Shown: piece by piece, positions 1 to 64,000 of the stretch | Layout: every line of letters starts with the position of its first letter | How positions within the stretch are numbered: the stretch's first letter is position 1 | Source: an uncultured Gammaproteobacteria bacterium | Lineage (GTDB): Bacteria; Pseudomonadota; Gammaproteobacteria; Ga0077536 | DNA length: 64,000 nucleotides | Direction of reading: 5' to 3' | Assembly (NCBI GenBank): GCA_963976285.1 | Contig: CAXBJY010000005.1 | Span: forward strand, 3,164-67,163 | The notes under the pieces: model-generated | Told to the model about the DNA's origin: nothing | The model's database searches: none | What the model saw: only the letters and a program-made list of their open reading frames with translations | Position numbers and translations under genes: made by a program

Positions 1-66
1 CGCCTGAAGGCGGCATTCGATCCGCACCGGATATTCAACCCCGGGCGGTTGTACGCCGATTTGTGA
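1..66 (+). CDS. 3' end of FAD-binding oxidase subunit (glycolate oxidase GlcE-like), partial
   Basis: Frame-1 translation RLKAAFDPHRIFNPGRLYADL-stop. This is the typical C-terminal tail of FAD-linked oxidases and lies immediately upstream of glcF. Confidence 0.45.
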   Translation, partial: RLKAAFDPHRIFNPGRLYADL

Positions 67-146
67 TGCCGGTTTCGCCGCGACTCAACTCACCCCGCGA
101 GCGCACGCCGGCACGCGGTCGGCCGCGTTCGCGACAGGAGAACTGA

Positions 147-1388
147 ATGCGCGCGAAATTTTCCGATGCGGTCCTCGAGTCGGCGCACGGGCGCGAAATG
201 ACGTCGATACTACGCGCCTGCGTGCACTGCGGATTTTGCAATGCGACTTGTCCGACCTACCAACTCACCGGTGATGAACTCGACGGGCCACGGGGACGCA
301 TCTATCTGATCAAGTCGATGCTCGAGGAGTCCGAGGTTGGCGCAGCAACGCAAACCCACCTCGATCGGTGTCTCACGTGCCGCGCCTGCGAGACGACGTG
401 TCCGTCCGGCGTGCAGTACAGTCGCCTGCTCGATGCCGCGCGTCCGCTCGTCGATGCGAAGGTTCCGCGCAAGCCCGGCGACCGGCTGCAGCGCTGGCTG
501 CTGCGCAGGATAGTGCCGTACCCGGCGCGATTTCGCTGGCTCGCGGCTGCCGGGCGTCTCGTCAAATCGCTCGCACCGCGCGCACTGGCCGAACTGATAC
601 CGGCGCGCCCACACGGGTTTCGCGTCGCTACGGTGCGTAACCATGCGCGTCGTATGCTCCTGCTGGAAGGTTGTGTGCAGTCGGCCGTGTCGCCGGCGAT
701 CAACGAAGCCGCGCGCGAAATTTTCGACGAACTCGGCATCGCCCTCGTGACCCCGCCCGCCGGCGGCTGCTGTGGCGCGGTTGCCTACCACCTCGGTGAG
801 GCGGACGAGGCGCGCACCTTTGCCCGGCGCAATATCGATGCCTGGACCGCGGCGCTCGATGATGGCGCCGAGGCCGTGCTCGCGACGTCGAGCGGCTGTG
901 CCGTCATGTTGCGCGAATACGGTGAGCTGCTGCGCGACGATCCGATCTACGCCGAACGCGCGGCGCGGGTGGCCGCGCTCGTGTGCGATCCGGCTGCCGT
1001 GATCGACCCGGCGCAGCTGGCCGCGGCCTACCACGTGCCGGCCGCCACGCGCATTGCGTTCCAGTCGCCGTGCACGCTGCGCCATGGTTTGCGGGGGGCG
1101 GACGCGGTGGAGTCATTGCTCGTCGCGACCGGGTTTGAGCTGACGGACGTGCCGGATCCGCACTTGTGTTGCGGATCGGCAGGCAGTTATTCGCTGCTGC
1201 AGCCCGACCTTTCGGGGCGGCTGCTGGATAACAAGCTCGCGGCGCTCGAAAGCGGGGCGCCCGAGGTTTACGTAAGCGCGAACATCGGGTGTCTCATGCA
1301 CCTGCAGCGCCGGGCCGAGCGGCCCGTAAAGCACTGGCTGGAAATGATCAGGCCCCATCGCGTGGGGCCTGAACGGACGTCGGATTAA
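147..1388 (+). CDS. glcF: glycolate oxidase iron-sulfur subunit
   Basis: Two CxxCxxCxxxCP ferredoxin-type cysteine clusters (CVHCGFCNATCP, CLTCRACETTCP) plus C-terminal CCG domains. AGGAGA RBS before the ATG at 147. Confidence 0.85.
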   Translation: MRAKFSDAVLESAHGREMTSILRACVHCGFCNATCPTYQLTGDELDGPRGRIYLIKSMLEESEVGAATQTHLDRCLTCRACETTCPSGVQYSRLLDAARPLVDAKVPRKPGDRLQRWLLRRIVPYPARFRWLAAAGRLVKSLAPRALAELIPARPHGFRVATVRNHARRMLLLEGCVQSAVSPAINEAAREIFDELGIALVTPPAGGCCGAVAYHLGEADEARTFARRNIDAWTAALDDGAEAVLATSSGCAVMLREYGELLRDDPIYAERAARVAALVCDPAAVIDPAQLAAAYHVPAATRIAFQSPCTLRHGLRGADAVESLLVATGFELTDVPDPHLCCGSAGSYSLLQPDLSGRLLDNKLAALESGAPEVYVSANIGCLMHLQRRAERPVKHWLEMIRPHRVGPERTSD

Positions 1389-1397
1389 GCGCTCGGA

Positions 1398-2135
1398 TCA
1401 GTACACTTTGAGGATGGCCGAGTCGCCCTCGCCGTCGAGATATTCATCGAATCCGTCGCCGGGCGGGTTGCCGTCGTAGATCTTGAATTCGCGCTGCTGA
1501 CGATACGCTTCACGCACGAACGTATACGGGTCGAGCGCAGCCTGGTCGCGGATGTTCGTGGCCTCGAGCAGATTCGCGCGGGTATTCACGGCGTTGACCA
1601 CGTTCAGCGGAATGTTCACCACCGGGTTCAGGTAGGTCAGCGGGTTCGTAAATATCGCCGCCACGAGGCCCGGAGCGTCACGCACGGAACTCGGTCCGCC
1701 GAGCGGCAGGTTCAGGTACGCGCCTTCTCCCGCACCCCAGACGCCGAAGGTCTGGCCGAGATCCTCGTCGTGGGCGACGAGGCCCATTTCGCGGGCCGGG
1801 TCGAACAAACCGCCGAGGCCAAACGTGCTGTTCACGACGAAACGGCCGGAATCGCTGAGAAACTGCATGCCCTTGCCCTGCAGCAGGTCGTTCGCGATGA
1901 CGTTCAGATACCCGGCATTGGCGAAGAAATTCGTGAAACCCGTGCGGACCGGTTTCGGGGTCACGTCGACATAGCCGCGTGCGACCGGTTGCAGCACATT
2001 GCGGTCAATCGCGTCGTTGAAGTTGTAGATCTTGCGGTTCGCCGATTCGTACGGGTCGCCCGGATCGCCGCCCGGGTTTGATGCGCATCCCGTGATCAGA
2101 CTTAACAACAAAACGAGCGCAGCGATGTGCGCCAT
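1398..2135 (-). CDS. mlaA: MlaA/VacJ family outer-membrane lipoprotein
   Basis: Lipobox LSLITGCAS after a signal peptide. Conserved VacJ-like core (NFNDAIDR, FGLGGLFDPA). AAGGAAC RBS before the ATG at 2135. Confidence 0.75.
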   Translation of the reverse strand: MAHIAALVLLLSLITGCASNPGGDPGDPYESANRKIYNFNDAIDRNVLQPVARGYVDVTPKPVRTGFTNFFANAGYLNVIANDLLQGKGMQFLSDSGRFVVNSTFGLGGLFDPAREMGLVAHDEDLGQTFGVWGAGEGAYLNLPLGGPSSVRDAPGLVAAIFTNPLTYLNPVVNIPLNVVNAVNTRANLLEATNIRDQAALDPYTFVREAYRQQREFKIYDGNPPGDGFDEYLDGEGDSAILKVY

Positions 2136-2240
2136 TGTTCCTTCATGCTGCATTTTGGTTGTCCCGATGAGTAAATTGAATCAGCGTTTGTTCTTGCTAT
2201 GTTGTTATTTGGCCACGCCCGAAAGCGTTCGCGGGGCTCG

Positions 2241-2849
2241 CTAGCGCCCGCTCTCTCCGTAGCTCGTTACTTTACCATTTAATTGGGTAATGAGTGAGTT
2301 AAAACCTTCATTTTTGATAACGGCCGTGTAGTCCGCACGCTTGAGCGACAGGTCGGAAACGCCTTCGGCGATAACGTTAACAATTCGCCACAGTCCGTCG
2401 CTTTTGCGCAGCAGGTAATCGAGCGTGACTTTGTCGCCGTCAGCCTTCACGAGTACGGTCTTGACGAGCATGTTGTCGCGTTTCGCCTCGCTCGACAGCG
2501 TCTCGAATCGCTCGCCACTGAAGCTGCTGAAATTCGAGGCGTAAGTGGCTGCGCTCAGGCGCGCGAACAGCGCGGTGAACTCGCTTCGCCGGGTCGCGTC
2601 CAGCTCGTTCCAGGCGCGCCCCGTGACAATGCGTGAAATGGTCTCGAAATCGAAACTCCGGTTGAGCACCGGCGCGATCGTGTCGACCCGTCCGCTGTAG
2701 CCGAGCGTGTCGGCGTCCTGCATGATTTTCAGCAGCGTGGCGTGCAGCGATTCGACGACCGCCGCCGCCGGTGTCTCATCCGCCGCTGCGAACGATTGCG
2801 TCCCGAGAAAAAAGATCAGCGCGAAGGCTGCCGCGTTCACTGTCTTCAT
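2241..2849 (-). CDS. hpnM: MlaC/Ttg2D-like periplasmic binding protein, hopanoid-associated (HpnM-like)
   Basis: Signal peptide, about 200 aa, Ttg2D/MlaC-like composition. Last gene of the hpnH-GT operon. Confidence 0.6.
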   Translation of the reverse strand: MKTVNAAAFALIFFLGTQSFAAADETPAAAVVESLHATLLKIMQDADTLGYSGRVDTIAPVLNRSFDFETISRIVTGRAWNELDATRRSEFTALFARLSAATYASNFSSFSGERFETLSSEAKRDNMLVKTVLVKADGDKVTLDYLLRKSDGLWRIVNVIAEGVSDLSLKRADYTAVIKNEGFNSLITQLNGKVTSYGESGR

Positions 2850-2944
2850 ATCAGATCATTCCTGTGTCGTCCGTGTGTCTTGGATCGAGCCCACGGGCGG
2901 AGTTTAGTTCATGGCATTTTTGCGCCGTGTGTCCCGTCAGCCGC

Positions 2945-4057
2945 TCATGCGGTTCCGTAGGAGCGGTTTTTCCACCGCGAGCGTTCGCCTCGCGTGTAGC
3001 GCACGGCCGAGGTCCAGGTCATCGCGAGAAACAGCGTTGCCGCCAGTGGCAACGTCGCGATCCAACCGGGGCCGAGCCCGTAGTACCGAATTGTCGGCGC
3101 GTACGAGGCGAACATTGTCGCCAGCGCAATCACGGCGAGCACAACGGCGGCGGGTACGCCGCTGAACAACGCCACGATCGGCACGATGTAGCCGAGCACG
3201 AGCAGCACGGTGCACACGGCAAGCCAGATCGGCGAGTAATGCAATTGGGTGTATGCGGTGCGCGCGACCATGTTCCAGATATTGGTCAGCGTGCCGTACG
3301 GGCGCAAGGCGCGCGCGTCGTTCGACAGACCGATCCAGATCCGACCGGGCCGCTGCTTGATCTTTTTCGCCAGCGTGCAGTCGTCGATGATCGCTTCGCG
3401 CAGGCTGTCGAAACCGCCGATTTCGGCGAGCGCCGTTCGGCGCAGGAGTACGCACCCGCCGGCCCCGGCGGCGACGAACGAACGCTCGCTGTTCGCCAGT
3501 GCAAACGGGTAGATCAGCTTGAAGAAATACACGAACGGTGGCAGCAGCAGGCGCTCCCAGAAATTACGCATGTGCAGGTTCGCCATGATGGAAATCATGT
3601 CGAGTTGTTCGAGTTCGAGGCGCTTGAGCATACTCGCCACGACCCCGGGTTCGAGGCCGATGTCCGCGTCGAGCAGCAGCACGTAGGGCGACTCGCAATG
3701 CTGCAGCCCCTGGCGCAAGGCCCACAACTTGCCGCTCCATCCGGGTTCCGGGCCGCTGCCGGACAGTACCGTCAGATTGTCGAGGCCGGTACCGCGAGCA
3801 ATATCGCCGGTTCCGTCGCTGCTTTGATCGTCGATCACGACCACGCGTCTGAAGCGCCCCTGACGGGCGAGTCGGGCGAGCGTTTCGCCGATACAGGACG
3901 CTTCGTCGCGCGCGGGGATGAGTACGCTGATGCTGTCGAAATCCGATGCGGCGTCCGGATCGATGACAAGGCGCTCGCGCGTGCTCCAGGGGCGCCACGG
4001 CAACAGCAGCAAGCCTGCCCACATACACGCCGCGCCTGCAGCGAGCCATGTGATCAC
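2945..4057 (-). CDS. hpnI: GT2 glycosyltransferase with N- and C-terminal TM segments, hopanoid-associated (HpnI/HpnB-like)
   Basis: GT-A fold motifs (VLIPARDE, VVVIDDQSSDGT, LLLDAD) flanked by TM helices, resembling ceramide glucosyltransferase/HpnI architecture. Immediately downstream of hpnH. Confidence 0.6.
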   Translation of the reverse strand: MITWLAAGAACMWAGLLLLPWRPWSTRERLVIDPDAASDFDSISVLIPARDEASCIGETLARLARQGRFRRVVVIDDQSSDGTGDIARGTGLDNLTVLSGSGPEPGWSGKLWALRQGLQHCESPYVLLLDADIGLEPGVVASMLKRLELEQLDMISIMANLHMRNFWERLLLPPFVYFFKLIYPFALANSERSFVAAGAGGCVLLRRTALAEIGGFDSLREAIIDDCTLAKKIKQRPGRIWIGLSNDARALRPYGTLTNIWNMVARTAYTQLHYSPIWLAVCTVLLVLGYIVPIVALFSGVPAAVVLAVIALATMFASYAPTIRYYGLGPGWIATLPLAATLFLAMTWTSAVRYTRGERSRWKNRSYGTA

Positions 4058-4105
4058 ACCGGAACCGCCGTCAGTCGTGGCACGGTAAGACGTCGTGGGT
4101 AGCGG

Positions 4106-5236
4106 TCAGGCGACCTGTTTTTCGTTCGTGGATTTTTCGACGTCGGTACTCGCCACGAGCAGCGGTTTCGCCGGCACCGCTTCGTCGTCGTAGTGGAACG
4201 GCACTTCCGGTGCCATCTCGCCATCCGTGCGCGGGCCGCGCAGGAACACCGACAGCGCTTTCCACGGCCGCGCCACGGTATCGTTTACCGCCGTCGCCTC
4301 GTAGCCGCTGTGTACCATGCAATCGGCACACTTCGGGTTGACGCCGGTACCGTACTTGTCCCATTCCGTCGCTTCGAGCAATTCGCTGAACGTCTTCGCA
4401 TAACCTTCGCCAACGAGCAGATAGCACGGTTTTTGCCACCCGAAGACATTGCGCGTCGGGTTGCCCCACGGCGTGCAGTGGTAGGTCTGGTTACCGGCGA
4501 GGAAATCGAGGTACAGCGACGACTGGTTGAAGCGCCATTTGCGGCCGCGGCCAAGCTTGAAGATATCGCGGAACAACTGGCGGCTGCCCTTGCGTTTGAG
4601 AAAAACATCCTGCCGCGGTGCGCGTTCGTAGTTGTAGCCGGGAGAAATCGTTACGCCCTCGACACCGAGCGCCATCATCGTGTCCATGAATTCCGCGACT
4701 TCTTCCGGCGATTCCCCCTGGAACAGGGTGCAATTGACGGTGACCCGGAATCCCCGCGCGAGCGCCTTTTTGATCACGGCGGTGCATTTCTCGTACACGC
4801 CCGTCCGGCACACCGAGGCGTCGTGACGATCCCGGTTACCGTCGAGGTGAATCGAGAACGTGAGGTACGGGGACGGGCTGTAGTCGTCCATGCGGCGGTC
4901 GAGCAGCAGCGCATTCGTGCACAGGTAGACGAATTTCTTGCGCGCGATGTAGCCCTCGACTATCTGAGGCATCTCTTTGTGGATCAGCGGCTCACCGCCG
5001 GCAATCGACACGATCGGGGCGCCGCATTCATCCACCGCGCCAAGCGCGTCTTCGACGCTGAGGCGTTTGTCGAGGATATTTTCGGGATAGTCGATCTTGC
5101 CACAGCCCGAGCAGGCGAGATTGCAGCGGAACAGCGGCTCGAGCATGAGCACAAGCGGGTAGCGTTTTACACCTTTGAGCTTCTGACTGAGTATGTAACG
5201 ACCTACGCGGTATTGCTGAATCAGCGGTACGCCCAT
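4106..5236 (-). CDS. hpnH: hopanoid biosynthesis radical SAM protein (adenosylhopane synthase)
   Basis: CNLACSGC radical-SAM CxxxCxxC motif about 40 aa from the N-terminus. The conserved HpnH N-terminus (QQYRVGRYILSQKLKG..RYPLVLMLEPLFRCNLAC) and the length of about 376 aa also match. Confidence 0.85.
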   Translation of the reverse strand: MGVPLIQQYRVGRYILSQKLKGVKRYPLVLMLEPLFRCNLACSGCGKIDYPENILDKRLSVEDALGAVDECGAPIVSIAGGEPLIHKEMPQIVEGYIARKKFVYLCTNALLLDRRMDDYSPSPYLTFSIHLDGNRDRHDASVCRTGVYEKCTAVIKKALARGFRVTVNCTLFQGESPEEVAEFMDTMMALGVEGVTISPGYNYERAPRQDVFLKRKGSRQLFRDIFKLGRGRKWRFNQSSLYLDFLAGNQTYHCTPWGNPTRNVFGWQKPCYLLVGEGYAKTFSELLEATEWDKYGTGVNPKCADCMVHSGYEATAVNDTVARPWKALSVFLRGPRTDGEMAPEVPFHYDDEAVPAKPLLVASTDVEKSTNEKQVA

Positions 5237-5574
5237 GATGTGCCTCTGGAAGATGTTGGTTTAGCGACTGATTGTGCCGGTTTGATCGTCTTGCGACTGC
5301 CAGCCGAATGGGGCGCTAAGATACTGTAATGATTCTGTAAAGTACAGGCTTTGCGCTGCACCATCCGGGATTCCCCGGTGATTCGCGCTAAGGAATTTCG
5401 CCGTCGTGCACGCTAAAACGATAGCGCCATTTTCGGCGTGTAACCCGGGGCCGGGGTGCTCGCGTCGCTTGCCCGGATCGCTGACGGGCCGTTTGCTAGC
5501 GGTTGCTGCGCGAATCAAGGATAATGCCGCCGCTCGGTGCTTCCCCCTTTTGATGCCTTTATATTTGCGCGACC

Positions 5575-7476
5575 ATGACCCGTAAAACGAATTATCCATT
5601 GCTTGATAACCTGAACTCGCCGGAAGATTTGCGGCAACTGCCGGAATCGTCACTGGAGCAGGTCGCGCGTGAATTGCGTCAATTCCTGCTCGCTTCGGTC
5701 AGTCAAAGCGGTGGCCACTTCGCTGCCGGGCTCGGCACCGTCGAACTGACCGTCGCGCTGCATTACCTCTACAACACGCCCGAGGATCGGATCGTTTGGG
5801 ACGTAGGCCACCAGGCCTACCCGCACAAGATCCTGACGGGGCGCCGGGACCGGATCCACACGGTACGCCAGAAAGGCGGTGTGGCACCGTTTCCGAAGCG
5901 CGACGAGAGCGCATACGACACGTTCGGGGTCGGCCATTCGAGTACATCGATAAGCGCCGCGCTCGGTATGGCACTCGCGGCGAAGACCACGGGTACGGGG
6001 CGCCGCGCGGTCGCCGTGATCGGCGATGGCGGGCTGACCGCCGGGATGGCATTCGAGGCACTGAACCATGCCGGTGACTGCGGCGTCGACATGCTCGTCA
6101 TCCTGAACGACAACAACATGTCGATTTCACCGAATGTCGGCGCGTTGTCGAACCGGTTCGCGCAATTGCTGTCCGGCAAGATTTACAAGACCGTGCGCGA
6201 AGGCAGCAAGAAAGTGCTGTCGCAGGTGCCGAACGCGTGGGAACTCGCGCGTCGCGCGGAAGAGCACGTCAAGGGACTCATCGTCCCCGGCACCCTGTTC
6301 GAAGAGTTCGGGTTCAACTACATCGGACCGATCGACGGGCACGATTTGCCAACCGTCCTGGCGACCTTGCGCAACATCCAGGAACTCGACGGACCTCAGT
6401 TCCTGCATATCATCACGAAAAAAGGCAAAGGTTACGCCCCGGCAGAAGAAGACCCGGTGAAATATCACGGCGTGACGCCGTTCGATCCGAACGTGGGCAT
6501 TGTGTCGAGCCCGTCGGCGGCGCCGTCGAAGCCGAGTTACAGCAAAATTTTCGGCGACTGGCTGTGCGATATGGCCGCGCTCGACAAACGCCTTGTCGCG
6601 ATCACACCGGCGATGCGCGAAGGGTCCGGACTCGTGCGTTTCGAGGAGGAATTCCCCGATCGCTACTACGATGTTGCCATTGCCGAGCAACACGCCGTGA
6701 CGGTTGCCGCCGGCATGGCATGTGACGGGCTGAAGCCCGTGGTTGCGATCTACTCGACGTTCCTGCAGCGTGGCTATGATCAACTCGTGCATGACGTCGC
6801 GCTGCAAAACCTGCCCGTCCTGTTTGCGCTCGACCGGGCCGGGGTTGTCGGCGCGGACGGACCGACGCACAACGGTAGCTACGACAACAGCTTTCTGCGT
6901 TGTCTGCCGAACATCGTACTGATGGCGCCGGCCGACGAGAACGAGTGCCGGCAGATGCTCTATACCGGCTTCATGCACGACGGCCCGGCCGCGGTGCGCT
7001 ACCCGCGCGGCGGCGGACCCGGTGTGGAACTCGAAGCGAAAATGACGGCGCTGCCGCTCGGCAAGGCCGAAGTACGACGCCGCGGCCGCGGCATCGCGAT
7101 ACTCGCGTTCGGCACGATGGTCGCGCCCGCCACGGCCGTCGCCGAGAAACTCGATGCAAGCGTCGTGAACATGCGCTTCGTCAAACCGCTCGATGAGGAC
7201 ATCATCGTCGAGATGGCGCACGCGCACGACGTCATCGTGACTATCGATGAGAACGTCACCGCGGGCGGTGCCGGCAGTGCGGTCAACGAGGTCCTGGCCG
7301 CGCACGGAATTACGCAGCTCACATTGAACCTGGGCCTGCCCGATCGTTTACTGCAGCACGGATCGCGTGACGATATGCTGGCCGAAGGCGGGCTCGATAT
7401 TGCGCACATCGAAGCATCGATCGCGGCGTTTCTCGACAAGGTACACGGCGCGCACAGCACCGCTCAAAGCGCCTAG
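5575..7476 (+). CDS. dxs: 1-deoxy-D-xylulose-5-phosphate synthase
   Basis: 633 aa. TPP-binding GDG..N motif ([19 protein letters not shown]) and the typical Dxs N-terminus ([16 protein letters not shown]). Confidence 0.9.
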
Positions 7477-7498
7477 CGCGCGGCCGCCTCGCGGCCTG

Positions 7499-8575
7499 TC
7501 AGCCAGCGAGCGCGGCCGTGAGCGCCTGCCGCAGGCGGCCGATGTCGGCGCTGCTGATCTCGCCCATCATCGAAATCCTGAAAATCGACTGCGCGTAGCT
7601 GCCCTGGCCCGCGTAGATGATGAACCCGGCCGCCTTCAGCGCATCGTGCAGCGTCGTATAGTCCGTGCCTTGCGGTAACTTGTAGGCGTGCAGCACGCAT
7701 GAACACTCGGCGGCATCGAGCAGCGGTTCGATGCCGAGCACTACGAGGGTCTCGCGGACCGTCGCCATGCGTGATTCGTAAAGTGCCCGTCGCGCCGCGA
7801 CCCCGCCGGATTCCTCGAGCTCATCGAGCGCTTCGTCGAGCGCATAGAACGTCTGTATCGACTGCGTGAATGGGGTGCCGGCACTGTCCTGGGCGCTGAC
7901 ATAGGCGCCGAGGTCGAGGTACAGATTGCGCGGGTGTGCCGCGGCGAGCGCATCGCGCGACGTGATGACGAAGCACGTTCCCGGGACCCCGTGCAGGCAT
8001 TTGTTCGCGGTGGCCGCGCAAGCCGCGATCGGCACGCTCGTAAACGGGATCGCTTCGGCCGCGAAACTGCTGACCGCGTCGAGCAGCACCGCGACGTCGT
8101 GTTGCCGGCAGATTTCCCCCAGCGGCCCGAGATCGTTCAGGCGGCCGGTGGTCGTTTCGTGGTGGACCACGGCAATATGCGAGATGTCGCCATCGGCGGC
8201 GAGGGCGGCGGCCACGGCCGCGTAATCGATCGGCGCCTGCCACGCCTGCGTCACGCTCGTCGCCGGGATCGCATAGCGCTCCGCGATGCGGCGCATTCTT
8301 TCGCCGTAAACACCGTTCTCGACGATCAACAGCTTGCCATCGCGCGGCACGAGGCTCGTGATCATGGATTCAACCGCGGCCGTACCCGAGCCCGTGATCA
8401 GCGCGCTGGCCCAGTCGGATGCCGGGAGGTCGTAGGTCGCGAGCAACTTCTCGCGAATGCCGCTTTGCAGGCTCGAGAATTCCGGTTCGCGATGACACAG
8501 GTCGTCGCGCAGCATCGCGTTGCGTACGCGCGCGCTAAGGGTGACCGGTCCGGGGTTGAGCAGGATCGTTTTCAT
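7499..8575 (-). CDS. phnW: 2-aminoethylphosphonate--pyruvate transaminase (class V aminotransferase)
   Basis: N-terminus LLNPGPVTLS and class-V PLP fold of about 358 aa. Overlaps ppd by 4 nt (ATGA). Confidence 0.75.
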   Translation of the reverse strand: MKTILLNPGPVTLSARVRNAMLRDDLCHREPEFSSLQSGIREKLLATYDLPASDWASALITGSGTAAVESMITSLVPRDGKLLIVENGVYGERMRRIAERYAIPATSVTQAWQAPIDYAAVAAALAADGDISHIAVVHHETTTGRLNDLGPLGEICRQHDVAVLLDAVSSFAAEAIPFTSVPIAACAATANKCLHGVPGTCFVITSRDALAAAHPRNLYLDLGAYVSAQDSAGTPFTQSIQTFYALDEALDELEESGGVAARRALYESRMATVRETLVVLGIEPLLDAAECSCVLHAYKLPQGTDYTTLHDALKAAGFIIYAGQGSYAQSIFRISMMGEISSADIGRLRQALTAALAG

Positions 8576-9726
8576 TGATGGATTTGCTCCTGCAGCCGCT
8601 CGAGTACCGCGGCCGGAGTGATTGCGGGACGTGGCAGATCATCGATCGTGCCGGTGGTGATTTTCATATGCACGAAACGCGGGCCGTTGCCGCGGGGTTG
8701 CGCGAGAAACGCGCTCAGGTCGTCAGGATGCGCGGCGCGCGCCGCCACCGCATAACCGCAAGCCCGGGCGATGTCGGCGAAATCGACCCCGGCCGAAACC
8801 GTCGCCTGCGCACCGGTTGAATCGTGCGCCTCGTTGTCGAGCAACACATGCGACAGGTTGCCGCCGGCGTAAGCGCCGACCGTCGCGAGGTTGCCCATGC
8901 GCATGAGGCCCGCGCCGTCGCCGTCGATGATGATCACATGCAAATCCGGACGTGCGAGCGCAAGCCCGAGCCCGAGGCTCGAGGCACAACCCATCGAACC
9001 GACCATGTACAGCTGGTTCGCGCGGTCAGCGGCCGCGTACAATTCGCGCCCGCTGAACCCGGTCGTCGCGATCACGACGGACCCGCGCCCGGGGCTCGCG
9101 TCGATGATCCGTGCAAGCGCCTGCGCGCGGGTCGGGCGCGTCGCCGCCGCGCATTGTTCGATCGACGGTCCCGTAACCTGGGTTGCGCGCACGCGTTCCG
9201 GTGGCGGGGGATTCGACAGGGGATGCGGTGACACCGTGCCTTTGCGCATGACCAGGGCATAGGGTCGCCGTTCGCGCGTGAGGTAGGCCTGCGCGCGTTC
9301 GAGCGCCGGTCCGATATCCGCGGTGTCAGCCGGAAAGTATTCCCACGGTATCTCCATCGTGTCGAACAGTTCACCGGTAATCCGGCCCATGAGTTCGTGC
9401 TGGGGTTCGTCCTTGAGCCCGGGTGCGCCACGATGCGTGCAGATCACGAGCAGCGGGATGCGGAAGACATATGCGAGCGAGGTCAACGGACTGACGGCGT
9501 TGCCGAGACCCGAGTTCTGCATCATCGCGACTCCCCCGCGGCCGCCGATCGCGGCGCCGCAGGCTGCCGCCACCGCATCACCTTCGTTCGCGGCGGAAAC
9601 GTAAGTCAGCGCGGGATCGCCGATCACGTAGTTGATGAACGGGGTCAGAAACGAACACGGCACCCCCGCGTACCAGTCGAAGCCGGCCGCGCAAGCGCGG
9701 TCGACGAAATCTCGTGCTTCGATCAT
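8572..9726 (-). CDS. ppd: phosphonopyruvate decarboxylase (TPP-dependent)
   Basis: About 384 aa with TPP-binding GDG-x25-N region (IIIDGDGAGLMRMGNLATVGAYAGGNLSHVLLDNEAH). Lies between PEP mutase and the AEP transaminase. Confidence 0.8.
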   Translation of the reverse strand: MIEARDFVDRACAAGFDWYAGVPCSFLTPFINYVIGDPALTYVSAANEGDAVAAACGAAIGGRGGVAMMQNSGLGNAVSPLTSLAYVFRIPLLVICTHRGAPGLKDEPQHELMGRITGELFDTMEIPWEYFPADTADIGPALERAQAYLTRERRPYALVMRKGTVSPHPLSNPPPPERVRATQVTGPSIEQCAAATRPTRAQALARIIDASPGRGSVVIATTGFSGRELYAAADRANQLYMVGSMGCASSLGLGLALARPDLHVIIIDGDGAGLMRMGNLATVGAYAGGNLSHVLLDNEAHDSTGAQATVSAGVDFADIARACGYAVAARAAHPDDLSAFLAQPRGNGPRFVHMKITTGTIDDLPRPAITPAAVLERLQEQIHQ

Positions 9727-9742
9727 CGTGCTGTAAACCTGC

Positions 9743-11398
9743 TCAGGAATCCTGCTCCGCCGCGAAATCCCCGGCGCGCTCGAGATCGGTCAGTGAATTC
9801 ACATCGAGCCAGTGTCCGTGGATATACCACACGCGCACATCGCGGCCGGCGTCGACCATGGCGTTGATCAGCTCGGGCAGGCCGAGCTGAGCGAAATCGT
9901 CGCGTTCGGACAGTCGGTTTATCGCGTCCTCGAGCCACGTGCGTCCTTCGCCGGTCGCGCGGATCATGCCGATCCAGCGACCGCTGGGTTCGCCGTCCGC
10001 CCCGGGGTCGCGGCCTTCGACGATGCGCTTCAGACTCACGGCCTGGCCCCACATCGAGCGGTCGTCCGGTTCGCTGCAGTAGGCAAAATCCTGGGTGCCG
10101 TTGTGCACGAGTTCATCCGTCGCGGAATCGACAACGACGCTGAGGTCTGCGTCGCTCTCCATCAAATCGCGCAGGATGTAGCTGCGGAACAACAGATCAC
10201 CGTACATGATGACCATGTCGTCGCTGAACCGATCCATTGCGCAGCGCAGGGAGCTGAGTTCACCGGTGTTTGCAAACGCCTCGTTTACGAGCAGGTTGAT
10301 ACCCTGGACGTCGATACTTTCCGCCTTGTAACCCGCAACGACCGTAATGTCGTCGATGCCGCGCTTTTTACATTTATCGACGAGACGGCGGAGCAGGGGA
10401 ATGCCGGCGACCGGAATCATCGCTTTTGGCCGTTCGGCCGTGAGGCCTTCAAGGTCGCCGCCGCTCCCGCTGCCCGCGGCAAGGATGATCGCCTTCGTTT
10501 CGGCCTGGTAACTCGAGAAATAACGATCTTCGGCCGCCGCGAGTTCGTCCGCACCCTGCAGGCGAAACAGTTCGTCGACGCTTGCAATGCGGTCTTCGAT
10601 TTCCGTCAGTGACTCCGTTTCGTAGATCACGGCCGCGGTTTTCTGCATTGCCTGAACGGCGCTGCGGATCAGGTGGTTCGCCCAGATCACGAGGCTGATC
10701 TCCGCCTTGCGGAACACTTCGACGGGGGTACTGTAATACTTCGTCGGCACGATGACGACGGGCGCGCGGTTCGCCCATTCCGCGGCAAATTCGACGATCT
10801 GATCGGGGCGCGAGAGTTTGCTGTGGATCAGAATCGCATCGGCGCCGGCCTGCCGGTACGCTTCGGCGCGACGCAGCGCCTCGCCAATATCCCAGCCCGC
10901 GATCAACGCCTCGACGCGCGCCACGATACAGAAATCGTCGTCGGACTGACTGTCCTTGCCGGCAGCTATTTTGCCGCAGAACTCGTCGGCGTCCGCGAGC
11001 GGCTGGCGTTCACCGCCGATGAAGCTGTTCGTTTTCGGAAAGACCTTGTCTTCGATACACACGCCGCCGATATTGCGCTGCTCGAGTTTGCGCACGAGCC
11101 GGCGCATGTTATTGAAATTACCGTAACCCGTATCGCCATCGAGCAGGATCGGGATCGTCGTGGCATCGGACATGAACTCGAGCATATCGACGACCTGCGT
11201 CCAGCTCGCCTCGTTGTTGTCGCGGACGCCAAACTGCGCGGACAGGGCGAGTCCGCTGGCCCAGATCCCCCTGAAACCGGCTTCCTCCGCGATGCGCGCG
11301 CTGATGCCGTTGTGTGCCTCGAGGATGAATTCGAGCTGGTTCGAGCTAATCAGCGAACGCAGTGCGCGTGCTTTAGTCGGGGCGGTGGTATTCGTCAT
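9743..11398 (-). CDS. pepM: phosphoenolpyruvate phosphomutase fused to a C-terminal nucleotidyltransferase domain
   Basis: N-terminal 290 aa is an ICL/PEPM-family TIM barrel with PEP mutase-like motifs ([30 protein letters not shown]). The C-terminal domain has the glycine-rich NTP-transferase signature [23 protein letters not shown]. Confidence 0.8.
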
Positions 11399-12129
11399 TG
11401 AATTCTCGGCAGGATCTGTTGGTTCGCGCGGGTTATATCTTCAGGAAAATCGATTTCGACCCAGGGGCGGCCCGTGACGTCGACGACGTCGAACGTCGCG
11501 CCCTGCACCAGTACGAGATCGCGAATGGCCTCTTCATACGGCTCGTTACGTCGTTGCGCACCGACAAACGCGTCGGCAATGTCTGCCAGCGCCGTCGCGG
11601 TCGCGGCCGTCAGCGAGAAAAACCCGACGGATTCACCGGCATCGTCATAACTGAGATCCGGCGCGAGTTGTTTGCGAAATTCGACCACGCGACCGCGCTC
11701 GAGGCAGATTTTCACGGGTTCGTCGCCCGGTTCGAAATCGCGGTCGCACAGAAAGCGGTTATGCACCGGGACGTGGGCGAGCAAGCGCAGGAGTTCGGGG
11801 TCGTAGAGGACGTCGGCATCCATCAACAGGATATCTTCGCCGGCCCGCAAAGCGTCGCGCATCGTCCACAGGCTGACGACGCTGCCTTCGCGGAAGGCGG
11901 GGTTCATGACGGTCGTGACCCGTGCCTGCGTATGACCCGTCACCGCTTGCTCGAGCAGTTCGTGGCGATAACCGGTGCACAGCGCCACGTCTTCGATCCC
12001 GGCGGCGACGAGATTTCGCAGGTGACGTTCGAGCAACGTGATGCCGCCGAACTCGAGCAGGCATTTCGGCCGGTCGCCGTGGGCGCCGAGGCGTGCGCCA
12101 ACGCCGGCGGCGAGAATTATCGCGCGCAT
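11395..12129 (-). CDS. nucleotidyltransferase (LicC/cytidylyltransferase-like)
   Basis: [21 protein letters not shown] signature. Stop overlaps the pepM start (ATGA). A longer ORF extends to 12204, but the start is chosen at the ATG that puts the G-rich loop at the N-terminus. Confidence 0.65.
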
Positions 12130-12154
12130 GGGCGCGGCCCGCGGCGTGGTTCGT

Positions 12155-12895
12155 TCATGGTCCGGGGTTGCGGCGGTCGCGGCTGAACACCTGCCTGAAA
12201 CCAAAATAGGCGATCGCGTCCTTCATATTCGAGACGAAACGCAATACCGGGTTCATGTGGGTGCTCGTCAGGTACTCGAGCGTCAGCGCGACCCGGCGCT
12301 CGTCGGCGGCGAGCGGCGTGATCCGGTGATACAGCTTGTCGCCGTTGAACATGACGAACATGCCGGGTTCGAGATTGACGCTCAGCGCCGAGGTCGCGAC
12401 GGCGGGATTCTTCGTGTGTAACTGGCATTCGAGGCGGCAACTCGGCGCGGCGACGAGGCCGAGCAGGATCGTGTAGCGCGCGCCGTCGTAATACGAGGTG
12501 TCGTAGTGATAGCCGATGTGGTCGCCGGGTTCGGTGTAGTAGTACAGGGCATAGGTGTGCGGATCGCCCGGCGGGCAATAGTTCAGTTCGCGCCCGCACA
12601 GTGCGCTCATGAACGCCATCAGGGCTTCGGCCTGATACAGCTCGCCGTAGCGCGGCGCGGTGCGATCGAGGTCGAAACGGCTGACGCTGCCGCCTTTCTT
12701 GTGCTTCGGGATGAAGTTTCGATGCACGACGGGCTCGAGCGCGGGCAGGTCGCCGAGCAGGGCCTCGAGGGTTGCCGGCGGCAGGAAATCCGGCACCAGC
12801 ACAAATTCGTCCTGGGCCACGAAATCGCGCTTTAACTGCTCGATATCGAGTGTCTTCAGGTGCTCTGCGAGCGCAGTGTTGAGGTCGGATTGCAT
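12155..12895 (-). CDS. PhyH-like Fe(II)/2-oxoglutarate dioxygenase
   Basis: HYD (His-x-Asp) motif in GDHIGYHYDTSYYDG and a distal His in KLYHRITP. First gene of the phosphonate operon. Start uncertain: ATG at 12895, or upstream TTG at 12958. Confidence 0.45.
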   Translation of the reverse strand: MQSDLNTALAEHLKTLDIEQLKRDFVAQDEFVLVPDFLPPATLEALLGDLPALEPVVHRNFIPKHKKGGSVSRFDLDRTAPRYGELYQAEALMAFMSALCGRELNYCPPGDPHTYALYYYTEPGDHIGYHYDTSYYDGARYTILLGLVAAPSCRLECQLHTKNPAVATSALSVNLEPGMFVMFNGDKLYHRITPLAADERRVALTLEYLTSTHMNPVLRFVSNMKDAIAYFGFRQVFSRDRRNPGP

Positions 12896-13043
12896 CGGAA
12901 CTGGATCGTCGGGGTCGAACGGCGGTTGCAGGGTACAGCGAGAGCCACGCGCAATCAATTACAAGGTGGAGGCGCCGATAAAGCTGTGAGAACATGCGCG
13001 GATCGATCCCGCCCCGAATGCACAGGAATTCACTACCCGAGTA

Positions 13044-14054
13044 ATGCGCTACGCCAAACTCCTCTTTCTCGTTATCGGCGTCGCGTTGCTCGTGTGGGTC
13101 GTCAAGCAGGCGAATATCGGTGAAATCTGGCGCCAGGTGCAGGCCATCAGCGTTGCGCAGATCGCCGGTGTGTTCGTGATCTACGCGTTGTATTTCGGCG
13201 CCGACGCGATCAGTTGGCAGGTTACGCTGGATTCCGTCGCGATGAACCTGCGCTGGGCGGGGCGTCTGTTCATCGTGCGTATGATCGGCGAGGCCTACAA
13301 CAACATCACACCGATGGCGTCGCTCGGCGGCGAACCAATCAAGGCCTGGTTTCTGAAAACGAACTACAACGTGCCCTTGAGCGACTCCGGCGCATCGCTG
13401 GTGCTGGCGAAAACCGCGAGCATGTTCTCGCTCGTCGTATTCGTCGGGATCGCACTCGTGCTAATCCTCGGGCACGACGATTTGTCCGCGAGTGACAAGA
13501 CGATGGCGAGTGTCGGACTTGCCTGGCTTGTGTTCAACGTGATCGTGTTCTTCCTGATGCAGCATCTGAAATTATCTACGTTCACCGCGACCCGCCTCGG
13601 ACGCACGCGGCTCGGAGAGCGGATGACGCATTTTATCGCGGGGCTGCAGAGCGTCGATGAGCAATTCGCGCGTTTCTACAAGCACCACCGCGGTCGCCTC
13701 GTGCTGTCGATGGCCTATGCGATGGCGAACTGGCTGCTCGGGGTGGTCGAGCTGTATTACATCCTCGGGCTGATCGGACATCCGGTCGGCTGGTGGGACG
13801 CCTGGATCATCGAAGCGATGGTGCAGATGATCCGCACGGCGGCATTTTTCATCCCGGCCGGGATCGGGGCGCAGGAAGGAGCGCTGATGATCGCGTGCAA
13901 TGCGCTGGCCGGTTCGCCGAATATCGGCATTGCCGCCGCGCTCGTGCGCCGCTTCAGGGAACTCGTGTGGATCGGAGTCAGCCTCGCGATTGCGGCGGCA
14001 ATGCACGTGAGTCCGAAAGTCGCGCGCGAGCCGGTCGCGACGCAGGATGCCTGA
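13044..14054 (+). CDS. hpnL: UPF0104 / MprF-flippase-like polytopic membrane protein (HpnL-like)
   Basis: 336 aa with about 8 predicted TM helices. Divergent from the phosphonate operon and adjacent to hpnA. Confidence 0.5.
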   Translation: MRYAKLLFLVIGVALLVWVVKQANIGEIWRQVQAISVAQIAGVFVIYALYFGADAISWQVTLDSVAMNLRWAGRLFIVRMIGEAYNNITPMASLGGEPIKAWFLKTNYNVPLSDSGASLVLAKTASMFSLVVFVGIALVLILGHDDLSASDKTMASVGLAWLVFNVIVFFLMQHLKLSTFTATRLGRTRLGERMTHFIAGLQSVDEQFARFYKHHRGRLVLSMAYAMANWLLGVVELYYILGLIGHPVGWWDAWIIEAMVQMIRTAAFFIPAGIGAQEGALMIACNALAGSPNIGIAAALVRRFRELVWIGVSLAIAAAMHVSPKVAREPVATQDA

Positions 14055-14069
14055 GTACGGCCGCGGCGC

Positions 14070-15053
14070 TTACGGGTGCGCGCGAAACCACGCGATCGCA
14101 TCTTCGAGCGCCTCGCGTGCGGGACGCGCCGTGTAGCCGAGTTCGGCGATCGCACGCGAGGAATCAAAATACATCTTCTTCTTCGCCATGCGTAATCCGT
14201 CGACCGTCGCCTGTGGCTCGGGGCCGTGGGTCAGCCACGCCCAGGCCTCGCTGGCATAGGCGACGGGATAGATCAGCGGGCGCGGCAGGCGGACACGGGG
14301 CGGCGGTCGGCCGCAGATCGCGGCGATCATCGTCAGAATTTCGCGCAGGCTCAGGTCCTCTCCGCCGAGGATATAGCGGCGACCAATCTCGCCGCGGTCG
14401 AGGGCCAGCAGGTGACCCGCGGCGACGTCATCGACATGCACGATGTTCAGCCCGGTATCGACGTACGCCGGCAGGCGGCCGGCCTGCGCGTCGCGCACGA
14501 CGCGACCGGTTGGGGTTGGCTTGATGTCGCGGGGACCGATCGGGGTCGACGGATTGACGATTACCGCCGGCAGATCGTGCGTTGTCACGAGTTCGTCGAC
14601 GGCGCGTTCGGCGAGGTATTTCGAACGCTTGTAGTGCCCAATCATATCGGCGAGTGTCACCGGCGTCGTTTCACTCCCGCGTGTTCCGTCACCCGGATTG
14701 CCGAGCGTCGCGACGCTGCTCGTATAGACAACCCGGCTAATGTTCGCGTCGAGCGCGGCGTGCATGAGCGCGCGCGTGCCATCGACGTTCGTGCGGTACA
14801 ACTCACGCGGATCGCGGGTCCATAAGCGGTAGTCAGCGGCGACGTGAAACAGCGTGTCACATCCGACGAGTGCCCGAGCGAGCGAGTCCGCGTCGTTCAG
14901 ATCCCCCTCGCGAACGTCGGCGTCGAGTCCGGCGAGGTTGCGTCGATCGGCTCCGGGTCGCACGAGTACGGCGAGTTCGGTTCCGCGCGCGCCAAGCAGT
15001 CTCGCGACCGCACTGCCGACAAATCCGGTCGCGCCGGTGACGAGCGTCTTCAC
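14070..15053 (-). CDS. hpnA: NAD-dependent epimerase/dehydratase, hopanoid-associated sugar epimerase (HpnA-like)
   Basis: VTGATGFVGSAV Rossmann motif and YxxxK (HYKRSK). Probable GTG start at 15053; the ORF extends to 15137. Confidence 0.7.
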   Translation of the reverse strand: MKTLVTGATGFVGSAVARLLGARGTELAVLVRPGADRRNLAGLDADVREGDLNDADSLARALVGCDTLFHVAADYRLWTRDPRELYRTNVDGTRALMHAALDANISRVVYTSSVATLGNPGDGTRGSETTPVTLADMIGHYKRSKYLAERAVDELVTTHDLPAVIVNPSTPIGPRDIKPTPTGRVVRDAQAGRLPAYVDTGLNIVHVDDVAAGHLLALDRGEIGRRYILGGEDLSLREILTMIAAICGRPPPRVRLPRPLIYPVAYASEAWAWLTHGPEPQATVDGLRMAKKKMYFDSSRAIAELGYTARPAREALEDAIAWFRAHP

Positions 15054-15054
15054 G

Positions 15055-15651
15055 TCAGCGAGCGCCGTCGGTGCCGGTGCGAATGAACTGCAAGGCAACG
15101 ACAAGCAGGGCGATCGGCGCGCCGATCGCGGCGGCATATAAAAAACCGACTTCCTGATTGCTCAGCGTGACGAGCGGAATCAGGTACAGCACGTCTTCGG
15201 TTTCAAAGCCCGCGAAACTCGCCTGCCGGACCGCGGCTTTGCCATGGCGCGACTCGATCATGTGACGCAGTTGAAAAATACCGGCGACCGCGATGCCTGC
15301 GACAAGACCGTAAACCGCCGCGGCGTCGCCGATCGTCGCCGTCAATCCGAATCCGAGGCCCGTGAACAGGCCGACGGTCACGAGCGCGTCGCTGAACAGG
15401 TCGTAGCGATGGCCAAACACGCTCATTTTGCCGCTCATGCGCGCGAGTTCGCCGTCGGTGTGGTCGAGGAAGTTTGACAGCACGATGCACAGCGCGGCGA
15501 GGTTGAACTGCGAACCGGTCGCAAACAGCCACGCGCCCGCGAGACCGACGAGCAAACGCAGCGTCGTCAGCGCGTTCGGATGCAGACGTGTATCGACGAA
15601 TGGCCGCACGAGCAGTGCCGCCGCGCGGGCATCCCAGGGTTTTGCGCTCAT
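15055..15651 (-). CDS. CDP-alcohol phosphatidyltransferase family protein
   Basis: Signature D-x2-DG-x2-AR-x8-G-x3-D-x3-D (DHTDGELARMSGKMSVFGHRYDLFSD) with multiple TM helices. ATG overlaps the hpnN stop (ATGA). Confidence 0.75.
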   Translation of the reverse strand: MSAKPWDARAAALLVRPFVDTRLHPNALTTLRLLVGLAGAWLFATGSQFNLAALCIVLSNFLDHTDGELARMSGKMSVFGHRYDLFSDALVTVGLFTGLGFGLTATIGDAAAVYGLVAGIAVAGIFQLRHMIESRHGKAAVRQASFAGFETEDVLYLIPLVTLSNQEVGFLYAAAIGAPIALLVVALQFIRTGTDGAR

Positions 15652-18260
15652 GCTGTTCGTACTGGTGAGAACTGCTTCAACAACGCGGGCAATACTAGCA
15701 AGGTGCACACGAGCGTCGCCACGATGCCGATCGTGAGCATGACGCCCATGCTCGCGGTGCCGGCATGGGACGATGTTGCGAGGTTGCCGAAACTGACCGT
15801 GGTGGTCAGGGCGCTGAACAGTACGGCACGGGCCGTACTCGTTTGCAGCAGATTACCGTTGTCCGGCAGCGCGGTCCGGTAGCGGTGGAGCATGTGCAAG
15901 GCACTGTCGACGCCGATCCCGAGCAGCAACGGGAGCGCGATGATGTTCGCGAAATTGAACGGCAGCGAGAACACGACGGACGCTGCAGTCGTGAGCAGGC
16001 CGGCGAGGATCAGCGGGCTCAGCACGATGGCGACGTCCTTGAACGAACGCAGGATCAGCCACAACAAGCCCGTGATCACGACGAACGCGCAGGAGAACGC
16101 CTGGATAAACGCGAGCACGACGGCGTCACTCGCGCCGAGGTTGATGACCGGCGCACCCGTGATTCGATCGCCGAGCACCTCGCGCACGGATTCGACGAAT
16201 CGTTTCATCGCGCGCGGATCATCCACCGGTTCGGCCGGGAAGATTTCGAGGCGGCGCGTGCCGGATTCCGTCACCCAGCGTTCGCGCAGCTCCGGCGGCA
16301 GGTCGGTGACGTCGAACGGCTCGGGTGCGAGGCTGTCGTTGAGTAGCGCGAGTCGGCCGTCGAAACTCATGAGCAGTTTTGCCTCGAGCGCCGCGAGCGC
16401 GACGGCCTGGGCGTCCGGACCCAGCGTCGCAAACCTGTCGCGCCACGCGATGAGCGCGGAGCGCAGGGCGGCAGCGGCGTCCATCGCGGCCTCGTCGTCG
16501 AGCGCGGCGAGCAGTTCGTCTATCGCCGTCAGGGTGGCGGCGGGGTCCGCGGCGGGTGTTGGCTGTGGCGACAGATCGGCGCCGAGGATGAGGGCGAGAT
16601 CGTCGACGATGGCGAGCTTTTCGTCCTGCCGCGCGGGCACGAGGTCATCGAGACTGCGCACGGATTGCACGGTGTCGAGCGAACTCAGCGTGACGCTCGC
16701 GTCGGCGACTTCGGCGGCGGAATCGAACAGCGCGGATATCGACATCGGCGATTGCTGATCATCGGCGATCAGATCGCGATACGTCGTGACGGACTGCGCA
16801 GCCGGGTTGTTCAGGTTCACCGGGTCCGTGTCGAATTTCGCGCCCGGGATTGCCAGCGCGGTGAGTATCCACGTAACGGTCGCCACGCCCAGTACGGCGC
16901 GCGCGTGACGGCGCGGAAATGACGCGACTCGATCGGGCAGCGTAAACGTGCGTGTCGCGGGGCCGGGCTGCGGCATCACATGCAGCAGCGCGGGCAGCAG
17001 CGTGATACTGACGAGCAGACTGATGAACATGCCAACCCCGGCAATGAGGCCGAGCTCCGCAACCCCGCGATACGCCGTTGGCAGGAACGCAAAGAATCCC
17101 GTTGCGGTTGTCAGCGCACACAGGATCAACGATACGCCCACATGGCGGCTCGTACGGTTGATGGCGAAATCGGCGTTGTTGTGCCGGAGCATTTCGCGGT
17201 AGCGCAGGCAGATATGAATCGCGAAATCGACGCCGAGACCCACGTACAGCACCGCGAACGCGATCGAAATCATGTTCAGGGTGCCGACGGCGGCGACCGC
17301 GAAGCCCGCGGTAAAGACGAGGCCCACGATCAGCGTTACGAGCGTCGCGACGACGAGTACGATCGAGCGCAGGCCGATCAGCAGGCACACCAGCACCATC
17401 ACGAGCGCGAGGGTACCCGCGTTCTGCGAACCGGTGATCACGCTGTCGAGTTCGTCGTAAGCGAGCGCCGCGGCGCCGGTCAGGCGGATGTTCACGCCGT
17501 GTTCGCGATCGAGCGCGAGCGCTGCGGCATGGGCTGCGACCGCCTTCATGGCCGGTTCCGCGGGCAGCAGGGCGGTGTAATCGAGGCGTGGTTGCAGCAC
17601 GACGAACTCGCGATGCACGGCGGTGTCTTCGGCATCGCCCGTGAGCAGGGCTTGCCACGACAGCGGTACGTTGTTGCCACGGTTCAGTTCGTCGATAGCG
17701 CTTGCGATCCGAGCCGTCGCCGGCACAATCGCCGCCGGTGTCGTCTCCGCCGTCATTGCGTCCCGGAGCAGCCCGAACAACACGGCGCTCGAGCGCTCGG
17801 CGCTGAGACGCGCAAGAAACGGTTGTGCTTCGCCGAGTTGATCGCTGAGCGCCTGAAGTTCGTTCGGTGCGAGATACAACAGCTGATTGCGCCGCAGAAA
17901 CGGATCATCACGCGGGTAGAACACCTCGCCGACGATATCGTCCGCCGCGCGCAGCCGCTGCGTCAGCGCACCGGCGGCGTCGCGTGCCACATCGGCGGTT
18001 GCGCCGTCGATGACGACGACGATCGTATCGGCGAAGAACGGGAAGTCCCGTTTATAGGCGGTGTACGTCGCCCGCCACGGCAGCTTCTCCGACAGCATCG
18101 CACCGGTGTCGGTATTGATCGCAATATGGCTGATGGCATACCCGGCGACGAGCGCCGCGCCGACAAGGTAAGCGACAATAACCGGCCATGCCCGCCGCTG
18201 GGCGGTATCGACGAGACGGCCGATCACGTTCTCGGCCAGCGGGTACAGGGTGGCGAGCAT
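15648..18260 (-). CDS. hpnN: MMPL/RND-superfamily hopanoid transporter
   Basis: 870 aa with two large periplasmic loops and 12 TM helices in an RND/MMPL arrangement, inside the hopanoid operon. Confidence 0.8.
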   Translation of the reverse strand: MLATLYPLAENVIGRLVDTAQRRAWPVIVAYLVGAALVAGYAISHIAINTDTGAMLSEKLPWRATYTAYKRDFPFFADTIVVVIDGATADVARDAAGALTQRLRAADDIVGEVFYPRDDPFLRRNQLLYLAPNELQALSDQLGEAQPFLARLSAERSSAVLFGLLRDAMTAETTPAAIVPATARIASAIDELNRGNNVPLSWQALLTGDAEDTAVHREFVVLQPRLDYTALLPAEPAMKAVAAHAAALALDREHGVNIRLTGAAALAYDELDSVITGSQNAGTLALVMVLVCLLIGLRSIVLVVATLVTLIVGLVFTAGFAVAAVGTLNMISIAFAVLYVGLGVDFAIHICLRYREMLRHNNADFAINRTSRHVGVSLILCALTTATGFFAFLPTAYRGVAELGLIAGVGMFISLLVSITLLPALLHVMPQPGPATRTFTLPDRVASFPRRHARAVLGVATVTWILTALAIPGAKFDTDPVNLNNPAAQSVTTYRDLIADDQQSPMSISALFDSAAEVADASVTLSSLDTVQSVRSLDDLVPARQDEKLAIVDDLALILGADLSPQPTPAADPAATLTAIDELLAALDDEAAMDAAAALRSALIAWRDRFATLGPDAQAVALAALEAKLLMSFDGRLALLNDSLAPEPFDVTDLPPELRERWVTESGTRRLEIFPAEPVDDPRAMKRFVESVREVLGDRITGAPVINLGASDAVVLAFIQAFSCAFVVITGLLWLILRSFKDVAIVLSPLILAGLLTTAASVVFSLPFNFANIIALPLLLGIGVDSALHMLHRYRTALPDNGNLLQTSTARAVLFSALTTTVSFGNLATSSHAGTASMGVMLTIGIVATLVCTLLVLPALLKQFSPVRTA

Positions 18261-18265
18261 TTGCT

Positions 18266-18988
18266 TCAGGCGATCTTGGCGCGTTCATTACGCGACCCCG
18301 TCGTGGCGAAAGCCGGGCGCAACAGCATGGCCGCCTGGTGCAGGGTCGCGAGCGCCGCGCGATGCCAGCGCGCGAGGCGCAGCAGCGCGGGCAAATCCCC
18401 GGGGCTGTGCGCGAGCGAGGTGACAACGGACCATGGTCGCGTCGTGCCGTTGCTGGCAACCGCATCAAGCGCTATTCGCGGGATCGCGAAACCGACCGGA
18501 TCGACGATTGCCCGCACGGCGACGAAGCGTACTCCGGCGGCGGCCGCCGCCGCGCCGATTGCCGCGGATTCCATGTCGACGGCGACACATCGGCTTGCGG
18601 TGTGGATCGCTGCTTTTTCCGTCGGGTCGGTAATTGCGTGATCACTCGTATAGCCGGATCCGGTGCGTACATCGGTCGTGCGCAACGCATGGATGATGTC
18701 GCGCTGCCAGGTCGGATCGCATTGGCGGTGTGTGCCGCTGGCATCCACCACGTCGGTGTACACGAGAAGTTTGCCGGGGGGCAGGTTCGCCACGAGCGCG
18801 CCGGCGGTTCCCCATGACACGAGCGCATCGACCCGACCGGCCAGCATGCGCTCGGCCCCGGCGGCCGCGTTCGCGGGACCAATCCCGGTAACAATAATCT
18901 GGTGGCCATACGGATTCCCGTCGCGCGAGACGGCGGCATTCAGCGTGCGCGCCTCGTCGGCCATGGCCGTGACAAAACCTAATCGCAA
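18266..18988 (-). CDS. hpnG: PNP/MTA-nucleosidase family hopanoid-associated phosphorylase
   Basis: N-terminal RLGFVTAMADEA beta-strand typical of MTAN/PNP. About 240 aa. Probable TTG start. Confidence 0.7.
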   Translation of the reverse strand: MRLGFVTAMADEARTLNAAVSRDGNPYGHQIIVTGIGPANAAAGAERMLAGRVDALVSWGTAGALVANLPPGKLLVYTDVVDASGTHRQCDPTWQRDIIHALRTTDVRTGSGYTSDHAITDPTEKAAIHTASRCVAVDMESAAIGAAAAAAGVRFVAVRAIVDPVGFAIPRIALDAVASNGTTRPWSVVTSLAHSPGDLPALLRLARWHRAALATLHQAAMLLRPAFATTGSRNERAKIA

Positions 18989-19010
18989 AATAGTGTTCCG
19001 GTTTGAATGT

Positions 19011-20099
19011 TCAGACGACGCGTGATTCAGCTTCGTCGATAACAGTGGGCGCGCTGGCCGTGATTTCCCGTTGCGGCAGACCGCTCGAGGCGAGCGCGAA
19101 CAGGGCCCACAAGCCGGCGTTCGATCGCACGAGCGCGTTCGTCGAAATCACCGTCGCCTTGACGCTGCGGCGTAAAATTTTTACTTCGCTGCCGTCGGCG
19201 TAATCGCGGTGACGATTGAGCTTGCGCAACGTGAGCACGGCCATACCAAGCGCCCACAAACAGAATTTACGCATGCCGGGTTGCTCGCGCGGCAGCATGC
19301 AGGTGTAACGCAAGGCATTGCGCAGGTGCCCGTGAGCAACACTGATCAATTCACCGAGTGCATCCTCGAACCCCGGGCCGCCGCGGCCGGGCGCGATGTC
19401 GGACAAGCGAACGCCACGGGCGGCAAACACGTCGGCCGGCAGCCAGCACGCGCCGCGGGCACGGTCGTCCCAGATGTCTTTCAGGATATTCGTCATTTGC
19501 AGGCCCTGGCCGAAAGAGACGGCGAGCCGCATCATCTCGGCACGCCGCGGTTGCAGTTCAGGACAGTGGTCGCAAAACAACGCGGTCAACATTTCGCCCA
19601 CGACGCCGGCGACATAGTAGCAGTAGCGGTCCATCGCTGCCTGGTCTGCGAGTCCGTCGAGCGTTTCCTGACCCTGGTAATAGACCATGCCGTCGGCCAT
19701 CGTGCGTACGCACGCTTCCATCGCCGCGCGCTGGTTCGCGTTGAGACTGTGCGTGATGCGGATCACGGCCGGCGTCTCGGCGACGAGCTCGCGCTCCGCC
19801 GCGAGGGTGTGCGAGGCGAGCCGCGGCGCGAGTTCGGCGGCAAATGCCGCGGCGTCGCCATCGCCGCGAACGATATCAATGAACGCCTGCGAGTAACGCA
19901 GTTTGTCGTCGAACGGCAGCCCGGCGTCGTCCTCGATGGTGTCGGCGATCCGGCACAGCAGGTACGCATTCGCGACCGCGTGATACAGCGCCGCGGGCAG
20001 CGTCGGAATCGTCAGCGCGAAGGTTCTGGACACGCCCTGCAGGATACGGTCCTGAAAAGCGGTGTCGCGCTCACTCGGTGGGTTACTCATGGGGGGCAT
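19011..20099 (-). CDS. sqs: squalene synthase (squalene/phytoene synthase family)
   Basis: Asp-rich motifs (RIADTIEDD, NILKDIWDD) and an isoprenoid-synthase fold. The roughly 360-aa length favours a single-enzyme Sqs type over HpnC/HpnD. The ORF extends upstream to 20474, but the conserved core starts near M126. Confidence 0.75.
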   Translation of the reverse strand: MPPMSNPPSERDTAFQDRILQGVSRTFALTIPTLPAALYHAVANAYLLCRIADTIEDDAGLPFDDKLRYSQAFIDIVRGDGDAAAFAAELAPRLASHTLAAERELVAETPAVIRITHSLNANQRAAMEACVRTMADGMVYYQGQETLDGLADQAAMDRYCYYVAGVVGEMLTALFCDHCPELQPRRAEMMRLAVSFGQGLQMTNILKDIWDDRARGACWLPADVFAARGVRLSDIAPGRGGPGFEDALGELISVAHGHLRNALRYTCMLPREQPGMRKFCLWALGMAVLTLRKLNRHRDYADGSEVKILRRSVKATVISTNALVRSNAGLWALFALASSGLPQREITASAPTVIDEAESRVV

Positions 20100-20223
20100 A
20101 GTGTATCCGTCTTGGGTCGTGCGGAGCCAGTCGCCGGCGGCAGCGGCGCGACCGCGGTCGCAGCGCGCGTTATGATCCGCGCCCAGACCATGACGCGGGG
20201 CGGTTCCCGGCGGGGGAACGGGG

Positions 20224-21234
20224 ATGGACTCGATAACGGAAATCAGCGTGACAACGACGGCGCCGGGCACGTTCACGATCGCCTGGCCGCCCGCATTCTC
20301 GCCCGACCCCGTCAGCGTCTGCGCGAGTTCCGCGCCGGACACGCTGGCGCAGGCCGACCCGGTGGTGACGGACGCTGTCGGCCACTGCACGCTCGGGGGA
20401 TTCGCGCCGGATGCGCGCCAGTATTTCCGCCTGAGTCGCACGAACGGCGAGGATCTCGTCGTCGCCGAACGCAATGTACCGCTCGCAGGGGCGGTGAACT
20501 TCCGCGATCTTGGCGGCTACGCCGCGATTGACGGCCGGCGGGTCCGGTGGGGGCGTCTGTTCCGCTCCGGCCACCTGTCGACCCTGACCCCGGCCGGGCA
20601 GGCGGCTTTCGCACGACTCGGCATCGCGACCGTGTGTGATTTTCGCCTCGCCTCGGAGCGTGCCCGGGAGAACATGACCTTACCAGCGGGCGTGACGCTC
20701 GAAGGCATTGAAATACCGCCCGGGGTGCGCGATCCCGAGTATTTTCACCGGGTTTTCCGCGACGCCAGCGGGCCGGACGACGTGGCCGAGGCGGTGCACG
20801 AGGTGGTCCTGTCGATGGTCAACGAGTCGGCCGACCGCTATCGCCGTCTGTTCGAGGTGTTGCTCGAGCCGGGAGAACGCAACATTTTGATCAATTGTTC
20901 GGCGGGCAAGGAACGCACCGGGATCGCCACGGCGCTGCTGCTCAGCGCTTTGGGCGTTCCCCGGGAAACGATTTATTATGACTTCATGCTGTCGGCCGTG
21001 TATTTTCCCGCGCTTGCGGAAATTCCCCGGGTGCTCGAAAAGTATGCTGTCAGTGCCGTCGGCGATGCCGCGCAGCGCCTCGTGATGCCGTTGCTCGAAA
21101 CGCGCGCATCGTATCTGCAGGTCGCATTCGATTCGATCGACCGCGAGTGCGGGGACACGGACGCGTTTTTACGCAAGCATTACGATCTCGGCACGGCCGA
21201 ATGTACCGAACTGCGGCGACGTTACCTCGTATGA
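20224..21234 (+). CDS. protein-tyrosine phosphatase family protein (Y_phosphatase3-like)
   Basis: CX5R P-loop INCSAGKERTG. Confidence 0.6.
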   Translation: MDSITEISVTTTAPGTFTIAWPPAFSPDPVSVCASSAPDTLAQADPVVTDAVGHCTLGGFAPDARQYFRLSRTNGEDLVVAERNVPLAGAVNFRDLGGYAAIDGRRVRWGRLFRSGHLSTLTPAGQAAFARLGIATVCDFRLASERARENMTLPAGVTLEGIEIPPGVRDPEYFHRVFRDASGPDDVAEAVHEVVLSMVNESADRYRRLFEVLLEPGERNILINCSAGKERTGIATALLLSALGVPRETIYYDFMLSAVYFPALAEIPRVLEKYAVSAVGDAAQRLVMPLLETRASYLQVAFDSIDRECGDTDAFLRKHYDLGTAECTELRRRYLV

Positions 21235-21280
21235 AGGCGAATTGATCGCAGCGATAACAAGAAGATATTGAGGATACGCC

Positions 21281-22024
21281 ATGAGCAGACTCTACGAAGA
21301 CGGGGACAAGTACGGCTATCAGTCGGATTTCGCCATCGTCGAAGCGTACAACAGCGCGGTGAAAGACCTTGTCCGCAAGCGCTTCGATGAATCCGGCCTC
21401 GCGTGGCGCGACTTTGTTGCCGGGCGCGCCTACGATGCGATCACGAAGGACGACATGGCGGCAATCGAACAACGCCTGCTCAGCTACGGTTACCGCTTCG
21501 AGCCGTCGGCCATGTCCTCGGCGACCGAGCGTCCGGAAGCCTACAAGGATTCCGGTTTGCACGACGAGAACTTCTGTTTCGAACACCCGGACGCACCAAC
21601 CGCCCCTGCCGATGCAGGCGGGCGGGAGCTGCGCGGTGCCGGCGACAATGTCGTCAGCCGCGCGGCGAATGTCACCGGCATTGCGCGTTACGTGCGCACG
21701 AGCGACAAAGTGCTCGAATACCTGACGAACGGTGTTCCGGACGACACGATCGCCATCGTCGATGACTCGGGCGGCACGCTCACCGCGCCTATCCTCGAGA
21801 AATTCAAAGCCGTGCTGTGTGCCGGCGGGACAACGCGCTCGCATCTCGCGATCCTCACCCGCGAATACGGAATCCCGTGCTTCATGAACGCGCGCCTGAG
21901 CGGTATCAGGACCGGCGATGTGCTCGAAGTCGAAGCGACGGCGAAAGCAAAATCGGGGGACGACTATGCCAGCGGCAGCGACGTTTCCGGGAAGGTCTGG
22001 CGGCTCAAGGCGTCCGGAGAATAG
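21281..22024 (+). CDS. PEP-utilising-enzyme mobile (phosphohistidine swivel) domain protein
   Basis: C-terminal GGTTRSHLAILTREYGIPCF resembles the PEPS/PPDK phospho-His segment GGRTSHAAIIARELGIP. The N-terminal 150 aa are unassigned. Confidence 0.6.
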   Translation: MSRLYEDGDKYGYQSDFAIVEAYNSAVKDLVRKRFDESGLAWRDFVAGRAYDAITKDDMAAIEQRLLSYGYRFEPSAMSSATERPEAYKDSGLHDENFCFEHPDAPTAPADAGGRELRGAGDNVVSRAANVTGIARYVRTSDKVLEYLTNGVPDDTIAIVDDSGGTLTAPILEKFKAVLCAGGTTRSHLAILTREYGIPCFMNARLSGIRTGDVLEVEATAKAKSGDDYASGSDVSGKVWRLKASGE

Positions 22025-22027
22025 AAC

Positions 22028-23590
22028 ATGTCAGAGAACAAGCTAACCTACGCGCAGCTGCTCGAAACGAATAATCTGATCCAGCAGAACGCGGACGAAA
22101 CCTACTGGCTGTGCGCCACCCGCACGGTGCAGGAATCGAAGATCTTTCCGGTCTCGGCCTACATACTGTTTTCCTACCTGAACTGCTTTTACCGCTATCC
22201 GACGTTGCTGAAAAAGATCGAGGCGAGCATGTCGGCCGAGGAAATCGGCGATCGCGCGCGCAACCAGGGACAGAAAATCACGGCCTGGACGCTGCCGTGC
22301 TTCTACCTGCTCGGCCGCGAAATGCTGATCAACTGGGGCATGATCAAACCGACGGACGCGGTCGAGGATGTGATCTACGTACTCGACTTCTGGAAACGCT
22401 TTCAATTGTCATGGCATCGCAATAACGGCAACCTGACGAACCGCCAGGCGGGACACCGCGCGCAGGTAATGCCGGAGCAGAAGCTGCAGGTGTTCCATGC
22501 CGATGCATTCGAGTGCCGCGAAGGCGATCCCCTGCACAAGGCCGCGCAGGCCTTCATGGCGACCACGGCGCAATACGGTTTTCTCGTTTCGTGCGAGAGC
22601 CGGCTCACGATGCACAACCACGGCCCGTACAGGATTTCCGATCGGCGTGAAATGCTCGTGCGCGATTTTCGGGAACTGTCCGAGTACGACGTGCCGTGGC
22701 TCGACGGGGTCGGACGGGATATCCCGTTCAATAACCTCACCGTGACGATGATCCTCGAGGACTGCCACATCAACCTGCTCGACGACTGGGGCTCGTTCGA
22801 GTCCGAGCCGGAAATGCGTGCCGAGCACATGGTCGCGGTGGGCCTGTATACGGCGGATAACCTGTCCGACGGACACATCCCGGTGGGCATGGGCAGTAAG
22901 CAGGAATTGACGGACACATTCCTCGACCTGACTGAACGCGTGAAGGTAGCGACCGGCAAGCTGTGGCAGGAAATGTCCGGGTGGACCCGCGATCAGCAAC
23001 TCGACGCCGGCGCGCTGACGTATTTCGCCGTGATCAAGGAGTTCGCGCATTACGCCGGCGTGTATGACGTCGACGACTGGATGATGATCGACGAACGCGC
23101 GGAGCGCTTCCGCCCGTTGCTGAACGACGAGTACGGCAATCTGTTCCTCGGCGAACTCGTCGGTTACATCACGACACCGAGCCAGCGGATGCATGACTAC
23201 ACGATGATGCAGCACACCGGGACGCCGGCGCGCGCGCTGAGTTATTTTCCCTATTCGATCCTCGACGACGGCGACTATACGGCTTCGGTCGGGCCGATGC
23301 GTCCCGGTACGAGTAACCTGCCGGCGAAAGTCGACCGTTACCGCACGACCGAAGGCGTACTCGGCCTCGACGAGTACAATCGGCGCAGCCGCGAATTCGT
23401 GCCGAACAGTTGTTCGCCGCGTTTCCGTTATCTGTGCGCGGACTGGGTGAAGTACCACTACGAGACACCACTGGCCGATGAACTGTTCGCGCTCGAGCAA
23501 AAGGATTCGCGCCTGCTCAAGGGCAAGGGGGCGAGCCTGCGCCGGGATGATATCGAACGTTTGCGCGCCGCGAGCAACGCAGGGGAGTAG
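22028..23590 (+). CDS. hypothetical protein, 520 aa
   Basis: Protein-like composition rich in W/Y/F. 4-nt spacing from both the upstream and downstream genes. Confidence 0.5.
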   Translation: MSENKLTYAQLLETNNLIQQNADETYWLCATRTVQESKIFPVSAYILFSYLNCFYRYPTLLKKIEASMSAEEIGDRARNQGQKITAWTLPCFYLLGREMLINWGMIKPTDAVEDVIYVLDFWKRFQLSWHRNNGNLTNRQAGHRAQVMPEQKLQVFHADAFECREGDPLHKAAQAFMATTAQYGFLVSCESRLTMHNHGPYRISDRREMLVRDFRELSEYDVPWLDGVGRDIPFNNLTVTMILEDCHINLLDDWGSFESEPEMRAEHMVAVGLYTADNLSDGHIPVGMGSKQELTDTFLDLTERVKVATGKLWQEMSGWTRDQQLDAGALTYFAVIKEFAHYAGVYDVDDWMMIDERAERFRPLLNDEYGNLFLGELVGYITTPSQRMHDYTMMQHTGTPARALSYFPYSILDDGDYTASVGPMRPGTSNLPAKVDRYRTTEGVLGLDEYNRRSREFVPNSCSPRFRYLCADWVKYHYETPLADELFALEQKDSRLLKGKGASLRRDDIERLRAASNAGE

Positions 23591-23594
23591 CGCG

Positions 23595-24200
23595 ATGATG
23601 AGCGACCTACATCGAGTGATGCATGGCATTGCGATCAAGAAACATGCGGCGCCCGCGGCTATTGCCGCGCTCGCCGGCGTCTCCGTGGAAACCGCGGGCG
23701 CGACCCTCGCCGCCGCCGAGGCGAGCGGGCGGGTCGTCGCCGCGGACGGCAAATATCTGCTGTCGCCCGCCGGGCAGATGATCCTGCTCGGCGAGTATTC
23801 GCGTTTCTACGACGAGTTGCGCCAGGACCAGGATTTCGTCGCCGCCTACGAGCGCTTCGAAATCATCAACAACGATTTGAAGAGCCTGATCACGGACTGG
23901 CAGACGATGGACATCGGCGGCCAGAAAGTGCCAAACGATCATTCCAATGCGGATTATGACGATCGGATCATCGGCCGGCTCGGCGATCTGCACGAACGCT
24001 TCGAGCCCGTGCTCGGCGTCATGGTAGCGCGCGAACCGCGTTTGCAGTGGTATGCGGAGCGGCTCACCGAAGCGCTGGAGAAAGCCGAGGACGGTGATGT
24101 CGCCTGGGTCAGCGACGCGACGATCGAGAGCTACCACACCGTGTGGTTCGAAATGCACGAAGACCTGTTGCGCCTGCTCGGTCGCGAGCGAACGGAATAA
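23595..24200 (+). CDS. hypothetical protein
   Basis: AGGGGAG RBS 8 nt before ATGATG. Third gene of the operon. Confidence 0.45.
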   Translation: MMSDLHRVMHGIAIKKHAAPAAIAALAGVSVETAGATLAAAEASGRVVAADGKYLLSPAGQMILLGEYSRFYDELRQDQDFVAAYERFEIINNDLKSLITDWQTMDIGGQKVPNDHSNADYDDRIIGRLGDLHERFEPVLGVMVAREPRLQWYAERLTEALEKAEDGDVAWVSDATIESYHTVWFEMHEDLLRLLGRERTE

Positions 24201-24250
24201 GGCCGGGGCGGCAGCGCCACAATAAAAATCACCACAGGAACAGAAATACC

Positions 24251-25033
24251 GTGACAAGACTCGCAGGAAAAATTGCTTTGATTACCGGCGCCAGCTCCGG
24301 GATCGGTCGCGAATGCATGTGCATGTTCGCGCGCGAAGGAGCCAGCGTGTTCGGTGTTGCCAGGACACAGGCGAATCTCGACGAAACGCTGAAGCTCGTA
24401 ACGGACGCCGGTGGCGACGGCGCCGTGTTCAGTGCCGATCTGTCGGATCCCGAACAGGCCGAAGCGGCGGTGAACGCGGCGATCGCGCATTACGGTCGCA
24501 TCGATATTCTCATCAACGCGGCCGGGGTTGGCTACAGTCTCAAGGACACGAGCCCGGGTTCGATGGATCCGATCGATACGACCCCGATCGACAAATGGCG
24601 CGAAGTGATGGCGATCAACCTCGACAGCCTGTTTTTCGTGAGTCGTCTCGTTGTACGCCAGATGAAAAAACAGCAATCGGGCTCGATCGTGAATGTCGCG
24701 AGTATCTTCGGCATGGGCGGAGCGCCGGATGCGCACACCTACACGGCGACGAAAGGCGCGATCATCAACCTGACCCGCTCGATGGCGGTCGCTTATGTCG
24801 ATGACGGGATCCGGACGAATGCGGTCGCCCCCGGTTTCGTCACGACCCAGATGGTCGAGATCGTACTCGACGTGCTTTTTTCCGAGGAAAACGCCGCGGC
24901 GACTTCGCCGATGAAACGCCCGGCGACAACGGCGGAAGTGGCCTACGGTTGCCTGTATCTCGCTTCCGACGAGGCCTCGTACTGTAACGGTACGATCCTC
25001 GCGATCGATGGCGGATCGAGCGCACGCGCCTGA
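24251..25033 (+). CDS. SDR family oxidoreductase
   Basis: TGASSGIG Rossmann motif and YxxxK (YTATK). GTG start with an AGGAA RBS. Confidence 0.8.
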   Translation: MTRLAGKIALITGASSGIGRECMCMFAREGASVFGVARTQANLDETLKLVTDAGGDGAVFSADLSDPEQAEAAVNAAIAHYGRIDILINAAGVGYSLKDTSPGSMDPIDTTPIDKWREVMAINLDSLFFVSRLVVRQMKKQQSGSIVNVASIFGMGGAPDAHTYTATKGAIINLTRSMAVAYVDDGIRTNAVAPGFVTTQMVEIVLDVLFSEENAAATSPMKRPATTAEVAYGCLYLASDEASYCNGTILAIDGGSSARA

Positions 25034-25045
25034 GCGCGCCGTGGA

Positions 25046-25396
25046 TTACTCGCAGGGGAATGCGCGATTCAGCGCGTTCAGGACGATGCTGCTGGCCTCA
25101 AAATCGAGTTCGTTCGGGTGTGAATCGAGGTACGCCATGACGGCGCCGAATGCGTGATCGAACTTGTCTCCTTTTGGAAAGCAGATCACGCGTTCAAGCC
25201 GGCCCCATAATGCCCAGGTCGCGTGGGTTTCCACGGCCGCGAGGATATAACCGTCGCAGTAGTGCTTGCCGTTTTCACCGTTCGAGCCGTTACAGGATTC
25301 GAGCAGCTCCCGGCCACTGATTTGATCGGCCTGTACCGGGCCGATGCTTGCGCTGAACAGCGCGAGCGCAAGGGCGAGGCGGATGATGGTGTTCAC
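25046..25396 (-). CDS. small secreted hypothetical protein
   Basis: Signal peptide MNTIIRLALALALFSASIGPVQA, several Cys, 116 aa. Confidence 0.5.
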   Translation of the reverse strand: MNTIIRLALALALFSASIGPVQADQISGRELLESCNGSNGENGKHYCDGYILAAVETHATWALWGRLERVICFPKGDKFDHAFGAVMAYLDSHPNELDFEASSIVLNALNRAFPCE

Positions 25397-25501
25397 CGGT
25401 GGTGCTTCCTGGGCTCGAATAACGGCTCCCTGTGACCGCGGGCGGGCGCTGTCGGTTCCCCGATCATGTGCCCGCCGTGGTCCGGTTCGGAAAACGCCGG
25501 T

Positions 25502-27235
25502 TCAGGCAGCCGCGATTGCCGTTGCTGCTTCGGCCGCGGCCGCGCCGTGGCGCAACAGCTTGCCGGAGTACGTATTCGTCTGTTGGTCGTTCTCGATCGT
25601 GACTTCGCCGTTGATCAGAATATAGCGATAACCTTTCGCCCGCTGCACGCGGCGCCATTCATTGCCGGGCAGATCGTGCACGACTTCGGGTGGCAGGATT
25701 TCGAGGTTCTCGTAATCGTAGACGACGATATCCGCCGGCGAACCGAGCTCGAGCGTGCCACGGTCCCGGCAACCGCACAATTGCGCCGGCAGCGCGGACA
25801 AGCGCCAGTGCGCATCTTCGAGGCTCAGCATGCCGTGCTCGCGGACGATCTTCGTCAGCGTCTCCGTCGGGTATCGGCCCGCGGTGAGAAACTTCGTGTG
25901 TGCGCCGCCGTCGGACACCCCGAACAGGACGTACGGGTTGTCGACGATTTCCTTCAGGTAATCGATGCGGCTGTTCGGGGGCATCGAGAAAAATTCCGTT
26001 TCGAGGTTGTCCGCAACGACAATGTCGAGCATTGCATCGACGACATGCTTGCCGGTTTTTTCCGCAACGAGGCCGACGGTGTGATCCAGCCATTGCCGGG
26101 TTTCCGCGCTCTTCGGGCCGGTAACGACGATTTCCTCGAACGGCCCCAGCACGAATGCCGGGATCTGCTCGCGCAGAGCCGGGCGCCGGGCGGGGTCGCC
26201 AAGTTTCGCGAGGCGCTCTTCATGTGAACCGAGCGTCGCGTCACGCCAGGCCGGGCATTCATCGAACAGGTTCCAGTCCTCGAACGTGAACGCATAGCCG
26301 GCATCCGTCGTCAGGCCCTGGCCGTAGACCCGGATGCCCTGCTCGCGGCAGTGTTCGAGCCAGGCGAGAACCTTGCGGTGAATTTTCGGCTGCGTATCGG
26401 TGGCCTGGACGACGTTGAAAATCATCGGGCGACCGCTGATTTCCGACAGTTCCTGCAGGTGCAGTTGATCGGCTTTCGGATCGCCCGAAACCATCGTGCA
26501 CTGCATGTGTCCTTCGTTGCGGCGGGCGAGGACCTTCGCGAATTCAATCGCGGTTTCGTTGTGCATGACGTCGGTTGGCATCGCGGTACCGTCGTAATCG
26601 AGCTGGGCGCCGCCGGGCCCTGACGGCGGCAGCCGCTGCATCGACCAGCCGCAACCGCCGGCATCGAGCGACTGTTCGAGTAGCCGGCACATCTCCGCGT
26701 GTTCCGCGTCCGTCGGCATGCGGCCGGCTTTCGCGTCGGCGAGACCCATGACGGATACCATGATCGGGCTGATCGGCACGTACGGCACGATGTTCATCGC
26801 CTTCGGCGTGCGTTCCACGCTGTCGAGGAATTCCGGAAATGTTTCCCAGTCCCACGGCATGCCGGCCTTCATCGAAGCGAGTGGAATTGCCTCGACCCGG
26901 GTCATCGTCAGCATCGCGCGTTCGCGCGCTTCGGGCGCGACCGGCGCGAAGCCGAATCCGCAGTTGCCGATCACGACGGTCGTGATCCCGTGCCAGCCCG
27001 AGATCGTGCAGTACGGATCCCAGAACACCTGCGCATCGTAATGCGTGTGCAGATCGACGAAACCGGGCGCGACGATATGGCCCGAGGCATCGAGCACCTT
27101 GTCCGCACGCGACGAATCGATGTAGCCGATCTCCGCGATCAGCCCGTCCCGGATCGCGATGTCGCCGCGGTAACGCGGGGTGCGCGTACCGTCGATGATC
27201 ATGCCGCCTTTGATAAGTGTGTCGAATTCTGCCAT
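25502..27235 (-). CDS. N-acyl-D-amino-acid deacylase (D-aminoacylase) family amidohydrolase
   Basis: DTLIKGGMIIDGT..DIAIRDGLIAEIG followed by the metal-binding DLHTHYD. Confidence 0.75.
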   Translation of the reverse strand: MAEFDTLIKGGMIIDGTRTPRYRGDIAIRDGLIAEIGYIDSSRADKVLDASGHIVAPGFVDLHTHYDAQVFWDPYCTISGWHGITTVVIGNCGFGFAPVAPEARERAMLTMTRVEAIPLASMKAGMPWDWETFPEFLDSVERTPKAMNIVPYVPISPIMVSVMGLADAKAGRMPTDAEHAEMCRLLEQSLDAGGCGWSMQRLPPSGPGGAQLDYDGTAMPTDVMHNETAIEFAKVLARRNEGHMQCTMVSGDPKADQLHLQELSEISGRPMIFNVVQATDTQPKIHRKVLAWLEHCREQGIRVYGQGLTTDAGYAFTFEDWNLFDECPAWRDATLGSHEERLAKLGDPARRPALREQIPAFVLGPFEEIVVTGPKSAETRQWLDHTVGLVAEKTGKHVVDAMLDIVVADNLETEFFSMPPNSRIDYLKEIVDNPYVLFGVSDGGAHTKFLTAGRYPTETLTKIVREHGMLSLEDAHWRLSALPAQLCGCRDRGTLELGSPADIVVYDYENLEILPPEVVHDLPGNEWRRVQRAKGYRYILINGEVTIENDQQTNTYSGKLLRHGAAAAEAATAIAAA

Positions 27236-27496
27236 CGGTCGTGTCCTGTGCGGTTCTGCGATGAAGTTGGAGTGCATTATTCCACGCACCAGTCAGCGAG
27301 CAAACCGGGGACGAGTTCGGTGCGGGTCGGACCGTTGCGATATTGCAGCGCGGCATAAGACGTCGCGACCCGCGCATTGACGGTGGCGGCGCGATCACGC
27401 GGGGTCGCTCGTCAGGCGTGCGACGGACCGCTATATTCACCGGCGCACGTGCGGTGCGACATCGGGTCGGATCGGCTATTACGGGGTAACAACGAC

Positions 27497-28267
27497 ATGG
27501 ATCTTGGATTAACGGGGAAACGCGCGATCGTCACCGGGGCGACGCGCGGTATCGGGCGGGCGATTGCTGAACGGCTCGCGGCGGAAGGGTGTTCGGTCGC
27601 GATCTGCGCGCGCAATGCGGATGCCGCGCGTGACGTTGCCGCGGCGATCGCCCAGGCGAGTCCCGAGGGAGTCAACGTAACCGGCGCCGCGGTTGATGTC
27701 GCCGATGCGGCAACCGTAAAACGCTGGATCGACGATACCGCCGCGCAGTTCGGTGGTCTCGATATCGCGATCGCGAACGTCAGTGCGCTTGCCGTGGCGG
27801 CGGACGAAGACGCGTGGCGTCAGGGCATGGAAATCGACATGCTCGGCACGGTGCGCACGGTCGAAAGCGCATTACCGTATCTCGAACAGTCTGCCTGCGG
27901 AGCCGTCGTTGCGGTGTCTTCTACCGCCGCGCTCGAAGCGTTCGGTGGTCCGCGCCCGTACAATGCGATCAAGGCAGCCGTGATCAACTACATGTCGAAC
28001 CTTGCGACAATCGCGGCCCCGAACGGCGTGCGCGCGAACACCGTGTCGCCGGGCACGATCTATTTTGACGATGGCGTATGGGGCGATCGCAAGCGGGAAG
28101 CGCCGGCTGTCTATGAAGCCGTACTCGCGCAGAACCCGCTCGGCCGTATGGGCACGCCGGCCGAAGTCGCGAACGCGGTTGCGTTCCTCGCGAGTCCGGC
28201 GGCGAGTTTCATTACCGGTGCAAACCTCGTCGTCGATGGTGGCATAACCCGTCGGGTGCAGTTCTGA
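27497..28267 (+). CDS. SDR family oxidoreductase (3-oxoacyl-ACP reductase-like)
   Basis: [12 protein letters not shown] and YNAIK motifs. Confidence 0.8.
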
Positions 28268-28349
28268 GCGGCGCGTTCGTGCCCGTTCGCGGGCGGCGGG
28301 CGGAAGCGATGCGCCGGCGGGTTAAACACGGGGCGTTCGCGCGGCCCCG

Positions 28350-29627
28350 GTGCGTGCGCACGCGCGTGAGCAAGGCACAACCGTGAACCGCCTGTTCTAC
28401 GGCTGGGTGATCACGGCGAGCGCGTTCGCCGTGTTGTTCCTCACCTACGGCGTGCAGTATTCGTTCGGGATCTTCGTACCCGCGATGGTTGCCGAGCTCG
28501 GCTGGCCGCGCGCTGCCCTCGGCGCGGCGTTTTCGCTCTACGGTGTCGTGTACATGAGTGTCACCGTGATTAGCGGCCACCTCACCGATACGCTCGGACC
28601 GCGTCGGGTCGTCACGGTCGGCGGGCTGTTGCTCGGTGCGGGTATCGTCGCGACGAGCCAGGTGACGACGCAATGGCAGTTGTTCCTGAGCTACGGCATC
28701 GTCGCCGCGCTGGGCATGAGTACGGCGTATATTCCCTGCAACATGACGGTCGTGCGCTGGTTTCGGCGTCGACGCGGGCTCGCCGCGGGCCTCGCCTCGA
28801 GCGGCAGCAGTTGCGGCATTCTGACCATGCCCATTGTTGTCTACGCGCTGATCAGTTTTACCGACTGGCGCACGGCGATGCTGTGGTGTGGCGCGGGCCT
28901 GTGTCTGTTGACGGTAATCGCGGCAAGTTTCTTCGTCACCGATCCGGCCGCCGTCGGCCTGACGGTCGATGGCGACCCGGCGGACGACGATGCCGCCGCG
29001 CCGCCGGATGGATCCTCCGGCGCCGCCGTGATCGGCGGCGTCCCGGGCTGGACCCTGGCCGCCGCACGCGGCACCGCGAGTTTGTGGTTGTTCGTGCTCG
29101 CGTTCGCCGTCGCCCTGATCACGATGACGATCCCGTTTGTCCACGTGCCGGGATTTGCCGGGGATCTCGGCCTGTCCGAGCTGACCGGCGCGGGCAGCGT
29201 CAGCATGATCGGTCTGTTCGCGCTGCTCGGCGGTGTGAGCCTCGGCGCGCTGGCCGATCGGATCGGTCACCGTCGGGCGATGCTCATCGGACTCGGCGCG
29301 CAGATCATTGCTTACGTGGCACTGTATTGCGCCGACGGGGTCGGGTTATTGCTGTTCGGGGCAGCCTTGTTCGGCATTTTCTACGGCAGTTTCGTCGCCT
29401 TGTTTCCGGCGCTCGTCGCGGATCTTTTCGGTCTCGGTCACGCCGGCACGATCGGCGGCTTCATCGTCGCCGGCGGTGGCCTGCTCGGTGCGTGGGGGCC
29501 GGCAGCAGCCGGTTACCTGCGTGATGCCGATGGCGATTTTCGTCGCGTGTTCGTACTGTGCGCCGTAACCGCCGTTGTGGCACTGATCCTCGTCGCGACC
29601 CTGCCGCGGCCGCGGCGCGGGGCGTGA
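28350..29627 (+). CDS. MFS transporter
   Basis: 12-TM organisation. GTG start at 28350 (alternative GTG at 28383). Confidence 0.7.
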   Translation: MRAHAREQGTTVNRLFYGWVITASAFAVLFLTYGVQYSFGIFVPAMVAELGWPRAALGAAFSLYGVVYMSVTVISGHLTDTLGPRRVVTVGGLLLGAGIVATSQVTTQWQLFLSYGIVAALGMSTAYIPCNMTVVRWFRRRRGLAAGLASSGSSCGILTMPIVVYALISFTDWRTAMLWCGAGLCLLTVIAASFFVTDPAAVGLTVDGDPADDDAAAPPDGSSGAAVIGGVPGWTLAAARGTASLWLFVLAFAVALITMTIPFVHVPGFAGDLGLSELTGAGSVSMIGLFALLGGVSLGALADRIGHRRAMLIGLGAQIIAYVALYCADGVGLLLFGAALFGIFYGSFVALFPALVADLFGLGHAGTIGGFIVAGGGLLGAWGPAAAGYLRDADGDFRRVFVLCAVTAVVALILVATLPRPRRGA

Positions 29628-29706
29628 CGATCGAAGCGGTCGTCTCGGGATCGCCGCACCGGGGTCGCGGCGTTATGATGGTCTGAAAAATCTGGGGAGA
29701 TAACTC

Positions 29707-30885
29707 ATGCACACGCGCGTCAAAACTGCACTCGACGATATTCTTGTCACGACGACATCGCGCGCCGGCGGCGCACCCGGGGTCGTTGCGATGGCAACGG
29801 ATCGGAACGGAAATTTCTACGAAGGCGCGGCCGGCGTGCGCGAATTGGGCGCGGACGAGCCGATGGCGCTCGATGCCGTCATGCTGCTCGCCTCGTGCAC
29901 GAAGGCACTGACGGGGACGGCGCTGATGCAACTCGTCGAGGAGGGCGCGCTGTCACTCGACGACCCGGCGCGCGAATACGTTCCGGACATCGCCGGGATC
30001 GAAGTGCTCGACGGTTTTGCCGCGGACGGCACGCCACAAACCCGTAAACCGCGAACGGAGATCACGCTGCGTCATCTGATGCTGCATACCTCGGGCATGT
30101 GTTACGACTTTTTCAGCGACGACCTGCTGCGCTTCCGCACGGCCCGTGAGATTCCGTCCATCCTCGCTTGCACCCGCGAATCGATCAACGATGTCCTGCT
30201 GCACGAGCCCGGCGAGCGCTGGACGTATGGCTGCGGCATCGACTGGATCGGACTTACGGTCGAGGCCGTGCGCGGCAAACGCCTCGGTGAAGTCCTCGCG
30301 GAACGCGTGTTCGCCCCTCTCGGCATGGTCGATATCGCGTTCAACATGACACGCGACATGCGCGCGCGGCTCGCCACGATGCACACGCGCGCGCGCGATG
30401 GCCAGCTCGTGGCGCAGCCGGATATCGTGTTGCCGCAACCGCCGGCGATGGACATGGGCGGACACGGACTCTACTCGACGGTCGGGGAATACATGAAGTT
30501 CATTCGCATGATCCTGAACGATGGCGACGGCCCGCAAGGCCGTGTGCTGAAGGCGGAAACCGTGCGCGAGATGGCGACGAACGGGCTCGGCGCACTTGAA
30601 AGCGGTGCGTGGACGAGTTCGAACCCGGATCTGGCGAACAGCGGGGACTTCTTTCCGGGTTTGCCGAAAGGCTGGTCGTACACGTTCCAGGTAAACAAGG
30701 AAGCCGCGCCGACGGGACGACCGGCGGGGCAATTATCATGGGCCGGGCTTGCGAACTCGTACTACTGGATCGATCGCGAAAACGGGATCGGTGGCATGTG
30801 GAGTTCGCAGATCCTGCCGTTTCATGACGTCGCTTCGTATCCCGGTTACGTCGATTTCGAAGCGGCGGTCTACCGTCACCGGTAG
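29707..30885 (+). CDS. serine hydrolase, beta-lactamase/esterase family
   Basis: SxxK active-site motif (ASCTK), about 390 aa. Confidence 0.7.
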   Translation: MHTRVKTALDDILVTTTSRAGGAPGVVAMATDRNGNFYEGAAGVRELGADEPMALDAVMLLASCTKALTGTALMQLVEEGALSLDDPAREYVPDIAGIEVLDGFAADGTPQTRKPRTEITLRHLMLHTSGMCYDFFSDDLLRFRTAREIPSILACTRESINDVLLHEPGERWTYGCGIDWIGLTVEAVRGKRLGEVLAERVFAPLGMVDIAFNMTRDMRARLATMHTRARDGQLVAQPDIVLPQPPAMDMGGHGLYSTVGEYMKFIRMILNDGDGPQGRVLKAETVREMATNGLGALESGAWTSSNPDLANSGDFFPGLPKGWSYTFQVNKEAAPTGRPAGQLSWAGLANSYYWIDRENGIGGMWSSQILPFHDVASYPGYVDFEAAVYRHR

Positions 30886-31014
30886 CGAGAGCGTGGCGGC
30901 CCCGTGCCCGCGGATGGGAACCCGCGGGCCTTCCGGCTAGAATGCCGCCTCCGTTTTTCCCAGCGCCGCCCGTCGCCGACGCGAGGCAACGCCAGAAATT
31001 TTGCGAGGTACATC

Positions 31015-32202
31015 ATGACTCCAGTCGTAATCGTCGACAGTATCCGTACCGGGCTTGCGAAAGCCCACCGCGGCACGTTCAATCTCACCCGTTCGGATGA
31101 CCTCGTCGCGCATTGCATCGACGCGCTTCTCACCCGCAACCCGGCACTCGATCGGGCCGAGGTTGAGGACGTCACGCTCGGCGCCGGCCGGCAGATTGGC
31201 GAACAATCGGCGAATATCGCGCGGCATGCCGTCGTGTTATCGAAGTTACCGGTTTCGGTGCCGGCGATGACGATGAGCCGCGCATGTTCGTCCGGTCTCA
31301 ACGCGATTTCGATCGCGGCGACGCAGATCGCGAGCGGCAACGCCGACGTGGCGATTGCCGGCGGGGTCGAATCGATCACCGGTCTCGATCGCGGCACGCC
31401 GGCACAGTTCGAGGAGAACCCGCGCCTGCTGGCGGAAAAACCCGAGATCTTCATGGCCATGGGCAATACGGCCGAAGTCGTTGCACGGCGCTATCACGTG
31501 TCGCGCGAAGCGCAGGACGAATATGCCCTGCAGAGCCAGCAACGCTATGCCGCGGCCCAGCAAGCCGGTCTCATCGACGAGGAAATCGCCCCGATGACCG
31601 TTAAATGGCGGAAAATCGTCGACAAGGAAACGAAGGCGACGGAAATTGTCGAAGGCACGGTCGACCGCGACGAGTGCAACCGTCCGACGACAACGCTCGA
31701 GGGGCTCGCGAAACTCGCGCCGGCATTCGAGAAAGACGGCTCCGTCACGGCCGGCAATGCGTCGCAGCTTTCCGACGGTGCGTCGATGACGCTCGTCATG
31801 TCGGAAAAGCGCGCGCAACAACTCGGGCTCGAACCGCTCGCGTATTTCCGCGGCTTCACGGTCGCCGGCTGCGAACCCGACGAAATGGGCATCGGTCCCG
31901 TATTCGCGATCCCGAAGCTGCTCGCAAACCATGGCCTGAAGATGTCGGATATCGATCTCGTCGAACTGAACGAAGCGTTTGCCTCGCAATGCCTGTACTG
32001 CCGCGACCGGCTCGAGATCGACAACGAGATCTACAACGTGAACGGTGGCTCGATCGCAATCGGGCATCCGTTCGGCATGACCGGCTCGCGCCTCACCGGC
32101 GTCCTGTTGCGTGAACTGAAGCGTCGCGACAAGAAGCTCGGCATCGTCTCGATGTGTATCGGCAAAGGTATGGGCGCGGCGGGCCTGTTCGAAGCCTGCT
32201 GA
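31015..32202 (+). CDS. acetyl-CoA C-acyltransferase (thiolase)
   Basis: N-terminus VIVDSIRT, active-site Cys region MSRACSSGLNAI, and the C-terminal GIVSMCIGKGMG thiolase signature. Confidence 0.85.
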   Translation: MTPVVIVDSIRTGLAKAHRGTFNLTRSDDLVAHCIDALLTRNPALDRAEVEDVTLGAGRQIGEQSANIARHAVVLSKLPVSVPAMTMSRACSSGLNAISIAATQIASGNADVAIAGGVESITGLDRGTPAQFEENPRLLAEKPEIFMAMGNTAEVVARRYHVSREAQDEYALQSQQRYAAAQQAGLIDEEIAPMTVKWRKIVDKETKATEIVEGTVDRDECNRPTTTLEGLAKLAPAFEKDGSVTAGNASQLSDGASMTLVMSEKRAQQLGLEPLAYFRGFTVAGCEPDEMGIGPVFAIPKLLANHGLKMSDIDLVELNEAFASQCLYCRDRLEIDNEIYNVNGGSIAIGHPFGMTGSRLTGVLLRELKRRDKKLGIVSMCIGKGMGAAGLFEAC

Positions 32203-32303
32203 ACCGGGGCGTGTGTGCGGCGGGGGGCGTCTGCCCCCCGGATTGCGCCCGCTTCAGGTTCTTCCCTTACTCACGATCGGTACCCCGGGTGCCTGGCTAA
32301 ACG

Positions 32304-33539
32304 ATGCAAATCAACACCGATATCGAATCGACATACGCGTGGGTGCGTCTCGCGGCATCGTTTACGCTGCTCACGATTGGCGGTTCGGCGATGTACCTCG
32401 TCGTTGTCGTCATGCCCGCGATCGAACTCGAGTTCGCGGCGACCCGGGCGCAGGCTTCGCTGCCGTATTCGATGATCATGCTCGGCTGGGCTGCCGGCAC
32501 GTTCTTCATGGGCCGTCTGTTCGATCGCTTCGGGATCCACATCCCGATCGTGATCGGGATCGCGGGCTTCGGCAGCGGTTTCATGCTTTCCGGTTACGCC
32601 CCGAACCTGTGGCTGTTCGCCGCCGCGCACGGCCTGTTGATCGGTTTGCTCGGCACGTCGTCGCTGTTCGCACCGTTGCTCGCCGATGTAACGCACTGGT
32701 TTGATCGCCGGCGCGGTATTGCGATTGCGATCGTCGCGAGTGGCCAGTATGTCGCCGGCGCAATCTGGCCGCAGGTCGTGCAGGCGATGATCGCCGACAT
32801 CGGCTGGCGGGAAACGTATATTTCCGTCGGCATATTCTGCATGGTCACGATGTTGCCGCTCAGTTTCGTGTTGCGGCGCCGGATCCTCGTCACGACCCAC
32901 GCGAATGCCGCGGCAGCCGCCGAAGCCGACCGGCCGCCGATGTCGCTCGGCTTGAGCGCAACCCGGATCCAGGTACTGCTGTGTATCGCCGGTCTTGGCT
33001 GCTGCATCGCGATGGCCATGCCGCAGGTCCACCTTGTGTCGATGTGCATCGGGCTTGGCTACGGTCCGGCACGGGGCGCGGAAATGCTCGCCCTGATGCT
33101 GGCGTGCGGGGTCGTCAGTCGCCTCTCCTTCGGCGTGATCATGGATCGGATCGGCGGCCTGAAGACGCTGCTGCTTGCGTCCTGTCTGCAATGTGTCGCG
33201 CTGTTTTTCTTTTTACCGGTTGAAGGACTCGTCTCGCTGTATCTTGTCGCCGCGATGTTCGGCTTGTTCCAGGGCGGACTCGTGCCGTGCTATGCGCTCG
33301 TCGTGCGGGAATATTTCAAGCCGTCGGAAGCCGGTGCGCGGATTGGCCTGCTGATCACGTCGACGCTCGTCGGCATGGCGCTCGGCGGCTGGCTGTCGGG
33401 TGCGATTTTCGATCTCACCCGTTCGTACCAGGTCGCGTTTCTGCACGGCATTGCGTGGAATTTCGTTAACATTGCGATCGTGGCGTTCCTGCTGTGGCGT
33501 CGGGAAACTGTGTTCAGACTGCAACGCGCTGTCGCGTAA
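32304..33539 (+). CDS. MFS transporter
   Basis: 12 TM helices, 411 aa. Confidence 0.7.
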   Translation: MQINTDIESTYAWVRLAASFTLLTIGGSAMYLVVVVMPAIELEFAATRAQASLPYSMIMLGWAAGTFFMGRLFDRFGIHIPIVIGIAGFGSGFMLSGYAPNLWLFAAAHGLLIGLLGTSSLFAPLLADVTHWFDRRRGIAIAIVASGQYVAGAIWPQVVQAMIADIGWRETYISVGIFCMVTMLPLSFVLRRRILVTTHANAAAAAEADRPPMSLGLSATRIQVLLCIAGLGCCIAMAMPQVHLVSMCIGLGYGPARGAEMLALMLACGVVSRLSFGVIMDRIGGLKTLLLASCLQCVALFFFLPVEGLVSLYLVAAMFGLFQGGLVPCYALVVREYFKPSEAGARIGLLITSTLVGMALGGWLSGAIFDLTRSYQVAFLHGIAWNFVNIAIVAFLLWRRETVFRLQRAVA

Positions 33540-33584
33540 GTCGCGACGGCGGTGCGGGAATCATACTGAAGGGGAGGAGAGTAG

Positions 33585-33908
33585 ATGCCGGTTTATGAAA
33601 AGCGCACCTATACGGTTATCGTCGGCAAAATGCCCGAGGTAATCGAGCATTACACGAACGCCGGCTGGCCGGCACTCGAAGCGGGCGGGTACGGCGAGAA
33701 ACTTGTCGGCTACTTCAAGAGCGACACGGGCACGCTGCATCAACTCATCCATATCTGGCGTTTCGACGACGACAACGACCGTCGCGACTTCTGGCAGCGC
33801 CTGTATGCCGATGAGCCGTTTATGGCATTCGCCGCGAAAATCCGGCCGCTGATCGCCTCGCAGGATGTACAGCTGCTGTTACCGGCCCCGTGGGGACCCA
33901 CGCCGTAG
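33585..33908 (+). CDS. NIPSNAP family protein
   Basis: 107 aa ferredoxin-like dimeric alpha/beta barrel signature (HIWRFDDDNDRRDFW). Confidence 0.6.
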   Translation: MPVYEKRTYTVIVGKMPEVIEHYTNAGWPALEAGGYGEKLVGYFKSDTGTLHQLIHIWRFDDDNDRRDFWQRLYADEPFMAFAAKIRPLIASQDVQLLLPAPWGPTP

Positions 33909-33942
33909 TCTTTAGCCGTCGCGACCATTCCCGGAGAACCGC

Positions 33943-35034
33943 ATGAAAATCAAAGCCGCCGTCCACCGCGCTCTGCACCAGCCGCTCACCATCGAGGATG
34001 TCGACATCGCGGATCCGGGACCGGAAGAAGTCCTCGTCAAAACCGCGGCCTGCGGGGTTTGCCACAGCGATCTGCATGCATTGCACGGCGCGATCCCGGC
34101 GGCGACCCCGGGCATCCTCGGGCACGAACCCGCCGGCATCGTGCTGGCCGTCGGCGAGCGCGTGCGGCACCTCGCGCCGGGCGATCACGTGATTGCCTGC
34201 ACGTCGATGTTCTGCGGCAGCTGTGCACAATGTATCCAGGGTCGGCCGCATTTGTGCATCGACCGCGGCGCCTGCCTGCGCGGTGAGGATGATGCGCCGC
34301 GGATCACCGCCGGTGGCGAAGCGATCAGTCAGTTTGCCGATCTCGGCGCGTTCGCCGAAGCGATGCTCCTGCACTACCGCGCGGTCGTGAAGATCGACAA
34401 GGATATTCCCCTCGATCGCGCGGCGCTCGTCGGCTGTGCGGTGACCACCGGGGTCGGCGCGGCGCTGAATACGGCACAGGTTGCGCCGGGTTCCACGGTC
34501 GCGGTGTTCGGCGCCGGTGGGGTTGGTACGTCGGTGATGCAGGGTGCGCGGATCGCGGGCGCACGCCAGATTATCGCCGTCGACCTGCGCGACGAAAAAC
34601 TCGCGAACGCGGAGAAATTCGGTGCGACGGATCTGATCAATTCGAGCAAGACCGATCCCGTCAAAGCGATCAAAAAGCTCACGCGTGGCGGCGCGGATTA
34701 TGCGTTCGAAGTCGTCGGCATTCCGCAATTGCTCGAACAGGCTTTCTACTGCCTCGCGCCGCACGGCACCGCCGTGCTCGTCGGCGCCATCCCGGTCGGC
34801 GAGAAGGTTTCCGTCAATGCCGCGCATTTTTTCGCCGAGAAACGCATCATCGGCTGCATGATGGGCTCGAACCGGTTCACCATCGATGCGCCGCATTACC
34901 TCGACCTGTACCGTCAGGGCCGGCTCGATCTCGATTCGATGGTCACGCGGCACGAACCGCTCGAGCGGGTGGGCGAGGCGTTCGCCGCGATGGAGGCCGG
35001 AGAGGTCACGCGTACCGTGCTCATGTTCGACTGA
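33943..35034 (+). CDS. zinc-dependent alcohol dehydrogenase (MDR family)
   Basis: GVCHSD zinc ligands, GHEPAG, structural-zinc CxxCxxC (CGSCAQC) and the GxGxxG NAD motif FGAGGVG. Confidence 0.8.
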   Translation: MKIKAAVHRALHQPLTIEDVDIADPGPEEVLVKTAACGVCHSDLHALHGAIPAATPGILGHEPAGIVLAVGERVRHLAPGDHVIACTSMFCGSCAQCIQGRPHLCIDRGACLRGEDDAPRITAGGEAISQFADLGAFAEAMLLHYRAVVKIDKDIPLDRAALVGCAVTTGVGAALNTAQVAPGSTVAVFGAGGVGTSVMQGARIAGARQIIAVDLRDEKLANAEKFGATDLINSSKTDPVKAIKKLTRGGADYAFEVVGIPQLLEQAFYCLAPHGTAVLVGAIPVGEKVSVNAAHFFAEKRIIGCMMGSNRFTIDAPHYLDLYRQGRLDLDSMVTRHEPLERVGEAFAAMEAGEVTRTVLMFD

Positions 35035-35046
35035 TTGCGAAACGGA

Positions 35047-35847
35047 ATGACTGCTATGCCAAATCTCGATACGAGCGATCTCGGCGTCGCCATCGAAGCG
35101 TACGTCGCGACGGTGGAAATCCGTCGCCCTCCGCATAACTTCTTCGACGTCTCGCTGATCAACCAGATCGCCGATACGTACGCCGCGCTCGATGCGCGCG
35201 ATGATTGTCGCGCGATCGTATTGTGCGCCGCGGGCAAGAACTTCTGCGCCGGGGCGAACTTCGGCGCGAGCGACAGCGCCGGCGGGAAGACGAGCACGGA
35301 CGGACAGTTGTCGAACGACCTGTACCGCCACGCGGTACGGATTTTTCGCAGTACGAAGCCGGTTGTTGCCGCGGTCCAGGGCGCGGCCATCGGCGGCGGT
35401 CTCGGACTCGCGGTAGCGGCGGATTTCCGCATCACGTGCCCCGAAGGTCGCTTCAGCGCGAACTTCACGAAACTCGGCTTTCATCCCGGGTTTGGCCTCA
35501 CCGTAACGCTGCCGGAGCTGATCGGCCAGCAGCGCGCGTCGCTGTTGTGCCTGACGAGTCGCCGCCTGAACGGCGAACAGGCAACGGCCTGGGGGCTCGC
35601 CGATGAATGCGTGCCGCTGGCCGAAGTCCGGGCGCGCGCGACGGCGCTCGCCGCCGAAATCGCCGCCTGCGCACCACTCGCGGTGGTTTCCACGCGCGCG
35701 ACCTTGCGTCACGGCCTCGCGGATCGTGTTGCGCGACAAACCGACCACGAACTCGCGGAACAAAATGCGCTGCGTGCGACGAACGACTGGGCCGAGGGCG
35801 TGGCAGCCGTTGCGGCGCGGCGCGACCCGCAGTTCACGGGGACGTAG
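35047..35847 (+). CDS. enoyl-CoA hydratase/isomerase family protein
   Basis: Crotonase-fold motifs (AAGKNFCAGAN, AAVQGAAIGGGLGLAVAADFRI). The ORF begins with TTG at 35035, so the start is uncertain. Confidence 0.7.
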   Translation: MTAMPNLDTSDLGVAIEAYVATVEIRRPPHNFFDVSLINQIADTYAALDARDDCRAIVLCAAGKNFCAGANFGASDSAGGKTSTDGQLSNDLYRHAVRIFRSTKPVVAAVQGAAIGGGLGLAVAADFRITCPEGRFSANFTKLGFHPGFGLTVTLPELIGQQRASLLCLTSRRLNGEQATAWGLADECVPLAEVRARATALAAEIAACAPLAVVSTRATLRHGLADRVARQTDHELAEQNALRATNDWAEGVAAVAARRDPQFTGT

Positions 35848-36008
35848 GCCGGCCCCGGCGGTTACGAACAAGCCGGGCATGCTACGCTCGGCAGAAGCAC
35901 CGTAAGGCATAAACGATCGTCGGCGCGGCCGTGCCATAACGCGGCTGTGCACCCGTGCCGCGAACGCGCGCACGTGCGACGACGACCACAAATCAGGGGA
36001 AGCGATCC

Positions 36009-36995
36009 ATGAAACTTGCGTTATATCTGCCAAATTTCCGCGACAAGATCACCGTCGATGAAATCGATGAACTGGCCGCCGTGGCCGAAAAGCTCGATTT
36101 TGATTCGCTGTGGACGCTCGACCGTATCGTCGTGCCGGAGGCGTCCGATCGCGGTGAACTGCAAAAGCCGTTTGGCGCGATGAAGGAGTTTCCGCCGCAA
36201 CTGCCGGTCAGTTCACGCGGTGAATACCTACAGGGCCTGCCGCTCATTCCCTACCTCGCGGCGACGACGAAAAAAATCCGGCTCGGGGTCAGCATCATCG
36301 TCACGCCGTTCCGGGCCCCGGCGGTGATGGCCGCGGAAGTGGCGACCTGGGATCAATTGTCCCGGGGGCGGATCAACGTCGGGGTCGGTTCCGGCTGGAT
36401 GCCGGAGGAGTTCGACGCGGCGAGTGCGGGACATATTTACAAAAAACGCAACAAGCACGTGCGCGAAACGATCGAGGTAATGCAGGGGATCTGGGGCAAC
36501 GAAGTGTTCGAATACGATGGCGAGTTCGCGTCGTTCGCGAAATGCGGCTTCGGCGCGAAACCGGTACAGAAGCCGCGACCGCCGATGTATTTCTCCGGCC
36601 TCGTGAATCCCGAGATCGCCGCGAAACGGGTGGCGAAATACGCGCTCGACGGCTGGATTGGCATCATGGATACGCCGGACGCAATTACGACCTGGCGCGG
36701 CGCAATCGCAGAACAGCTCGACAAAATCAACAGCCCGCAAACGATCGATAAGCTCGACATCTCGAGCATGATGCCGTTCGAGATCACGCAAGAAGAAACC
36801 GATCAGACGCCGAACGGGAAACTGACTCCGACGATGGTCGGCACCGCGGCGCAGATCACCGAGAACCTGCACCGCTACAAGGAAGCCGGTATGACGATGC
36901 CGATGCTGTGGCCGCCGTTCAGCGGCACGCCGACGTCGAAAACGATCGAGGATTTGCACCAGCTGAAAGAAGACATCATGCCGCAGATCGGCTGA
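36009..36995 (+). CDS. LLM-class (luciferase-like) flavin-dependent oxidoreductase
   Basis: TIM-barrel LLM signature. AGGGGA RBS before the ATG. Confidence 0.7.
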   Translation: MKLALYLPNFRDKITVDEIDELAAVAEKLDFDSLWTLDRIVVPEASDRGELQKPFGAMKEFPPQLPVSSRGEYLQGLPLIPYLAATTKKIRLGVSIIVTPFRAPAVMAAEVATWDQLSRGRINVGVGSGWMPEEFDAASAGHIYKKRNKHVRETIEVMQGIWGNEVFEYDGEFASFAKCGFGAKPVQKPRPPMYFSGLVNPEIAAKRVAKYALDGWIGIMDTPDAITTWRGAIAEQLDKINSPQTIDKLDISSMMPFEITQEETDQTPNGKLTPTMVGTAAQITENLHRYKEAGMTMPMLWPPFSGTPTSKTIEDLHQLKEDIMPQIG

Positions 36996-37175
36996 ATTCC
37001 CCCGCGACGCCGCGTTCAGTCGATCGTTGACTTCGCCCCGCCGGCCACGCGCGCAGCCAGTGCGCGGGCCGGCGTGCCCTTGAGTTCCCGTGCGTCCGAC
37101 ACCACATAAGAAGCGAACGGTGCCGCCGCGTATCGGCGCAGGCGGTCTGCGGAATTCGCTCAAGGGAGAACTCGA

Positions 37176-37682
37176 ATGTCTACGCTGCAACAGGTAAAGG
37201 AAGGTTTGAACGAGGCCTGGGAATCGCTCGCGGATGGCTGGCAACGGCTGTATCGCCGTGCCTCCGGCGCGATCACCCGGTTCACCCCCGGTCACGGCCG
37301 TGGTGCCGACGATACGCGCGGGACGAGCGATCTCGCGCTGCGTAGTGCGGGGTGGGGTGTTCTCACCGCCGAAGTGTTTGATGATGACGAACGCATTGTT
37401 GTGCGACTCGAAGCCCCCGGCCTCGATGGCGAGGATTTCGATATCCAGGTGCACGATGATTATCTCGTCGTCAGTGGCGAGAAACATATCGAACGTGAAG
37501 CGAATCGCGGGCGTTATCACGTTACGGAATGCGCCTACGGTCGTTTCGAACGCGCCGTACCCTTGCCCGCGGAAGTGCAGTCCGACGCTGCCACGGCAAC
37601 TTACAAAAAGGGCGTTCTGCGCGTCGAATTGCCGAAAGCATCGACGCATCGCCGCCGCAGGATCAACGTCGTCGCAAAGTAA
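37176..37682 (+). CDS. Hsp20/alpha-crystallin family small heat-shock protein
   Basis: Alpha-crystallin domain with the conserved C-terminal GVLRVELPK. Confidence 0.85.
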   Translation: MSTLQQVKEGLNEAWESLADGWQRLYRRASGAITRFTPGHGRGADDTRGTSDLALRSAGWGVLTAEVFDDDERIVVRLEAPGLDGEDFDIQVHDDYLVVSGEKHIEREANRGRYHVTECAYGRFERAVPLPAEVQSDAATATYKKGVLRVELPKASTHRRRRINVVAK

Positions 37683-37739
37683 ACCGCTCGCGTCCGACAG
37701 CTGTCGGACCCGACGCAAACACGTGAAGGAGAACGCCGT

Positions 37740-38357
37740 ATGGCGCTCGAAGTAATCGGTGCGGGTTTCGGCCGTACCGGGACGATGTCGATGAAGGCCG
37801 CGCTCGAGATCCTCGGCTTCGGCCCGTGTCACCATATGCTGGAGGTGACGACGAACGATGCGCAGCGCGATATCTGGCGTGCCATCGCGGCCGGCGGGAC
37901 ACCGGACTGGGAGCAGGCATTCGCCGGCTACCGCGCGACCGTGGACTGGCCGGGCGCGTACTTCTGGCGCGAACTCGCCGCTTACTACTCGCAAGCGAAG
38001 ATCATTCTCACCGTGCGCGATCCCGAGTCGTGGTTCGAGAGCGCGACGAATACGATCTTCCATTCAATTGCGAATAATCCGGATCGTGACTCCGTCGGGG
38101 TGAAGCTGATCGAAGAGCGCATATTCGGCGGCAGGCTTGACGACAAGGCACACGCAATCGCGCTTTACGAGAAGAACATCGCCGAGGTGCAGGCGGCATT
38201 CAGTTCTGATCGCCTGCTCACCTATACGACTGGTGATGGCTGGTCGCCGCTGTGTCGATTCCTTGAACGGCCGATCCCGGCCGAACCCTATCCGCAATCG
38301 AATTCGACCGCGGAATTTCGCGCCCGCGTCGCTGACGGCAGCGCGCGTTCGAGCTGA
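37740..38357 (+). CDS. sulfotransferase family protein
   Basis: N-terminal PAPS 5'-phosphosulfate binding loop GAGFGRTGT and the 3'-phosphate binding TVRDP. Confidence 0.6.
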   Translation: MALEVIGAGFGRTGTMSMKAALEILGFGPCHHMLEVTTNDAQRDIWRAIAAGGTPDWEQAFAGYRATVDWPGAYFWRELAAYYSQAKIILTVRDPESWFESATNTIFHSIANNPDRDSVGVKLIEERIFGGRLDDKAHAIALYEKNIAEVQAAFSSDRLLTYTTGDGWSPLCRFLERPIPAEPYPQSNSTAEFRARVADGSARSS

Positions 38358-38599
38358 GCGAAAATGGTGGCAGGTGAACCCTTTCTATAACGCCGGACGT
38401 TTCATCTGAATTCACTTCCGCGATCGGGTTGCGGCTCGGGTGCGGGAAGATTTCCGTGCCATCGGCCAGCTTGAGCCGCCGCCCGATCCGCCGATCGCCG
38501 CCGCCCTCGGGTGCCGGCGGTCAGCCCGTATTCCTGCCGGAGTTCCTCGCGCTGCGGGCGCCGCATCCGTAGCCGCAGCGCCCGCGGATCGTTAGCCGG

Positions 38600-39358
38600 T
38601 CAGGGAGACTCCACCCACGCGCTTGCCATAATAAACACGCCGAGCGCGAACAACAGGTAGAACACCGCGCGTTTCAACGCGAGATCCGATAACGGCGGCG
38701 GCTTGATGCGCCCAAGCCACGCACCGATCACAACGAGCGGGAACGCGATCGCGGACAGCCACCACACCGCGCTGCTGAGTCCGCCCTGAAAACCGACGAT
38801 CACGGTACGCGAGAACGTGCCGAGGCCGAAGAAGCACAGCATCGTCGCGCGGATCGTGAGGAGCGGGAGCGGTTGCCGGTAGAGAAACCAGCCGATCACG
38901 GGGCCGGAAGCGGAAAACAGGCCGCCGATGATGCCGCCGCTGAGCCCCGCGGCGACGCAGCTGAGTCGCCCGGACACGGTTGCCCGTGGTGCCGGTCGTA
39001 TCATTGTCGACAAGCTGCCGCCGGCGATGAACAGACCGAGCAGGAAGCGCAGCACGGCCTGCGCGTCGCGATCGAGCACCGTGAGCAGGAACAGGCCGAG
39101 AAAGATCGCCGGGATTTGACTCAATATCAGCCAGCCGAGCACCCGCCGGTGCACCACGGTGAGGTGACCTTTCAAGGCAACGACGATATTGACGAATGAA
39201 ATAATACTGACGGCGGCAGTCAGTTCCGGTAATGATACCGCATCACTTGCCCCGACAATCGCCATCACGATCATGCCCATGGCGAAACCGATCACGGACT
39301 GAACGTAGCTGGCGATGAAAACGGCGGCCGCGAAGATCAGCCAGCTGGTCGGGTCCAT
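38600..39358 (-). CDS. TSUP (TauE/SafE) family anion exporter
   Basis: 8-TM duplicated 4-TM repeat architecture, 252 aa. Confidence 0.7.
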   Translation of the reverse strand: MDPTSWLIFAAAVFIASYVQSVIGFAMGMIVMAIVGASDAVSLPELTAAVSIISFVNIVVALKGHLTVVHRRVLGWLILSQIPAIFLGLFLLTVLDRDAQAVLRFLLGLFIAGGSLSTMIRPAPRATVSGRLSCVAAGLSGGIIGGLFSASGPVIGWFLYRQPLPLLTIRATMLCFFGLGTFSRTVIVGFQGGLSSAVWWLSAIAFPLVVIGAWLGRIKPPPLSDLALKRAVFYLLFALGVFIMASAWVESP

Positions 39359-39548
39359 GGAATTGCTCGGGGTGACAGGGGCACGGATTCTAAAGGCCCG
39401 GTCGTGATTGCGCGAGGCCGTCGTGTCTGGTTTGTTACGCTAGCGTGATCGCAGGCATGGAAGTTTTGATCGTCTAACGCAGGTAACCGACGCGCTTGAC
39501 GGCATGGTCGTCAATTTACCTGAATTCCAGATGTAGGCAGGAGCCATT

Positions 39549-40796
39549 ATGAACGAAACGTCGAAACTGCCCGATCCCTGGACTACCCCGTTCCAGCAGA
39601 TTGATTACTCCGATCCACGGCTATTTCAGCAAGATGCGTGGCGTCCGTATTTCGAACGGCTGCGTAAGGAGTCACCGGTTCATTATCAACAGCGGAGCCC
39701 GTTTGGGCCGTTCTGGTCGATTACCCGCTTCGAAGACATCGTCGAAGTCGAGAAAAACTGGCAGGTCTTCTCGTCCTCCCCGACGATCGCTATCGGGGAG
39801 TTCAAGATGGAGGAGGGGACTGATGACATCCCGACGTTTATTGCGATGGACCCGCCGCGACACGATGTGCAGAGGAAGGCCGTGCAGCCGGCGGTCGCGC
39901 CGAAGAATCTGGCCGAAATGGAGCATTTGATCAGGCGCCGCGTTGGCGAGATGCTTGATGAACTCCCCGTTGGTGAAACTTTCGATTGGGTAGAAAAGGT
40001 ATCAATCAACCTCACAACGCAAATGCTTGCCACGCTATTCGACTTCCCGTTCGAACAACGTGACAAACTGCCCTATTGGTCAGACATGACAACCGGTACC
40101 CCGGAAATAGCCGGGGGCGACGCCGATCAGACTGAAAGAACCGCTGCGTTACAGGAGTGCCTGGCAACGTTTACCCGAATCTGGCACGAGCGGGAAGGTA
40201 CGGAAGGCGGAATGGATCTGATCAGGCTTTTGCAACGGGATCCAGATACCTCGGATCTCGTCCACTGTCCACTGGAATTCCTGGGTACCTTGTTGTTACT
40301 CATCGTCGGTGGCAACGACACGACGCGAAATTCGATCACCGGCGGTGTTGTCGCACTGAACAAGTACCCCCGTGAGTATGAAAAATTGCGTTCACAGTCG
40401 CATCTCATTCCGTCGATGGTTTCTGAAATCATTCGCTGGCAAACCCCGCTAAGCCATATGCGTCGAACGGCGACCCGGGATTATGAATTTCGCGGTCAAC
40501 AGATACGGGAAGGCGATAAAGTCGTGCTTTGGTACATCTCCGGCAATCGTGACGATTCGATCATCGATCGCGCTGACGAGTTTGTCATTGACCGTGCAAA
40601 TCCGCGACATCACCTTGCTTTCGGATTTGGCATCCATCGATGCATGGGTAATCGTCTCGCGGAAATGCAATTACGCGTGCTGTGGGAAGAAATCATGCAA
40701 CGGTTCAGTTTTGTCGAATCGGTGGGTGAACCTGCCCGGGTACGCTCAAACTTCGTTCATGGCTATACGTCTTTACCCGTAAAGCTTCACCGCTAG
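39549..40796 (+). CDS. cytochrome P450
   Basis: Heme-ligand loop FGFGIHRCMGNRLA, EIIRW K-helix ExxR, and AGNDTT I-helix. Confidence 0.85.
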   Translation: MNETSKLPDPWTTPFQQIDYSDPRLFQQDAWRPYFERLRKESPVHYQQRSPFGPFWSITRFEDIVEVEKNWQVFSSSPTIAIGEFKMEEGTDDIPTFIAMDPPRHDVQRKAVQPAVAPKNLAEMEHLIRRRVGEMLDELPVGETFDWVEKVSINLTTQMLATLFDFPFEQRDKLPYWSDMTTGTPEIAGGDADQTERTAALQECLATFTRIWHEREGTEGGMDLIRLLQRDPDTSDLVHCPLEFLGTLLLLIVGGNDTTRNSITGGVVALNKYPREYEKLRSQSHLIPSMVSEIIRWQTPLSHMRRTATRDYEFRGQQIREGDKVVLWYISGNRDDSIIDRADEFVIDRANPRHHLAFGFGIHRCMGNRLAEMQLRVLWEEIMQRFSFVESVGEPARVRSNFVHGYTSLPVKLHR

Positions 40797-40890
40797 GCAC
40801 GCATACACTTGGACGTTCTGAGTATGAAAAAAAACAGTTCGCACCGTGCTGCCAGGCGCGAGGGATATCCTGTCGGAGACTGGAATTAAC

Positions 40891-41445
40891 ATGTCATTAG
40901 TTCGCCGCACCACCTGTCTGGGGTTCACCATTGCGCTCCTCTTCCTTGTCTTGCCAGAAGTGGTTTTCGCAAAACCGAGTGTGCTGATTCTGGATTGCGC
41001 CCTGCAAGACGACACAATGCTACCCGACGTTCCTGACGAACTGGCTCGTACCGCATCCGTTGCTCCCGTGCTTCGCGCGACATTGCGGGAATTCGGCTAC
41101 ACAGTCCCGGACTATGTTGGTTCAGACGAAAATCTTGCGTTAACCGAAACCGGATATTTCCTCGCGCATCCGAAAATCGCGGCAGAATTGGGGCGCAGCC
41201 ACAATGCTGATTGGGTCGGCATCTGCACGCAGTTCAAATTCAGCTTCCTCGTATCCATTCTAAGGGTCCACCTTGTTGATGTAGCGAAGAACCAGGTAGT
41301 CACTCATGCCGAAACATGGATGCGCGGCTCGATGACGGATTTTCGCATGACCAGACGATCGACTCGCAGCCTCGGAGAGCAGGTCGACGATCTGTTACAG
41401 CAAATCACGGTCGCTGATAAACCCGCTGATGGGGCAAACAGATAA
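40891..41445 (+). CDS. secreted hypothetical protein
   Basis: Signal peptide MSLVRRTTCLGFTIALLFLVLPEVVFA. In a lower-GC patch between the two P450 genes. Confidence 0.45.
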   Translation: MSLVRRTTCLGFTIALLFLVLPEVVFAKPSVLILDCALQDDTMLPDVPDELARTASVAPVLRATLREFGYTVPDYVGSDENLALTETGYFLAHPKIAAELGRSHNADWVGICTQFKFSFLVSILRVHLVDVAKNQVVTHAETWMRGSMTDFRMTRRSTRSLGEQVDDLLQQITVADKPADGANR

Positions 41446-41700
41446 CGCCACGACGAGGCGATATCCGGGAGTAAAAGCTCCGGGTCGGCGGAAGCCGGCC
41501 AGGTAACCCGGAACAGAGCGACACCATTAAAGCTCCTGTAATACCGTGACGCGATGAGCCTCGAGCGCAACGCCCCGAGTGAGTGTTGTTCCGGTAATCC
41601 TGCCTTCCGTCCTTCAGACCCCCTGCGGCTGCTCCCAATCGTTCCAGGCGATTGGGTCGGGATCGATGTCTCCGATCAGGCAAACAGGCAAGCGTAAGCA

Positions 41701-42990
41701 TCAGGCACGGTAGCGTAGCGGTAGCCGTTCGTATCCCATCACGTGGGTTTGATGCGTTTGCACTGGCGCGCCCGCGAGCTCGATGTGTCCGAGGTACGGC
41801 AGCAACGCCTTCAGGCTCGCCTGCAGTTCGATGCGGGCGAGGTTTGTTCCGAGACAGAAATGTGTCCCGAAGCCGAACGTCAGGTGCCGGTTCGGGCTGC
41901 GCGCAATGTCGAATCGGTAGGGGTCGGGAAACACACGATCATCACGATTCGCCGAAGGGTAAAAGAGACCCACCGTATCCCCCGCGGCAATACGCGTGCC
42001 CGCCAGCACGAAGTCCTCGCGCGCCGTGCGCAGGAAACTGCCAACCGGGGAGGTCCAGCGCAGGATTTCCTCGACGGCCTGGGGGATGAGGGTTGGATCG
42101 GCGAGCAGGCGTTCGCATTCGTCAGGGTGATCGAGCAGCGCCGCAACACCGCCGCTCAGCGCGTTACGCGTGGTGTCGTTACCGGCTCCGATCAGCAGGA
42201 ACAGATAGCCGATCAGTTGCTGGTCACTCAGCAAACTGCCCTGCACCGGCGTATGCACCATGTGATCGATGACCCCGCCGCGCGCCGCCCCGTGCTCACG
42301 GCTTTCGGTGATGAGCGCCTCGATGTAGGTACGCATTTCATACATCGCCCGGTAGGTGGTTGCGCCGCGACTCTCTTCGGGTCGACGATAGTCCGGGTCG
42401 ATGTCACCCACGAGCGCTTCGGACCACACGAGGATGCGTTTCCAGTCGTCGGGTTCGAGGCCGAGGATGTCACCGATGGCGGCGAGTGGCAGTTTGCACG
42501 CAAGCTCGTGTACGAAATCCAGGGGCTTGGGACTGCGCTCGAGCCGGGCCATGTAGTCATCCGTGAATTCGGTCGCCAACCGTTCGAATTCCGCTCGCAT
42601 GCGGCGCATCGCACCCTGGGTGAACGCCCAGCTCGTCAGGCGGCGCATATGCCGGTGGCGCGGGTTGTCCATGAAAACCATGTCGGGCGGCTCGTCCGGA
42701 TCCCAGCCGCGTTCACGGCAGAATTCATCCATGCCGGCACGCACGGGTTCCGGCTTGCCGCGCAAGGTCAGGCGCAGGCGTGGGCCGCCATTGATGAAAA
42801 CATCCGGGTGGTTGGAAACCGTCACGACGTCGGCATAACGGGTTACGGCCCAGAACGGCTCCACGTCGTCGCGCTCGTACCAGAAGACCGGCGCCTGTTC
42901 GCGCAGCAGATCCCATGCCGCCCACGGATAGCCGTTCGCGGCGTAGTCGGCGGGGTGGTGGATCCTGAGATTGTCGAGCGTCACCGTCAT
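41701..42990 (-). CDS. cytochrome P450
   Basis: FGFGTHFCLGTNLA heme loop, EEILRW, AGNDTT. Start chosen at the ATG 8 nt after the SCO-like stop; the ORF track extends to 43080 but would overlap the SCO gene. Confidence 0.85.
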   Translation of the reverse strand: MTVTLDNLRIHHPADYAANGYPWAAWDLLREQAPVFWYERDDVEPFWAVTRYADVVTVSNHPDVFINGGPRLRLTLRGKPEPVRAGMDEFCRERGWDPDEPPDMVFMDNPRHRHMRRLTSWAFTQGAMRRMRAEFERLATEFTDDYMARLERSPKPLDFVHELACKLPLAAIGDILGLEPDDWKRILVWSEALVGDIDPDYRRPEESRGATTYRAMYEMRTYIEALITESREHGAARGGVIDHMVHTPVQGSLLSDQQLIGYLFLLIGAGNDTTRNALSGGVAALLDHPDECERLLADPTLIPQAVEEILRWTSPVGSFLRTAREDFVLAGTRIAAGDTVGLFYPSANRDDRVFPDPYRFDIARSPNRHLTFGFGTHFCLGTNLARIELQASLKALLPYLGHIELAGAPVQTHQTHVMGYERLPLRYRA

Positions 42991-42998
42991 CGGTTGAA

Positions 42999-43499
42999 TC
43001 ACGATGACACAAGTCGCTGTTTCAAATCGGAGCTGATCTCGTCTTCGCTCCTCGTTTCGGCCCAGTGGGTTACGTAGCACCCATCGGGACCAATCAGGTA
43101 GGCGAATGACGTATGCGGGACGGCGTAGCCATCGGGATCATCCGGGTCCGGTTTGCGTTGCGCGAAGATCCTGAACGCACCTTTCGCCGCCTCGACCTGT
43201 TCGGGCGAACCGGTCAGGCCGGTAAAACGCGGATACCTGTGCTCGAGGTATTGCTTCATGACGTCCGGACGGTCGCGTTCCGGATCGACCGAGATGTAGA
43301 GCGGTTGCAGCGCCGCCGAGAGTTGCGCCGGCAGCGAGTCGAGAACCCGGGTCAGGCGACTCAGCGAACGCGGGCAAACCACGCGGCAGTGGGTAAAGCC
43401 GAAATACACAAGCAGCCACAGCCCGGTATACGTCGCTTCGGTGACCGCGAGGCCATCGTGGTCAACCAGATTGAACGTGGGCCTGCCGATACCCGCCAT
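42999..43499 (-). CDS. SCO1/SenC family thioredoxin-fold protein (no N-terminal anchor)
   Basis: CxxxC copper-binding motif in YFGFTHCRVVCP with the distal His in PHTSFAYLIGPDG. No TM or signal segment is in frame upstream. Confidence 0.6.
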   Translation of the reverse strand: MAGIGRPTFNLVDHDGLAVTEATYTGLWLLVYFGFTHCRVVCPRSLSRLTRVLDSLPAQLSAALQPLYISVDPERDRPDVMKQYLEHRYPRFTGLTGSPEQVEAAKGAFRIFAQRKPDPDDPDGYAVPHTSFAYLIGPDGCYVTHWAETRSEDEISSDLKQRLVSS

Positions 43500-43521
43500 C
43501 GTTCGCCGCCAGCGACCGCGT

Positions 43522-45102
43522 TCAGGACCAGCTCAACGAATAAGAGCCGATCTTCTGTCGCGGCATCGAGAGCTGTAGCGCGTCGTCCGTCAGCACGACG
43601 CCGAATGCTTCGTTCGCAAGCACCCGGCCGTCCCTGCCCGAACCGATTTCAACGCCGTCCAGCGACAGTTTCCAGGCCTCGCGCCGCGGCCCATTGACGT
43701 TCTCGATACGCAATTTTGCATCGCCGGCGCCGTCCGCCCGTGCCGCGAGTGTAAAACGCATGTCCTGCGCCCCGGCATCATAGCGGGCTTCCAGTACGTC
43801 GACGTTGGCCGACACTTTGGTGATCAACGGTTCCCCGAAATGATCGCTGGTCCACGGTCGAGTGTAGAATTCGCGCAATCCGTTAGCGACGTTAAGACGC
43901 GCATACGGTAGCAATGCATTCGTTGTAATGGGTTCTACCTGGCGCAGAATCCCGTCTTCGTCGTAGCGCGTGTCGTTGCGCGGATAGTACAGTCCGCCAT
44001 TCGGCCAGGTCGGGTTCATGTAGCGATCGGCGTGGCTCAACAGCCCCGACAACGTCGCTTCGTCGCCAAGCTCTGAAGCAGCCGCCGCGGCCCAGCCAAA
44101 ATCGGCCGTATCGATGGTCTCCATCGAACCGCGTAGATCGATGGGCTCCCACAGCCGGATAGCGCACGTTCCGTCCGGGCCTGGAATCAGGAATTCTTCG
44201 AGTTGGCCGGGGTAGGTATTGCGTACGTGTTCCGGATTCCACGCATGCATTAATGCCGCCAACCAGGCGTCTGACCACAGCCACGGCAATGCATTCGGTA
44301 TGGGTGTGCGACTGTCGTGCGCGATGTTTACGATCGAGTGACCGTTTTCACCGGTCAGGCCAAATTCGTCCCAGGCTTTTAGATAACCCTCGGTAACTTC
44401 GTCCGCCCGGGACGTTCCCTTGATAAAATCCTCGCAGCGAAACGCGAGAATCGACGGTTGATTGCAAACCTGGAAAATACAGTTGGGTTCGCAAGCCACC
44501 CCCAGATATCCGTTCTCGACCATCTGCCAGTAGATGGTTTCGCTCAGACTTTCTTCGTCATACTCGAACACCATGTTTTCGCCGAACGTGAACGGGTTGA
44601 TCGACATCGTCAACGCGCCCTTCGCGGTGTAACGGTCATCGTCGAACAGATAATGGTACAGCCGGGTCAGCAACATCAGATAAGCGCTGTACATGATGTT
44701 GTCTTTCTTCACGGGATCCCACTGCCCGGGTAATTTCCCCCAGAGATGGGCGTTTCCATTCGGCGCGCCGGCCTGGCTCACGTACTGCCAGTAAACCCAC
44801 ACGCCGGGAAGCAATAGCTTGTGGATGAGTTTCTCGAAGATCGGTTTGAACACGCCCGGCGCGTTGGGCAGTCGATGGTAGTGGCCGAGCGCGAGCGCAA
44901 GCCCCGCGAAAGCAAGCTGGAACCGGAAGGCGCCGAAGTCTTCCTGCAGGCCGGAGCGGCCCCCCATCATGGCCCATTCGCCGTCTGGCTGACTGACGAT
45001 ATTCTCGATCTGCCGAATGCTGCCGATCTGCTTCGCATCGAGGCAGTTCCCGGATACCCGGTTGGCCGTATTTGACAGTGGCGTCGCTGGTAACGTGTTC
45101 AT
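43522..45102 (-). CDS. linalool dehydratase/isomerase (Ldi) family protein
   Basis: Blocks DNIMYSAYLMLLTRLY and CEPNCIFQVCNQP are shared with the paralogue at 56243 (NVMYSGWY, CEPNWIYPLCNNQ...RLHDRLHGTHY). They resemble my recollection of Castellaniella Ldi motifs (ENIMYKGHL, CEPDNYFVQCNS, DRLHGTDY). Confidence 0.5.
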   Translation of the reverse strand: MNTLPATPLSNTANRVSGNCLDAKQIGSIRQIENIVSQPDGEWAMMGGRSGLQEDFGAFRFQLAFAGLALALGHYHRLPNAPGVFKPIFEKLIHKLLLPGVWVYWQYVSQAGAPNGNAHLWGKLPGQWDPVKKDNIMYSAYLMLLTRLYHYLFDDDRYTAKGALTMSINPFTFGENMVFEYDEESLSETIYWQMVENGYLGVACEPNCIFQVCNQPSILAFRCEDFIKGTSRADEVTEGYLKAWDEFGLTGENGHSIVNIAHDSRTPIPNALPWLWSDAWLAALMHAWNPEHVRNTYPGQLEEFLIPGPDGTCAIRLWEPIDLRGSMETIDTADFGWAAAAASELGDEATLSGLLSHADRYMNPTWPNGGLYYPRNDTRYDEDGILRQVEPITTNALLPYARLNVANGLREFYTRPWTSDHFGEPLITKVSANVDVLEARYDAGAQDMRFTLAARADGAGDAKLRIENVNGPRREAWKLSLDGVEIGSGRDGRVLANEAFGVVLTDDALQLSMPRQKIGSYSLSWS

Positions 45103-45208
45103 TTTGATGACCTCCCGCTGGTCGCCAACGAACGGTCGACGCAGCGTGTTGGGCGCGAAGTGCGGAACTTCGCGCGACGAATGTGAACTCCCCGGCCTGC
45201 GACGCCGC

Positions 45209-45892
45209 TCACGATTGATTGTCTTCGAGTGAACGCGTGGTGAGGCGGTCGAGATCCGGCAACGGCTGGTTGATGATGCTCGTCGCCTGCGCCCCGGAGA
45301 CCCCCAGTGCCCTGAGTAGCAGCTTGCACACGGCAGCGGAATAACCGTTCGGCCGCCGCTCGCAAAGAATGCGGTGCAACGCGCCGCGGATGGTACTGAC
45401 GGTCAGGTCGTTGGCCGCCACGATATCCTCGAACCGGAATTCACCGTTCTCGAGGCCCGCTTCGAGCACGGGTTGCGGGAAACTCAGGAGTTCCTCGTTC
45501 AGTGTCTCTTCGCTGCCCGACATGGAATACACGACCCAGCCCCACACTTCGTCTCGCTCCGCAACCTCGAGTACCAGCCGGGTCGTCGCGATCAGTCGTT
45601 CGGCCGGCGACGCGATCGATGCGCACGCACTCTGAATTGCCAGAAACGGATCGTGACCGATGTACGTCCAGAGATCCTCGACGAGTTCACTAACGGTTCG
45701 GTAGTAATTGTAGAACGTGCCACGCGCTACCCCTGCCGCCCGGACAAAATCGTCGATCGTCGCTTTTTTCTCACCATGCTCCGCAAGCACCCTCGCGGCA
45801 GCAGTGAGTAGTCGCATCCTGGTTCGTTCGCGACGTTCAAGGCCGATCTCCTTGCGGCGCGCCAGGTTCAAATCCGCCACGGTCGTCGTCAT
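45209..45892 (-). CDS. TetR/AcrR family transcriptional regulator
   Basis: N-terminal HTH (ATIDDFVRAAGVARGTFYNYY). The ORF extends to 45994, but an ATG 34 codons in is the likely start. Confidence 0.75.
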   Translation of the reverse strand: MTTTVADLNLARRKEIGLERRERTRMRLLTAAARVLAEHGEKKATIDDFVRAAGVARGTFYNYYRTVSELVEDLWTYIGHDPFLAIQSACASIASPAERLIATTRLVLEVAERDEVWGWVVYSMSGSEETLNEELLSFPQPVLEAGLENGEFRFEDIVAANDLTVSTIRGALHRILCERRPNGYSAAVCKLLLRALGVSGAQATSIINQPLPDLDRLTTRSLEDNQS

Positions 45893-46033
45893 TTCCGGTT
45901 TAGCCAGCAACGCAAGTTCAAATCGCGCACCATAATTTATCCGCTGCAGGTATCGGGAAGCGTGTCGGGCCGGGCGATCGCCCGTCGACGGCATGTCGCG
46001 CGACCCGCACTAGCCGGAGGTAACCGCCGTTGC

Positions 46034-47131
46034 TTACGCTGCCGCGAGCGTTTTACCGCCGAGCTTACGCAGCTCGGGCGCAACTTTCTCGCCGATCAGG
46101 CGCAGGCTGTCGGCGACCATGTCGAACGGCATGCCGGCATAGGACATGGCCATCACCGGACGGAGTTCGCCGCTCATCTCGTAGCGCCGGGTCCACTTCT
46201 CGACGATCTGCTCCGGCGTGCCCCAGATCTGGCGGTCCGCAAACGTTTCGCACGCCGCTTCGAGGCCGCTTTCGCGGATCGTTGCCGCACTCACTTCGTA
46301 GGCCTGATAGCCGTTCGTGTCGCTCCAGTGGGAGCCGTCAAAATCGTAGTGGCGGATGACGCTGAGGTAATACTTTGAAAGATACTCCCGCGCCACCTTT
46401 TCGGCCACCGCCGGGTCTTCGTGACAATACGTGAAGTCGGCGACCACCGGGGCTCCCGGCGGCTTCGCCGGATGGACTTCCTCGAACCGTGCGCGCCAGG
46501 CCTCGATCGCGGCATTGTGCTGATCCCATGGCAGCTGCACGAACGTCATCATCGTGCCACCGATGTTCGCGGCCGCCATCGCCGAGTCCGGTGTCATCGC
46601 AACGGAGAAAAAGCCGCGGTCGCGGTAGCCGAACTCGGGCTTCGGCGTCACCGTCGTGCGGGATTGCTTGAAGAATTTTGTGTCGTATTCGGCAACACCG
46701 GTCTCGAGGATGTCGAGAATGATTTCCGCAGCCTCGTCAAAGCGTTCCCGCGACGTCGCCATGTCGATGCCGAAAGCGCGGTATTCCTCGCGCGCGAGTC
46801 CGCGGCCGAAACCCAGCAGAAAACGCTCGCCCAGGATGACCTGCAACAGGCTGATACGCTCGGCGACGCGCGTCGGGTTTTCATGCCAGGGCAGAATGAT
46901 GGCCCCGGCACCGAGCTTGATACGGTTCGTCTTGCCGGCGAGATAGGCGAGCCACTGGAGGTTGTCCGGCATCATCGAATAATTCGGGTTGAAGTGATGC
47001 TCCGGCAGCATCAGAAAATCCATGCCGACTTGTTCCGCAAGCAGTGCGATTTCGGTTTCCTTGCGCAGCATTTCCGCGTCGGACAGTCCGTCATGGGCAT
47101 TCTGCAGGATGGATAGCATGCCAATTTCCAT
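46034..47131 (-). CDS. LLM-class (luciferase-like) flavin-dependent monooxygenase
   Basis: 365 aa TIM-barrel LLM pattern (MDFLMLPEHHF, ILPWHENPTRVAERI). Confidence 0.75.
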   Translation of the reverse strand: MEIGMLSILQNAHDGLSDAEMLRKETEIALLAEQVGMDFLMLPEHHFNPNYSMMPDNLQWLAYLAGKTNRIKLGAGAIILPWHENPTRVAERISLLQVILGERFLLGFGRGLAREEYRAFGIDMATSRERFDEAAEIILDILETGVAEYDTKFFKQSRTTVTPKPEFGYRDRGFFSVAMTPDSAMAAANIGGTMMTFVQLPWDQHNAAIEAWRARFEEVHPAKPPGAPVVADFTYCHEDPAVAEKVAREYLSKYYLSVIRHYDFDGSHWSDTNGYQAYEVSAATIRESGLEAACETFADRQIWGTPEQIVEKWTRRYEMSGELRPVMAMSYAGMPFDMVADSLRLIGEKVAPELRKLGGKTLAAA

Positions 47132-47934
47132 CGGTCGGTTCCTCTCGGCTGAATAGTTTGTCCGGCGATCGGGTCAGCCGGGGTGGCCACTAGAACAAAC
47201 TATACAAAAAATGTCAATTTGGATTAATTATGTGTATTTTTCAGCGACCGCGGAAGAATGCCTGTCGCTGATACCGAACGGAAACGTCCGGTAACCCGTT
47301 GAAGACGCCGTACCGAGCCGGCACCACGCCCGTCATCGGCGAGCCACCGGACAACATCGCCTGGAGCGATTGGGTCGGGATCCAAATAGCGCAATCAGCA
47401 GGATTGCCGCCTGGCACAGCCGCACGCTGCCGCGAAGCGCTCCGGTACAGGGCGGCAGCCGATGAGACCGATCCGGCGTGGCACCGCCGGCGATGCGGAT
47501 CATCGCGTGCACCGAGGATTCCGACGTCATCGAGACGCCTGCAGGGAGGCAGGCGGCGTACCCGCAATCCGACCCACAGCGCACATCGCGCGGGACGTTG
47601 CGCCGCCAGAGATTGCGGACGCGCGCACCGGATAAGGATTGAAGCCGGCGATAGTCTGGCAACGTGTCCGGGGCACAGCGTGCGGCGGTGACGGTCCTCG
47701 CGGCAACCCGCTCACCCGCAACCATCGCGGGGAGTCATTCCCGTTTCCGCCGCCACGCCGCCGCCTGTGGCGACAGCCACACTTGCCGGGCCGGGTGGAC
47801 TACGAGTCGCCCGTTGCCTCGACCGGCGCGGCTCGTGCGCGTCCGCGATCGAACAACGTGGCGTTCGCGAACCGACGGTGCGCCGGTTCGGATGTCCCGT
47901 GCCGGGGAATTCGCCAAACCGCTGGCATCAACTT

Positions 47935-47988
47935 GCTGAATAGTAGTTATTGTTCGTTCAATCTGGACTTAATGAATTGAACAAACTA
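47935..47988 (+). promoter_or_regulatory. marR promoter/operator region: GCTGAATAGT-N34-GAACAAACTA module with an embedded imperfect palindrome
   Basis: The module is duplicated at 47148-47202 upstream of the divergent LLM gene. Palindrome TTGTTCGTTCAAT-N13-ATTGAACAAAC. Confidence 0.3.
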
Positions 47989-47999
47989 AAATTCGCCGT

Positions 48000-48479
48000 A
48001 TGAACGAACCTGCAGCACAAGTCATTGAAACGTTCGTGGAGCGCCTCGGCGTCGTCGCGCAAGGCGATGGCCTGCCGCGCATCGCGGGCCGGATCATGGC
48101 GTATCTCGTGATCCATGGGGGGCCGGTGCGCAGTGGCGAACTCGCCGAGGAGCTCCGTGTATCGCGCGCCAGCATTTCCACGAACAGTCGCCTGTTGGAG
48201 AGTCTCGGCGTGATCGAACGGGTCACCCGACCGGGCGAGCGTCAGGACTATTTCCAGTTACGCAGCGATCCCTATGTCGAAATGCTGCACGGCTACGCGA
48301 GCCGCCTGCAGAAAGCACAGGCAGCCGTCGCCGAGGCCCGCGAAAATCTCGATCCGGACGAATGGGGTGAGGCGCTGGCCCGCCTCGGTGAGCTCGGTAA
48401 ATTCTATGACGACATGAGCGACCTGCTCGAAACGATGATCGAACGCGGTCACGGTTCCGGCAATCAGACGAAACGATGA
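48000..48479 (+). CDS. MarR/GbsR-like winged-helix transcriptional regulator
   Basis: wHTH segment (GPVRSGELAEELRVSRASISTNSRLLESLGVIERV). Overlaps the adaptor start (ATGA). Confidence 0.6.
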   Translation: MNEPAAQVIETFVERLGVVAQGDGLPRIAGRIMAYLVIHGGPVRSGELAEELRVSRASISTNSRLLESLGVIERVTRPGERQDYFQLRSDPYVEMLHGYASRLQKAQAAVAEARENLDPDEWGEALARLGELGKFYDDMSDLLETMIERGHGSGNQTKR

Positions 48480-49627
48480 AGCGTTCCTATCTCATATCCC
48501 TGGGGATCGTCCTGGCGATTACGATCTGGATGCTCGCCGGCCGGCTGAGCCCGGACGCGCGCGACCCGGTCGCAACAACGGCACGAAGTACGGAAACAGC
48601 GGCTATGACGGTCGCCGTGGAAACAAAAACGGCCCGCGATATCGTGCGCTACATCGTCGCGCACGGGCATGTCGAACCACACCGCGTGGTCACGGTTCGC
48701 GCGGAAACCGCCGGCAGAATTAGCGCGCTCGGTGCCGAAGAAGGCGAGCGCGTGCGCGCCGGCAATGTGCTCGCGACGATTGCCGACGATGATCGAACGG
48801 CACAATTGAAGAAGGCCAAAGCGCGCGTAACCGAACGGCGGCAAGCGCACGAACGTGTGAAACGCCTTGCTAAAAAGGGCTACCAGGCGGAAAGCCAGTT
48901 CGACGAAACGCTGGCGGAACTCACGATCGCGGAAGCGGAGCTGGACGAAATCCGGATTGATATTGAAAAAACCGCAATCCGCGCACCGTTCGACGGCACA
49001 CTCGAACTGCGCGACGTCGAGTTTGGCGACTATGTCGAAGTGAGCGGTGAAATAGCGACAATCGTCGATAACAACCCGCTCATTGTCGCGGTACGGATCG
49101 CACAACACGACATCCGGCGGATCACCTTGTCCGACTCCGTCGATGTCGTTTTCGCCACCGGTGAAACCGCAACCGGCACCGTCAGCTACATCGCGCCGCG
49201 CGCGGAGCAGGCGACCCGCACGTTCCGCATCGAAATCGAAGTACCGAATCCGCAAGCCACAATCCGTTCAGGCATGAGCGCCGAGGCACGCATCCCGACC
49301 GGGACGGTATCCGCGCAGTTCGTTTCTTCCGCTCTGCTCAGTCTCGACGCCGGCGGTGCCATCGGTATCAAGACGGTCGACGACGATAACGTGGTGGTAT
49401 TTCATCCGATCGACATCGTCATGTCGGAGAAAAACGGTATCTGGGTCAGCGGCTTGCCCGAAGTCGCCCGTGTCATCGCGGTTGGTCACGGTTTCGTCTC
49501 GCAGGGGCAGCTGGTTCGGGTGAGCGCGGAAAATCGTGATTCCGGCGGTGAGTTCGCGGTTCCCGCGCGTGATGATGCCGCGAAAATCGTATCGCGCCTG
49601 AACGGCGACCCGGTTCATTCGTTGTAA
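48476..49627 (+). CDS. efflux RND transporter periplasmic adaptor subunit
   Basis: N-terminal anchor, coiled-coil hairpin and beta-barrel domains. Start overlaps the marR stop. Confidence 0.8.
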   Translation: MKRSYLISLGIVLAITIWMLAGRLSPDARDPVATTARSTETAAMTVAVETKTARDIVRYIVAHGHVEPHRVVTVRAETAGRISALGAEEGERVRAGNVLATIADDDRTAQLKKAKARVTERRQAHERVKRLAKKGYQAESQFDETLAELTIAEAELDEIRIDIEKTAIRAPFDGTLELRDVEFGDYVEVSGEIATIVDNNPLIVAVRIAQHDIRRITLSDSVDVVFATGETATGTVSYIAPRAEQATRTFRIEIEVPNPQATIRSGMSAEARIPTGTVSAQFVSSALLSLDAGGAIGIKTVDDDNVVVFHPIDIVMSEKNGIWVSGLPEVARVIAVGHGFVSQGQLVRVSAENRDSGGEFAVPARDDAAKIVSRLNGDPVHSL

Positions 49628-52600
49628 TGCACGGGATCATCGACGCTGCGTTTTCGCGCGCACGCATGGTCGTGCTCACGTTTTGCATCGTCATGCTCAT
49701 GGGGATGGCGGCCTATCTCGCCATACCGAAAGAGTCCGAGCCGGATGTTCCGATCCCGACCATCTATGTCTCGATGACGCACGAAGGGATCGCGCCCGCC
49801 GATGCGGAACGTCTACTCGTGCGCCCGATGGAAAAAGAGCTCCAGGCAATCGAAGGCGTCAAGGAAATGCGCTCTGTCGCCGGTGAGGGGCATGCGTCGG
49901 TTACGCTCGAATTCGATGCGGGTTTCGATGCCGACCAGGCATTGCTGGACGTACGCGAAAAAGTCGATCTCGCACGCCCCGAGTTGCCGCCGGATACGGA
50001 TGAACCGCGGGTCAACGAGATCAATGTCGCCTTGTTTCCGGTATTGACCGTCGTTCTCGCCGGCACCGCGCCCGAGCGGACGCTCGTCGATGTTGCGCGC
50101 GACCTGAAAGATTCGCTCGAAGCGTTGTCGGGAGTGCTTGAAGTCGATATCGGCGGCGACCGCGAAGAGGTGCTGGAAGTTATTGCGTCTCCGGAGGTGC
50201 TGGAAACCTACGATATTGCGTTCGGCGATCTGTTTAATCTGATCACGCGCAACAACCGGCTCGTAGCCGCCGGGGCGCTCGATACCGGCGCCGGGCGCAT
50301 GGTCCTGAAAGTGCCGGGCGTGATCGAGGAGCTCGACGACATCCTGCAGCTCCCGGTAAAGGTTGTCGACGATACCGTCGTGTTGTTCCGGGATGTTGCG
50401 ACGGTACGGCGAACGTTCAAGGACCCGCTCGGCTTCGCCCGGGTAGGGGGCCAGCCGGCAGTCGTGCTCGAGGTGAAGAAACGTATCGGCGCCAACATTA
50501 TCGAAACCATCGCCGAGGTGCGTGCGATCGTTGAGTCCGAACGGTTGCTGTGGCCCGCGGGGATTTCCGTGAGCTACCTGCAGGACGGCTCGCGACGCAT
50601 ACGCGACATGCTTGGCGACCTCGAGAACAATCTGCTGACCGGCATCATCATGGTCATGGTCGTTATCATCGCGGCGCTCGGCTTGCGTCCCGGCATCCTC
50701 GTTGGCCTGGCGATCCCGGGTTCGTTCCTGGCCGCGATACTCCTGTTGTACATGATGGGTTACACGCTGAACATCGTCGTCCTGTTCGCGCTGATCCTGA
50801 CGCTTGGCATGCTTGTCGATGGCGCAATCGTCACGATAGAACTCGCCGACCGCAAATTGATCGAAGGTGAATCGCGGGGCGAAGCTTACGCGAATGCCGC
50901 GAAACGCATGTTCTGGCCGGTAACGGCATCGATCGGGACGACCCTGGCGGTGTTTCTGCCGTTGATCGCGTGGCCCGGCATGATCGGCGGATTCATGAAG
51001 TATCTCCCGATCACGGTGTTGATCACGCTCACGGCATCGCTCGCCATGGCGCTCATATTCATTCCGGTCCTCGGTGGCCTGTTCGGCAGCGCGCAGGGCA
51101 GTTCCAGTGTCCCGGCCGCGGTGCACGCGGCGGAAAGCGGTGATCTCGATTCTATCGACGGCTTCAGTGGCGCGTATCTGCGGACACTCGGCGCACTGCT
51201 GCGGCACCCGGCGAAGATATTCATCGTCGCGCTCATATGCCTCGTCGGCACTTACGCCGCCTACACGCTGTTTGGCCGCGGGGTGGAATTCATGCCGGAA
51301 GTCGAACCGGAAGTCGCCCAGGTCCAGGTCCAGGCGCGGGGTGACCTGTCGATCCATGAACGTGACGCACTCGTGCGCACAGTCGAACAACGTCTGCTTG
51401 ACGTCGACGGCATCAAGACCGTCTACGCCCGCACGCTGGGCGACGGTAGCAGCGGTCTCATGATGGAGACGCCGGTCGATGCGATTGGCATCATCCAGCT
51501 TGAATTCGTACCGTGGCGCCAGCGTCGACCGGCCGCCGAGATCATCGCGGAGCTACGCGATCGCACCGCCGGCATTCCCGGCATCATGATCCAGGTTCGC
51601 AAGCAGGAACAGGGTATGTCGCAGGGCAAGCCCATCCAGTTGCAGATCACGTCGCGCGACTCGAGCAGGGTTGCACCGGCCGTTGGCCAAATCCGGGAGT
51701 TGCTCGAACAACTCGGCGGTTTTATCGACATTCAGGACAGCCGACCGCTGCCAGGTATCGAATGGCAGGTTATTGTCGATCGCGAACAAGCCGCGCGTTA
51801 CGGCGCCGACATCACGCTGCTCGGCGATACGGTCAAAATGATCACGACCGGCATGCAACTCGCGGAATTTCGCCCCGACGATGCCGACGAGGAGCTCGAT
51901 ATCCGTCTGCGGTTTCCCCCGGGAGAGCGAAATTTCGAACGCCTGGACCATTTACGCGTACCCACCGCGCAGGGCCAGATCCCGATCAGTAATTTCATCA
52001 CGTTCAAACCCGCGCAGAAGACCGGCAGCCTGCACCGCATCGACGGCCGTTCATCGCTGGAAGTTCTCGCCGACGTCGAGGAAGGCCTGCTGGCGGACGA
52101 TCAGGTGAAGAAAATCAAGGCTGCGTTGCCGACGGCCGGGCTCGATCCGGCCGTCACCGTCAGGTTCAAGGGCCAGGACGAGGACCAGCGCGAAGCCATG
52201 GTGTTTCTGATCACCGCTTTTATCACCGCGCTCTTTTTTATGCTCGTGATCCTCGTTACCCAGTTCAACAGTTTCTACGAGGCATTTCTCGTGTTGAGCG
52301 CGATCGTTTTCTCCACCGCCGGTGTGCTCCTCGGGATGCTGCTGACACACCAGCCGTTCGGCATTGTCATGGGCGGGCTCGGGGTCATCGCGCTGGCCGG
52401 GATCGTCGTCAATAACAACATCGTGCTGATCGATACGTTCAACGATCTGAAACGTCGCGGGATCGCACCGCGCGAAGCGATCCTGCGCACCGCGGCTCAG
52501 CGACTGCGGCCCATCCTGCTGACGTCGATCACGACGGTGCTCGGGCTCATGCCGATGGTGTTCTCGTTGACGATTGATCTGGTCGGGCAGGATATTTCGG

Positions 52601-52794
52601 TGGGCGCACCGTCGACGGACTGGTGGCGTCAATTGGCGAGTGCGATTGCCGGCGGCCTGACGTTCGCGACCGTGTTGACGCTCGTGCTGACCCCGTGTCT
52701 GCTGATGCTCGGGGAGAACGTTTCAGCGTGGCGGCGCCAGGCTCGCCGGGCCGGCAGTGAAACGCCCGTTTCAATCGCGACAGATGCCGGCTAG
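49627..52794 (+). CDS. efflux RND transporter permease (AcrB/HAE family)
   Basis: 1055 aa, 12 TM helices with two large periplasmic loops. TAATG overlap with the adaptor gene. Confidence 0.9.
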   Translation: MHGIIDAAFSRARMVVLTFCIVMLMGMAAYLAIPKESEPDVPIPTIYVSMTHEGIAPADAERLLVRPMEKELQAIEGVKEMRSVAGEGHASVTLEFDAGFDADQALLDVREKVDLARPELPPDTDEPRVNEINVALFPVLTVVLAGTAPERTLVDVARDLKDSLEALSGVLEVDIGGDREEVLEVIASPEVLETYDIAFGDLFNLITRNNRLVAAGALDTGAGRMVLKVPGVIEELDDILQLPVKVVDDTVVLFRDVATVRRTFKDPLGFARVGGQPAVVLEVKKRIGANIIETIAEVRAIVESERLLWPAGISVSYLQDGSRRIRDMLGDLENNLLTGIIMVMVVIIAALGLRPGILVGLAIPGSFLAAILLLYMMGYTLNIVVLFALILTLGMLVDGAIVTIELADRKLIEGESRGEAYANAAKRMFWPVTASIGTTLAVFLPLIAWPGMIGGFMKYLPITVLITLTASLAMALIFIPVLGGLFGSAQGSSSVPAAVHAAESGDLDSIDGFSGAYLRTLGALLRHPAKIFIVALICLVGTYAAYTLFGRGVEFMPEVEPEVAQVQVQARGDLSIHERDALVRTVEQRLLDVDGIKTVYARTLGDGSSGLMMETPVDAIGIIQLEFVPWRQRRPAAEIIAELRDRTAGIPGIMIQVRKQEQGMSQGKPIQLQITSRDSSRVAPAVGQIRELLEQLGGFIDIQDSRPLPGIEWQVIVDREQAARYGADITLLGDTVKMITTGMQLAEFRPDDADEELDIRLRFPPGERNFERLDHLRVPTAQGQIPISNFITFKPAQKTGSLHRIDGRSSLEVLADVEEGLLADDQVKKIKAALPTAGLDPAVTVRFKGQDEDQREAMVFLITAFITALFFMLVILVTQFNSFYEAFLVLSAIVFSTAGVLLGMLLTHQPFGIVMGGLGVIALAGIVVNNNIVLIDTFNDLKRRGIAPREAILRTAAQRLRPILLTSITTVLGLMPMVFSLTIDLVGQDISVGAPSTDWWRQLASAIAGGLTFATVLTLVLTPCLLMLGENVSAWRRQARRAGSETPVSIATDAG

Positions 52795-52803
52795 CTCGAT
52801 GTC

Positions 52804-52868
52804 GGGGACGTGACGTCAATGCAGGGTGTCCCCGCTCCCGGGATGTGACGTCAATGCGGGATGCCCGC
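52804..52868 (+). terminator. two tandem GC-rich hairpins downstream of the RND permease, each carrying GTGACGTCAATGC
   Basis: ggggac..gtcccc and gcggg..cccgc stems. The 13-mer gtgacgtcaatgc occurs at 52810 and 52845. There is no clear U-tract. Confidence 0.3.
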
Positions 52869-52998
52869 ATTTCCGCCGGCGGTTCGCGCAACCGACGCTA
52901 CTGCCGTTATGTGCCCCGGTGCGATCGTCGGCGTGACTGCCCGCGCAGGTATGGGCTAAGCTCGGGTTAAACCATACGCACGGTGGCTGTACGAGGAC

Positions 52999-53439
52999 AT
53001 GCGAAAAAAGCTTCCCGGACTGCTGGCCGTGCTTCTCAATCTCACGGTGTGGAATTTCGTCCTGTCCGGAAGTTGGGGTGGTTTTTTTTCTTCGGCGTAT
53101 TTTGTCCTGTTACACGGCATTATTTCGGGCACCACGTTATTGTTCTTGTGGTTGTTGGCGATTCAGTTTCGTCGTTCGGGGAAACCGGTAGCGCTACTGT
53201 TGCTGAGTATCCTGCTTGCTTTCCTGCCGCCTGCTTTAACGCTGTGGCTGGCTTATGCCATTCCGCAACTGATGCAATTGAAATTTGCAGGCCTCGATAC
53301 GCTGCTTCTCGTTGCCGTGTGGGTAATCGCCTTGGATTGGTACATTTGGGTCCTGCTCGGGGTCGCTAATTATTTTTTATTCCGGCTGCATTCAAACGAG
53401 GCGAAATTATCGGCCGCACCCACGAACAGGCAACTGTGA
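52999..53439 (+). CDS. small 4-TM membrane protein, hypothetical
   Basis: Hydrophobic helices, lower-GC, GAGGAC RBS. An overlapping 52983 ORF in another frame was rejected. Confidence 0.45.
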   Translation: MRKKLPGLLAVLLNLTVWNFVLSGSWGGFFSSAYFVLLHGIISGTTLLFLWLLAIQFRRSGKPVALLLLSILLAFLPPALTLWLAYAIPQLMQLKFAGLDTLLLVAVWVIALDWYIWVLLGVANYFLFRLHSNEAKLSAAPTNRQL

Positions 53440-53758
53440 TCGCCGGTGAACATTTCATCCCTCCGATTCGTTTCCGGCCCATCGGTTTGCGTTCATGGCG
53501 GCGGGAAAACCCGTGTTCGCTCCTCATGCGGGCAACCGGCGCCGCCGGCGCGAGTTCGCCGTAAGTTCTCGCGGTGTCGAGTGCCCTCATGCGACCGGGG
53601 TTTTACCCTGACCCGCCGCGCATTTTTGCTTCCGCAACAGCGGCCGTCGCCTCGAACGCCGCTGAACACAGGCGTTAGCCAAATGCGTTTCGCACCGCCA
53701 CGGTGTCAACGCCGGTGCATGTTCCGGATCGAGTCTGCGAGTCCAGTCGGGTCCGACG

Positions 53759-54655
53759 CTATCTTCCAGCGGCAGCTGATGGGCCCGGGTCGTTCGCCCA
53801 GCGTCGTGGTGGCATTCCGTAGTGCCGATTGAATTCACGGCTGAACTGGGAAGGACTCTCGTAGCCAACCTCGTACGCGGTTTCCGCGATGTTCTTGCCC
53901 CCCGCGATCAACGCGGCGGCGTTGTTCAGGCGGGTCGCTTTTATGAACTGGAGGGGCGAGAGCGCCGTTGCCGCCTTGAACCGCCGGTGGAATACGGCCT
54001 TGCTCATGCCGGCGACGCGTGCGAGTTCATCGATGCTGATGGGCTCGTGGATGTGCTCGTGCAAGTATGCAAGCGCGCGACCCAAATCGCGGGATGCACC
54101 GAACGTTCGACGAATGACCCCGCCCGCTTCGCTGCGGAGCAGCGCGAAGTAGAGTTCGCGGAGCCGCGAGGTGGTGAGTACCTGGCGGGCGCACGAATCA
54201 TCCAGAAGCAGAAGCAGGCGCAACACCGCATCGATTAACGGTTCATCCCAGGGAGCGACGACGAGCCCGGGGCTGGGCTCCGCGCTGTTCACGTCGGGTT
54301 CGAGCCGTGAGGTCGCCTCGGCGGCAACAAGCGTCTCGGTCATCGTGGGCGTCTCGAGACTGAGGAGCAGTCCCAGCACCGGATTGTCCGGGCTCGCCTC
54401 CGGGACTTCGGCTTCGACTGGCAACGGCATCGTGCAGCAGAGAAACGAGCCATCGCCATAGGTCCTGGCCTCACCGCCGAGGTACACACGCTTTTGTCCG
54501 TCCAGCAAGAAGCACAAACTCGCCGGGTAGATCGTTGGAACGGTGGGCACCGGCGCCGTCACCCGGATCAGCTGGAGCCCCTCGATCGGGCAATCTGCCG
54601 TCCCGTGGGCCGGTGCGTGGCGGAGGATCAGGTCTCGAATCCGGCGTTTCGACAT
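53759..54655 (-). CDS. AraC family transcriptional regulator
   Basis: C-terminal double HTH (ISIDELARVAGMSKAVFHRRFK ... GYESPSQFSREFNRHYGMPP). Confidence 0.8.
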   Translation of the reverse strand: MSKRRIRDLILRHAPAHGTADCPIEGLQLIRVTAPVPTVPTIYPASLCFLLDGQKRVYLGGEARTYGDGSFLCCTMPLPVEAEVPEASPDNPVLGLLLSLETPTMTETLVAAEATSRLEPDVNSAEPSPGLVVAPWDEPLIDAVLRLLLLLDDSCARQVLTTSRLRELYFALLRSEAGGVIRRTFGASRDLGRALAYLHEHIHEPISIDELARVAGMSKAVFHRRFKAATALSPLQFIKATRLNNAAALIAGGKNIAETAYEVGYESPSQFSREFNRHYGMPPRRWANDPGPSAAAGR

Positions 54656-54685
54656 GCCGGCAGTGTACGATGCGAGAATTCAGTT

Positions 54686-54701
54686 TGTCTATTGATAGAC
54701 A
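54686..54701. promoter_or_regulatory. 7-2-7 inverted repeat TGTCTATtgATAGACA in the araC/SDR divergent intergenic region
   Basis: Palindrome sits in an AT-rich spacer 90 nt upstream of the SDR start. Confidence 0.3.
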
Positions 54702-54791
54702 GGAATAGGCAAGAAAACGATTCGTTTTCATCTACATCATGTGTCCTATAGATCTTATTGTTCTCTCCGAAAATTAACCAGGAGACGCACA

Positions 54792-55736
54792 ATGACAGCC
54801 AGCAGATTTGGCCCCAAGGGGTGGACACCGGAGCATCTCGGCTCTCTCGCAGGCAACACTTATGTGGTCACCGGCGCCAACGCCGGTGCCGGGTTCGAGG
54901 CAACGCGGGTGTTCCTGTCCCGGGGAGCGCGCGTGGTGATGCTGAACCGCGACGCCAACAAGTCAAACGCCGCCATCGCGGCCCTGAAGCAGGCGTTTGG
55001 CGGTGACGCTGACGTCACTTTCGTGCACATGGATCTGGCGTCGTTGGACTCCGTGCGGGAAGCGGCGGTGGAGGTTTTGGCACAGGTCCCGCGCATCGAC
55101 GCACTCATCTGCAACGCCGCCATCGCACAAGTGGCCGAACGGGAGATCACCGTGGACGGCTTCGAGAGTCAACTCGGTGTGAACCACTTCGGTCACTTCC
55201 TCCTGTCCGGATTGCTCTTCGCGCGGATCGATGCGTCAGCGGGGCGTGTCGTGGTCGTCGGCAGCAACGCGTACAAGATGGGGCTGAAGCGCATCAGGTT
55301 CGAAGACCTCAACTTCGACGAGCAGTACACGGCGTGGAACGCTTACGCCCAGAGCAAGCTCGCGCAGATGGTGTTCGCTTATGAGCTGCAGCGGCGAGTC
55401 CGGGCCGCCGGCAAGAACGTGCAAATTCAGATCTGCCATCCGGGCGCGTCGAAAACGAACTTGCTGAAGGAGACGGCCAGCCGCTGCAACAGGATTGTCT
55501 GGGCTATCTCCTCGCGTGTTATCGCGCAATCCGCCGAGAAGGGCTCCTGGCCGGAGGTCATGTGCGCCACGGAAGAGGGTCTGAAGCCGGAGACGCTGTA
55601 CGGGCCCACGAAGCGCCTGGAGATGGTCGGCGCCATCGGTGAGTGTCCGCTGGAAGACCACGCGCTGGACCGGGACATGGCGACGAAGCTCTGGACCGTG
55701 TCCGGGCAGATGACGGGACTGATTTGGTCGCCATAG
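54792..55736 (+). CDS. SDR family oxidoreductase (retinol-dehydrogenase-like)
   Basis: VTGANAGAGFE Rossmann motif and YAQSK catalytic Y/K. AGGAGA RBS before the ATG at 54792. Confidence 0.75.
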   Translation: MTASRFGPKGWTPEHLGSLAGNTYVVTGANAGAGFEATRVFLSRGARVVMLNRDANKSNAAIAALKQAFGGDADVTFVHMDLASLDSVREAAVEVLAQVPRIDALICNAAIAQVAEREITVDGFESQLGVNHFGHFLLSGLLFARIDASAGRVVVVGSNAYKMGLKRIRFEDLNFDEQYTAWNAYAQSKLAQMVFAYELQRRVRAAGKNVQIQICHPGASKTNLLKETASRCNRIVWAISSRVIAQSAEKGSWPEVMCATEEGLKPETLYGPTKRLEMVGAIGECPLEDHALDRDMATKLWTVSGQMTGLIWSP

Positions 55737-56093
55737 AAGACGAAAGGGAAGTCACCGCAGACGACCGGGATCTGCGAGCGCTTGCACAAGACCATTTTGC
55801 CGAAGTTCTGCGAAGTGACGGTCCGCAAAAAGATCCGCCCCGGTGTCGAATCACTTCAACGCGACCTCGACGACGGGCTCGTCTACGATGATTCCGAACG
55901 AACGTATCAGGGCAAATTGTGCCGCGGGCGGACGCCGCGCGAAACGCCGGACGACGGCAAACGGATCCGGAAGGAGAAGAAAATAACCTGGACTGTCGAC
56001 TGACGGAAAGCGCCGCAAAATTGATTGCTGTCAGGTCGAATCTGAACGTCTCTACAGGTATGGTAGTACAACCACGTTCCAGAGGTCGCCGCG

Positions 56094-56246
56094 ATGCTGT
56101 GTTGTGTTATTGGGGGCGCACTCGCTGCGCTGTTGATTGCGAAGCTGAGTCGCTTGCCGTTCATCGGCCCGTTGTTTCGTCGCCTCACCCCGAAACCGGA
56201 CGACCCGTCGAACTGGCGACTGGGCGTCGGCGGTGACCACCCATGA
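56094..56246 (+). CDS. possible 50-aa single-TM micro-protein translationally coupled to the downstream gene
   Basis: ATG at 56094 preceded by AGAGG. Encodes MLCCVIGGALAALLIAKLSRLPFIGPLFRRLTPKPDDPSNWRLGVGGDHP. Its TGA stop overlaps the ATG of the 56243 gene (ATGA). Below the 60-aa cutoff of the ORF track. Confidence 0.3.
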   Translation: MLCCVIGGALAALLIAKLSRLPFIGPLFRRLTPKPDDPSNWRLGVGGDHP

Positions 56247-58171
56247 GCGCCGTCGCACCGTCCCGGGCGCCGGATTTCGCGCCGCCACAGCACGCATTCG
56301 GGCCGCTCACCCGGTCGCGCCTGCGCCGGCTCGGCCTCATCTATGTCGTCGTGTTCGCGCTCGGAATCTCACTCGCGCTCGTCGCCGCGACCCCGGGCAC
56401 CCAGGCGTTCGGACTCGGACTCGCGTTCCCCGGTGGCGGTTTCATCCATTACCTCGCCGGCGGCGCCGGCAGCGTCGCATTGCATCTCGCCTGCGCCGTG
56501 CTCACGCTCATCCTGTTCGTGTTCGGTCTCGCACTGTGGTTCGGCACCGGTAATCAGGCCGCACCGTTCATCGTCTGGATTGGCGGCGCACTCGCCGCCG
56601 CGGCGATGGGGCATGCACACACGTTTGCCGGTTCCTGGCTCGTTGTCAGCGGTCTCGCCGCGGCGACCGCCGCCGGCGCGCGGTTCGGCCATCGCCGCTT
56701 GCTCGCGGGGAAGCTCGCGCGGCGTGAACAACGACGTGCCTCGATCGGTACGTGGGTAGCGCCCGCGACCGCGCTCGACACCGCCGGTCGACCGGTCGTT
56801 GAGGAACTCGCGCCCGACGACCTCGCGGCGCTGCGTTACGCGCTCGATCGGGCGCTGCAACCGGTCGATGAATTCAACGGCTTCGATTTTATCGATCAGT
56901 TTCAGCCGAGTGCCGTGCGTTACCAGATCAACAATCTCGGCTATGTCCTGAGCCTCGCGAACGCTATTCGCCTGCCGGCGATGCGCGGCTATCTCGTCGA
57001 CGCACAGCGCCGCCTCATTGAGAAAAAGAAGCAGCACCGCGTGTGGAAATACTGGGCGCTGGAAAGCCTGTGGGGTAATTTCCGCCACGAACCGAACCCG
57101 ATGGCGCGCGACAACGTGATGTACTCGGGCTGGTATGCGGCACAAATCGGCTTGTTCGAAGCCGCCACCGGCGACTTTTCCTGCGCCGAGCCGGGCGCGC
57201 TCACGTTGCGTGCCGCGAACGGCACGGAATACGTGAACGACTTCCACACGCTCGCCGCGACGCTGGCGGAGAACGAACGCATGAGCGAGTTCTGTCTGTT
57301 CCCGTGTGAGCCGAACTGGATCTATCCGCTGTGCAATAACCAGGCGGCGCTCGGCCTGCGCCTGCACGATCGTCTGCACGGCACGCATTACTGGAACGAT
57401 GTCGCGGCGCAGTATCGGCGCCGCCTCGAACAGGAGTTCATCGATGTCGACGGCCACCTCGTGCCGCTGCGCTCAACGCGTACGGGGTTGACGATCCCGG
57501 GTCTGCAATCCTCGAGCGAAGACGCGATCGCGGCGTTCTGGATGCACCCGCTGTTTCCCGACATCGCCACGAGGTGGTGGGAGATCGCGCGCAGCGAACT
57601 GTTCCGCGCCACCGGTGACGGACTTGAATTGTTGCCACTGAAGCCATGGCTCGACGCGGGCAACTATCGTTTCAACACGGCCTACGCGCTCGGCGCCCTC
57701 GGCATGGCGGCGCGCGAACTCGGTGACGAAGACGCTGTGCGGGCAATCTGTGGCACGATCGATGAACTCGCCACGGCGCGTCATGGCGGCGTACTCAGTT
57801 ATCCCGGTTGCTCGACGTGGTCACACACGTTCATGCTGAATATGCGGATCGGCCGCGCGAACGGGCTCAGCGATCTCGTCAATGAGGAGCGGCCGGCCCC
57901 GTGGCGGGACGGGCCGACGATCGAGGAGGCCGCGTATCCCGAGGTCCTGCCGGCGCGGGCCGTCAGCGACGGCGCGGCGCTCGCGGCGGTGCTGTACCCG
58001 GGCACGGCGGGCGGTCGTCGCGAAATCGTGCTCGGCGGATTGCGTCCCGGGGCCGGGTATCGCTGCGAAGGTTGTGTCGAGGAGCACGCGACGGCGGACG
58101 CCGAAGGGCGCCTGCGCGTCGCGATCGAACTCGACGGCCGCCGCGAGCTCAGGGTCAGTCCGCGTGACTGA
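56243..58171 (+). CDS. Ldi-family protein fused to an N-terminal polytopic membrane domain
   Basis: First 170 aa form about 4-5 TM helices. The rest is paralogous to the 43522-45102 protein. Confidence 0.5.
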   Translation: MSAVAPSRAPDFAPPQHAFGPLTRSRLRRLGLIYVVVFALGISLALVAATPGTQAFGLGLAFPGGGFIHYLAGGAGSVALHLACAVLTLILFVFGLALWFGTGNQAAPFIVWIGGALAAAAMGHAHTFAGSWLVVSGLAAATAAGARFGHRRLLAGKLARREQRRASIGTWVAPATALDTAGRPVVEELAPDDLAALRYALDRALQPVDEFNGFDFIDQFQPSAVRYQINNLGYVLSLANAIRLPAMRGYLVDAQRRLIEKKKQHRVWKYWALESLWGNFRHEPNPMARDNVMYSGWYAAQIGLFEAATGDFSCAEPGALTLRAANGTEYVNDFHTLAATLAENERMSEFCLFPCEPNWIYPLCNNQAALGLRLHDRLHGTHYWNDVAAQYRRRLEQEFIDVDGHLVPLRSTRTGLTIPGLQSSSEDAIAAFWMHPLFPDIATRWWEIARSELFRATGDGLELLPLKPWLDAGNYRFNTAYALGALGMAARELGDEDAVRAICGTIDELATARHGGVLSYPGCSTWSHTFMLNMRIGRANGLSDLVNEERPAPWRDGPTIEEAAYPEVLPARAVSDGAALAAVLYPGTAGGRREIVLGGLRPGAGYRCEGCVEEHATADAEGRLRVAIELDGRRELRVSPRD

Positions 58172-58571
58172 CCCTCGCACGATCAGCTTCGGCATGATGT
58201 AGCGCTGTCACCGCGGAGTGGAACGACGCGGGAGGACGCGTGGCGGCGTGATTGGACACACCGCGCCGCAGCCACCGGATTCTTCCCGCACCGGCTCACC
58301 ACCGTGTCCACGAACGGGGCGCGATGTCGGCACGCGTCGTGTGCACGCCGTTCAACGCGAGTAGATTTGCGCGCAACGTTCCTGGTGGCACGTATGCCGG
58401 CCACCGGCCGCAGTCGGGCCCGCGCAGACGTGCGGGAGAACGGATCGCCGGTACTGTCCGGCCTGCGCGGGGCAGTGCGTTCGAACGACGTGCGGCCGGT
58501 CGCCGCCCGGCGACGCGACGAGTCCGGTATCATGGCCGGTCCCCGAACCCAGCATCCCTGAGGAGACCTTG

Positions 58572-59366
58572 ATGGCGGATCTGCTAGTCGAGCAAAACAA
58601 CGGCATTGCCACGCTTACGTTCAATCGCCCGGAGGCGCGCAATGCGCTCAGCATCGATATGCGCACGAGCCTGCGCGATGTCCTTGCCGAGCTCGAACAC
58701 GACGACGAGACGCGCTGCATCGTCATGCGTGGAGCAGGCGATCACTTTATGGCCGGTGGCGACGTGAAACGCATGAGTGAGTACATCGAACGCCCGCCGG
58801 CCGAGATCCGGGCGTCCGTCACGCAGCGGATCCATGATCTGCATCCGATCATGTTCACGATGCGGCGCATGCCGAAACCGATCGTTGCCTGCGTTGCCGG
58901 CGCCGCCGCCGGCGCGGGGGTCAGCATGGCGCTGGCCTGCGACCTCGTCATTGCAGCGGACTCCGCATTCTTTACGCTCGCCTATGTGCATATCGGCACG
59001 AGCCCGGATGGTTCCGCATCGTTCAACCTGCCGCGCGCGGTCGGCATCAAGAAAGCGATGGAGATCGCGCTGCTCGGCGATCGGTTCGACGCGCAGACCG
59101 CAAAAGAGATCGGCATGATCAATTTCGTCGTGCCGGAAGCGGATCTCGCGGCGGAAACGGACAAGCTCGCCACCCGGCTCGCGAACGGGCCGACCCGGGT
59201 GTACGGAAATACGAAACGGCTGCTCTACCGCTCGCTCGAGAACGCATGGGAGTCGCAGTTGCAACTCGAGGCGGAAACGTTCGCCGATTGCGCCGCGCGG
59301 GCGGATTTCCGCGAAGGCGTGACGGCGTTCGCGGAGAAGCGCAAGGCGAAATTCACCGGCAACTGA
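58572..59366 (+). CDS. enoyl-CoA hydratase/isomerase family protein
   Basis: Crotonase motifs (MRGAGDHFMAGGD, ACVAGAAAGAGVSMALACDLVIAA). Confidence 0.8.
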   Translation: MADLLVEQNNGIATLTFNRPEARNALSIDMRTSLRDVLAELEHDDETRCIVMRGAGDHFMAGGDVKRMSEYIERPPAEIRASVTQRIHDLHPIMFTMRRMPKPIVACVAGAAAGAGVSMALACDLVIAADSAFFTLAYVHIGTSPDGSASFNLPRAVGIKKAMEIALLGDRFDAQTAKEIGMINFVVPEADLAAETDKLATRLANGPTRVYGNTKRLLYRSLENAWESQLQLEAETFADCAARADFREGVTAFAEKRKAKFTGN

Positions 59367-59389
59367 GGTGCCGGTCGCGGTCGGGACCG

Positions 59390-59611
59390 TTATGGCCGCA
59401 TGAACGGGTATTCCGTGTCGGGATTCAGGTTGTCGATGGTGTAGCGAAGTTCCTCGGCGATATCCTCGACCGAGCGGCTGTTGCGCCAGATCCCGATCGC
59501 CGCGCTGACGAGCAGGCGGCCGAGCAGATCGTCCGGGGTGCCGTGCGCCGCCGCCTCGGCGAGCAGTTTTTCGACGTGAGCGTTAACGAGTTTTCGATCG
59601 GCGGCGGCCAT
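59390..59611 (-). CDS. small hypothetical protein
   Basis: Balanced composition in the conserved-looking DIAEELRYTIDNLNP. The ORF extends to 59632. Confidence 0.35.
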   Translation of the reverse strand: MAAADRKLVNAHVEKLLAEAAAHGTPDDLLGRLLVSAAIGIWRNSRSVEDIAEELRYTIDNLNPDTEYPFMRP

Positions 59612-59926
59612 GGCGGATCCTCTGGCTGGCATACAGCCCGTGTTGTATCGAGGCGCAGAGCATAAGCGCTGCCTCGCGCGCAGGTTTGATCGCGATCAAG
59701 TGCCGTTTTGCGCGCCCCGGGCCGTGCGCCCGTGACCCGGAGGCGGTGACCGGGTAGGGGCGATCCCGCGATGGCGACGCGCTACCGGGCGAGGCGTTCG
59801 CGTACCCGGCAGCAACTGCAACGCCGGGCCGCGCGCGCGAACACGATCGACCGTGCGCTGCCGGTGCGGGTGCAGGCGTTCGGTGTAGAATTTGACCGCA
59901 CCGGTTCGCGATTGCACTATCAGACT

Positions 59927-60535
59927 ATGACGCTATTACTGATCCGCCACGGCGAGACCGACATGAACACGAATCGGGTCGTGCAGTTTCCCGACACACC
60001 GCTCGGCGAGCATGGCCTGCGGCAGGCCGAACGGCTCGGTGAAAGTCTGCGCAAGCGCTCGATAGCCCGCGTACTGACCAGCGATTATGCGCGCGCACGC
60101 GTGACCGCCGAGCATGTCGCGCGTCATACGGGCGCGGAACTCGTTGTCCTGCCCCGTTTGCGTGAGCGGAATTTCGGCGATATTCGCGGCACTTCCTACG
60201 CCGATCTCGGCGAACTCGATATTTTCGCCCCGCAATTTATCCCGCCCGGCGGCGAATCCTGGGCCGTATTCGACCGCCGGGTCGACGCCGCGTGGGCCGA
60301 GGTGCTCGAGCACGCGGCGGCGATCCCCGGGGAGATCGCGATCGTTACGCACGGCCTCGTATTGCGCTCGCTGTTTTCACGCACGCTCGATGTGAGCGCG
60401 CACGCGCTCGAAACCGACATCGTGGTCGCGAACACCGCAGTGACACTGGTCGATCGCGAGCCGCCGTGGCGCGTGCGCGAGCTTGCCAGTGTTGCCCATC
60501 TCGATGACGTCAAGCGCGATGTCGCGCCGGTCTAG
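59927..60535 (+). CDS. histidine phosphatase (phosphoglycerate mutase-like) family protein
   Basis: N-terminal LLLIRHGETDMN RHG catalytic motif and the downstream His in AIVTHG. Confidence 0.7.
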   Translation: MTLLLIRHGETDMNTNRVVQFPDTPLGEHGLRQAERLGESLRKRSIARVLTSDYARARVTAEHVARHTGAELVVLPRLRERNFGDIRGTSYADLGELDIFAPQFIPPGGESWAVFDRRVDAAWAEVLEHAAAIPGEIAIVTHGLVLRSLFSRTLDVSAHALETDIVVANTAVTLVDREPPWRVRELASVAHLDDVKRDVAPV

Positions 60536-60699
60536 CAGTCTGTCGGACTTAGGCAATCGTAGCGAGCATGGTGGGAGAGCGAGTGCAAGTTCGTCCGATT
60601 TTGAGGAGCATAGTGGTTCTATGTGACGAAAAATCGGACGGATTTGCGCCGCTCTCCCATCAGCGCAGTAGATTGTCCCTAAGTCCGACAGACTGCTAG
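60532..60699. repeat. 168-bp nested inverted-repeat element (MITE/REP-like or structured RNA)
   Basis: Perfect 22-bp terminal inverted repeats ctagcagtctgtcggacttagg / cctaagtccgacagactgctag. Inner complementary pairs gatgggagagcg/cgctctcccatc (1 mismatch), cgtccgatttt/aaaatcggacg, and a central catag..ctatg. Confidence 0.5.
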
Positions 60700-60710
60700 G
60701 ATTACCGCTC

Positions 60711-61649
60711 ATGATTGATACTGCATTTACGCGTCTTGTCGGTTGCCGCTACCCCGTGCAGTCCGTGCCGATCCCGGGTATCGCGACCGTCGAGTTCGTG
60801 GCCGCGATATGTAACGCCGGGGGACTCGGTATGCTGCCGGGATCGATGGCGCCGGCGGATGCCGTGCGCGGCATGTTGGCGAAACTCCGCGAACTGACGG
60901 ACGCACCGCACGGGGTCAATTTCCTCATCCCGTTTCTCGAGCCCGGCTATGCCGCCGTCAGCGCGGCCGCCGAGCACGCGCGCGTGATCGAATTCTTTTA
61001 CGGTGAACCGGATCCGGAACTCGTCGCGCTCGCACACGCCGGTGGGGCGTTGTGCAGCTGGCAGGTCGGATCCGTCGACGAGGCCCGTGCCGCGGTCGGG
61101 GCCGGGTGTGATTTCATTATTCAGCAGGGCGTCGAAGCCGGCGGACACGTTCGCGGTACGACGGATCTGTACGACGTGCTCGGTGCCACGCTCGATGCCG
61201 TGTCGGTACCCGTACTCGCCGCGGGCGGCATTGCCACGGGTGCCGACTACGCCGCGGCGATAGCCGCCGGCGCCGCCGGTGTGCGCGTCGGAACCCGCTT
61301 CGTGTGCTCGCGCGAATCGCGCGCGCACAAGGACTACAAGCAGGCGCTCGTCGCCGCCGGCGCCGACGATTCGACGTATACCGAGGCGTTTTCCGTCATG
61401 TGGCCGCACGCGCCACACCGGGTGCTGCAGAGCGCGATCGACGCGGCGAACAACTGCGAGGATGAAATCGTCGGTGAGTGGACGCTCGGCGGCGAGCGGC
61501 TTGCGATCCCGCGTAACGCCGTGATTGCACCGACCGCCGATACGACCGGCCGGATCGAGGCAATGGCGCTGTATGCCGGTCGTTCTGTCGGCCGGGTTAC
61601 GTCCGTCGACAGTATCGAGCAAATCATGGCCGACCTCGTCGGCGCCTGA
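60711..61649 (+). CDS. nitronate monooxygenase (NMO/2-nitropropane dioxygenase family, FMN-dependent)
   Basis: N-terminal RYPVQSVPIPGIATVEFVAAICNAGGLGML and the GGHV glycine-rich FMN site. Confidence 0.8.
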   Translation: MIDTAFTRLVGCRYPVQSVPIPGIATVEFVAAICNAGGLGMLPGSMAPADAVRGMLAKLRELTDAPHGVNFLIPFLEPGYAAVSAAAEHARVIEFFYGEPDPELVALAHAGGALCSWQVGSVDEARAAVGAGCDFIIQQGVEAGGHVRGTTDLYDVLGATLDAVSVPVLAAGGIATGADYAAAIAAGAAGVRVGTRFVCSRESRAHKDYKQALVAAGADDSTYTEAFSVMWPHAPHRVLQSAIDAANNCEDEIVGEWTLGGERLAIPRNAVIAPTADTTGRIEAMALYAGRSVGRVTSVDSIEQIMADLVGA

Positions 61650-61670
61650 AACGTCGCGCGACCGGGTCCG

Positions 61671-62213
61671 TCAGCCCCAGTACCAGTCTTCGAACAACAG
61701 CGTGCGCACGCGTTTCGCGGCGCTGCGCCGGGTGGCGGGAAACCACGCGAGTTCGCGCCCGGCACCATCGCGTGCCTGTGCCGAACGTGTGCGGATCCCG
61801 CGCAGGTTCGCGTTGCGGGCGCGTACGCCAACGGGCTGGCAAACCTCGTGCGGTACCGGTTTGCCGTTCAAATCGAACGGATAGTTGTCATGCAGTCCGG
61901 CCTTCGCGACGCCGAGGCGAGAGTGCACATCGGCGACCCGTTGCGCGCGCGGCAGCGTGACCGCGACGAGCACCGGGCCGGAATCCGACCGCAGGTCTTC
62001 GGGTTCGTACGGCCACTGGTGGATAAACGCACGCAGGTTCAGGCGCGCGGTGACGTGATCCTCGTTCAGGTACAGGGTCGGGAAACTTCCGGGCGGGTTC
62101 CAGCGTCCGCCACGCGCTTGCGCGAACGAGGGATCGAGCGGGTCCCGCCAGGCGGGATCGGCGATCCGCCACCACGTGTGGCCGTCCGGCAGGTTTTCCG
62201 ACTGCAGGCCCAC
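61671..62213 (-). CDS. RES-domain toxin
   Basis: GGRWNPPGSFPTLYLNED matches the N-terminal RES-domain region, with a downstream Ser. Confidence 0.7.
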   Translation of the reverse strand: MGLQSENLPDGHTWWRIADPAWRDPLDPSFAQARGGRWNPPGSFPTLYLNEDHVTARLNLRAFIHQWPYEPEDLRSDSGPVLVAVTLPRAQRVADVHSRLGVAKAGLHDNYPFDLNGKPVPHEVCQPVGVRARNANLRGIRTRSAQARDGAGRELAWFPATRRSAAKRVRTLLFEDWYWG

Positions 62214-62224
62214 CGCGTTATCGC

Positions 62225-62674
62225 TCAGGCCGGTACCGCCGCGAAATCGAACATCGCACGCACCGTGGCCAGCAACTCGCGGCTGTCACCGCTCGCGACG
62301 AAATCGAGCAGCGACACACCGCCACGCGCCGCGATGGGACGCCGGACAACCGCCGGGATGCGGTCGCGCTTGACGTAGTGCACGAGGATATCCGTGGCGG
62401 CCGCGAGATCGCCGAGCATCTCCTGGCGATCCGCCGGCGCGCCCCGGTCGAGCCATTTCGCGATGGCCTGACGACTGATGCCGAGCAGGCGCGAGGCTTC
62501 CGACTGACTCAGGCCCCACACCGAGAGCGTGCGCGCGAGCGACTGTCCCGAGCGCTGACGGTCAAAGTGCTCGGCGAACGTGTCGAGCCACGCTTTCTCC
62601 CCGGCATGCGCACGGAAGATGCGCTCGGCGGCTTCGCGCGGATCGGGGCGTGAGGTTTTCGTATCCGTAGTCAT
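62225..62674 (-). CDS. Xre-like (DUF2384/ParS-type) antitoxin
   Basis: About 150 aa. HTH (LSQSEASRLLGISRQAIAKWL) and a C-terminal antitoxin-like region. Ends 12 nt before the RES gene. Confidence 0.6.
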   Translation of the reverse strand: MTTDTKTSRPDPREAAERIFRAHAGEKAWLDTFAEHFDRQRSGQSLARTLSVWGLSQSEASRLLGISRQAIAKWLDRGAPADRQEMLGDLAAATDILVHYVKRDRIPAVVRRPIAARGGVSLLDFVASGDSRELLATVRAMFDFAAVPA

Positions 62675-62750
62675 AGGGCGGTTCTCCGACCTGCAACCGT
62701 ATGTCAACCGCCACCATTTGTCAACCTCGTTCCCCGCGCGCCGGATCGGT

Positions 62751-64000
62751 TCATTCGCGGGCGATAACCGGCAATACGAGATGGGACGGGTGCGTGGCGT
62801 CGTGCAACACGGTATTCGCCGCGACGACGAAATCCGCGGCCGATTCCGCGGCAATCACACCGCCCGTATTCGTATTGCGGTCGAAGCGCGGGAAATTGCT
62901 GCTCGACACTTCGAGTCGCAGGCGATGCCCGGCCCGGAACACGGTCGCCGTCGCGACGAGATCGATCTCGATACGCTGCACCTCACCGGGCGACATGAGT
63001 TGCGCCGTGGAAAAACCTTCCCGATACCGGAGGCGCAGGATGCCGTCGGTCACGAGCAACGCGCGTCCGTCGGGATAAACATCGACGAGTTTGCCGGTGA
63101 AGTCGGTGTCCGGCGCGGATGAACGGACATACAGCACGAGGTTCAGTGGTCCGGTCACTTCGAGATCATGCTCGAAAATCTCGCTCGTGTAGCACAGCAC
63201 GTCCGCGCGCGTTTCGATCGCACGTTGATCGCGCGGCCCGGCGTTTGCCGCGATAAACAGGCCCGGCAGGAAACTCGCGCCGCCGACGGTTGGCACCGGG
63301 TCGTGCGGATCGTAGGTGAACGTGTCCGGCGGTTCGTCGTCCGGTGGCGCGAACGACAGCGTGGCAGCGTTTGCGGCCGCGCCACCGTCGCTGTGCAGGT
63401 AGAGTTTGCGCCAGTCCGTATCGGGCAGCGGCCAGTCGTCCTCTTCGCGCCAGACGTCCGGGCCCATGATGAACAGCTTCACGGGTTTGTCCGACCCGAG
63501 CCCGTTGTCGGCGCCCTTGAGCCAGTGATCGAACCAGCGGATTTGTTCGGCCGTGACATCGGCGACGGCATCGTGCGCGAACATGCCGAAATTGCGCTCC
63601 GGATAGACGCCACCGTTATAACCGTGCACCCAGGGTCCGATGATCAGTTTCTGCGGCACCCGACCCTTCATCGCGCCGTAGTTCGCGAGCGTGCCGCCGA
63701 GGAACAGGTCGAACCAGCCGCCGAAATTCAGCGCCGGCGCCGTGATCGTATCGCGATGTTCGGCCGGCGCTGCGCGGCGCCAGTAATCGTCGTAGTCGGG
63801 GTGCGCGATCCAGTCGCGGACATACGGTGCGAGATCGGCGAGTTCCGGCAACTCGCGGAGCGGCGTATGCCAGTAACGCTCGTCGACGTGATCGGCGATC
63901 GCGATCGCGGCACCGAGGGCCGCGGGTTCCGCTTCGCCGCGGCCGAGACGCCGCGCGACTTCGCCCACGGCGAACGTCGCGCTCGCCCACTGCAGGATGA
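62751..64000 (-). CDS. CocE/NonD family alpha/beta hydrolase, partial
   Basis: C-terminal jelly-roll domain (LHSDGG...FTYDPHDPVPTVGG) and part of the hydrolase domain. The N-terminus continues beyond the window end. Confidence 0.65.
   Translation of the reverse strand, partial: ILQWASATFAVGEVARRLGRGEAEPAALGAAIAIADHVDERYWHTPLRELPELADLAPYVRDWIAHPDYDDYWRRAAPAEHRDTITAPALNFGGWFDLFLGGTLANYGAMKGRVPQKLIIGPWVHGYNGGVYPERNFGMFAHDAVADVTAEQIRWFDHWLKGADNGLGSDKPVKLFIMGPDVWREEDDWPLPDTDWRKLYLHSDGGAAANAATLSFAPPDDEPPDTFTYDPHDPVPTVGGASFLPGLFIAANAGPRDQRAIETRADVLCYTSEIFEHDLEVTGPLNLVLYVRSSAPDTDFTGKLVDVYPDGRALLVTDGILRLRYREGFSTAQLMSPGEVQRIEIDLVATATVFRAGHRLRLEVSSSNFPRFDRNTNTGGVIAAESAADFVVAANTVLHDATHPSHLVLPVIARE

Follow-up and report, generated by a model that had tools for sequence, protein, structure and literature searches.

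A conserved operon around a stand-alone swivel-histidine protein as the candidate substrate-specific half of a split small-molecule kinase

Introduction

What does a swivel phospho-histidine domain do when it is encoded as a protein of its own, beside two proteins that belong to no named family? The question is raised by a locus in a 64,000-nucleotide stretch of DNA from an uncultured gammaproteobacterium (the window), where a 247-aa protein with a PEP-utilisers mobile domain (PEPmob247) is followed by proteins of 520 and 201 residues (P520 and P201; together, the trio). An earlier note on this DNA took the locus for a split phosphotransfer system of unknown substrate, a description to which the conserved triad, its fusions, the His motif and the co-occurrence of pyruvate-phosphate-dikinase (PPDK) and phosphatase genes lend support at the level of sequence.

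Results

The locus comprises five co-directional, tightly packed genes, which with two diagnostic motifs lie in the window as follows:

20224..21234, + strand: PF13350 phosphatase, 336 aa by ORF translation
20896..20916, + strand: CX5R motif CSAGKER of the phosphatase, from the translation
21281..22024, + strand: PEPmob247, 247 aa, PF00391
21824..21844, + strand: GGTTRSH motif of PEPmob247, with the His188 codon CAT at 21842-21844
22028..23590, + strand: P520, 520 aa, unnamed family
23595..24200, + strand: P201, 201 aa counted from the first ATG, unnamed family
24251..25033, + strand: SDR, 260 aa, GTG start, PF13561/PF00106

Except that the third trio protein has 201 rather than 202 residues, the reading frames lie where the earlier note had placed them; missing from it was the SDR gene, a fifth operon member 50 nt past P201. 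The tight coupling claimed for the trio is seen in gaps of 3 nt between PEPmob247 and P520 and 4 nt between P520 and P201, with 46 nt separating the phosphatase gene from PEPmob247. The impression of a lower local GC is correct in numbers (0.611 for the trio vs 0.628 for the window), yet the value is not unusual, as 24 % of windows of that size do not exceed it, and the GC3 of the trio genes (0.77-0.80) equals that of neighbouring genes. Compared with window and neighbours, neither GC nor GC3 of the trio carries a signal of horizontal transfer, and the suggested horizontal acquisition is left without support from composition, though relatives of the trio are located on megaplasmids.

PEPmob247 matches PF00391 alone in Pfam (aa 154-219, 30.2 bits against a gathering cut-off of 23.1 bits); its C-terminal part is the swivel (PEP-utilisers mobile) domain and its N-terminal ~125 aa belong to no known family. 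The top NCBIfam matches are to the C-terminal His domain of PRK08296 models, and neither PPDK_N nor PEP-utilizers_C was found in the protein with Pfam or NCBIfam, in agreement with its earlier description as a mobile His domain without ATP-grasp or PEP/pyruvate-binding domains. The motif quoted there, GGTTRSHLAILTREYGIPCF, is present in the translation and contains the catalytic-type histidine, residue 188, which is predicted to be the phosphorylated one. GGTTRSH supplies the G-G-x-x-x-H loop of PF00391, and the pattern GGT[TVPS]RSH[LI][AG]I is kept in 51 of 52 called genes of clades 1 and 2, the former being the window's own, as well as in a distant subfamily. No ATP-grasp (PPDK_N) or PRK05878-type gene occurs in the operon or anywhere else in the 64-kb window, and PEP-utilizers_C, the other domain of a complete dikinase, is absent from four of the encoded proteins.

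Neither P520 nor P201 has a significant match in Pfam or NCBIfam, which bears out the claim that they belong to no recognisable family, and neither has a sequence relative in the PDB. All 954 homologues of P520 are unnamed; the family forms 426 clusters at 50 % identity, and full-length matches within the best 120 of the 954 are 61-98 % identical across classes. Distant relatives of ~375 aa span aa 12-355, the core, whereas the C-terminal extension (aa ~355-520) is confined to clades 1 and 2. Throughout the superfamily there is little or no variation at three arginines (R32, R97 and R192) and two tyrosines, and the "W/Y-rich" label given to the protein is mildly true (W 2.1 %, Y 5.0 %). The AF2 model (pLDDT 77.6, pTM 0.83) has an alpha+beta architecture with an antiparallel sheet, and a Foldseek search of the PDB matched no structure to it; as modelled, P520 has no detectable known fold. 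The earlier note had proposed to look here for an ATP-grasp or a PEP-binding TIM barrel. Neither was found: the missing profile and Foldseek matches led us to reject the first, and the antiparallel-sheet model, with no match to PEP-utilizers_C, the second. A phenylphosphate-synthase-type substrate domain was likewise rejected, as sequence models of that type do not match P520. We predict P520 to be the phosphoryl-acceptor and substrate-binding component.

P201, with 1138 homologues that are all unnamed, combines a winged-helix-like N-terminal domain with a C-terminal helical bundle bearing the invariant motif SYHTVWFE.HEDLL; in the AF2 model of a natural fusion (P0045) the P201 part reaches a pLDDT of ~90. 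Its Pfam matches are to winged-helix families and fall below threshold (19.5 bits vs 35), and its Foldseek matches are weak (E of at least 0.09), to IclR/MarR and O-methyltransferase winged-helix domains. With these values and an acidic pI of 4.8, we did not place it among the winged-helix regulators (IclR/MarR/TrmB); it is predicted to be an accessory subunit.

The gene upstream of the trio had been assigned to the tyrosine phosphatases, and the product indeed matches PF13350 (Y_phosphatase3, E 4.9e-61, aa 86-335) behind an N-terminal stretch of ~85 aa, with the family's CX5R loop at Cys225-Arg231 (CSAGKER); judged by sequence it is a phosphatase of the protein-tyrosine-phosphatase superfamily. 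It is present in 50 of 54 clade-1 loci, and the same family closes the pRB98 operon and trails the triple-fusion gene in pROB02. The SDR has generic SDR matches in NCBIfam; where clade-1 loci extend far enough downstream, nearly all encode it behind P201, with 68-97 % identity.

Inspection of 80 related genome loci showed the trio in the same order in every one, so the arrangement is far from chance. The carrier gene lies directly upstream of P520 in 51/51 clade-1 and 26/26 clade-2 testable loci, and P201 lies downstream in 39/40 and 18/18, respectively. The pairing of carrier and P520-like protein persists at 27-34 % identity in 41 of 48 loci of the distant subfamily, near which no PPDK_N, P201 or phosphatase occurs. 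Natural fusions join the same parts: 722-aa proteins carry P201 at the C-terminus of P520, a His domain is fused to a P520-like domain in P0287, P0321 and a 542-aa protein of pRB98, and a 793-aa protein of Rhodococcus opacus B4 (pROB02) unites the His domain, the P520 core and P201. Strict gene order and natural fusions together argue that the trio is one functional unit, apparently one enzyme of three proteins. Neither outcome that the earlier note had named as fatal to its reading, a plain hydrolase at P520 or a triad not conserved elsewhere, was found. The system is widespread: when one genome per species was scanned, 419 stretches were found to encode a relative of P520, most of them from uncultured Gamma- and Alphaproteobacteria of soil and water. 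Catabolic megaplasmids of Rhodococcus and Novosphingobium carry it as well.

Within 8 kb of the clade-1 loci there is no ATP-grasp gene (0/54), from which a phosphoryl donor acting in trans is suggested. A truncated PPDK of the PRK05878/VadK type (ATP-grasp plus His domain) is present in 19 of 26 loci of the paralogous clade 2, whose trios are 62-66 % identical to those of clade 1, and accompanies the trio in pRB98, pSA1 and pROB02. Two of these enzymes (loci L067 and L164) score 713 and 707 bits against an NCBIfam PRK05878 cut-off of 456 bits, and the partner, built from PPDK_N and PF00391, has its own His motif intact. Both in clade 2 and on plasmids from cultured bacteria it shares an operon with the same phosphatase family: the clade-2/pRB98 operon encodes kinase parts, BCCP-BC-CT, CoA ligase, thiolase and phosphatase, and the pROB02 set comprises P450, ferredoxin, reductase, ADH, ALDH, kinase parts and phosphatase.

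The gene sets of the two clades are distributed complementarily in gammaproteobacterial MAGs, with the phosphatase in the clade-1 operon only and ATP-grasp and carboxylase in clade 2 only. Thirteen assemblies hold both loci, which on the complete chromosome OZ257136.1 lie 1.65 Mb apart, and in pRB98 three acceptor modules stand beside a single truncated PPDK; this gene content makes supply of the clade-1 carrier in trans plausible. Genes flanking clade-1 loci vary, including hydantoinase-type genes (~8 loci), a PycB-like carboxyltransferase (6), which in some operons comes without BC or BCCP, ABC transporters and a methyltransferase, and none of them indicates an aromatic substrate.

Discussion

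We consider it probable, at roughly 60 %, that the operon supplies the substrate-specific half of a small-molecule kinase that is split and works through a swivel histidine, together with two enzymes that use and later remove the phosphate, and that the ATP component is encoded elsewhere. This reading builds on direct observations, namely gene content, conservation, fusions, the His motif, the joint occurrence of PPDK and phosphatase and the lack of a known P520 fold; from these we infer phosphotransfer itself, its direction, the donor in trans and the nature of the substrate. PEPmob247 would hold the phosphoryl group on His188 and dock onto P520, whose fold appears to be novel and which P201 may stabilise, and there the group would move to a hydroxyl of a small molecule undergoing catabolism, for which a phenolic compound bearing a side-chain alcohol or ketone is the likeliest candidate. 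The SDR could oxidise the side-chain alcohol, and the CX5R phosphatase would later hydrolyse the (aryl) phosphate "handle". As donor we propose a truncated PPDK from another locus, typically the paralogous operon that also encodes a biotin-dependent carboxylase, CoA ligase and thiolase. Since that partner has its own His domain, the proposed scheme leaves the second carrier unaccounted for. Also counting against a kinase are the lack of ATP-grasp genes at clade-1 loci, the distant subfamily with neither PPDK_N, P201 nor phosphatase, and the variable clade-1 flanks.

More tentatively, the P520 family as a whole may represent small-molecule kinases of a new class, modular in build, driven by ATP and resembling a miniature PTS. 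A VadK-type truncated PPDK would autophosphorylate on histidine and act as a common "Enzyme I", from which phosphate would be relayed, His to His, onto dedicated swivel-domain carriers, every one of them having its own partner, an acceptor domain that is specific for the substrate and new in fold (P520, alone or with P201). A single donor could then serve acceptor modules in several operons, including that of the window.

The same genes would also suit a transphosphorylase that is independent of ATP, in which the trio moves phosphoryl from a phospho-intermediate made by clade 2 to fresh substrate through His188; with the handle recycled and ATP unspent, the window's operon would need no ATP-grasp partner, as its absence from clade-1 loci and the sharing of genomes by the two clades would have it. 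There is a precedent in HpeH, which is reported to pass phosphate from 4-phosphoacetophenone to acetovanillone on its own (PMC12167813). However, the neighbouring phosphatase would waste the recycled group, and the closely related clade-2 trios adjoin an ATP-grasp enzyme, which argues that the normal donor is ATP-derived His~P; we find this route improbable. Still harder to credit is that P520 performs unrelated chemistry (e.g. as a hydratase, lyase or decarboxylase) on the substrate or product of a carboxylase, with the His protein as a switch or remnant. Such a role would fit the PycB-like carboxyltransferase without BC or BCCP, as well as a P520 in which neither a known fold nor any signature of kinases or phosphate binding can be recognised, but the catalytic histidine is retained in nearly all called genes, the three arginines and two tyrosines are (near-)invariant, and the covalent link between swivel His and P520-like domains is reminiscent of HpeH and rifampin phosphotransferase, where such a tethered domain brings phosphate to the substrate site.

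We give an equally low probability to a regulatory module with P201 as winged-helix DNA-binder and P520 as ligand sensor, controlled by the His carrier as in PTS-controlled regulators, the phosphatase and SDR then being the regulated enzymes. Its attraction lies in the fold of the P201 N-terminus, in weak Foldseek matches that are mostly to IclR/MarR regulators, in a sub-threshold TrmB match of the pROB02 fusion and in VadK, which has been described as a regulatory histidine kinase. Yet P201 is acidic, with 7 K/R vs 9 D/E in the 80 residues of the winged-helix region, and its best-conserved part is the C-terminal His/Glu/Asp-rich bundle rather than that region; the same fold serves as dimerisation domain in O-methyltransferases, also among the Foldseek matches. 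Moreover, P201 is joined to the P520 C-terminus in the 722-aa proteins, P520 itself shows enzyme-like conservation across classes among its best full-length matches, and separate TetR, HTH and LuxR regulators already flank the pRB98 operon.

The split-kinase reading has its closest parallels in PpsAB, the phenylphosphate synthase of Thauera, and in CreHI (4-cresol, C. glutamicum) and HpeHI/AcvAB (hydroxyphenylethanones), two-component phenolic dikinases in which a swivel phospho-His serves a separate substrate domain and the ATP-grasp resides on another polypeptide. Operon logic extends the likeness, since the Cre, Hpe and Acv operons also combine a kinase with enzymes acting on the phospho-intermediate (BCCP-BC-CT, dehydrogenases, P450) and a handle-removing phosphatase; by this analogy, ATP-dependent phosphorylation of a phenolic hydroxyl may be expected here. 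The clade-2/pRB98 operon parallels HpeHI-HpeCBA-HpeD-HpeE or AcvAB-AcvCDE-AcvF, with BCCP-BC-CT in the order of acvCDE, and the pROB02 gene set matches the Cre pathway layout known from C. glutamicum. The parts nevertheless differ. Unlike HpeH, which has a rifampin-binding-domain fold, P520 matches no PRK08296 model and no rifampin phosphotransferase structure; the His domain of the trio is a separate protein encoded upstream rather than a C-terminal domain, and P201 is an additional third subunit. No trio protein has the make-up of a phenolic-dikinase alpha subunit (rifampin-binding-like domain plus C-terminal swivel, PRK08296-type), and the partner in related loci, which retains PF00391 beside PPDK_N, differs from the beta subunit, a stand-alone ATP-grasp with no His domain.

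Rifampin phosphotransferase has the same three stations (ATP-grasp, swivel His and substrate-binding domain), but as a single polypeptide with another substrate-binding fold that shares no sequence or Foldseek similarity with P520. The PF00391 swivel with its catalytic His recalls PEP synthase/PPDK and PTS Enzyme I-HPr, and a possible His-to-His relay would resemble the PTS; unlike these, the operon has no PEP/pyruvate TIM barrel, HPr or EII, and the donor is presumably ATP. The partner found in clade 2, pRB98, pSA1 and pROB02 is, like VadK (PRK05878, M. tuberculosis Rv1127c), an ATP-grasp plus His protein with no PEP/pyruvate barrel. In the available portion of its description, VadK autophosphorylates on His with ATP/Mg, regulates the methylcitrate cycle and has an established role in M. 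tuberculosis virulence, and that portion names no phospho-acceptor (PMC13400623). Unlike VadK, the truncated PPDK of these related loci sits in catabolic operons beside a dedicated His carrier and acceptor module. P520 modules are candidate downstream acceptors for VadK-type enzymes.

That phenolic and lignin-derived compounds can be degraded by way of a transient phosphate handle was recognised only recently (Cre, Hpe, Acv), and the strategy has been tied to the single PpsAB/HpeHI kinase family. The operon points to a second solution whose kinase and phosphatase parts would both be non-homologous, the phosphatase being PTP-type (PF13350) where HpeD/AcvF are HAD-type, and it gives two unannotated protein families, of about 1000 clusters each, candidate partners that can be tested. 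For lignin valorisation, candidate new kinase and phosphatase parts are at hand in the cultured hosts of pRB98, pROB02 and pSA1.

Operon organization and composition

The trio of carrier, P520 and P201 lies within five co-directional genes separated by successive gaps of 46, 3, 4 and 50 nt.

20224-21234, + strand: phosphatase, 336 aa (PF13350 Y_phosphatase3, E 4.9e-61)
21281-22024, + strand: PEPmob247, stand-alone swivel-His carrier, 247 aa (PF00391)
22028-23590, + strand: P520, 520 aa, no Pfam/NCBIfam match
23595-24200, + strand: P201, 201 aa, no Pfam/NCBIfam match
24251-25033, + strand: SDR, 260 aa, GTG start

The CX5R loop of the phosphatase is CSAGKER (residues 225-231). PEPmob247 has PF00391 as its sole Pfam match (aa 154-219; 30.2 bits against a cut-off of 23.1) and carries the GGTTRSH motif with His188; in NCBIfam it comes closest to the C-terminal His domain of the PRK08296 models (~600 aa). 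TAL-effector matches of the carrier in the PDB were rejected as a summed-repeat artefact, each stretch being individually non-significant. Both P520 and P201 lacked any family match in Pfam or NCBIfam and any sequence relative in the PDB. The earlier note had remarked on a lower local GC and a possible horizontal acquisition. The trio is indeed numerically lower (0.611; mean of the window 0.628, sd 0.022), but 24% of windows of that size reach values as low, and its GC3 equals that of the neighbouring genes; composition thus gives no support to horizontal acquisition.

Conservation in two clades

The protein collection contains 954 homologues of P520, all unnamed (61-98% identity for the full-length matches among the top 120), and 1138 of P201. 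Scanning one genome per species yielded 419 stretches with a P520 relative; 80 of these loci were fetched, nearly all from MAGs of Gammaproteobacteria and Alphaproteobacteria (Roseiarcus and others), and one of them, L001, matches the window at 98% identity. They fall into two clades. Clade 1 (n=54; 73-98% identity), the window's type, has the order phosphatase - carrier - P520 - P201 - SDR, with the carrier directly upstream in 51/51 testable loci, P201 downstream in 39/40 and the phosphatase in 50/54; an ATP-grasp or biotin carboxylase gene lies within 8 kb in none of the 54. Clade 2 (n=26; 62-66% identity) comprises paralogous loci that read carrier - P520 - AMP-dependent ligase - P201, followed by a ~600-aa truncated PPDK (PPDK_N + PF00391) - BCCP - biotin carboxylase - PycB-like carboxyltransferase - thiolase. 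Here the carrier is upstream in 26/26 loci and P201 downstream in 18/18, and the truncated PPDK is present in at least 19 of the 26, a lower bound because several of them lie on short contigs. Conservation of the triad elsewhere, a question raised by the earlier note, is borne out by this neighbourhood survey, and judged by gene order the trio is one conserved unit.

In alphaproteobacterial clade-2 loci, an SDR, a 506-aa Y_phosphatase3 protein, a thiolase and a second ligase are encoded just upstream. Gammaproteobacterial MAGs have the phosphatase in the clade-1 operon only, and the ATP-grasp and carboxylase genes in clade 2 only; the two operons look complementary.

Fusions and a distant subfamily

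Five P520 homologues of 722 aa are P520+P201 fusions, whose C-terminal parts align with P201 sequences at 55-66% identity. Among 1.84 billion cluster representatives searched exhaustively, no more than 426 clusters belong to the P520 family, and they include a distant subfamily of ~375 aa (27-34% identical to P520 over its aa 12-355); the same search returned two proteins, P0287 and P0321, with an N-terminal PF00391 domain fused to a P520-like domain. Directly upstream of distant-subfamily genes in metagenomic loci, in 41 of 48 testable cases, lies a ~105-aa swivel-domain gene with the same motif, GGTxRSHIG. All three parts are joined, in the window's gene order, in a 793-aa 'PEP-utilizing enzyme' of Rhodococcus opacus B4 pROB02 (His domain, PF00391, aa 57-108; P520 core, tblastn, query aa 28-347; P201, query aa 56-201, 30%, E 1e-13). 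In the superfamily as a whole, the invariant or almost invariant residues include R32, R97 and R192, together with Y45 and Y201.

A four-gene string of the distant subfamily recurs in high-GC genomes (L126 7675-10726, L143 7688-10832, L108 7724-10822): the ~105-aa swivel His-domain protein, a ~380-aa P520-like protein, a ~305-aa DUF7065+DUF7064 protein whose gene start overlaps the stop of the P520-like gene, and a VTT/DedA membrane protein. ATP-grasp, P201 and phosphatase genes are all absent near these strings. No papers on DUF7064/DUF7065 or on stand-alone mobile domains came up in literature searches.

Truncated PPDK and operons of cultured hosts

The ~600-aa clade-2 protein passes the cut-off of NCBIfam PRK05878 'pyruvate, phosphate dikinase' (713 and 707 bits vs 456) with a match confined to the ATP-grasp and His domains; the GGxTSHAAV His motif of this protein is intact. 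VadK (Rv1127c) of M. tuberculosis, which has the same architecture, autophosphorylates on His with ATP/Mg, the passages on VadK naming no phospho-acceptor (PMC13400623).

Cultured bacteria also possess the full clade-2 operon. In Rhodococcus oxybenzonivorans pRB98 the annotation runs PEP-utilizing enzyme - hypothetical (525 aa) - AMP-binding - hypothetical (202 aa) - pyruvate,phosphate dikinase (579 aa) - biotin/lipoyl protein - biotin carboxylase - carboxyltransferase - OB-fold - thiolase - tyrosine-protein phosphatase (PF13350). The locus tags of its key genes are CBI38_RS33580 (carrier), RS33585 (P520), RS33595 (P201) and RS33600 (truncated PPDK). Immediately upstream (L162 5905-10275), beside an acyl-CoA synthetase, are two more paralogous modules, one a pair (125-aa His domain and 398-aa P520-like protein) and the other a 542-aa His+P520-like fusion, such that three acceptor modules accompany a single truncated PPDK. 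A DUF7065-like gene comes after the 542-aa fusion. Novosphingobium resinovorum pSA1 carries a rearranged version of the operon. The neighbours of the pROB02 triple fusion (WP_043827458.1) are a truncated PPDK (WP_231869151.1), P450, ferredoxin, FAD reductase, Zn-ADH, aldehyde dehydrogenase and a Y_phosphatase3 gene that overlaps the stop codon of the fusion gene. A PobA-like hydroxylase near the clade-2 locus L164 proved to be a generic FAD oxidoreductase and gives no support to an aromatic substrate.

Proposed function

In the Hpe and Acv pathways, which place a temporary phosphate handle on a catabolic substrate, the two-component kinase HpeHI/AcvAB phosphorylates a phenolic OH, with a CoA ligase and C-C cleavage as later stages (PMC9618137; bioRxiv 10.1101/2022.04.28.489975). 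In the Hpe study the biotin carboxylase took the phosphorylated ketone only and a phosphatase afterwards strips the phosphate (PMC9618137), whereas the Acv preprint proposes the opposite order, dephosphorylation and then carboxylation (bioRxiv 10.1101/2022.04.28.489975). The clade-2/pRB98 operon agrees with this pathway logic, and its gene order BCCP-BC-CT is that of acvCDE; it differs in its phosphatase, the PTP-type enzyme of the trio loci appearing to take the place of the HAD-type HpeD/AcvF. The gene set around the pROB02 triple fusion has what we take to be the layout of the C. glutamicum Cre (4-cresol) pathway. Because pRB98 fits Hpe/Acv and pROB02 fits Cre, the trio appears to stand in for a PpsAB-type kinase in pathways of two distinct layouts.

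The sequences show the component proteins and how they are conserved, their fusions, the conserved His and a recurrent association with a truncated PPDK and a PTP-type phosphatase. We infer that PEPmob247, phosphorylated on His188, would dock on P520/P201 and phosphorylate the hydroxyl of a small substrate, that the SDR would oxidise a side-chain alcohol and that the phosphatase would later remove the phosphate. No truncated PPDK lies within the 64-kb window and, since no clade-1 locus encodes an ATP-grasp donor, the donor of this operon would act in trans. Such an arrangement is plausible given that clade-1 and clade-2 loci occur together in 13 assemblies, that the complete MAG chromosome OZ257136.1 carries clade-1 L009 (~1.99-2.01 Mb) and clade-2 L164 with its truncated PPDK (~3.66-3.68 Mb) 1.65 Mb apart, and that phosphatase and ATP-grasp/carboxylase genes are complementary in distribution. 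PTP-family enzymes typically prefer aryl phosphates; this preference and the pathway analogy suggest, tentatively, a phenolic ketone or alcohol as candidate substrate. Neighbours in some clade-1 loci seem to point to ketone chemistry: hydantoinase A/B-type gene pairs adjoin the operon in ~8/54 (L007, L009, L010, L011, L013, L018, L023, L038), their best NCBIfam matches, below cut-off, being caprolactamase and acetophenone carboxylase subunits, and a PycB-like carboxyltransferase, without BC or BCCP, lies between P201 and SDR in six (L010, L025, L028, L032, L034, L042).

The expected chemistry is of a known kind, swivel-His phosphotransfer combined with a catabolic phosphate handle. In the literature and family libraries searched there is no description of P520, P201, the free-standing carrier, the PTP-type phosphatase or the partnership with a truncated PPDK of VadK type whose own His is retained. 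The trio may represent a new modular class of kinases, a potential that, from the sequences, we regard as real.

Predicted folds and alternative readings

For P520, the ATP-grasp or PEP-binding barrel fold suggested in the earlier note was rejected. The AlphaFold2 model (20-sequence alignment; pLDDT 77.6, pTM 0.83) shows a helical protein that includes an antiparallel sheet of six strands. Its best Foldseek hit among PDB structures reached E 0.36 (TM ~0.1), with rifampin phosphotransferase (RPH) chains absent from the list, a profile search of PDB sequences returned noise only (limit dextrinase, E 0.48), and Pfam and NCBIfam, the PRK08296 models included, had no match. An HpeH/RPH-type substrate domain was rejected on the same sequence and Foldseek searches and on the fold of the HpeH substrate domain, that of the rifampin-binding domain of RPH (PMC12167813); on these searches and the predicted model, P520 is not a diverged HpeH. 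We consider it improbable that P520 is an unrelated enzyme merely under the carrier's control.

The model of a natural P520+P201 fusion (pLDDT 80.8) is confident in its P201 part (~90), which forms a winged-helix-like domain followed by a long-helix bundle carrying the invariant SYHTVWFE.HEDLL. In Foldseek it weakly resembles (E >= 0.09) IclR/MarR regulators and the wHTH domains through which O-methyltransferases dimerise. That the trio is a regulatory module in which P201 binds DNA has little probability in our view, as P201 is acidic (pI 4.8), and we read P201 as a structural or catalytic accessory subunit. The trio might also be an ATP-independent transphosphorylase that recycles the phosphate handle, as HpeH on its own does in vitro (PMC12167813), a reading that we regard as unlikely.

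Other genes in the window

7499-11398, - strand, with 13044-15137: phosphonate-type cluster, resembling 2-aminoethylphosphonate-type biosynthesis
7499-8575, - strand: class-V aminotransferase
8572-9726, - strand: TPP enzyme resembling phosphonopyruvate decarboxylase
9743-11398, - strand: PEP mutase fused to nucleotidyltransferase
15648-20123, - strand: hopanoid-associated genes, directly upstream of the operon and divergent
25046-25396, - strand: Rap1a-family protein (type VI secretion immunity protein), 116 aa, E 4.9e-15

An LPG_synthase_TM membrane protein and an NAD-dependent epimerase are encoded near the phosphonate-type cluster, which suggests that its product may be a phosphonate-decorated lipid or glycan. 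The hopanoid-associated genes encode an MMPL/RND HpnN-like transporter, a PNP_UDP_1 HpnG-like nucleosidase and a squalene/phytoene-synthase-family protein. As hpnN-, hpnG- and SQS-like genes lie upstream in L001-L005 only and are lacking there in the remaining 49 loci of clade 1, we take the adjacency to be coincidental rather than functional. No T6SS genes were seen near the Rap1a-family gene; its product has an N-terminal hydrophobic, signal-like start, and the gene is kept beside the SDR in L001-L005.

What the first reader, a model, noticed from the sequence alone, without database searches (positions are those of the whole stretch)
39549..47131. Terpenoid-style oxidative island: two P450s, an Ldi-family protein, an anchor-less SCO-like protein, TetR and an LLM monooxygenase
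Two cytochrome P450 genes in divergent orientation flank a small secreted protein in a visibly lower-GC patch. Downstream, on the same strand as the second P450, lie a cytoplasmic SCO1-like CxxxC protein, a linalool dehydratase/isomerase-family protein, a TetR regulator and a luciferase-like monooxygenase. With the MarR-RND efflux operon next door, this resembles solvent or monoterpene alcohol catabolic islands. The exact substrate is unknown.
Basis: partly seen in the sequence, partly recalled or inferred. Interest (0 to 1): 0.55.

Follow-up and report, generated by a model that had tools for sequence, protein, structure and literature searches.

The report
Ldi-like enzyme with its own SCO partner
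The gene island is real and looks like a breakdown pathway for an oily alcohol or hydrocarbon, but its most interesting part is a widely conserved, unstudied pair: a linalool-dehydratase-like enzyme that almost always travels with its own cytoplasmic copy of a "copper-chaperone" protein.

Summary
All seven genes are present as described, with two corrections. The P450s are convergent, not divergent, and the SCO/Ldi/TetR/LLM genes lie upstream of the second P450 in one minus-strand operon: LLM-TetR-Ldi-like-SCO-P450B.

P450A is a CYP153-type hydroxylase. It sits with a secreted DUF3280 protein in a compositionally foreign cassette. P450B is closest to CYP125/124/142/108.

The conserved core is Ldi-like plus anchor-less SCO, not the P450s.
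- SCO follows the Ldi-like gene in 25 of 35 genomic loci across several phyla.
- 43 of 48 metagenomic loci with this SCO type have an Ldi-like gene directly upstream.
- One natural SCO-Ldi fusion protein exists.

The Ldi-like protein is cytoplasmic and only about 18-25% identical to Castellaniella Ldi. It keeps Ldi's catalytic cysteine pair and adds an invariant third cysteine (C-x3-C-x4-C). That third cysteine tracks with SCO presence (57/63 versus 2/9).

The SCO keeps all three copper ligands. I found no publication on this pair.

Best reading: an aerobic catabolic operon for an allylic or isoprenoid alcohol, in which SCO services the enzyme's cysteine site, either by keeping it reduced or by delivering Cu(I). 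The substrate is unknown. A second, membrane-anchored Ldi-family gene lies 9 kb away.

The parts
46034..47131 (-). Luciferase-like flavin monooxygenase (LLM, 365 aa), first gene of the minus-strand operon
   Evidence: Pfam Bac_luciferase E 2e-51. No NCBIfam subfamily reaches its cutoff. Only weak similarity to luciferase alpha chains in the PDB. Conserved with TetR-Ldi-SCO in L001 and L121 only.
45209..45892 (-). TetR-family regulator (227 aa as called; the ORF extends to 45994)
   Evidence: Pfam TetR_N + TetR_C_40. Gene call of 227 aa. Homologous TetR genes lie next to the Ldi-like gene in L001, L012, L013, L045, L046, L051, L057 and L121.
43522..45102 (-). Cytoplasmic Ldi-family protein (526 aa): an (alpha/alpha)6 barrel plus a C-terminal beta domain, with an invariant C204-E-P-x-C208-x4-C213 motif
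   Evidence: Pfam Ldi E 3e-103, residues 60-378. AF2 pLDDT 90.8, beta strands at 426-525. Foldseek best hits are the Ldi structures. The Cys triad is invariant in 120 homologs. No hydrophobic segment.
42999..43499 (-). Anchor-less SCO1/SenC-type protein (166 aa) with C38-x3-C42 and H129; starts 22 nt after the Ldi-like stop codon
   Evidence: Pfam SCO1-SenC E 3e-42. E 3e-37 to human SCO2/SCO1 structures, with the CxxxC and His aligned. These ligands are invariant in 21 Ldi-linked homologs. Linked to Ldi-like genes in 25/35 genomic and 43/48 metagenomic loci. Natural fusion P0136.
41701..42990 (-). P450B (429 aa), last gene of the operon, starting 8 nt after the SCO stop codon; related to CYP125/124/142/108
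   Evidence: Pfam p450. PDB matches: CYP125 ancestor 1.5e-83, CYP124 8e-61, P450terp 1e-57. The same LLM-TetR-Ldi-SCO-P450 order occurs in L121. Absent from L001.
40891..41445 (+). Small secreted DUF3280 protein (184 aa as called; the ORF starts at 40846)
   Evidence: Pfam DUF3280 E 1e-10. N-terminal hydrophobic segment at residues 3-21. GC3 0.59.
39549..40796 (+). P450A, a CYP153-type terminal hydroxylase in a low-GC3 cassette
   Evidence: E 2.4e-154 (517 bits) to CYP153A structures 5fyf and 3rwl. GC3 0.61 against 0.75-0.81 for most genes in the window. No ferredoxin or ferredoxin reductase family was returned by any Pfam scan of the window.
47154..47202 (.). Operator-like inverted repeat TAGTTTGTCC-N29-GAACAAACTA, 23-71 nt upstream of the LLM start, next to a conserved TTGACA
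   Evidence: Motif search: 3 of the 4 matches in the window lie in 47.15-47.99 kb, against 1.0 expected for the whole window. Sequence read directly. Partly conserved in L001 but not in L121.
47947..47991 (.). Inverted repeat overlapping the promoter-like site of the MarR-RND operon; it contains the same GAACAAACTA motif
48000..52794 (+). MarR regulator (48000-48479), membrane-fusion protein (48476-49627) and RND pump (49627-52794)
   Evidence: Pfam MarR_2, HlyD_D23 and ACR_tran.
56243..58171 (+). Second Ldi-family protein (642 aa) with hydrophobic N-terminal segments and motif CEPNW-x4-C (no third Cys, no SCO neighbour). Flanked by AraC (53759-54655, -), SDR (54741-55736, +) and enoyl-CoA hydratase (58569-59366, +)
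   Evidence: Pfam Ldi E 4e-83, residues 226-526. Sequence. Four hydrophobic peaks within residues 29-147. 25% identical to the 526-aa paralog. Neighbouring genes.
33943..36995 (+). Upstream catabolic genes: Zn-alcohol dehydrogenase (33943-35034), enoyl-CoA hydratase (35035-35847) and a second LLM (35955-36995)
   Evidence: Pfam. Gene calls on the same DNA.

Best explanation
The region is an aerobic catabolic operon for a hydrophobic alkenol or isoprenoid-type compound, probably under TetR control. Its order is LLM-TetR-Ldi-like-SCO-P450B. It sits next to an acquired CYP153 + DUF3280 cassette and a MarR-RND efflux operon.

The functional core is a two-protein unit.
- The cytoplasmic Ldi-family (alpha/alpha)6-barrel enzyme uses a cysteine-based active site: C204 and C213 match Ldi's catalytic pair, and C208 is added. 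I infer that it hydrates, dehydrates or 1,3-isomerises an allylic or tertiary alcohol or alkene. The product would be a primary alcohol that ADH, ALDH and acyl-CoA ligase can carry on.
- The anchor-less SCO protein is the enzyme's dedicated partner and acts on that cysteine site. My preferred mechanism is that it works as a thioredoxin-fold thiol:disulfide reductase. It would keep or restore the catalytic cysteines in the reduced state inside O2-respiring cells, with C208 as a possible resolving cysteine.

P450B and the LLM supply or consume oxygenated intermediates.

What is shown: gene content, operon layout, the family and fold assignments, the Ldi-SCO linkage, the fusion protein, and the conserved residues.

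What is inferred: the reaction type, the substrate class, and what SCO does chemically.
For: The unit is real.
- SCO lies next to the Ldi-like gene in 25 of 35 genomic loci from Actinomycetota, Alpha-, Beta- and Gammaproteobacteria and Binatota.
- The reverse also holds. Of 48 metagenomic loci with an SCO at least 44% identical and enough upstream DNA, 43 have an Ldi-like gene directly upstream on the same strand. None of 10 more distant SCOs do, and 9 of those 10 carry a membrane anchor.
- Stop and start codons overlap in Rhodococcus and Mycobacterium.
- P0136 is a natural SCO-Ldi fusion with no signal peptide.

The cysteine site.
- Ldi's C170/C179 align with C204/C213.
- C204, C208 and C213 are invariant in 120 homologs.
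- The third Cys tracks SCO adjacency: 57/63 versus 2/9, Fisher p = 4e-5, not corrected for phylogeny.

The reductase reading.
- Both characterised family members need a reductant.
- Ldi's C170/C179 'must be kept in a reduced state', and Ldi is O2-sensitive and purified cofactor-free (PMC6600392; PMC4791888).
- The SCO-linked clade occurs in operons with O2-dependent enzymes: P450, Rieske oxygenases and LLM.

The catabolic logic.
- Zn-ADH, ALDH and AMP-ligase genes flank the pair in Streptomyces, Sphingomonas, Sphingobium, Rhodococcus, Mycobacterium and a marine contig.
- Adjacent regulators include TetR, a MimR_N-domain regulator and LuxR.
- The window also holds a Lis-like paralog, Zn-ADH, enoyl-CoA hydratases and a thiolase.
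Against: - No experiment exists for any member of this clade.
- Similarity to Ldi is remote (18% identity in structural alignment, about 25% over the core). Ldi's His128/129 is Tyr141 here.
- A reducing cytoplasm already has thioredoxin systems, so a private reductase is not obviously needed.
- The SCO keeps the distal His and the full Cu-ligand set, which a pure reductase would not need.
- SCO-less Ldi-family proteins exist in aerobes, including the Lis-like paralog in this same window.
- Two SCO-linked enzymes lack the third Cys (L127, L086). Five Amycolatopsis loci have the triad but no adjacent SCO.
- ADH, ALDH and ligase genes are near only 7-9 of 35 loci, and these are common families.
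- P450B and the LLM are conserved only in the nearest relatives.
Confidence: 0.4

Rival explanations
1. Copper enzyme. The anchor-less SCO is a true cytoplasmic Cu(I) chaperone. It loads a Cu(I)-thiolate site (Cys3, or Cys2His in some clades) in the Ldi-like barrel, and the metal binds or activates the C=C or allyl group of the substrate.
For: - C38, C42 and H129, the three Cu ligands of SCO1, are invariant in all Ldi-linked SCOs and in the fusion. Sco1-like chaperones bind Cu(I) through two Cys and a distal His (PMC7558416).
- Some homologs carry Cys-rich tails: N-terminal CCCGG in L016, L092 and L094, and C-terminal RCCG in L025.
- The enzyme gained an invariant third Cys, giving C-x3-C-x4-C, beside invariant Met137 and Glu205. 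This Cys co-varies with SCO.
- The best structural matches after Ldi are GH127 enzymes. From memory, these hold a Zn-Cys3-Glu site in an (alpha/alpha)6 barrel.
- Also from memory: the one well-established client site of SCO, CuA, is also a C-x3-C motif, and Cu(I) binds alkenes in the plant ethylene receptor.
Against: - Ldi is purified cofactor-free, and Ldi and Lis work by cysteine acid/base chemistry without metal (PMC6600392).
- No CopZ/HMA gene lies in the window or in any of the loci searched. I did not look for other copper-handling genes.
- Bacteria are thought to avoid cytosolic copper use (PMC5171941).
- Two SCO-linked enzymes lack the third Cys.
- I had no 3-D coordinates to test whether the three Cys converge.
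Confidence: 0.3
2. Structural subunit. SCO is a permanent, non-catalytic subunit or cap of the Ldi-like enzyme. It would replace the neighbouring protomer and the disulfide cap that close the active site in pentameric periplasmic Ldi. Its CxxxC/His would be vestigial or regulatory, for example a redox or metal switch.
For: - The fusion protein and the translationally coupled gene pairs suggest a stable 1:1 complex.
- Ldi's active site lies at a subunit interface and is capped by the C48-C101 disulfide (PMC6600392). This clade has no other conserved Cys.
Against: Vestigial residues would not stay invariant across phyla. I could obtain no model of the complex: AF2 of the fusion from a single sequence failed.
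Confidence: 0.15
3. Loose neighbourhood. The seven genes are a chance adjacency of unrelated oxidoreductases, or a tailoring set for a secondary metabolite, rather than one pathway. The terpenoid reading is an artefact of the Pfam family name.
For: - The close relative L001 shares only LLM-TetR-Ldi-SCO, in a different genomic context.
- P450A/DUF3280 are compositionally foreign and convergent to the operon.
- A hopanoid-type gene cluster lies about 20 kb away.
Against: - Intergenic gaps of 8-106 nt on one strand, and the identical five-gene order in L121, argue for an operon.
- The Pfam scans of the window's larger ORFs returned no terpene synthase, PKS or NRPS family.
- A shared GAACAAACTA motif at the LLM and MarR promoters hints at co-regulation.
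Confidence: 0.15

Closest known systems
Linalool dehydratase/isomerase (Ldi/LinD) of Castellaniella defragrans (PDB 5hlr, 5g1u, 5i3t)
   Same: - Same Pfam family and the same (alpha/alpha)6-barrel fold.
- The catalytic Cys pair is conserved (C170/C179 = C204/C213), as is Met124 = Met137.
- In several relatives the genes nearby are ADH and ALDH, which parallels Ldi > GeoA > GeoB.
   Different: - Only about 18-25% identity.
- No signal peptide, so cytoplasmic rather than periplasmic.
- No C48-C101 pair.
- His128/129 is replaced by Tyr141.
- An extra invariant Cys208.
- An extra C-terminal beta domain of about 100 aa.
- An obligate SCO partner.
- Found in aerobes, beside oxygenase genes.
Linalool isomerase (Lis) of Thauera linaloolentis 47Lol
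   Same: - A cytoplasm-facing Ldi-like domain that needs a reductant (PMC4791888).
- The window's second Ldi-family gene (642 aa, hydrophobic N-terminus) matches Lis's published architecture of 644 aa with four N-terminal TM helices.
   Different: - The 526-aa protein is soluble, has the third Cys and pairs with SCO.
- The Lis-like paralog has Trp at the third-Cys position and no SCO neighbour.
- I could not compare sequences with Lis directly, because its sequence is not in the tools.
SCO1/SenC/PrrC assembly factors of cytochrome c oxidase (CuA site)
   Same: - Same fold and strong sequence similarity (E 3e-37 to human SCO2).
- Same CxxxC + His ligand set.
- From memory: Sco proteins act either as Cu donors or as thiol:disulfide reductases of the C-x3-C CuA site, for example Thermus Sco1. 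Both roles fit a Cys-rich client.
   Different: - No membrane anchor or signal peptide.
- The genes are linked to, and in one case fused with, an Ldi-family enzyme rather than to cox genes.
GH127 beta-L-arabinofuranosidases (HypBA1, Ara127N)
   Same: - The next-best structural neighbours after Ldi: an (alpha/alpha)6 barrel plus beta domains.
- From memory: their active site holds a Cys3-Glu metal (Zn) site with a Cys nucleophile. That is a precedent for a Cys-triad metal site in this fold.
   Different: - The match is very weak (TM about 0.27, 12-13% identity).
- The motif positions differ.
- Nothing in the gene context points to carbohydrates.
CYP153 alkane/terminal hydroxylase operons
   Same: P450A is a close relative of structurally solved CYP153A enzymes (E 2e-154).
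   Different: - No ferredoxin or ferredoxin reductase family was found anywhere in the window.
- Paired instead with a secreted DUF3280 protein.
- Foreign codon composition.

Membership tests
Ldi family (Pfam PF18566; type enzyme Castellaniella Ldi) | Profile match above the curated threshold | tested here: met
   346 bits against a cutoff of 26.1, residues 60-378 covering model positions 1-317 of 318.
Ldi family (Pfam PF18566; type enzyme Castellaniella Ldi) | (alpha/alpha)6-barrel fold superimposable on the Ldi structures | tested here: met
   AF2 pLDDT 90.8. The top 27 Foldseek hits are all Ldi chains, E 2e-15, target TM 0.70-0.78.
Ldi family (Pfam PF18566; type enzyme Castellaniella Ldi) | Catalytic cysteine pair (C170/C179, or C171/C180 in the other numbering) | tested here: met
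   Aligned to C204 and C213. Invariant in 120 homologs.
Ldi family (Pfam PF18566; type enzyme Castellaniella Ldi) | Active-site His128/129 | tested here: not met
   Aligned residue is Tyr141. Among Cys3-type homologs it is Tyr in 52 and His in 11.
Ldi family (Pfam PF18566; type enzyme Castellaniella Ldi) | Sec signal peptide, periplasmic location, C48-C101 capping disulfide | tested here: not met
   No hydrophobic N-terminal segment. No conserved Cys other than the triad. These features of Ldi are described in PMC6600392.
Ldi family (Pfam PF18566; type enzyme Castellaniella Ldi) | Linalool/geraniol/myrcene dehydratase-isomerase activity | not testable with these tools
   Needs an enzyme assay.
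Lis-type membrane-anchored linalool isomerase (applies to the second gene, 56243-58171) | About 644 aa, four N-terminal TM helices, cytosolic Ldi-like domain | tested here: met
   642 aa with the Ldi domain at 226-526. Four hydrophobic peaks within residues 29-147: two strong, two weaker. Published Lis features from PMC4791888. I could not make a direct sequence comparison with Lis.
SCO1/SenC copper chaperones | Thioredoxin-like SCO domain | tested here: met
   Pfam 144 bits. E 3e-37 to 1e-35 against SCO2 and SCO1 structures over the whole length.
SCO1/SenC copper chaperones | CxxxC motif plus distal His (the Cu ligands) | tested here: met
   C38, C42 and H129 align with the SCO1/2 ligands. 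Invariant in Ldi-linked homologs.
SCO1/SenC copper chaperones | Membrane anchor or lipoprotein signal; extracytoplasmic location | tested here: not met
   The ORF cannot extend upstream, because one search lists each ORF from the first start codon after a stop. No hydrophobic segment. Homologs start at the fold itself. More distant SCOs in the same scan do carry anchors.
SCO1/SenC copper chaperones | Genomic or functional link to cytochrome oxidase / CuA biogenesis | tested here: not met
   The neighbour is an Ldi-like gene in 43/48 and 25/35 loci. The Pfam scans of the window's ORFs returned no cytochrome oxidase family.
SCO1/SenC copper chaperones | Cu(I)/Cu(II) binding and transfer | not testable with these tools
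   Needs metal analysis.
CYP153 terminal hydroxylases (P450A) | Close sequence similarity to CYP153A enzymes and a haem-thiolate motif | tested here: met
   E 2.4e-154 to 5fyf and 3.5e-152 to CYP153A7 (3rwl). The FGFGIHRCMG motif is in the sequence.
CYP153 terminal hydroxylases (P450A) | Operon with ferredoxin and ferredoxin reductase (class I partners; typical arrangement, from memory) | tested here: not met
   The Pfam scans of the window's ORFs returned no Fer2 or reductase family.
Acyclic terpene utilisation (Atu/Liu-type) island | Geranyl-CoA / methylcrotonyl-CoA carboxylase subunits nearby | tested here: not met
   No biotin carboxylase or carboxyltransferase family was returned. Only enoyl-CoA hydratases, a thiolase, ADH and SDR were found.

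The most novel reading that the evidence does not exclude
The Ldi-like/SCO pair is a widespread cytoplasmic bacterial copper enzyme system. A soluble SCO chaperone inserts Cu(I) into a Cys3 (or Cys2His) site of an (alpha/alpha)6-barrel enzyme. The metal then binds the alkene or allyl group for hydration or isomerisation. This would be a new catalytic use of copper, a new client for SCO proteins, and an exception to the view that bacteria keep copper enzymes out of the cytosol.
Probability: 0.27. Interest if true: 0.88.

Novelty: new variant of a known kind. Interest (0 to 1): 0.62.

Why it matters
1. Only two Ldi-family enzymes have been characterised, and both come from denitrifying monoterpene degraders. 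A 2019 paper still called Lis the only sequence notably similar to Ldi. This search finds a family of at least 753 clusters at 50% identity. Its largest soluble clade, found in aerobes, has a different active-site make-up. Water addition to unactivated alkenes and 1,3-shifts of allylic alcohols are sought-after biocatalytic reactions. Oxygen-tolerant cytoplasmic versions would therefore be useful.

2. SCO proteins are known as extracytoplasmic assembly factors for cytochrome oxidase. A soluble clade that is dedicated to, and once fused with, a catabolic enzyme is an unexpected second job.

3. If the partner delivers copper, the pair gives a direct, testable case for the debated question of whether bacteria use copper enzymes in the cytosol. 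If it is a private disulfide reductase, it shows how oxygen-sensitive cysteine enzymes were adapted to aerobic life.

4. For annotation: 'SCO1/SenC' next to 'Ldi domain protein' should not be read as respiratory-chain biogenesis.

Tried and rejected
- Megablast of the 7.9-kb island against plasmids found only about 80-nt P450 fragments in Rhodococcus plasmids. There is no sign of a known plasmid island.
- Literature searches for Ldi with SCO1, PF18566, Ldi-like or Ldi homolog, and for Sco with cytoplasmic or genomic context, found nothing on this pair.
- NCBIfam gave no named subfamily for the Ldi-like, SCO, DUF3280 or LLM proteins.
- AF2 of the natural SCO-Ldi fusion P0136 was run from a single sequence and failed (pLDDT 34, pTM 0.25). 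It gave no information on how the two domains dock.
- A CopZ/HMA search in the window and in the loci searched found nothing.
- I prepared a bulk Pfam census of about 150 neighbouring proteins but dropped it, because the sequence list was too long to pass on. I used clustering plus tblastn counts instead.
- I first thought the third Cys and SCO co-vary perfectly. Wider sampling found two exceptions, L127 and L086, so I softened the claim.
- The long minus-strand ORFs at 33820-36033 and 36228-38063 have no family hits. Real plus-strand genes overlap them, so I rejected them as genes.
- There are no Rfam hits in 38-59.5 kb. Promoter and terminator scans were no better than shuffled sequence.
- I considered a LadA-type alkane monooxygenase identity for the LLM. 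None of the six chains listed at E <= 1e-10 is described as an alkane monooxygenase.

Full report
**What is there**

- P450A: 39549-40796 (+).
- A DUF3280 protein with an N-terminal hydrophobic signal-like segment: 40846/40891-41445 (+).
- P450B: 41701-42990/43080 (-).
- An SCO1/SenC protein: 42999-43499 (-).
- An Ldi-family protein: 43522-45102 (-).
- TetR: 45209-45892/45994 (-).
- A luciferase-like monooxygenase (LLM): 46034-47131 (-).
- MarR, membrane-fusion protein and RND pump: 48000-52794 (+).

Independent gene calls on identical DNA from Tara Oceans and other marine assemblies agree. They give the shorter starts: P450B 429 aa, TetR 227 aa, DUF3280 184 aa.

The low-GC patch is real. It comes from P450A and DUF3280, whose GC3 is 0.61 and 0.59 against 0.75-0.81 for most genes in the window.

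Two details in the finding are wrong. The two P450s are convergent, not divergent. On the minus strand the order is LLM, TetR, Ldi-like, SCO, P450B with gaps of 39, 106, 22 and 8 nt, which is one operon ending in P450B.

The host is an uncultured marine gammaproteobacterium. Its DXS protein is 94% identical to one found on a 5,845,834-bp contig, the same length as MAG chromosome OZ244144.1.

**What is conserved and what is not**

A scan of one genome per species with the Ldi-like protein returned 32 loci. The only gene that recurs next to it across phyla is the SCO-like gene, usually directly downstream. Adding loci from other look-ups, SCO is adjacent in 25 of 35 loci.

The nearest MAG shares 4.2 kb at 84.5% nucleotide identity. 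That stretch covers exactly LLM-TetR-Ldi-SCO and nothing beyond it, and the MAG has no P450 there. Another relative, 84% identical in the Ldi-like protein, has the same five genes including P450B, followed by an MMPL-type transporter. The seven-gene 'island' is therefore a local assembly around a conserved two-gene core.

**The pairing holds in both directions**

I scanned metagenomes with an alignment of the Ldi-linked SCOs.
- Of 48 loci with an SCO at least 44% identical to the window's and at least 600 nt of upstream DNA, 43 have an Ldi-like gene directly upstream on the same strand.
- Ten more distant SCOs (43% identity or less) have none, and nine of these carry a hydrophobic N-terminal anchor.
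- The Ldi-linked SCOs begin right at the thioredoxin fold.
- In Rhodococcus aetherivorans and Mycobacterium triplex the stop and start codons overlap.
- An exhaustive search of 1.84 billion representative proteins found 753 family members at E <= 0.001. One of them, P0136 (705 aa), is a natural fusion of an SCO domain and an Ldi-like domain, with no signal peptide.

Together these results show that the two proteins work together in the cytoplasm.

**The enzyme**

Similarity to Castellaniella Ldi is remote by sequence: E 1e-10 for the single sequence and 3e-13 for the family profile, over the central region only. It is clear by fold. The AF2 model has pLDDT 90.8, and its top Foldseek hits are all Ldi chains with target TM-scores of 0.70-0.78 and 18% identity.

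- Ldi's catalytic cysteines C170/C179 align with C204/C213, and Met124 aligns with Met137.
- His128 is Tyr141 here.
- A third cysteine, C208, replaces Ldi's Asn. The motif C-E-P-x-C-x4-C-N is invariant in 120 homologs down to 46% identity.
- There is no signal peptide, and no counterpart of Ldi's C48-C101 disulfide.
- A C-terminal beta domain of about 100 residues is added.

Across the wider family the position of the third Cys varies: Cys 21, Ala 15, Leu 14, Met 4, Trp 3 and others, among 75 representatives that carry the motif.

Presence of the third Cys goes with an adjacent SCO in 57 of 63 cases, against 2 of 9 without it (Fisher p = 4e-5, not corrected for shared ancestry). The exceptions are five Amycolatopsis loci and one Sphingobium locus where SCO lies 1.7 kb away. 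In the other direction, two SCO-linked enzymes carry Leu or Glu at that position.

**The partner**

The SCO protein matches human SCO2 and SCO1 along its whole length (E 3e-37). C38-x3-C42 and His129 are the residues that bind copper in Sco1-type chaperones (PMC7558416). They are invariant in the Ldi-linked clade and present in the fusion. A few homologs add cysteine-rich tails: CCCGG at the N-terminus and RCCG at the C-terminus. A CopZ/HMA search found nothing nearby.

**Function**

The published enzymes of this family, Ldi and the membrane-anchored Lis, interconvert a tertiary and a primary allylic alcohol, and Ldi also dehydrates. Both need a reductant. Ldi's catalytic cysteines must stay reduced, and Ldi is oxygen-sensitive and purified cofactor-free (PMC6600392; PMC4791888).

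Near the pair in unrelated bacteria I repeatedly find Zn-alcohol dehydrogenase, aldehyde dehydrogenase and acyl-CoA ligase genes. I also find Rieske oxygenases and small-molecule regulators: TetR, a MimR_N-domain regulator and LuxR. That is the gene set expected downstream of an enzyme that makes a primary alcohol.

In the window the operon adds two enzymes.
- P450B is closest to CYP125/124/142 and P450terp.
- The LLM cannot be assigned to a subfamily.

The surroundings add more.
- A Zn-ADH, two enoyl-CoA hydratases, a thiolase and a second LLM.
- A MarR-RND efflux operon.
- A second Ldi-family gene at 56243-58171 with the size and N-terminal hydrophobic segments reported for Lis. This paralog has Trp in place of the third Cys and no SCO neighbour.

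P450A is a CYP153-type hydroxylase (E 2e-154). No ferredoxin or reductase family turned up in the window's Pfam scans.

A motif, GAACAAACTA, forms an inverted repeat 23-71 nt upstream of the LLM start and recurs in the inverted repeat at the MarR promoter. Three of its four matches in the window lie here, against about one expected for the whole window. This hints at shared control. The motif is only partly conserved in relatives.

**How it most likely works**

I am confident that Ldi-like and SCO form a dedicated cytoplasmic unit (about 0.9). I am reasonably confident that the operon is catabolic for a hydrophobic alkenol or isoprenoid-like compound (about 0.6). What SCO does is inferred.

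- **Thiol:disulfide reductase (preferred, about 0.4).** SCO would keep the cysteine active site reduced in oxygen-respiring cells. The family's chemistry depends on reduced cysteines. The characterised SCO-less enzymes come from denitrifying cultures and are oxygen-sensitive. The SCO-linked clade lives in aerobes, beside oxygenase genes.
- **Cu(I) delivery to a Cys3 or Cys2His site (about 0.3).** This is favoured by the fully retained ligand set, the Cys-rich tails and the gained third cysteine. It is disfavoured by the metal-free chemistry of Ldi and the lack of other copper genes.
- **Structural-subunit role, or the seven genes are not one pathway (about 0.15 each).** These remain possible. 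They answer different questions from the two above, so the four figures are not meant to add up to one.

**Comparison with what is known, and novelty**

The island's components all belong to known families. The Pfam scans returned no Atu/Liu carboxylase-type family, and the enzyme fails two defining features of Ldi proper (His128, periplasmic location).

The new element is the conserved pairing of a cytoplasmic SCO with a distinct Cys-triad clade of Ldi-family enzymes. I found no paper that mentions it. I class it as a new variant of known kinds. It would become a new kind of copper enzyme only if the copper model is confirmed.

Noticed in passing
window 56243-58171 (+), with 53759-54655 (-), 54741-55736 (+), 58569-59366 (+): A second Ldi-family gene (642 aa). 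It has four N-terminal hydrophobic segments and motif CEPNW-x4-C, which is the architecture reported for Thauera linalool isomerase. It is flanked by AraC, SDR and enoyl-CoA hydratase genes.
   Followed up: partly
protein P0136; no window coordinates: A natural 705-aa fusion of an anchor-less SCO domain (N-terminal) and a Cys-triad Ldi-like domain (C-terminal). Its source contig and organism were not looked up.
   Followed up: partly
L016 about 11400-11620; L092 and L094 upstream of the SCO match; L025 C-terminus: Some Ldi-linked SCO homologs carry cysteine-rich tails: N-terminal '...CCCGG...' and C-terminal '...RCCG'. L092 and L094 are among the few loci of this SCO clade with no Ldi-like gene upstream.
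   Followed up: no
L037 7277-9004; L039/L040 10082-11710: In Rhodococcus aetherivorans and Mycobacterium triplex the Ldi-SCO pair is followed by a regulator with MimR_N, AAA-lid and HTH_8 domains, and then by ALDH, Zn-ADH and acyl-CoA ligase genes. The Pfam domain is named after MimR, which from memory regulates propane/acetone monooxygenase genes. This may point to small ketone or alcohol inducers.
   Followed up: no
window 47132-47999: An 868-nt stretch with no convincing gene lies between the LLM start and MarR. It is GC-rich in the middle and AT-rich at both ends. It carries the GAACAAACTA motif three times, once with a mismatch, and has no Rfam match.
   Followed up: partly
window 33820-36033 (-) and 36228-38063 (-): Two very long minus-strand ORFs (737 and 611 aa) have no family hits. 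They overlap real plus-strand genes: Zn-ADH, enoyl-CoA hydratase, LLM, HSP20 and a sulfotransferase. They are shadow ORFs of a GC-rich genome.
   Followed up: yes
window about 2900-20500: A hopanoid-type biosynthesis neighbourhood. It contains a radical-SAM/DUF3463 protein (4106-5236), a GT2 (2945-4057), DXS (5575-7476), an MMPL transporter (15648-18260), a PNP_UDP_1 protein (18266-18988), squalene/phytoene synthase (19011-20474) and an epimerase (14070-15137). It is interrupted by a phosphonate set: a PEP mutase fused to a nucleotidyltransferase (9743-11398), a TPP decarboxylase-like gene (8572-9726) and an aminotransferase (7499-8575).
   Followed up: no
window 39549-41445: The CYP153 gene has no ferredoxin or reductase partner in the window. 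It is paired with a secreted DUF3280 protein. Both have foreign codon composition, and I did not check whether CYP153-DUF3280 is a recurrent cassette.
   Followed up: no
window 25046-25396 (-) and 61671-62213 (-): A Rap1a-type immunity protein, and a RES-domain protein that may be a toxin-antitoxin toxin. Neither is related to the island.
   Followed up: no
L006-L010, L027 (Amycolatopsis), about 11370-12900: In Amycolatopsis the Cys-triad Ldi-like gene is followed by a gene of about 480-515 aa in place of SCO. By eye its sequence looks like a PLP-dependent glutamate decarboxylase, but I did not scan it. Whether an anchor-less SCO lies elsewhere in these genomes is unknown.
   Followed up: no

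Follow-up and report, generated by a model that had tools for sequence, protein, structure and literature searches.

A 168-bp hairpin element with IS1182-type ends between a histidine-phosphatase gene and a nitronate monooxygenase gene, and the covarying, strand-asymmetric family to which it belongs

In the window, i.e., the whole 64-kb stretch of DNA that was analyzed, a histidine-phosphatase gene of the His_Phos_1 type (positions 59927 to 60535, + strand; Pfam PF00300, E value of 7e-40; orthologues called at 202 aa) is followed by a gene of the nitronate monooxygenase (NMO) family (60711 to 61649, + strand; Pfam PF03060, E value of 1e-49), and between the two lies an element of 168 nt (60532 to 60699). 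Its arms, 60532 to 60553 and 60678 to 60699, are each 22 nt long and 100% complementary to one another, and imperfect repeats are nested within them (60569 to 60581 with 60650 to 60662, and 60585 to 60613 with 60619 to 60647), as the initial annotation of this DNA had described. The element can be read as 160 bp with the 4-bp CTAG on each flank. From left to right, it comprises a first CTAG (60532 to 60535), the left terminal inverted repeat CAGTCTGTCGGACTTAGG on the + strand (60536 to 60553), a structured core of 124 bp on the + strand (60554 to 60677), the right terminal inverted repeat on the - strand, which is the left one reverse-complemented (60678 to 60695), and a second CTAG (60696 to 60699). 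The 22-mer of the arm has no other occurrence within the window, and 0 of 100 shuffles gave a match. The G+C content is about 53% inside the element and about 66% in its surroundings. The element has just one internal open reading frame (ORF), of 43 aa, which cannot be a conserved one since the stems of the family covary with quite different sequences. We regard the element as non-coding.

The 168 nt fold from end to end as a single hairpin, with a predicted RNA folding energy of -119.2 kcal/mol (z score of -17.9) for the + strand and of -96.5 kcal/mol (z score of -13.8) for the - strand. The initial annotation had foreseen one long imperfect stem-loop with a mini-hairpin at its center, and folding of both strands bears this out: a hairpin is predicted on each, the + strand is the more stable, and a small apical stem-loop occupies positions 60608 to 60624 of the structured core. 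With DNA parameters, the energies are -62.2 for the + strand and -55.7 for the - strand, and the strand gap is small. The core forms a long hairpin in which pairing is imperfect: it contains conserved bulges and, in tandem, G·U/U·G and G·A pairs. When the copy in the window is scored on the consensus structure of its family, four of its pairs are G·U and none is A·C. A search of the window with the family's covariance model gave a single copy, with 171 bits on the + strand and 91 bits on the - strand.

The element begins at the C preceding the TAG stop codon (60533 to 60535) of the histidine-phosphatase gene, and 11 nt separate its 3' boundary from the ATG of the NMO gene (60711), in agreement with the placement first given. 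The left CTAG, which is one copy of the target-site duplication (or holds the duplicated TA, as C-TA-G), thus contains the stop codon. At the other end, the sequence reads AGGA, a Shine-Dalgarno-like motif at 60698 to 60701, 9 nt upstream of the NMO ATG on the + strand, the first AG of which comes from the right CTAG. The view that the element displaces the downstream gene from any obvious Shine-Dalgarno sequence has to be abandoned, since this motif is rebuilt by the right CTAG together with the flank.

The window stems from a metagenome assembly, ERZ3421808, and relatives of its genome allow the insertion to be followed at the orthologous site. In one population, L121, whose NMO protein is 98% identical, the site is occupied and the element differs by three substitutions. 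In the relative L124, with an NMO protein 87% identical, the site is empty, reading ccggtTTAGgataatttgccATG, with TTAG present once and the same 11-nt spacer as in the window. Two other relatives, L123 and L125, carry unrelated spacers, with lengths of 155 and 139 nt. The empty site has a TTAGGA-9 nt-ATG arrangement which matches that of the window; since the AGGA is rebuilt by the duplication and the same TAGGA-9 nt-ATG stands in the empty site, the NMO gene kept its ribosome-binding motif. The duplication thus rebuilt the TAG stop on the left and the AGGA on the right, with damage to neither of the neighboring coding sequences. In the RNA fold, two bases of the AGGA motif, its first AG, are paired at the foot of the hairpin, and a polar effect on the NMO gene in the mRNA is possible. 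At this locus, we see an insertion polymorphism which leaves both neighbors intact and is of little consequence in itself.

We detected no IS1182 transposase by tblastn within the 64-kb window. When one genome per GTDB species was scanned for the repeat core CAGTCTGTCGGACTTAGG, at least 118 stretches were found. Among the matches listed, nearly all hosts are uncultured organisms represented by metagenome-assembled genomes (MAGs), and the groups listed include Gamma-, Beta-, and Zetaproteobacteria, Balneolaceae, Gemmatimonadales, Victivallales, Verrucomicrobia, Phycisphaerae, and others. At several loci, the inverted repeat copies lie 1.57 to 1.63 kb apart (elements of 1,574 to 1,626 bp), with one ORF of 430 to 452 aa between them. 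These full-length elements have 22-bp repeats and CTAG at both sides, and the sequence of the window's terminal repeat is the one in which they end. Their transposase scores 324.4 bits against the NCBIfam IS1182 model NF033551, for which the cutoff is 270, and holds the Pfam domains DUF772, DDE_Tnp_1, and DDE_Tnp_1_6. The same 22-bp ends are common to two types of transposase with a mutual identity of only 44%, namely, type A (L010, L015, L037, and L101) and type B (L032, L065, L105, and L118). A cultured example is found on the Methylobacter plasmid NZ_CP091426.1, where CTAG-GAGTCTGTCGGAC...GTCCGACAGACTC-CTAG surrounds an annotated IS1182-family transposase, and homologues of the transposase on plasmids are likewise annotated as IS1182 family transposases. 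For comparison, ISPse1, a member of the IS1182 family, is 1,653 bp long and has a direct repeat of 4 bp (PMC3281130). By their model score, their single ORF, a length within the range of about 1.3 to 1.95 kb that is usual for the family, their inverted repeats, and their CTAG flanks, the partner elements can be assigned to the IS1182 family. The transposase also gives weak scores against the NCBIfam IS5 models.

Far commoner than the full-length elements are pairs of repeats 159 to 161 bp apart, i.e., elements of 167 to 169 bp when the flanking CTAGs are counted. A second scan, of metagenome contigs, used a 3'-arm-specific pattern and returned at least 120 stretches, among which we identified 65 further distinct complete copies, nearly all of 167 to 169 bp. 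The family therefore amounts to more than 100 copies of 167 to 169 bp from MAGs and metagenomes of several phyla. The initial annotation had suggested a search for further copies and target-site duplications, and both exist: the copies lie in other genomes and metagenomes, and CTAG stands on both flanks. Some genomes hold more than one copy (the MAGs JBBDRV01, CATOSA01, and JACZXA01), and two copies each occur within L033 and L073. Many copies are present in the closed genomes OZ244981.1, OZ244846.1, and CBDDBH01. The 168-mer had no BLASTN match in the PLSDB plasmids, and a 30-nt repeat query gave just weak matches of 20 to 24 nt there, one of which led to the Methylobacter insertion sequence. 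With the IS1182 subgroup, the short element shares only its 18- to 22-bp terminal repeats: past the repeat, its interior does not resemble the termini of the full-length elements, except for GGATGAAT, about 8 nt, in type B, and the covariance model of the hairpin family has no match to the interiors of the insertion sequences. In a full-text search of the available literature, the sequence of the repeat had no match.

CTAG adjoins 126 of 189 distinct element ends, and the commonest other flanks are CCAG, CTAA, and CTGG. As regards the length of the duplication, which could be 4 bp (CTAG) or 2 bp (TA), C-TA-N agrees with seven asymmetric cases and conflicts with one, while flanks of the type CTTG...CTTG are compatible with both models. 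In about 37% of the copies (38/103), the insertion coincides exactly with the TAG that ends an ORF of 100 codons or more, and the gene contexts are convergent in 23 cases versus divergent in 12; targeting of CTAG combined with selection against intragenic insertions would give such an enrichment at gene ends. The preference for CTAG means that over a third of the copies fall on TAG stops, with the stop rebuilt each time, which would provide a harmless route of insertion. A recurrent flank, CTAGCCCGGAT...CACCA, was considered as the 3' end of a tRNA and rejected, since it has no T-arm partner upstream and extends as a longer shared repeat.

Taken at the level of sequence, the element can be classed as a MITE: it is short and non-coding, has terminal repeats, is flanked by a duplication for which an empty site is known, and bears the ends of a transposase-bearing element. 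The initial annotation had offered this reading, and the repeats common to autonomous insertion sequences, the CTAG on both sides, the empty orthologous site, and the many copies elsewhere uphold it. It had also called the element REP-like, a label that finds no support, since the termini and the target duplication are typical of a DDE (IS1182-family) element and are not REP/RAYT features; a REP or REPIN would have neither the repeats of an insertion sequence nor a target duplication and would be associated with a RAYT gene.

Similar elements have been described. The ISMac2-related MITEs of Methanosarcina acetivorans, which are derived from IS1182, are 160 and 169 bp long, with inverted repeats of 25 to 26 bp and a direct repeat of 4 bp (PMC3852290). 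They resemble the present family in the family of the partner insertion sequence, the size class of 160 to 169 bp, the length of the inverted repeats at the termini, and a duplication that may likewise be of 4 bp; compared by description only, they differ in that they are archaeal and have other sequences, and they are not known to have a conserved, covarying, strand-specific interior. MITEPsy1 of Pseudomonas syringae is 100 nt long with 18-nt inverted repeats, GGAAGGTCTGAAAAAGCC, and duplicates CTAG or YTAA (4 bp); its partner is ISPsy2, of the IS5 family, and its transposition was shown experimentally (PMC3189936). It is likewise a short non-coding element with a CTAG-type duplication, and the IS5 and IS1182 transposases are related. 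However, its length of 100 nt, its repeats, and its IS5-family partner are different, and it has no full-length palindrome.

The interior of the family is characterized by extensive covariation. The 38 copies from the genome scan which have the window's length were oriented by their interiors and aligned (alignment A2). Outside the repeats, the sequences are variable, with nearest-neighbor identities of 56 to 98%. Nevertheless, 92.1% of the cells in paired columns are standard pairs, and 39 of the 56 pairs have changes on both sides. Cells with double changes number 333, versus 109 ± 9 in shuffles, and the covariation score is 0.46, versus 0.07 to 0.13 when the partners are slid by one to three columns. 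Columns 69/107, for instance, contain CG in 18 copies, AU in 12, UA in 4, GC in 3, and GU in 1, with no broken pair, and columns 80/96 contain AU in 20 and CG in 18. Similarly, in 59 distinct metagenome copies, 95% of the cells are paired, 46 of 63 pairs are compensatory, and the score is 0.45 versus 0.04 to 0.10; this alignment was fitted to the structure of the covariance model and hence leans towards that structure. Covariation, the presence of which in homologous regions had been left in question by the initial annotation, is seen in both sets of copies.

Together with the pairs, certain irregularities are conserved. A bulged GA follows GUAGC, and a bulged A or AG follows GAGCG. Tandem G·U/U·G pairs are kept (GU in 21 and GC in 9 of the 38 copies at the one position and UG in 27 at the other), a G·U near the apex is found in 28 to 32 of the 38, and a conserved GA opposite GA, i.e., a tandem G·A, flanks the apical stem. 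Purines dominate the unpaired positions of the consensus. The motif GTAG is present in both arms on the same strand.

The two strands of the family are not equivalent. The better-folding strand is the same one (the + strand of the window) in 38/38 genome copies and 63/65 metagenome copies, i.e., in 101/103, with a mean strand difference in folding energy of about -15 kcal/mol, and the difference is much larger with RNA than with DNA parameters. When the alignment is reverse-complemented and folded alone, its consensus reaches only -40, versus -65.5, and A·C pairs exceed G·U pairs. The wobble pairs point in the same direction: an A·C on one strand is a G·U on the other, and in the consensus structure, G·U and A·C stand at 163:31 in the genome set and at 324:45 in the metagenome set. 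The ratio is 117:31 (p = 6e-13) when each 85%-identity cluster is counted once and the three conserved wobble pairs are left out, and 92:22 when only those changes are counted which a sequence does not share with its nearest neighbor. The wobble pairs originate from G-C in 51 cases and from A-U in 34, and their excess is spread over many columns and clusters. Mere inheritance, or C-to-T decay alone, was considered as the source of the G·U excess and rejected, because it arises from both types of pair and in many columns and clusters. The excess reaches into the terminal repeats, where the ratio is 20:6.

Paired changes could also arise without any selection. The hairpin in the interior of the MITE might be a functionless by-product, kept by intrastrand template switching between the arms at replication, because such palindrome correction would give paired changes by itself. 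Two copies recall such an event: in L077 and L054, one arm has been rewritten, so that the outer 3' arm complements the 5' arm exactly; their sisters L034 and L112 keep the usual asymmetry. This resembles conversion by template switching, and DNA-level palindrome correction appears to contribute to the apparent covariation, as judged from these two copies. It should, however, erase bulges and mismatches, yet both bulges (GA and A) persist across phyla, as do the tandem pairs, whether G·U/U·G or G·A; nor does it predict the 4:1 excess of G·U over A·C on one strand. Palindrome correction cannot account for the conserved bulges or for the strand bias. Furthermore, other MITE subfamilies with the same repeats, of 130, 135, and 147 bp, have non-palindromic interiors, their strands are alike, and with the covariance model neither strand outscores the other. 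Since these subfamilies are non-palindromic, the hairpin is not an automatic by-product of the way in which such MITEs arise. We therefore consider a functionless fold improbable, though an explanation to be kept in mind.

A conserved hairpin could instead be of use to the host. ERIC (or IRU) elements of enterobacteria and Correia elements of Neisseria are near-complete palindromes of 100 to 160 bp which occupy intergenic transcribed sites and give long hairpins in mRNA; they have family-specific terminal repeats and a TA target. The present family resembles them in that the whole element is a palindrome; it differs in its repeats (CAGTCTGTCGGACTTAGG here), in its CTAG target versus TA, and in its IS1182 partner, such a partner not being known for ERIC and Correia elements. 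By analogy, the hairpin might act in host mRNA as an RNase III target or as a stabilizer, or it might keep the NMO gene from being translated. At the locus, there are points in accord with this: both flanking genes lie on the + strand, and it is this strand that folds better in the family; the basal pairs of the hairpin include the AG of the Shine-Dalgarno-like AGGA; and the copy has been retained, with three substitutions, in the population with the 98% identical NMO protein. On the other hand, the element is absent from the close relative L124, and across the family, its orientation with respect to genes is balanced. Where a copy sits on the stop codon of an ORF, the ORF reads toward the element from the 5' side of the better-folding strand in 24 cases and from its 3' side in 15, and between tandem genes, the better-folding strand is sense in 14 and antisense in 20; neither is a significant bias, in samples which are small and with ORF calls which are crude. 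Since the copies show no preferred direction with respect to the neighboring gene, a function in host mRNA cannot explain the strand-specific conservation, and an mRNA role is not what conserves the hairpin family. A host function for the hairpin core is thus deemed unlikely.

The initial annotation had also proposed a structured regulatory RNA. The part of this proposal which concerns the structure stands, as the fold is conserved, covarying, and strand specific, though it belongs to a mobile element; the part which would make it a regulator of this gene pair does not. A regulatory RNA specific to the histidine-phosphatase/NMO pair is unsupported because the same element is found in unrelated contexts and in either orientation. 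In its narrowest form, the idea would be an immobile cis-regulatory RNA of the NMO gene, such as an attenuator, a terminator, or a riboswitch, and a long stable hairpin between two co-oriented genes is what one would look for. Yet a scan of positions 60300 to 60900 for promoter-like and terminator-like sites found none, a terminator-like T-run included. With permissive thresholds, the best matches of the element in Rfam 15 are plant and insect miRNA-precursor models with 19 to 21 bits (gathering score of 70) and E values of 0.18 to 0.8, i.e., miRNA hairpins matched at chance level. In addition, the same element occurs in more than 100 unrelated contexts, and the orthologous site is empty in L124 and holds the unrelated spacers in L123 and L125. 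An immobile, locus-specific regulator is hardly credible on these grounds.

According to our analysis, the element is best explained, with a probability of roughly 85%, as a MITE with IS1182-family ends which inserted at CTAG, which is probably mobilized in trans, and the interior hairpin of which likely serves its own propagation. Mobilization in trans by an IS1182-type transposase is suggested by the shared ends. In the mechanism that we propose, a transposase encoded elsewhere in the genome would bind the 18- to 22-bp repeats, cut out or copy the element, and then insert it at a CTAG, which in this lineage would have been the one that holds the TAG stop of the histidine-phosphatase gene. 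As for the purpose of the fold, the element's own propagation is the most likely one, since only selection at the level of element propagation would be blind to genomic orientation. The strand asymmetry points to a strand-specific single-stranded form, either DNA or RNA, which serves the element itself. For RNA, there would be no source of strand-specific transcription, given that neither a promoter-like site nor an orientation bias is found, and the excess of G·U in the terminal repeats, which an internally started transcript would not contain, also argues against an RNA form.

Two roles can be envisaged for the fold in propagation. Since 160 bp corresponds to about one persistence length of duplex DNA, folding would bring the ends together, which may be of use to an element that is very short and stiff. 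Alternatively, the fold may mark one strand of a single-stranded DNA or RNA form, and the bulges and wobble pairs could mark the strand in use, as the extrahelical bases do in the attC sites of integrons. The attC sites are imperfect palindromes, variable in sequence, in which the fold of the single strand and the extrahelical bases are kept and one strand is active, and a tyrosine recombinase acts on them within cassette arrays. The analogy is a functional one only, in that a variable sequence goes with a conserved strand-specific fold in both; the MITE, unlike attC, has the ends of a DDE transposon, a target duplication, and scattered single insertions.

Strand specificity would be explained directly if the element were a palindrome of the REP/REPIN or IS200/IS605 type that an HUH (RAYT/TnpA) enzyme mobilizes as a single strand of DNA, because HUH-moved elements are recognized as folded single strands. 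The strand-specific fold, the conserved extrahelical bases, and the GTAG in both arms on the same strand would all suit such an enzyme. However, the perfect 22-bp inverted repeats are those of DDE IS1182-family elements and the CTAG flanks are duplicated, whereas we know of no HUH elements with terminal inverted repeats or target duplications. The orientation of the copies is also unbiased relative to GC skew, which along the better-folding strand is positive in the flanks of 43/101 copies (18/50 in the first set, p = 0.065, and 25/51 in the second, where the trend is gone), the skew calls being crude. We deem movement by an HUH enzyme very improbable.

Returning to a MITE moved by an IS1182-type transposase, a more daring version can be formulated in which the fold is itself part of transposition. 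The DDE transposase of the IS1182 subgroup would then act on, or be guided to, a folded single strand, be it DNA or an RNA copy, and the bulged purines and wobbles would mark the active strand. The DDE family is thought to act on duplex ends, and we offer this version as a speculation which is probably wrong. If it were true, it would place a single-strand-dependent step within the DDE family and provide a physical answer to how the two ends meet in elements below the persistence length of DNA. Within the IS1182 family, a link to stem-loop DNA has been described for IS1272 of Staphylococcus, which reportedly targets inverted repeats and replaces them without target duplications (PMC5678879); its behavior differs, since the present subgroup duplicates CTAG.

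Beyond the locus, the family is an undescribed MITE which is abundant in uncultured sediment and soil bacteria of several phyla. With its covariation, its conserved bulges, its G·U over A·C ratio of 4:1, and its lack of orientation bias, it represents an unusually clean case among MITEs of the DDE type. One feature merits experiment, namely, a core that covaries and is strand specific in copies of unbiased orientation; the question is which single-stranded form is selected. In practical terms, the family may pass for regulatory RNA, and it breaks short-read assemblies: the Logan short-read contigs L120 and L122, from the same populations as the window's relatives, break inside the element, as repeats do.

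At the locus that carries the miniature inverted-repeat transposable element (MITE) in the window, the spacer between the His_Phos and nitronate monooxygenase (NMO) genes varies among relatives. The orthologous spacer measures 155 nt in L123 (1846-2000), a relative whose NMO is 89% identical, and 139 nt in L125 (1862-2000), where NMO identity is 85%. Both spacers are of unrelated sequence and correspond neither to the MITE nor to the 11-nt empty site, and the His_Phos-NMO junction has therefore been altered repeatedly. Two Logan short-read contigs of the same locus, L120 (MITE part at 1-45) and L122 (1-63), begin within the MITE, at positions 124 and 106, respectively, of the family's covariance model, so that their assemblies break inside the hairpin; either the samples hold repeated copies of it, or the assembler fails on the palindrome. 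Directly downstream of the NMO gene, the window encodes on the reverse strand a RES-domain toxin (61671-62213; PF08808) and a 149-aa partner (62225-62674) with only faint matches of the HTH/YdaS type. The two genes are kept in the relatives L119, L121, L124, and L125 and look like a toxin-antitoxin pair of the RES-Xre type.

The flanking CTAG was examined over 189 element ends, covering the listed matches of the genome scan (L001 to L118) and the window. Among the flanks that are not intact, CCAG (10 ends) and CTGG (6 ends) are the commonest variants. Both are the expected products of very-short-patch repair acting on CTAG, a match which may be coincidence since each is a single transition away from CTAG. 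About 10% of the element ends among the listed matches adjoin one common sequence, CTAGCCCGGAT(A/T)T..C(A)C, carried by L015, L049, L058, L082, L091, L101, and others and running for more than 35 nt in L015 and L101 (CTAGCCCGGATTTCTCACCARGTGATGCGATGATCGC). This flank probably represents the terminus of another repeat family, likewise bounded by CTAG, whose target sites are in part those of the MITE. Head-to-head copies or fragments having one CTAG in common, together with very short repeat-to-repeat remnants of 41 to 57 bp, occur in L018 (437-601), L026 (283-322), L039 (1-29), L064 (4035-4083), and L029 (7555-7609); the ends of the element appear to regenerate favoured sites at which more insertions or deletions can occur.

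Further MITE subfamilies of approximately 130 to 147 bp have identical terminal repeats and unrelated, non-palindromic interiors. They were found in L039 (8-137), L058, L088, L008, and L067 (Phycisphaerae), as well as in L090 (3665-3811), L084 (120-254), and L012 (1058-1187). In the Phycisphaerales MAG DAOVQG01 they occupy many contig ends, which suggests a high copy number in this genome.

In two copies of the hairpin element, L077 (5387-5554) and L054 (3561-3728), the outer 3' arm matches the 5' arm as a perfect reverse complement, as exemplified by CCGTTTCGCTTTCGAA facing TTCGAAAGCGAAACGG, whereas the sister copies L034 and L112 retain the usual asymmetric GCAGCCGAATCAT. L077 and L054 thus resemble products of template-switch conversion of a quasi-palindrome.
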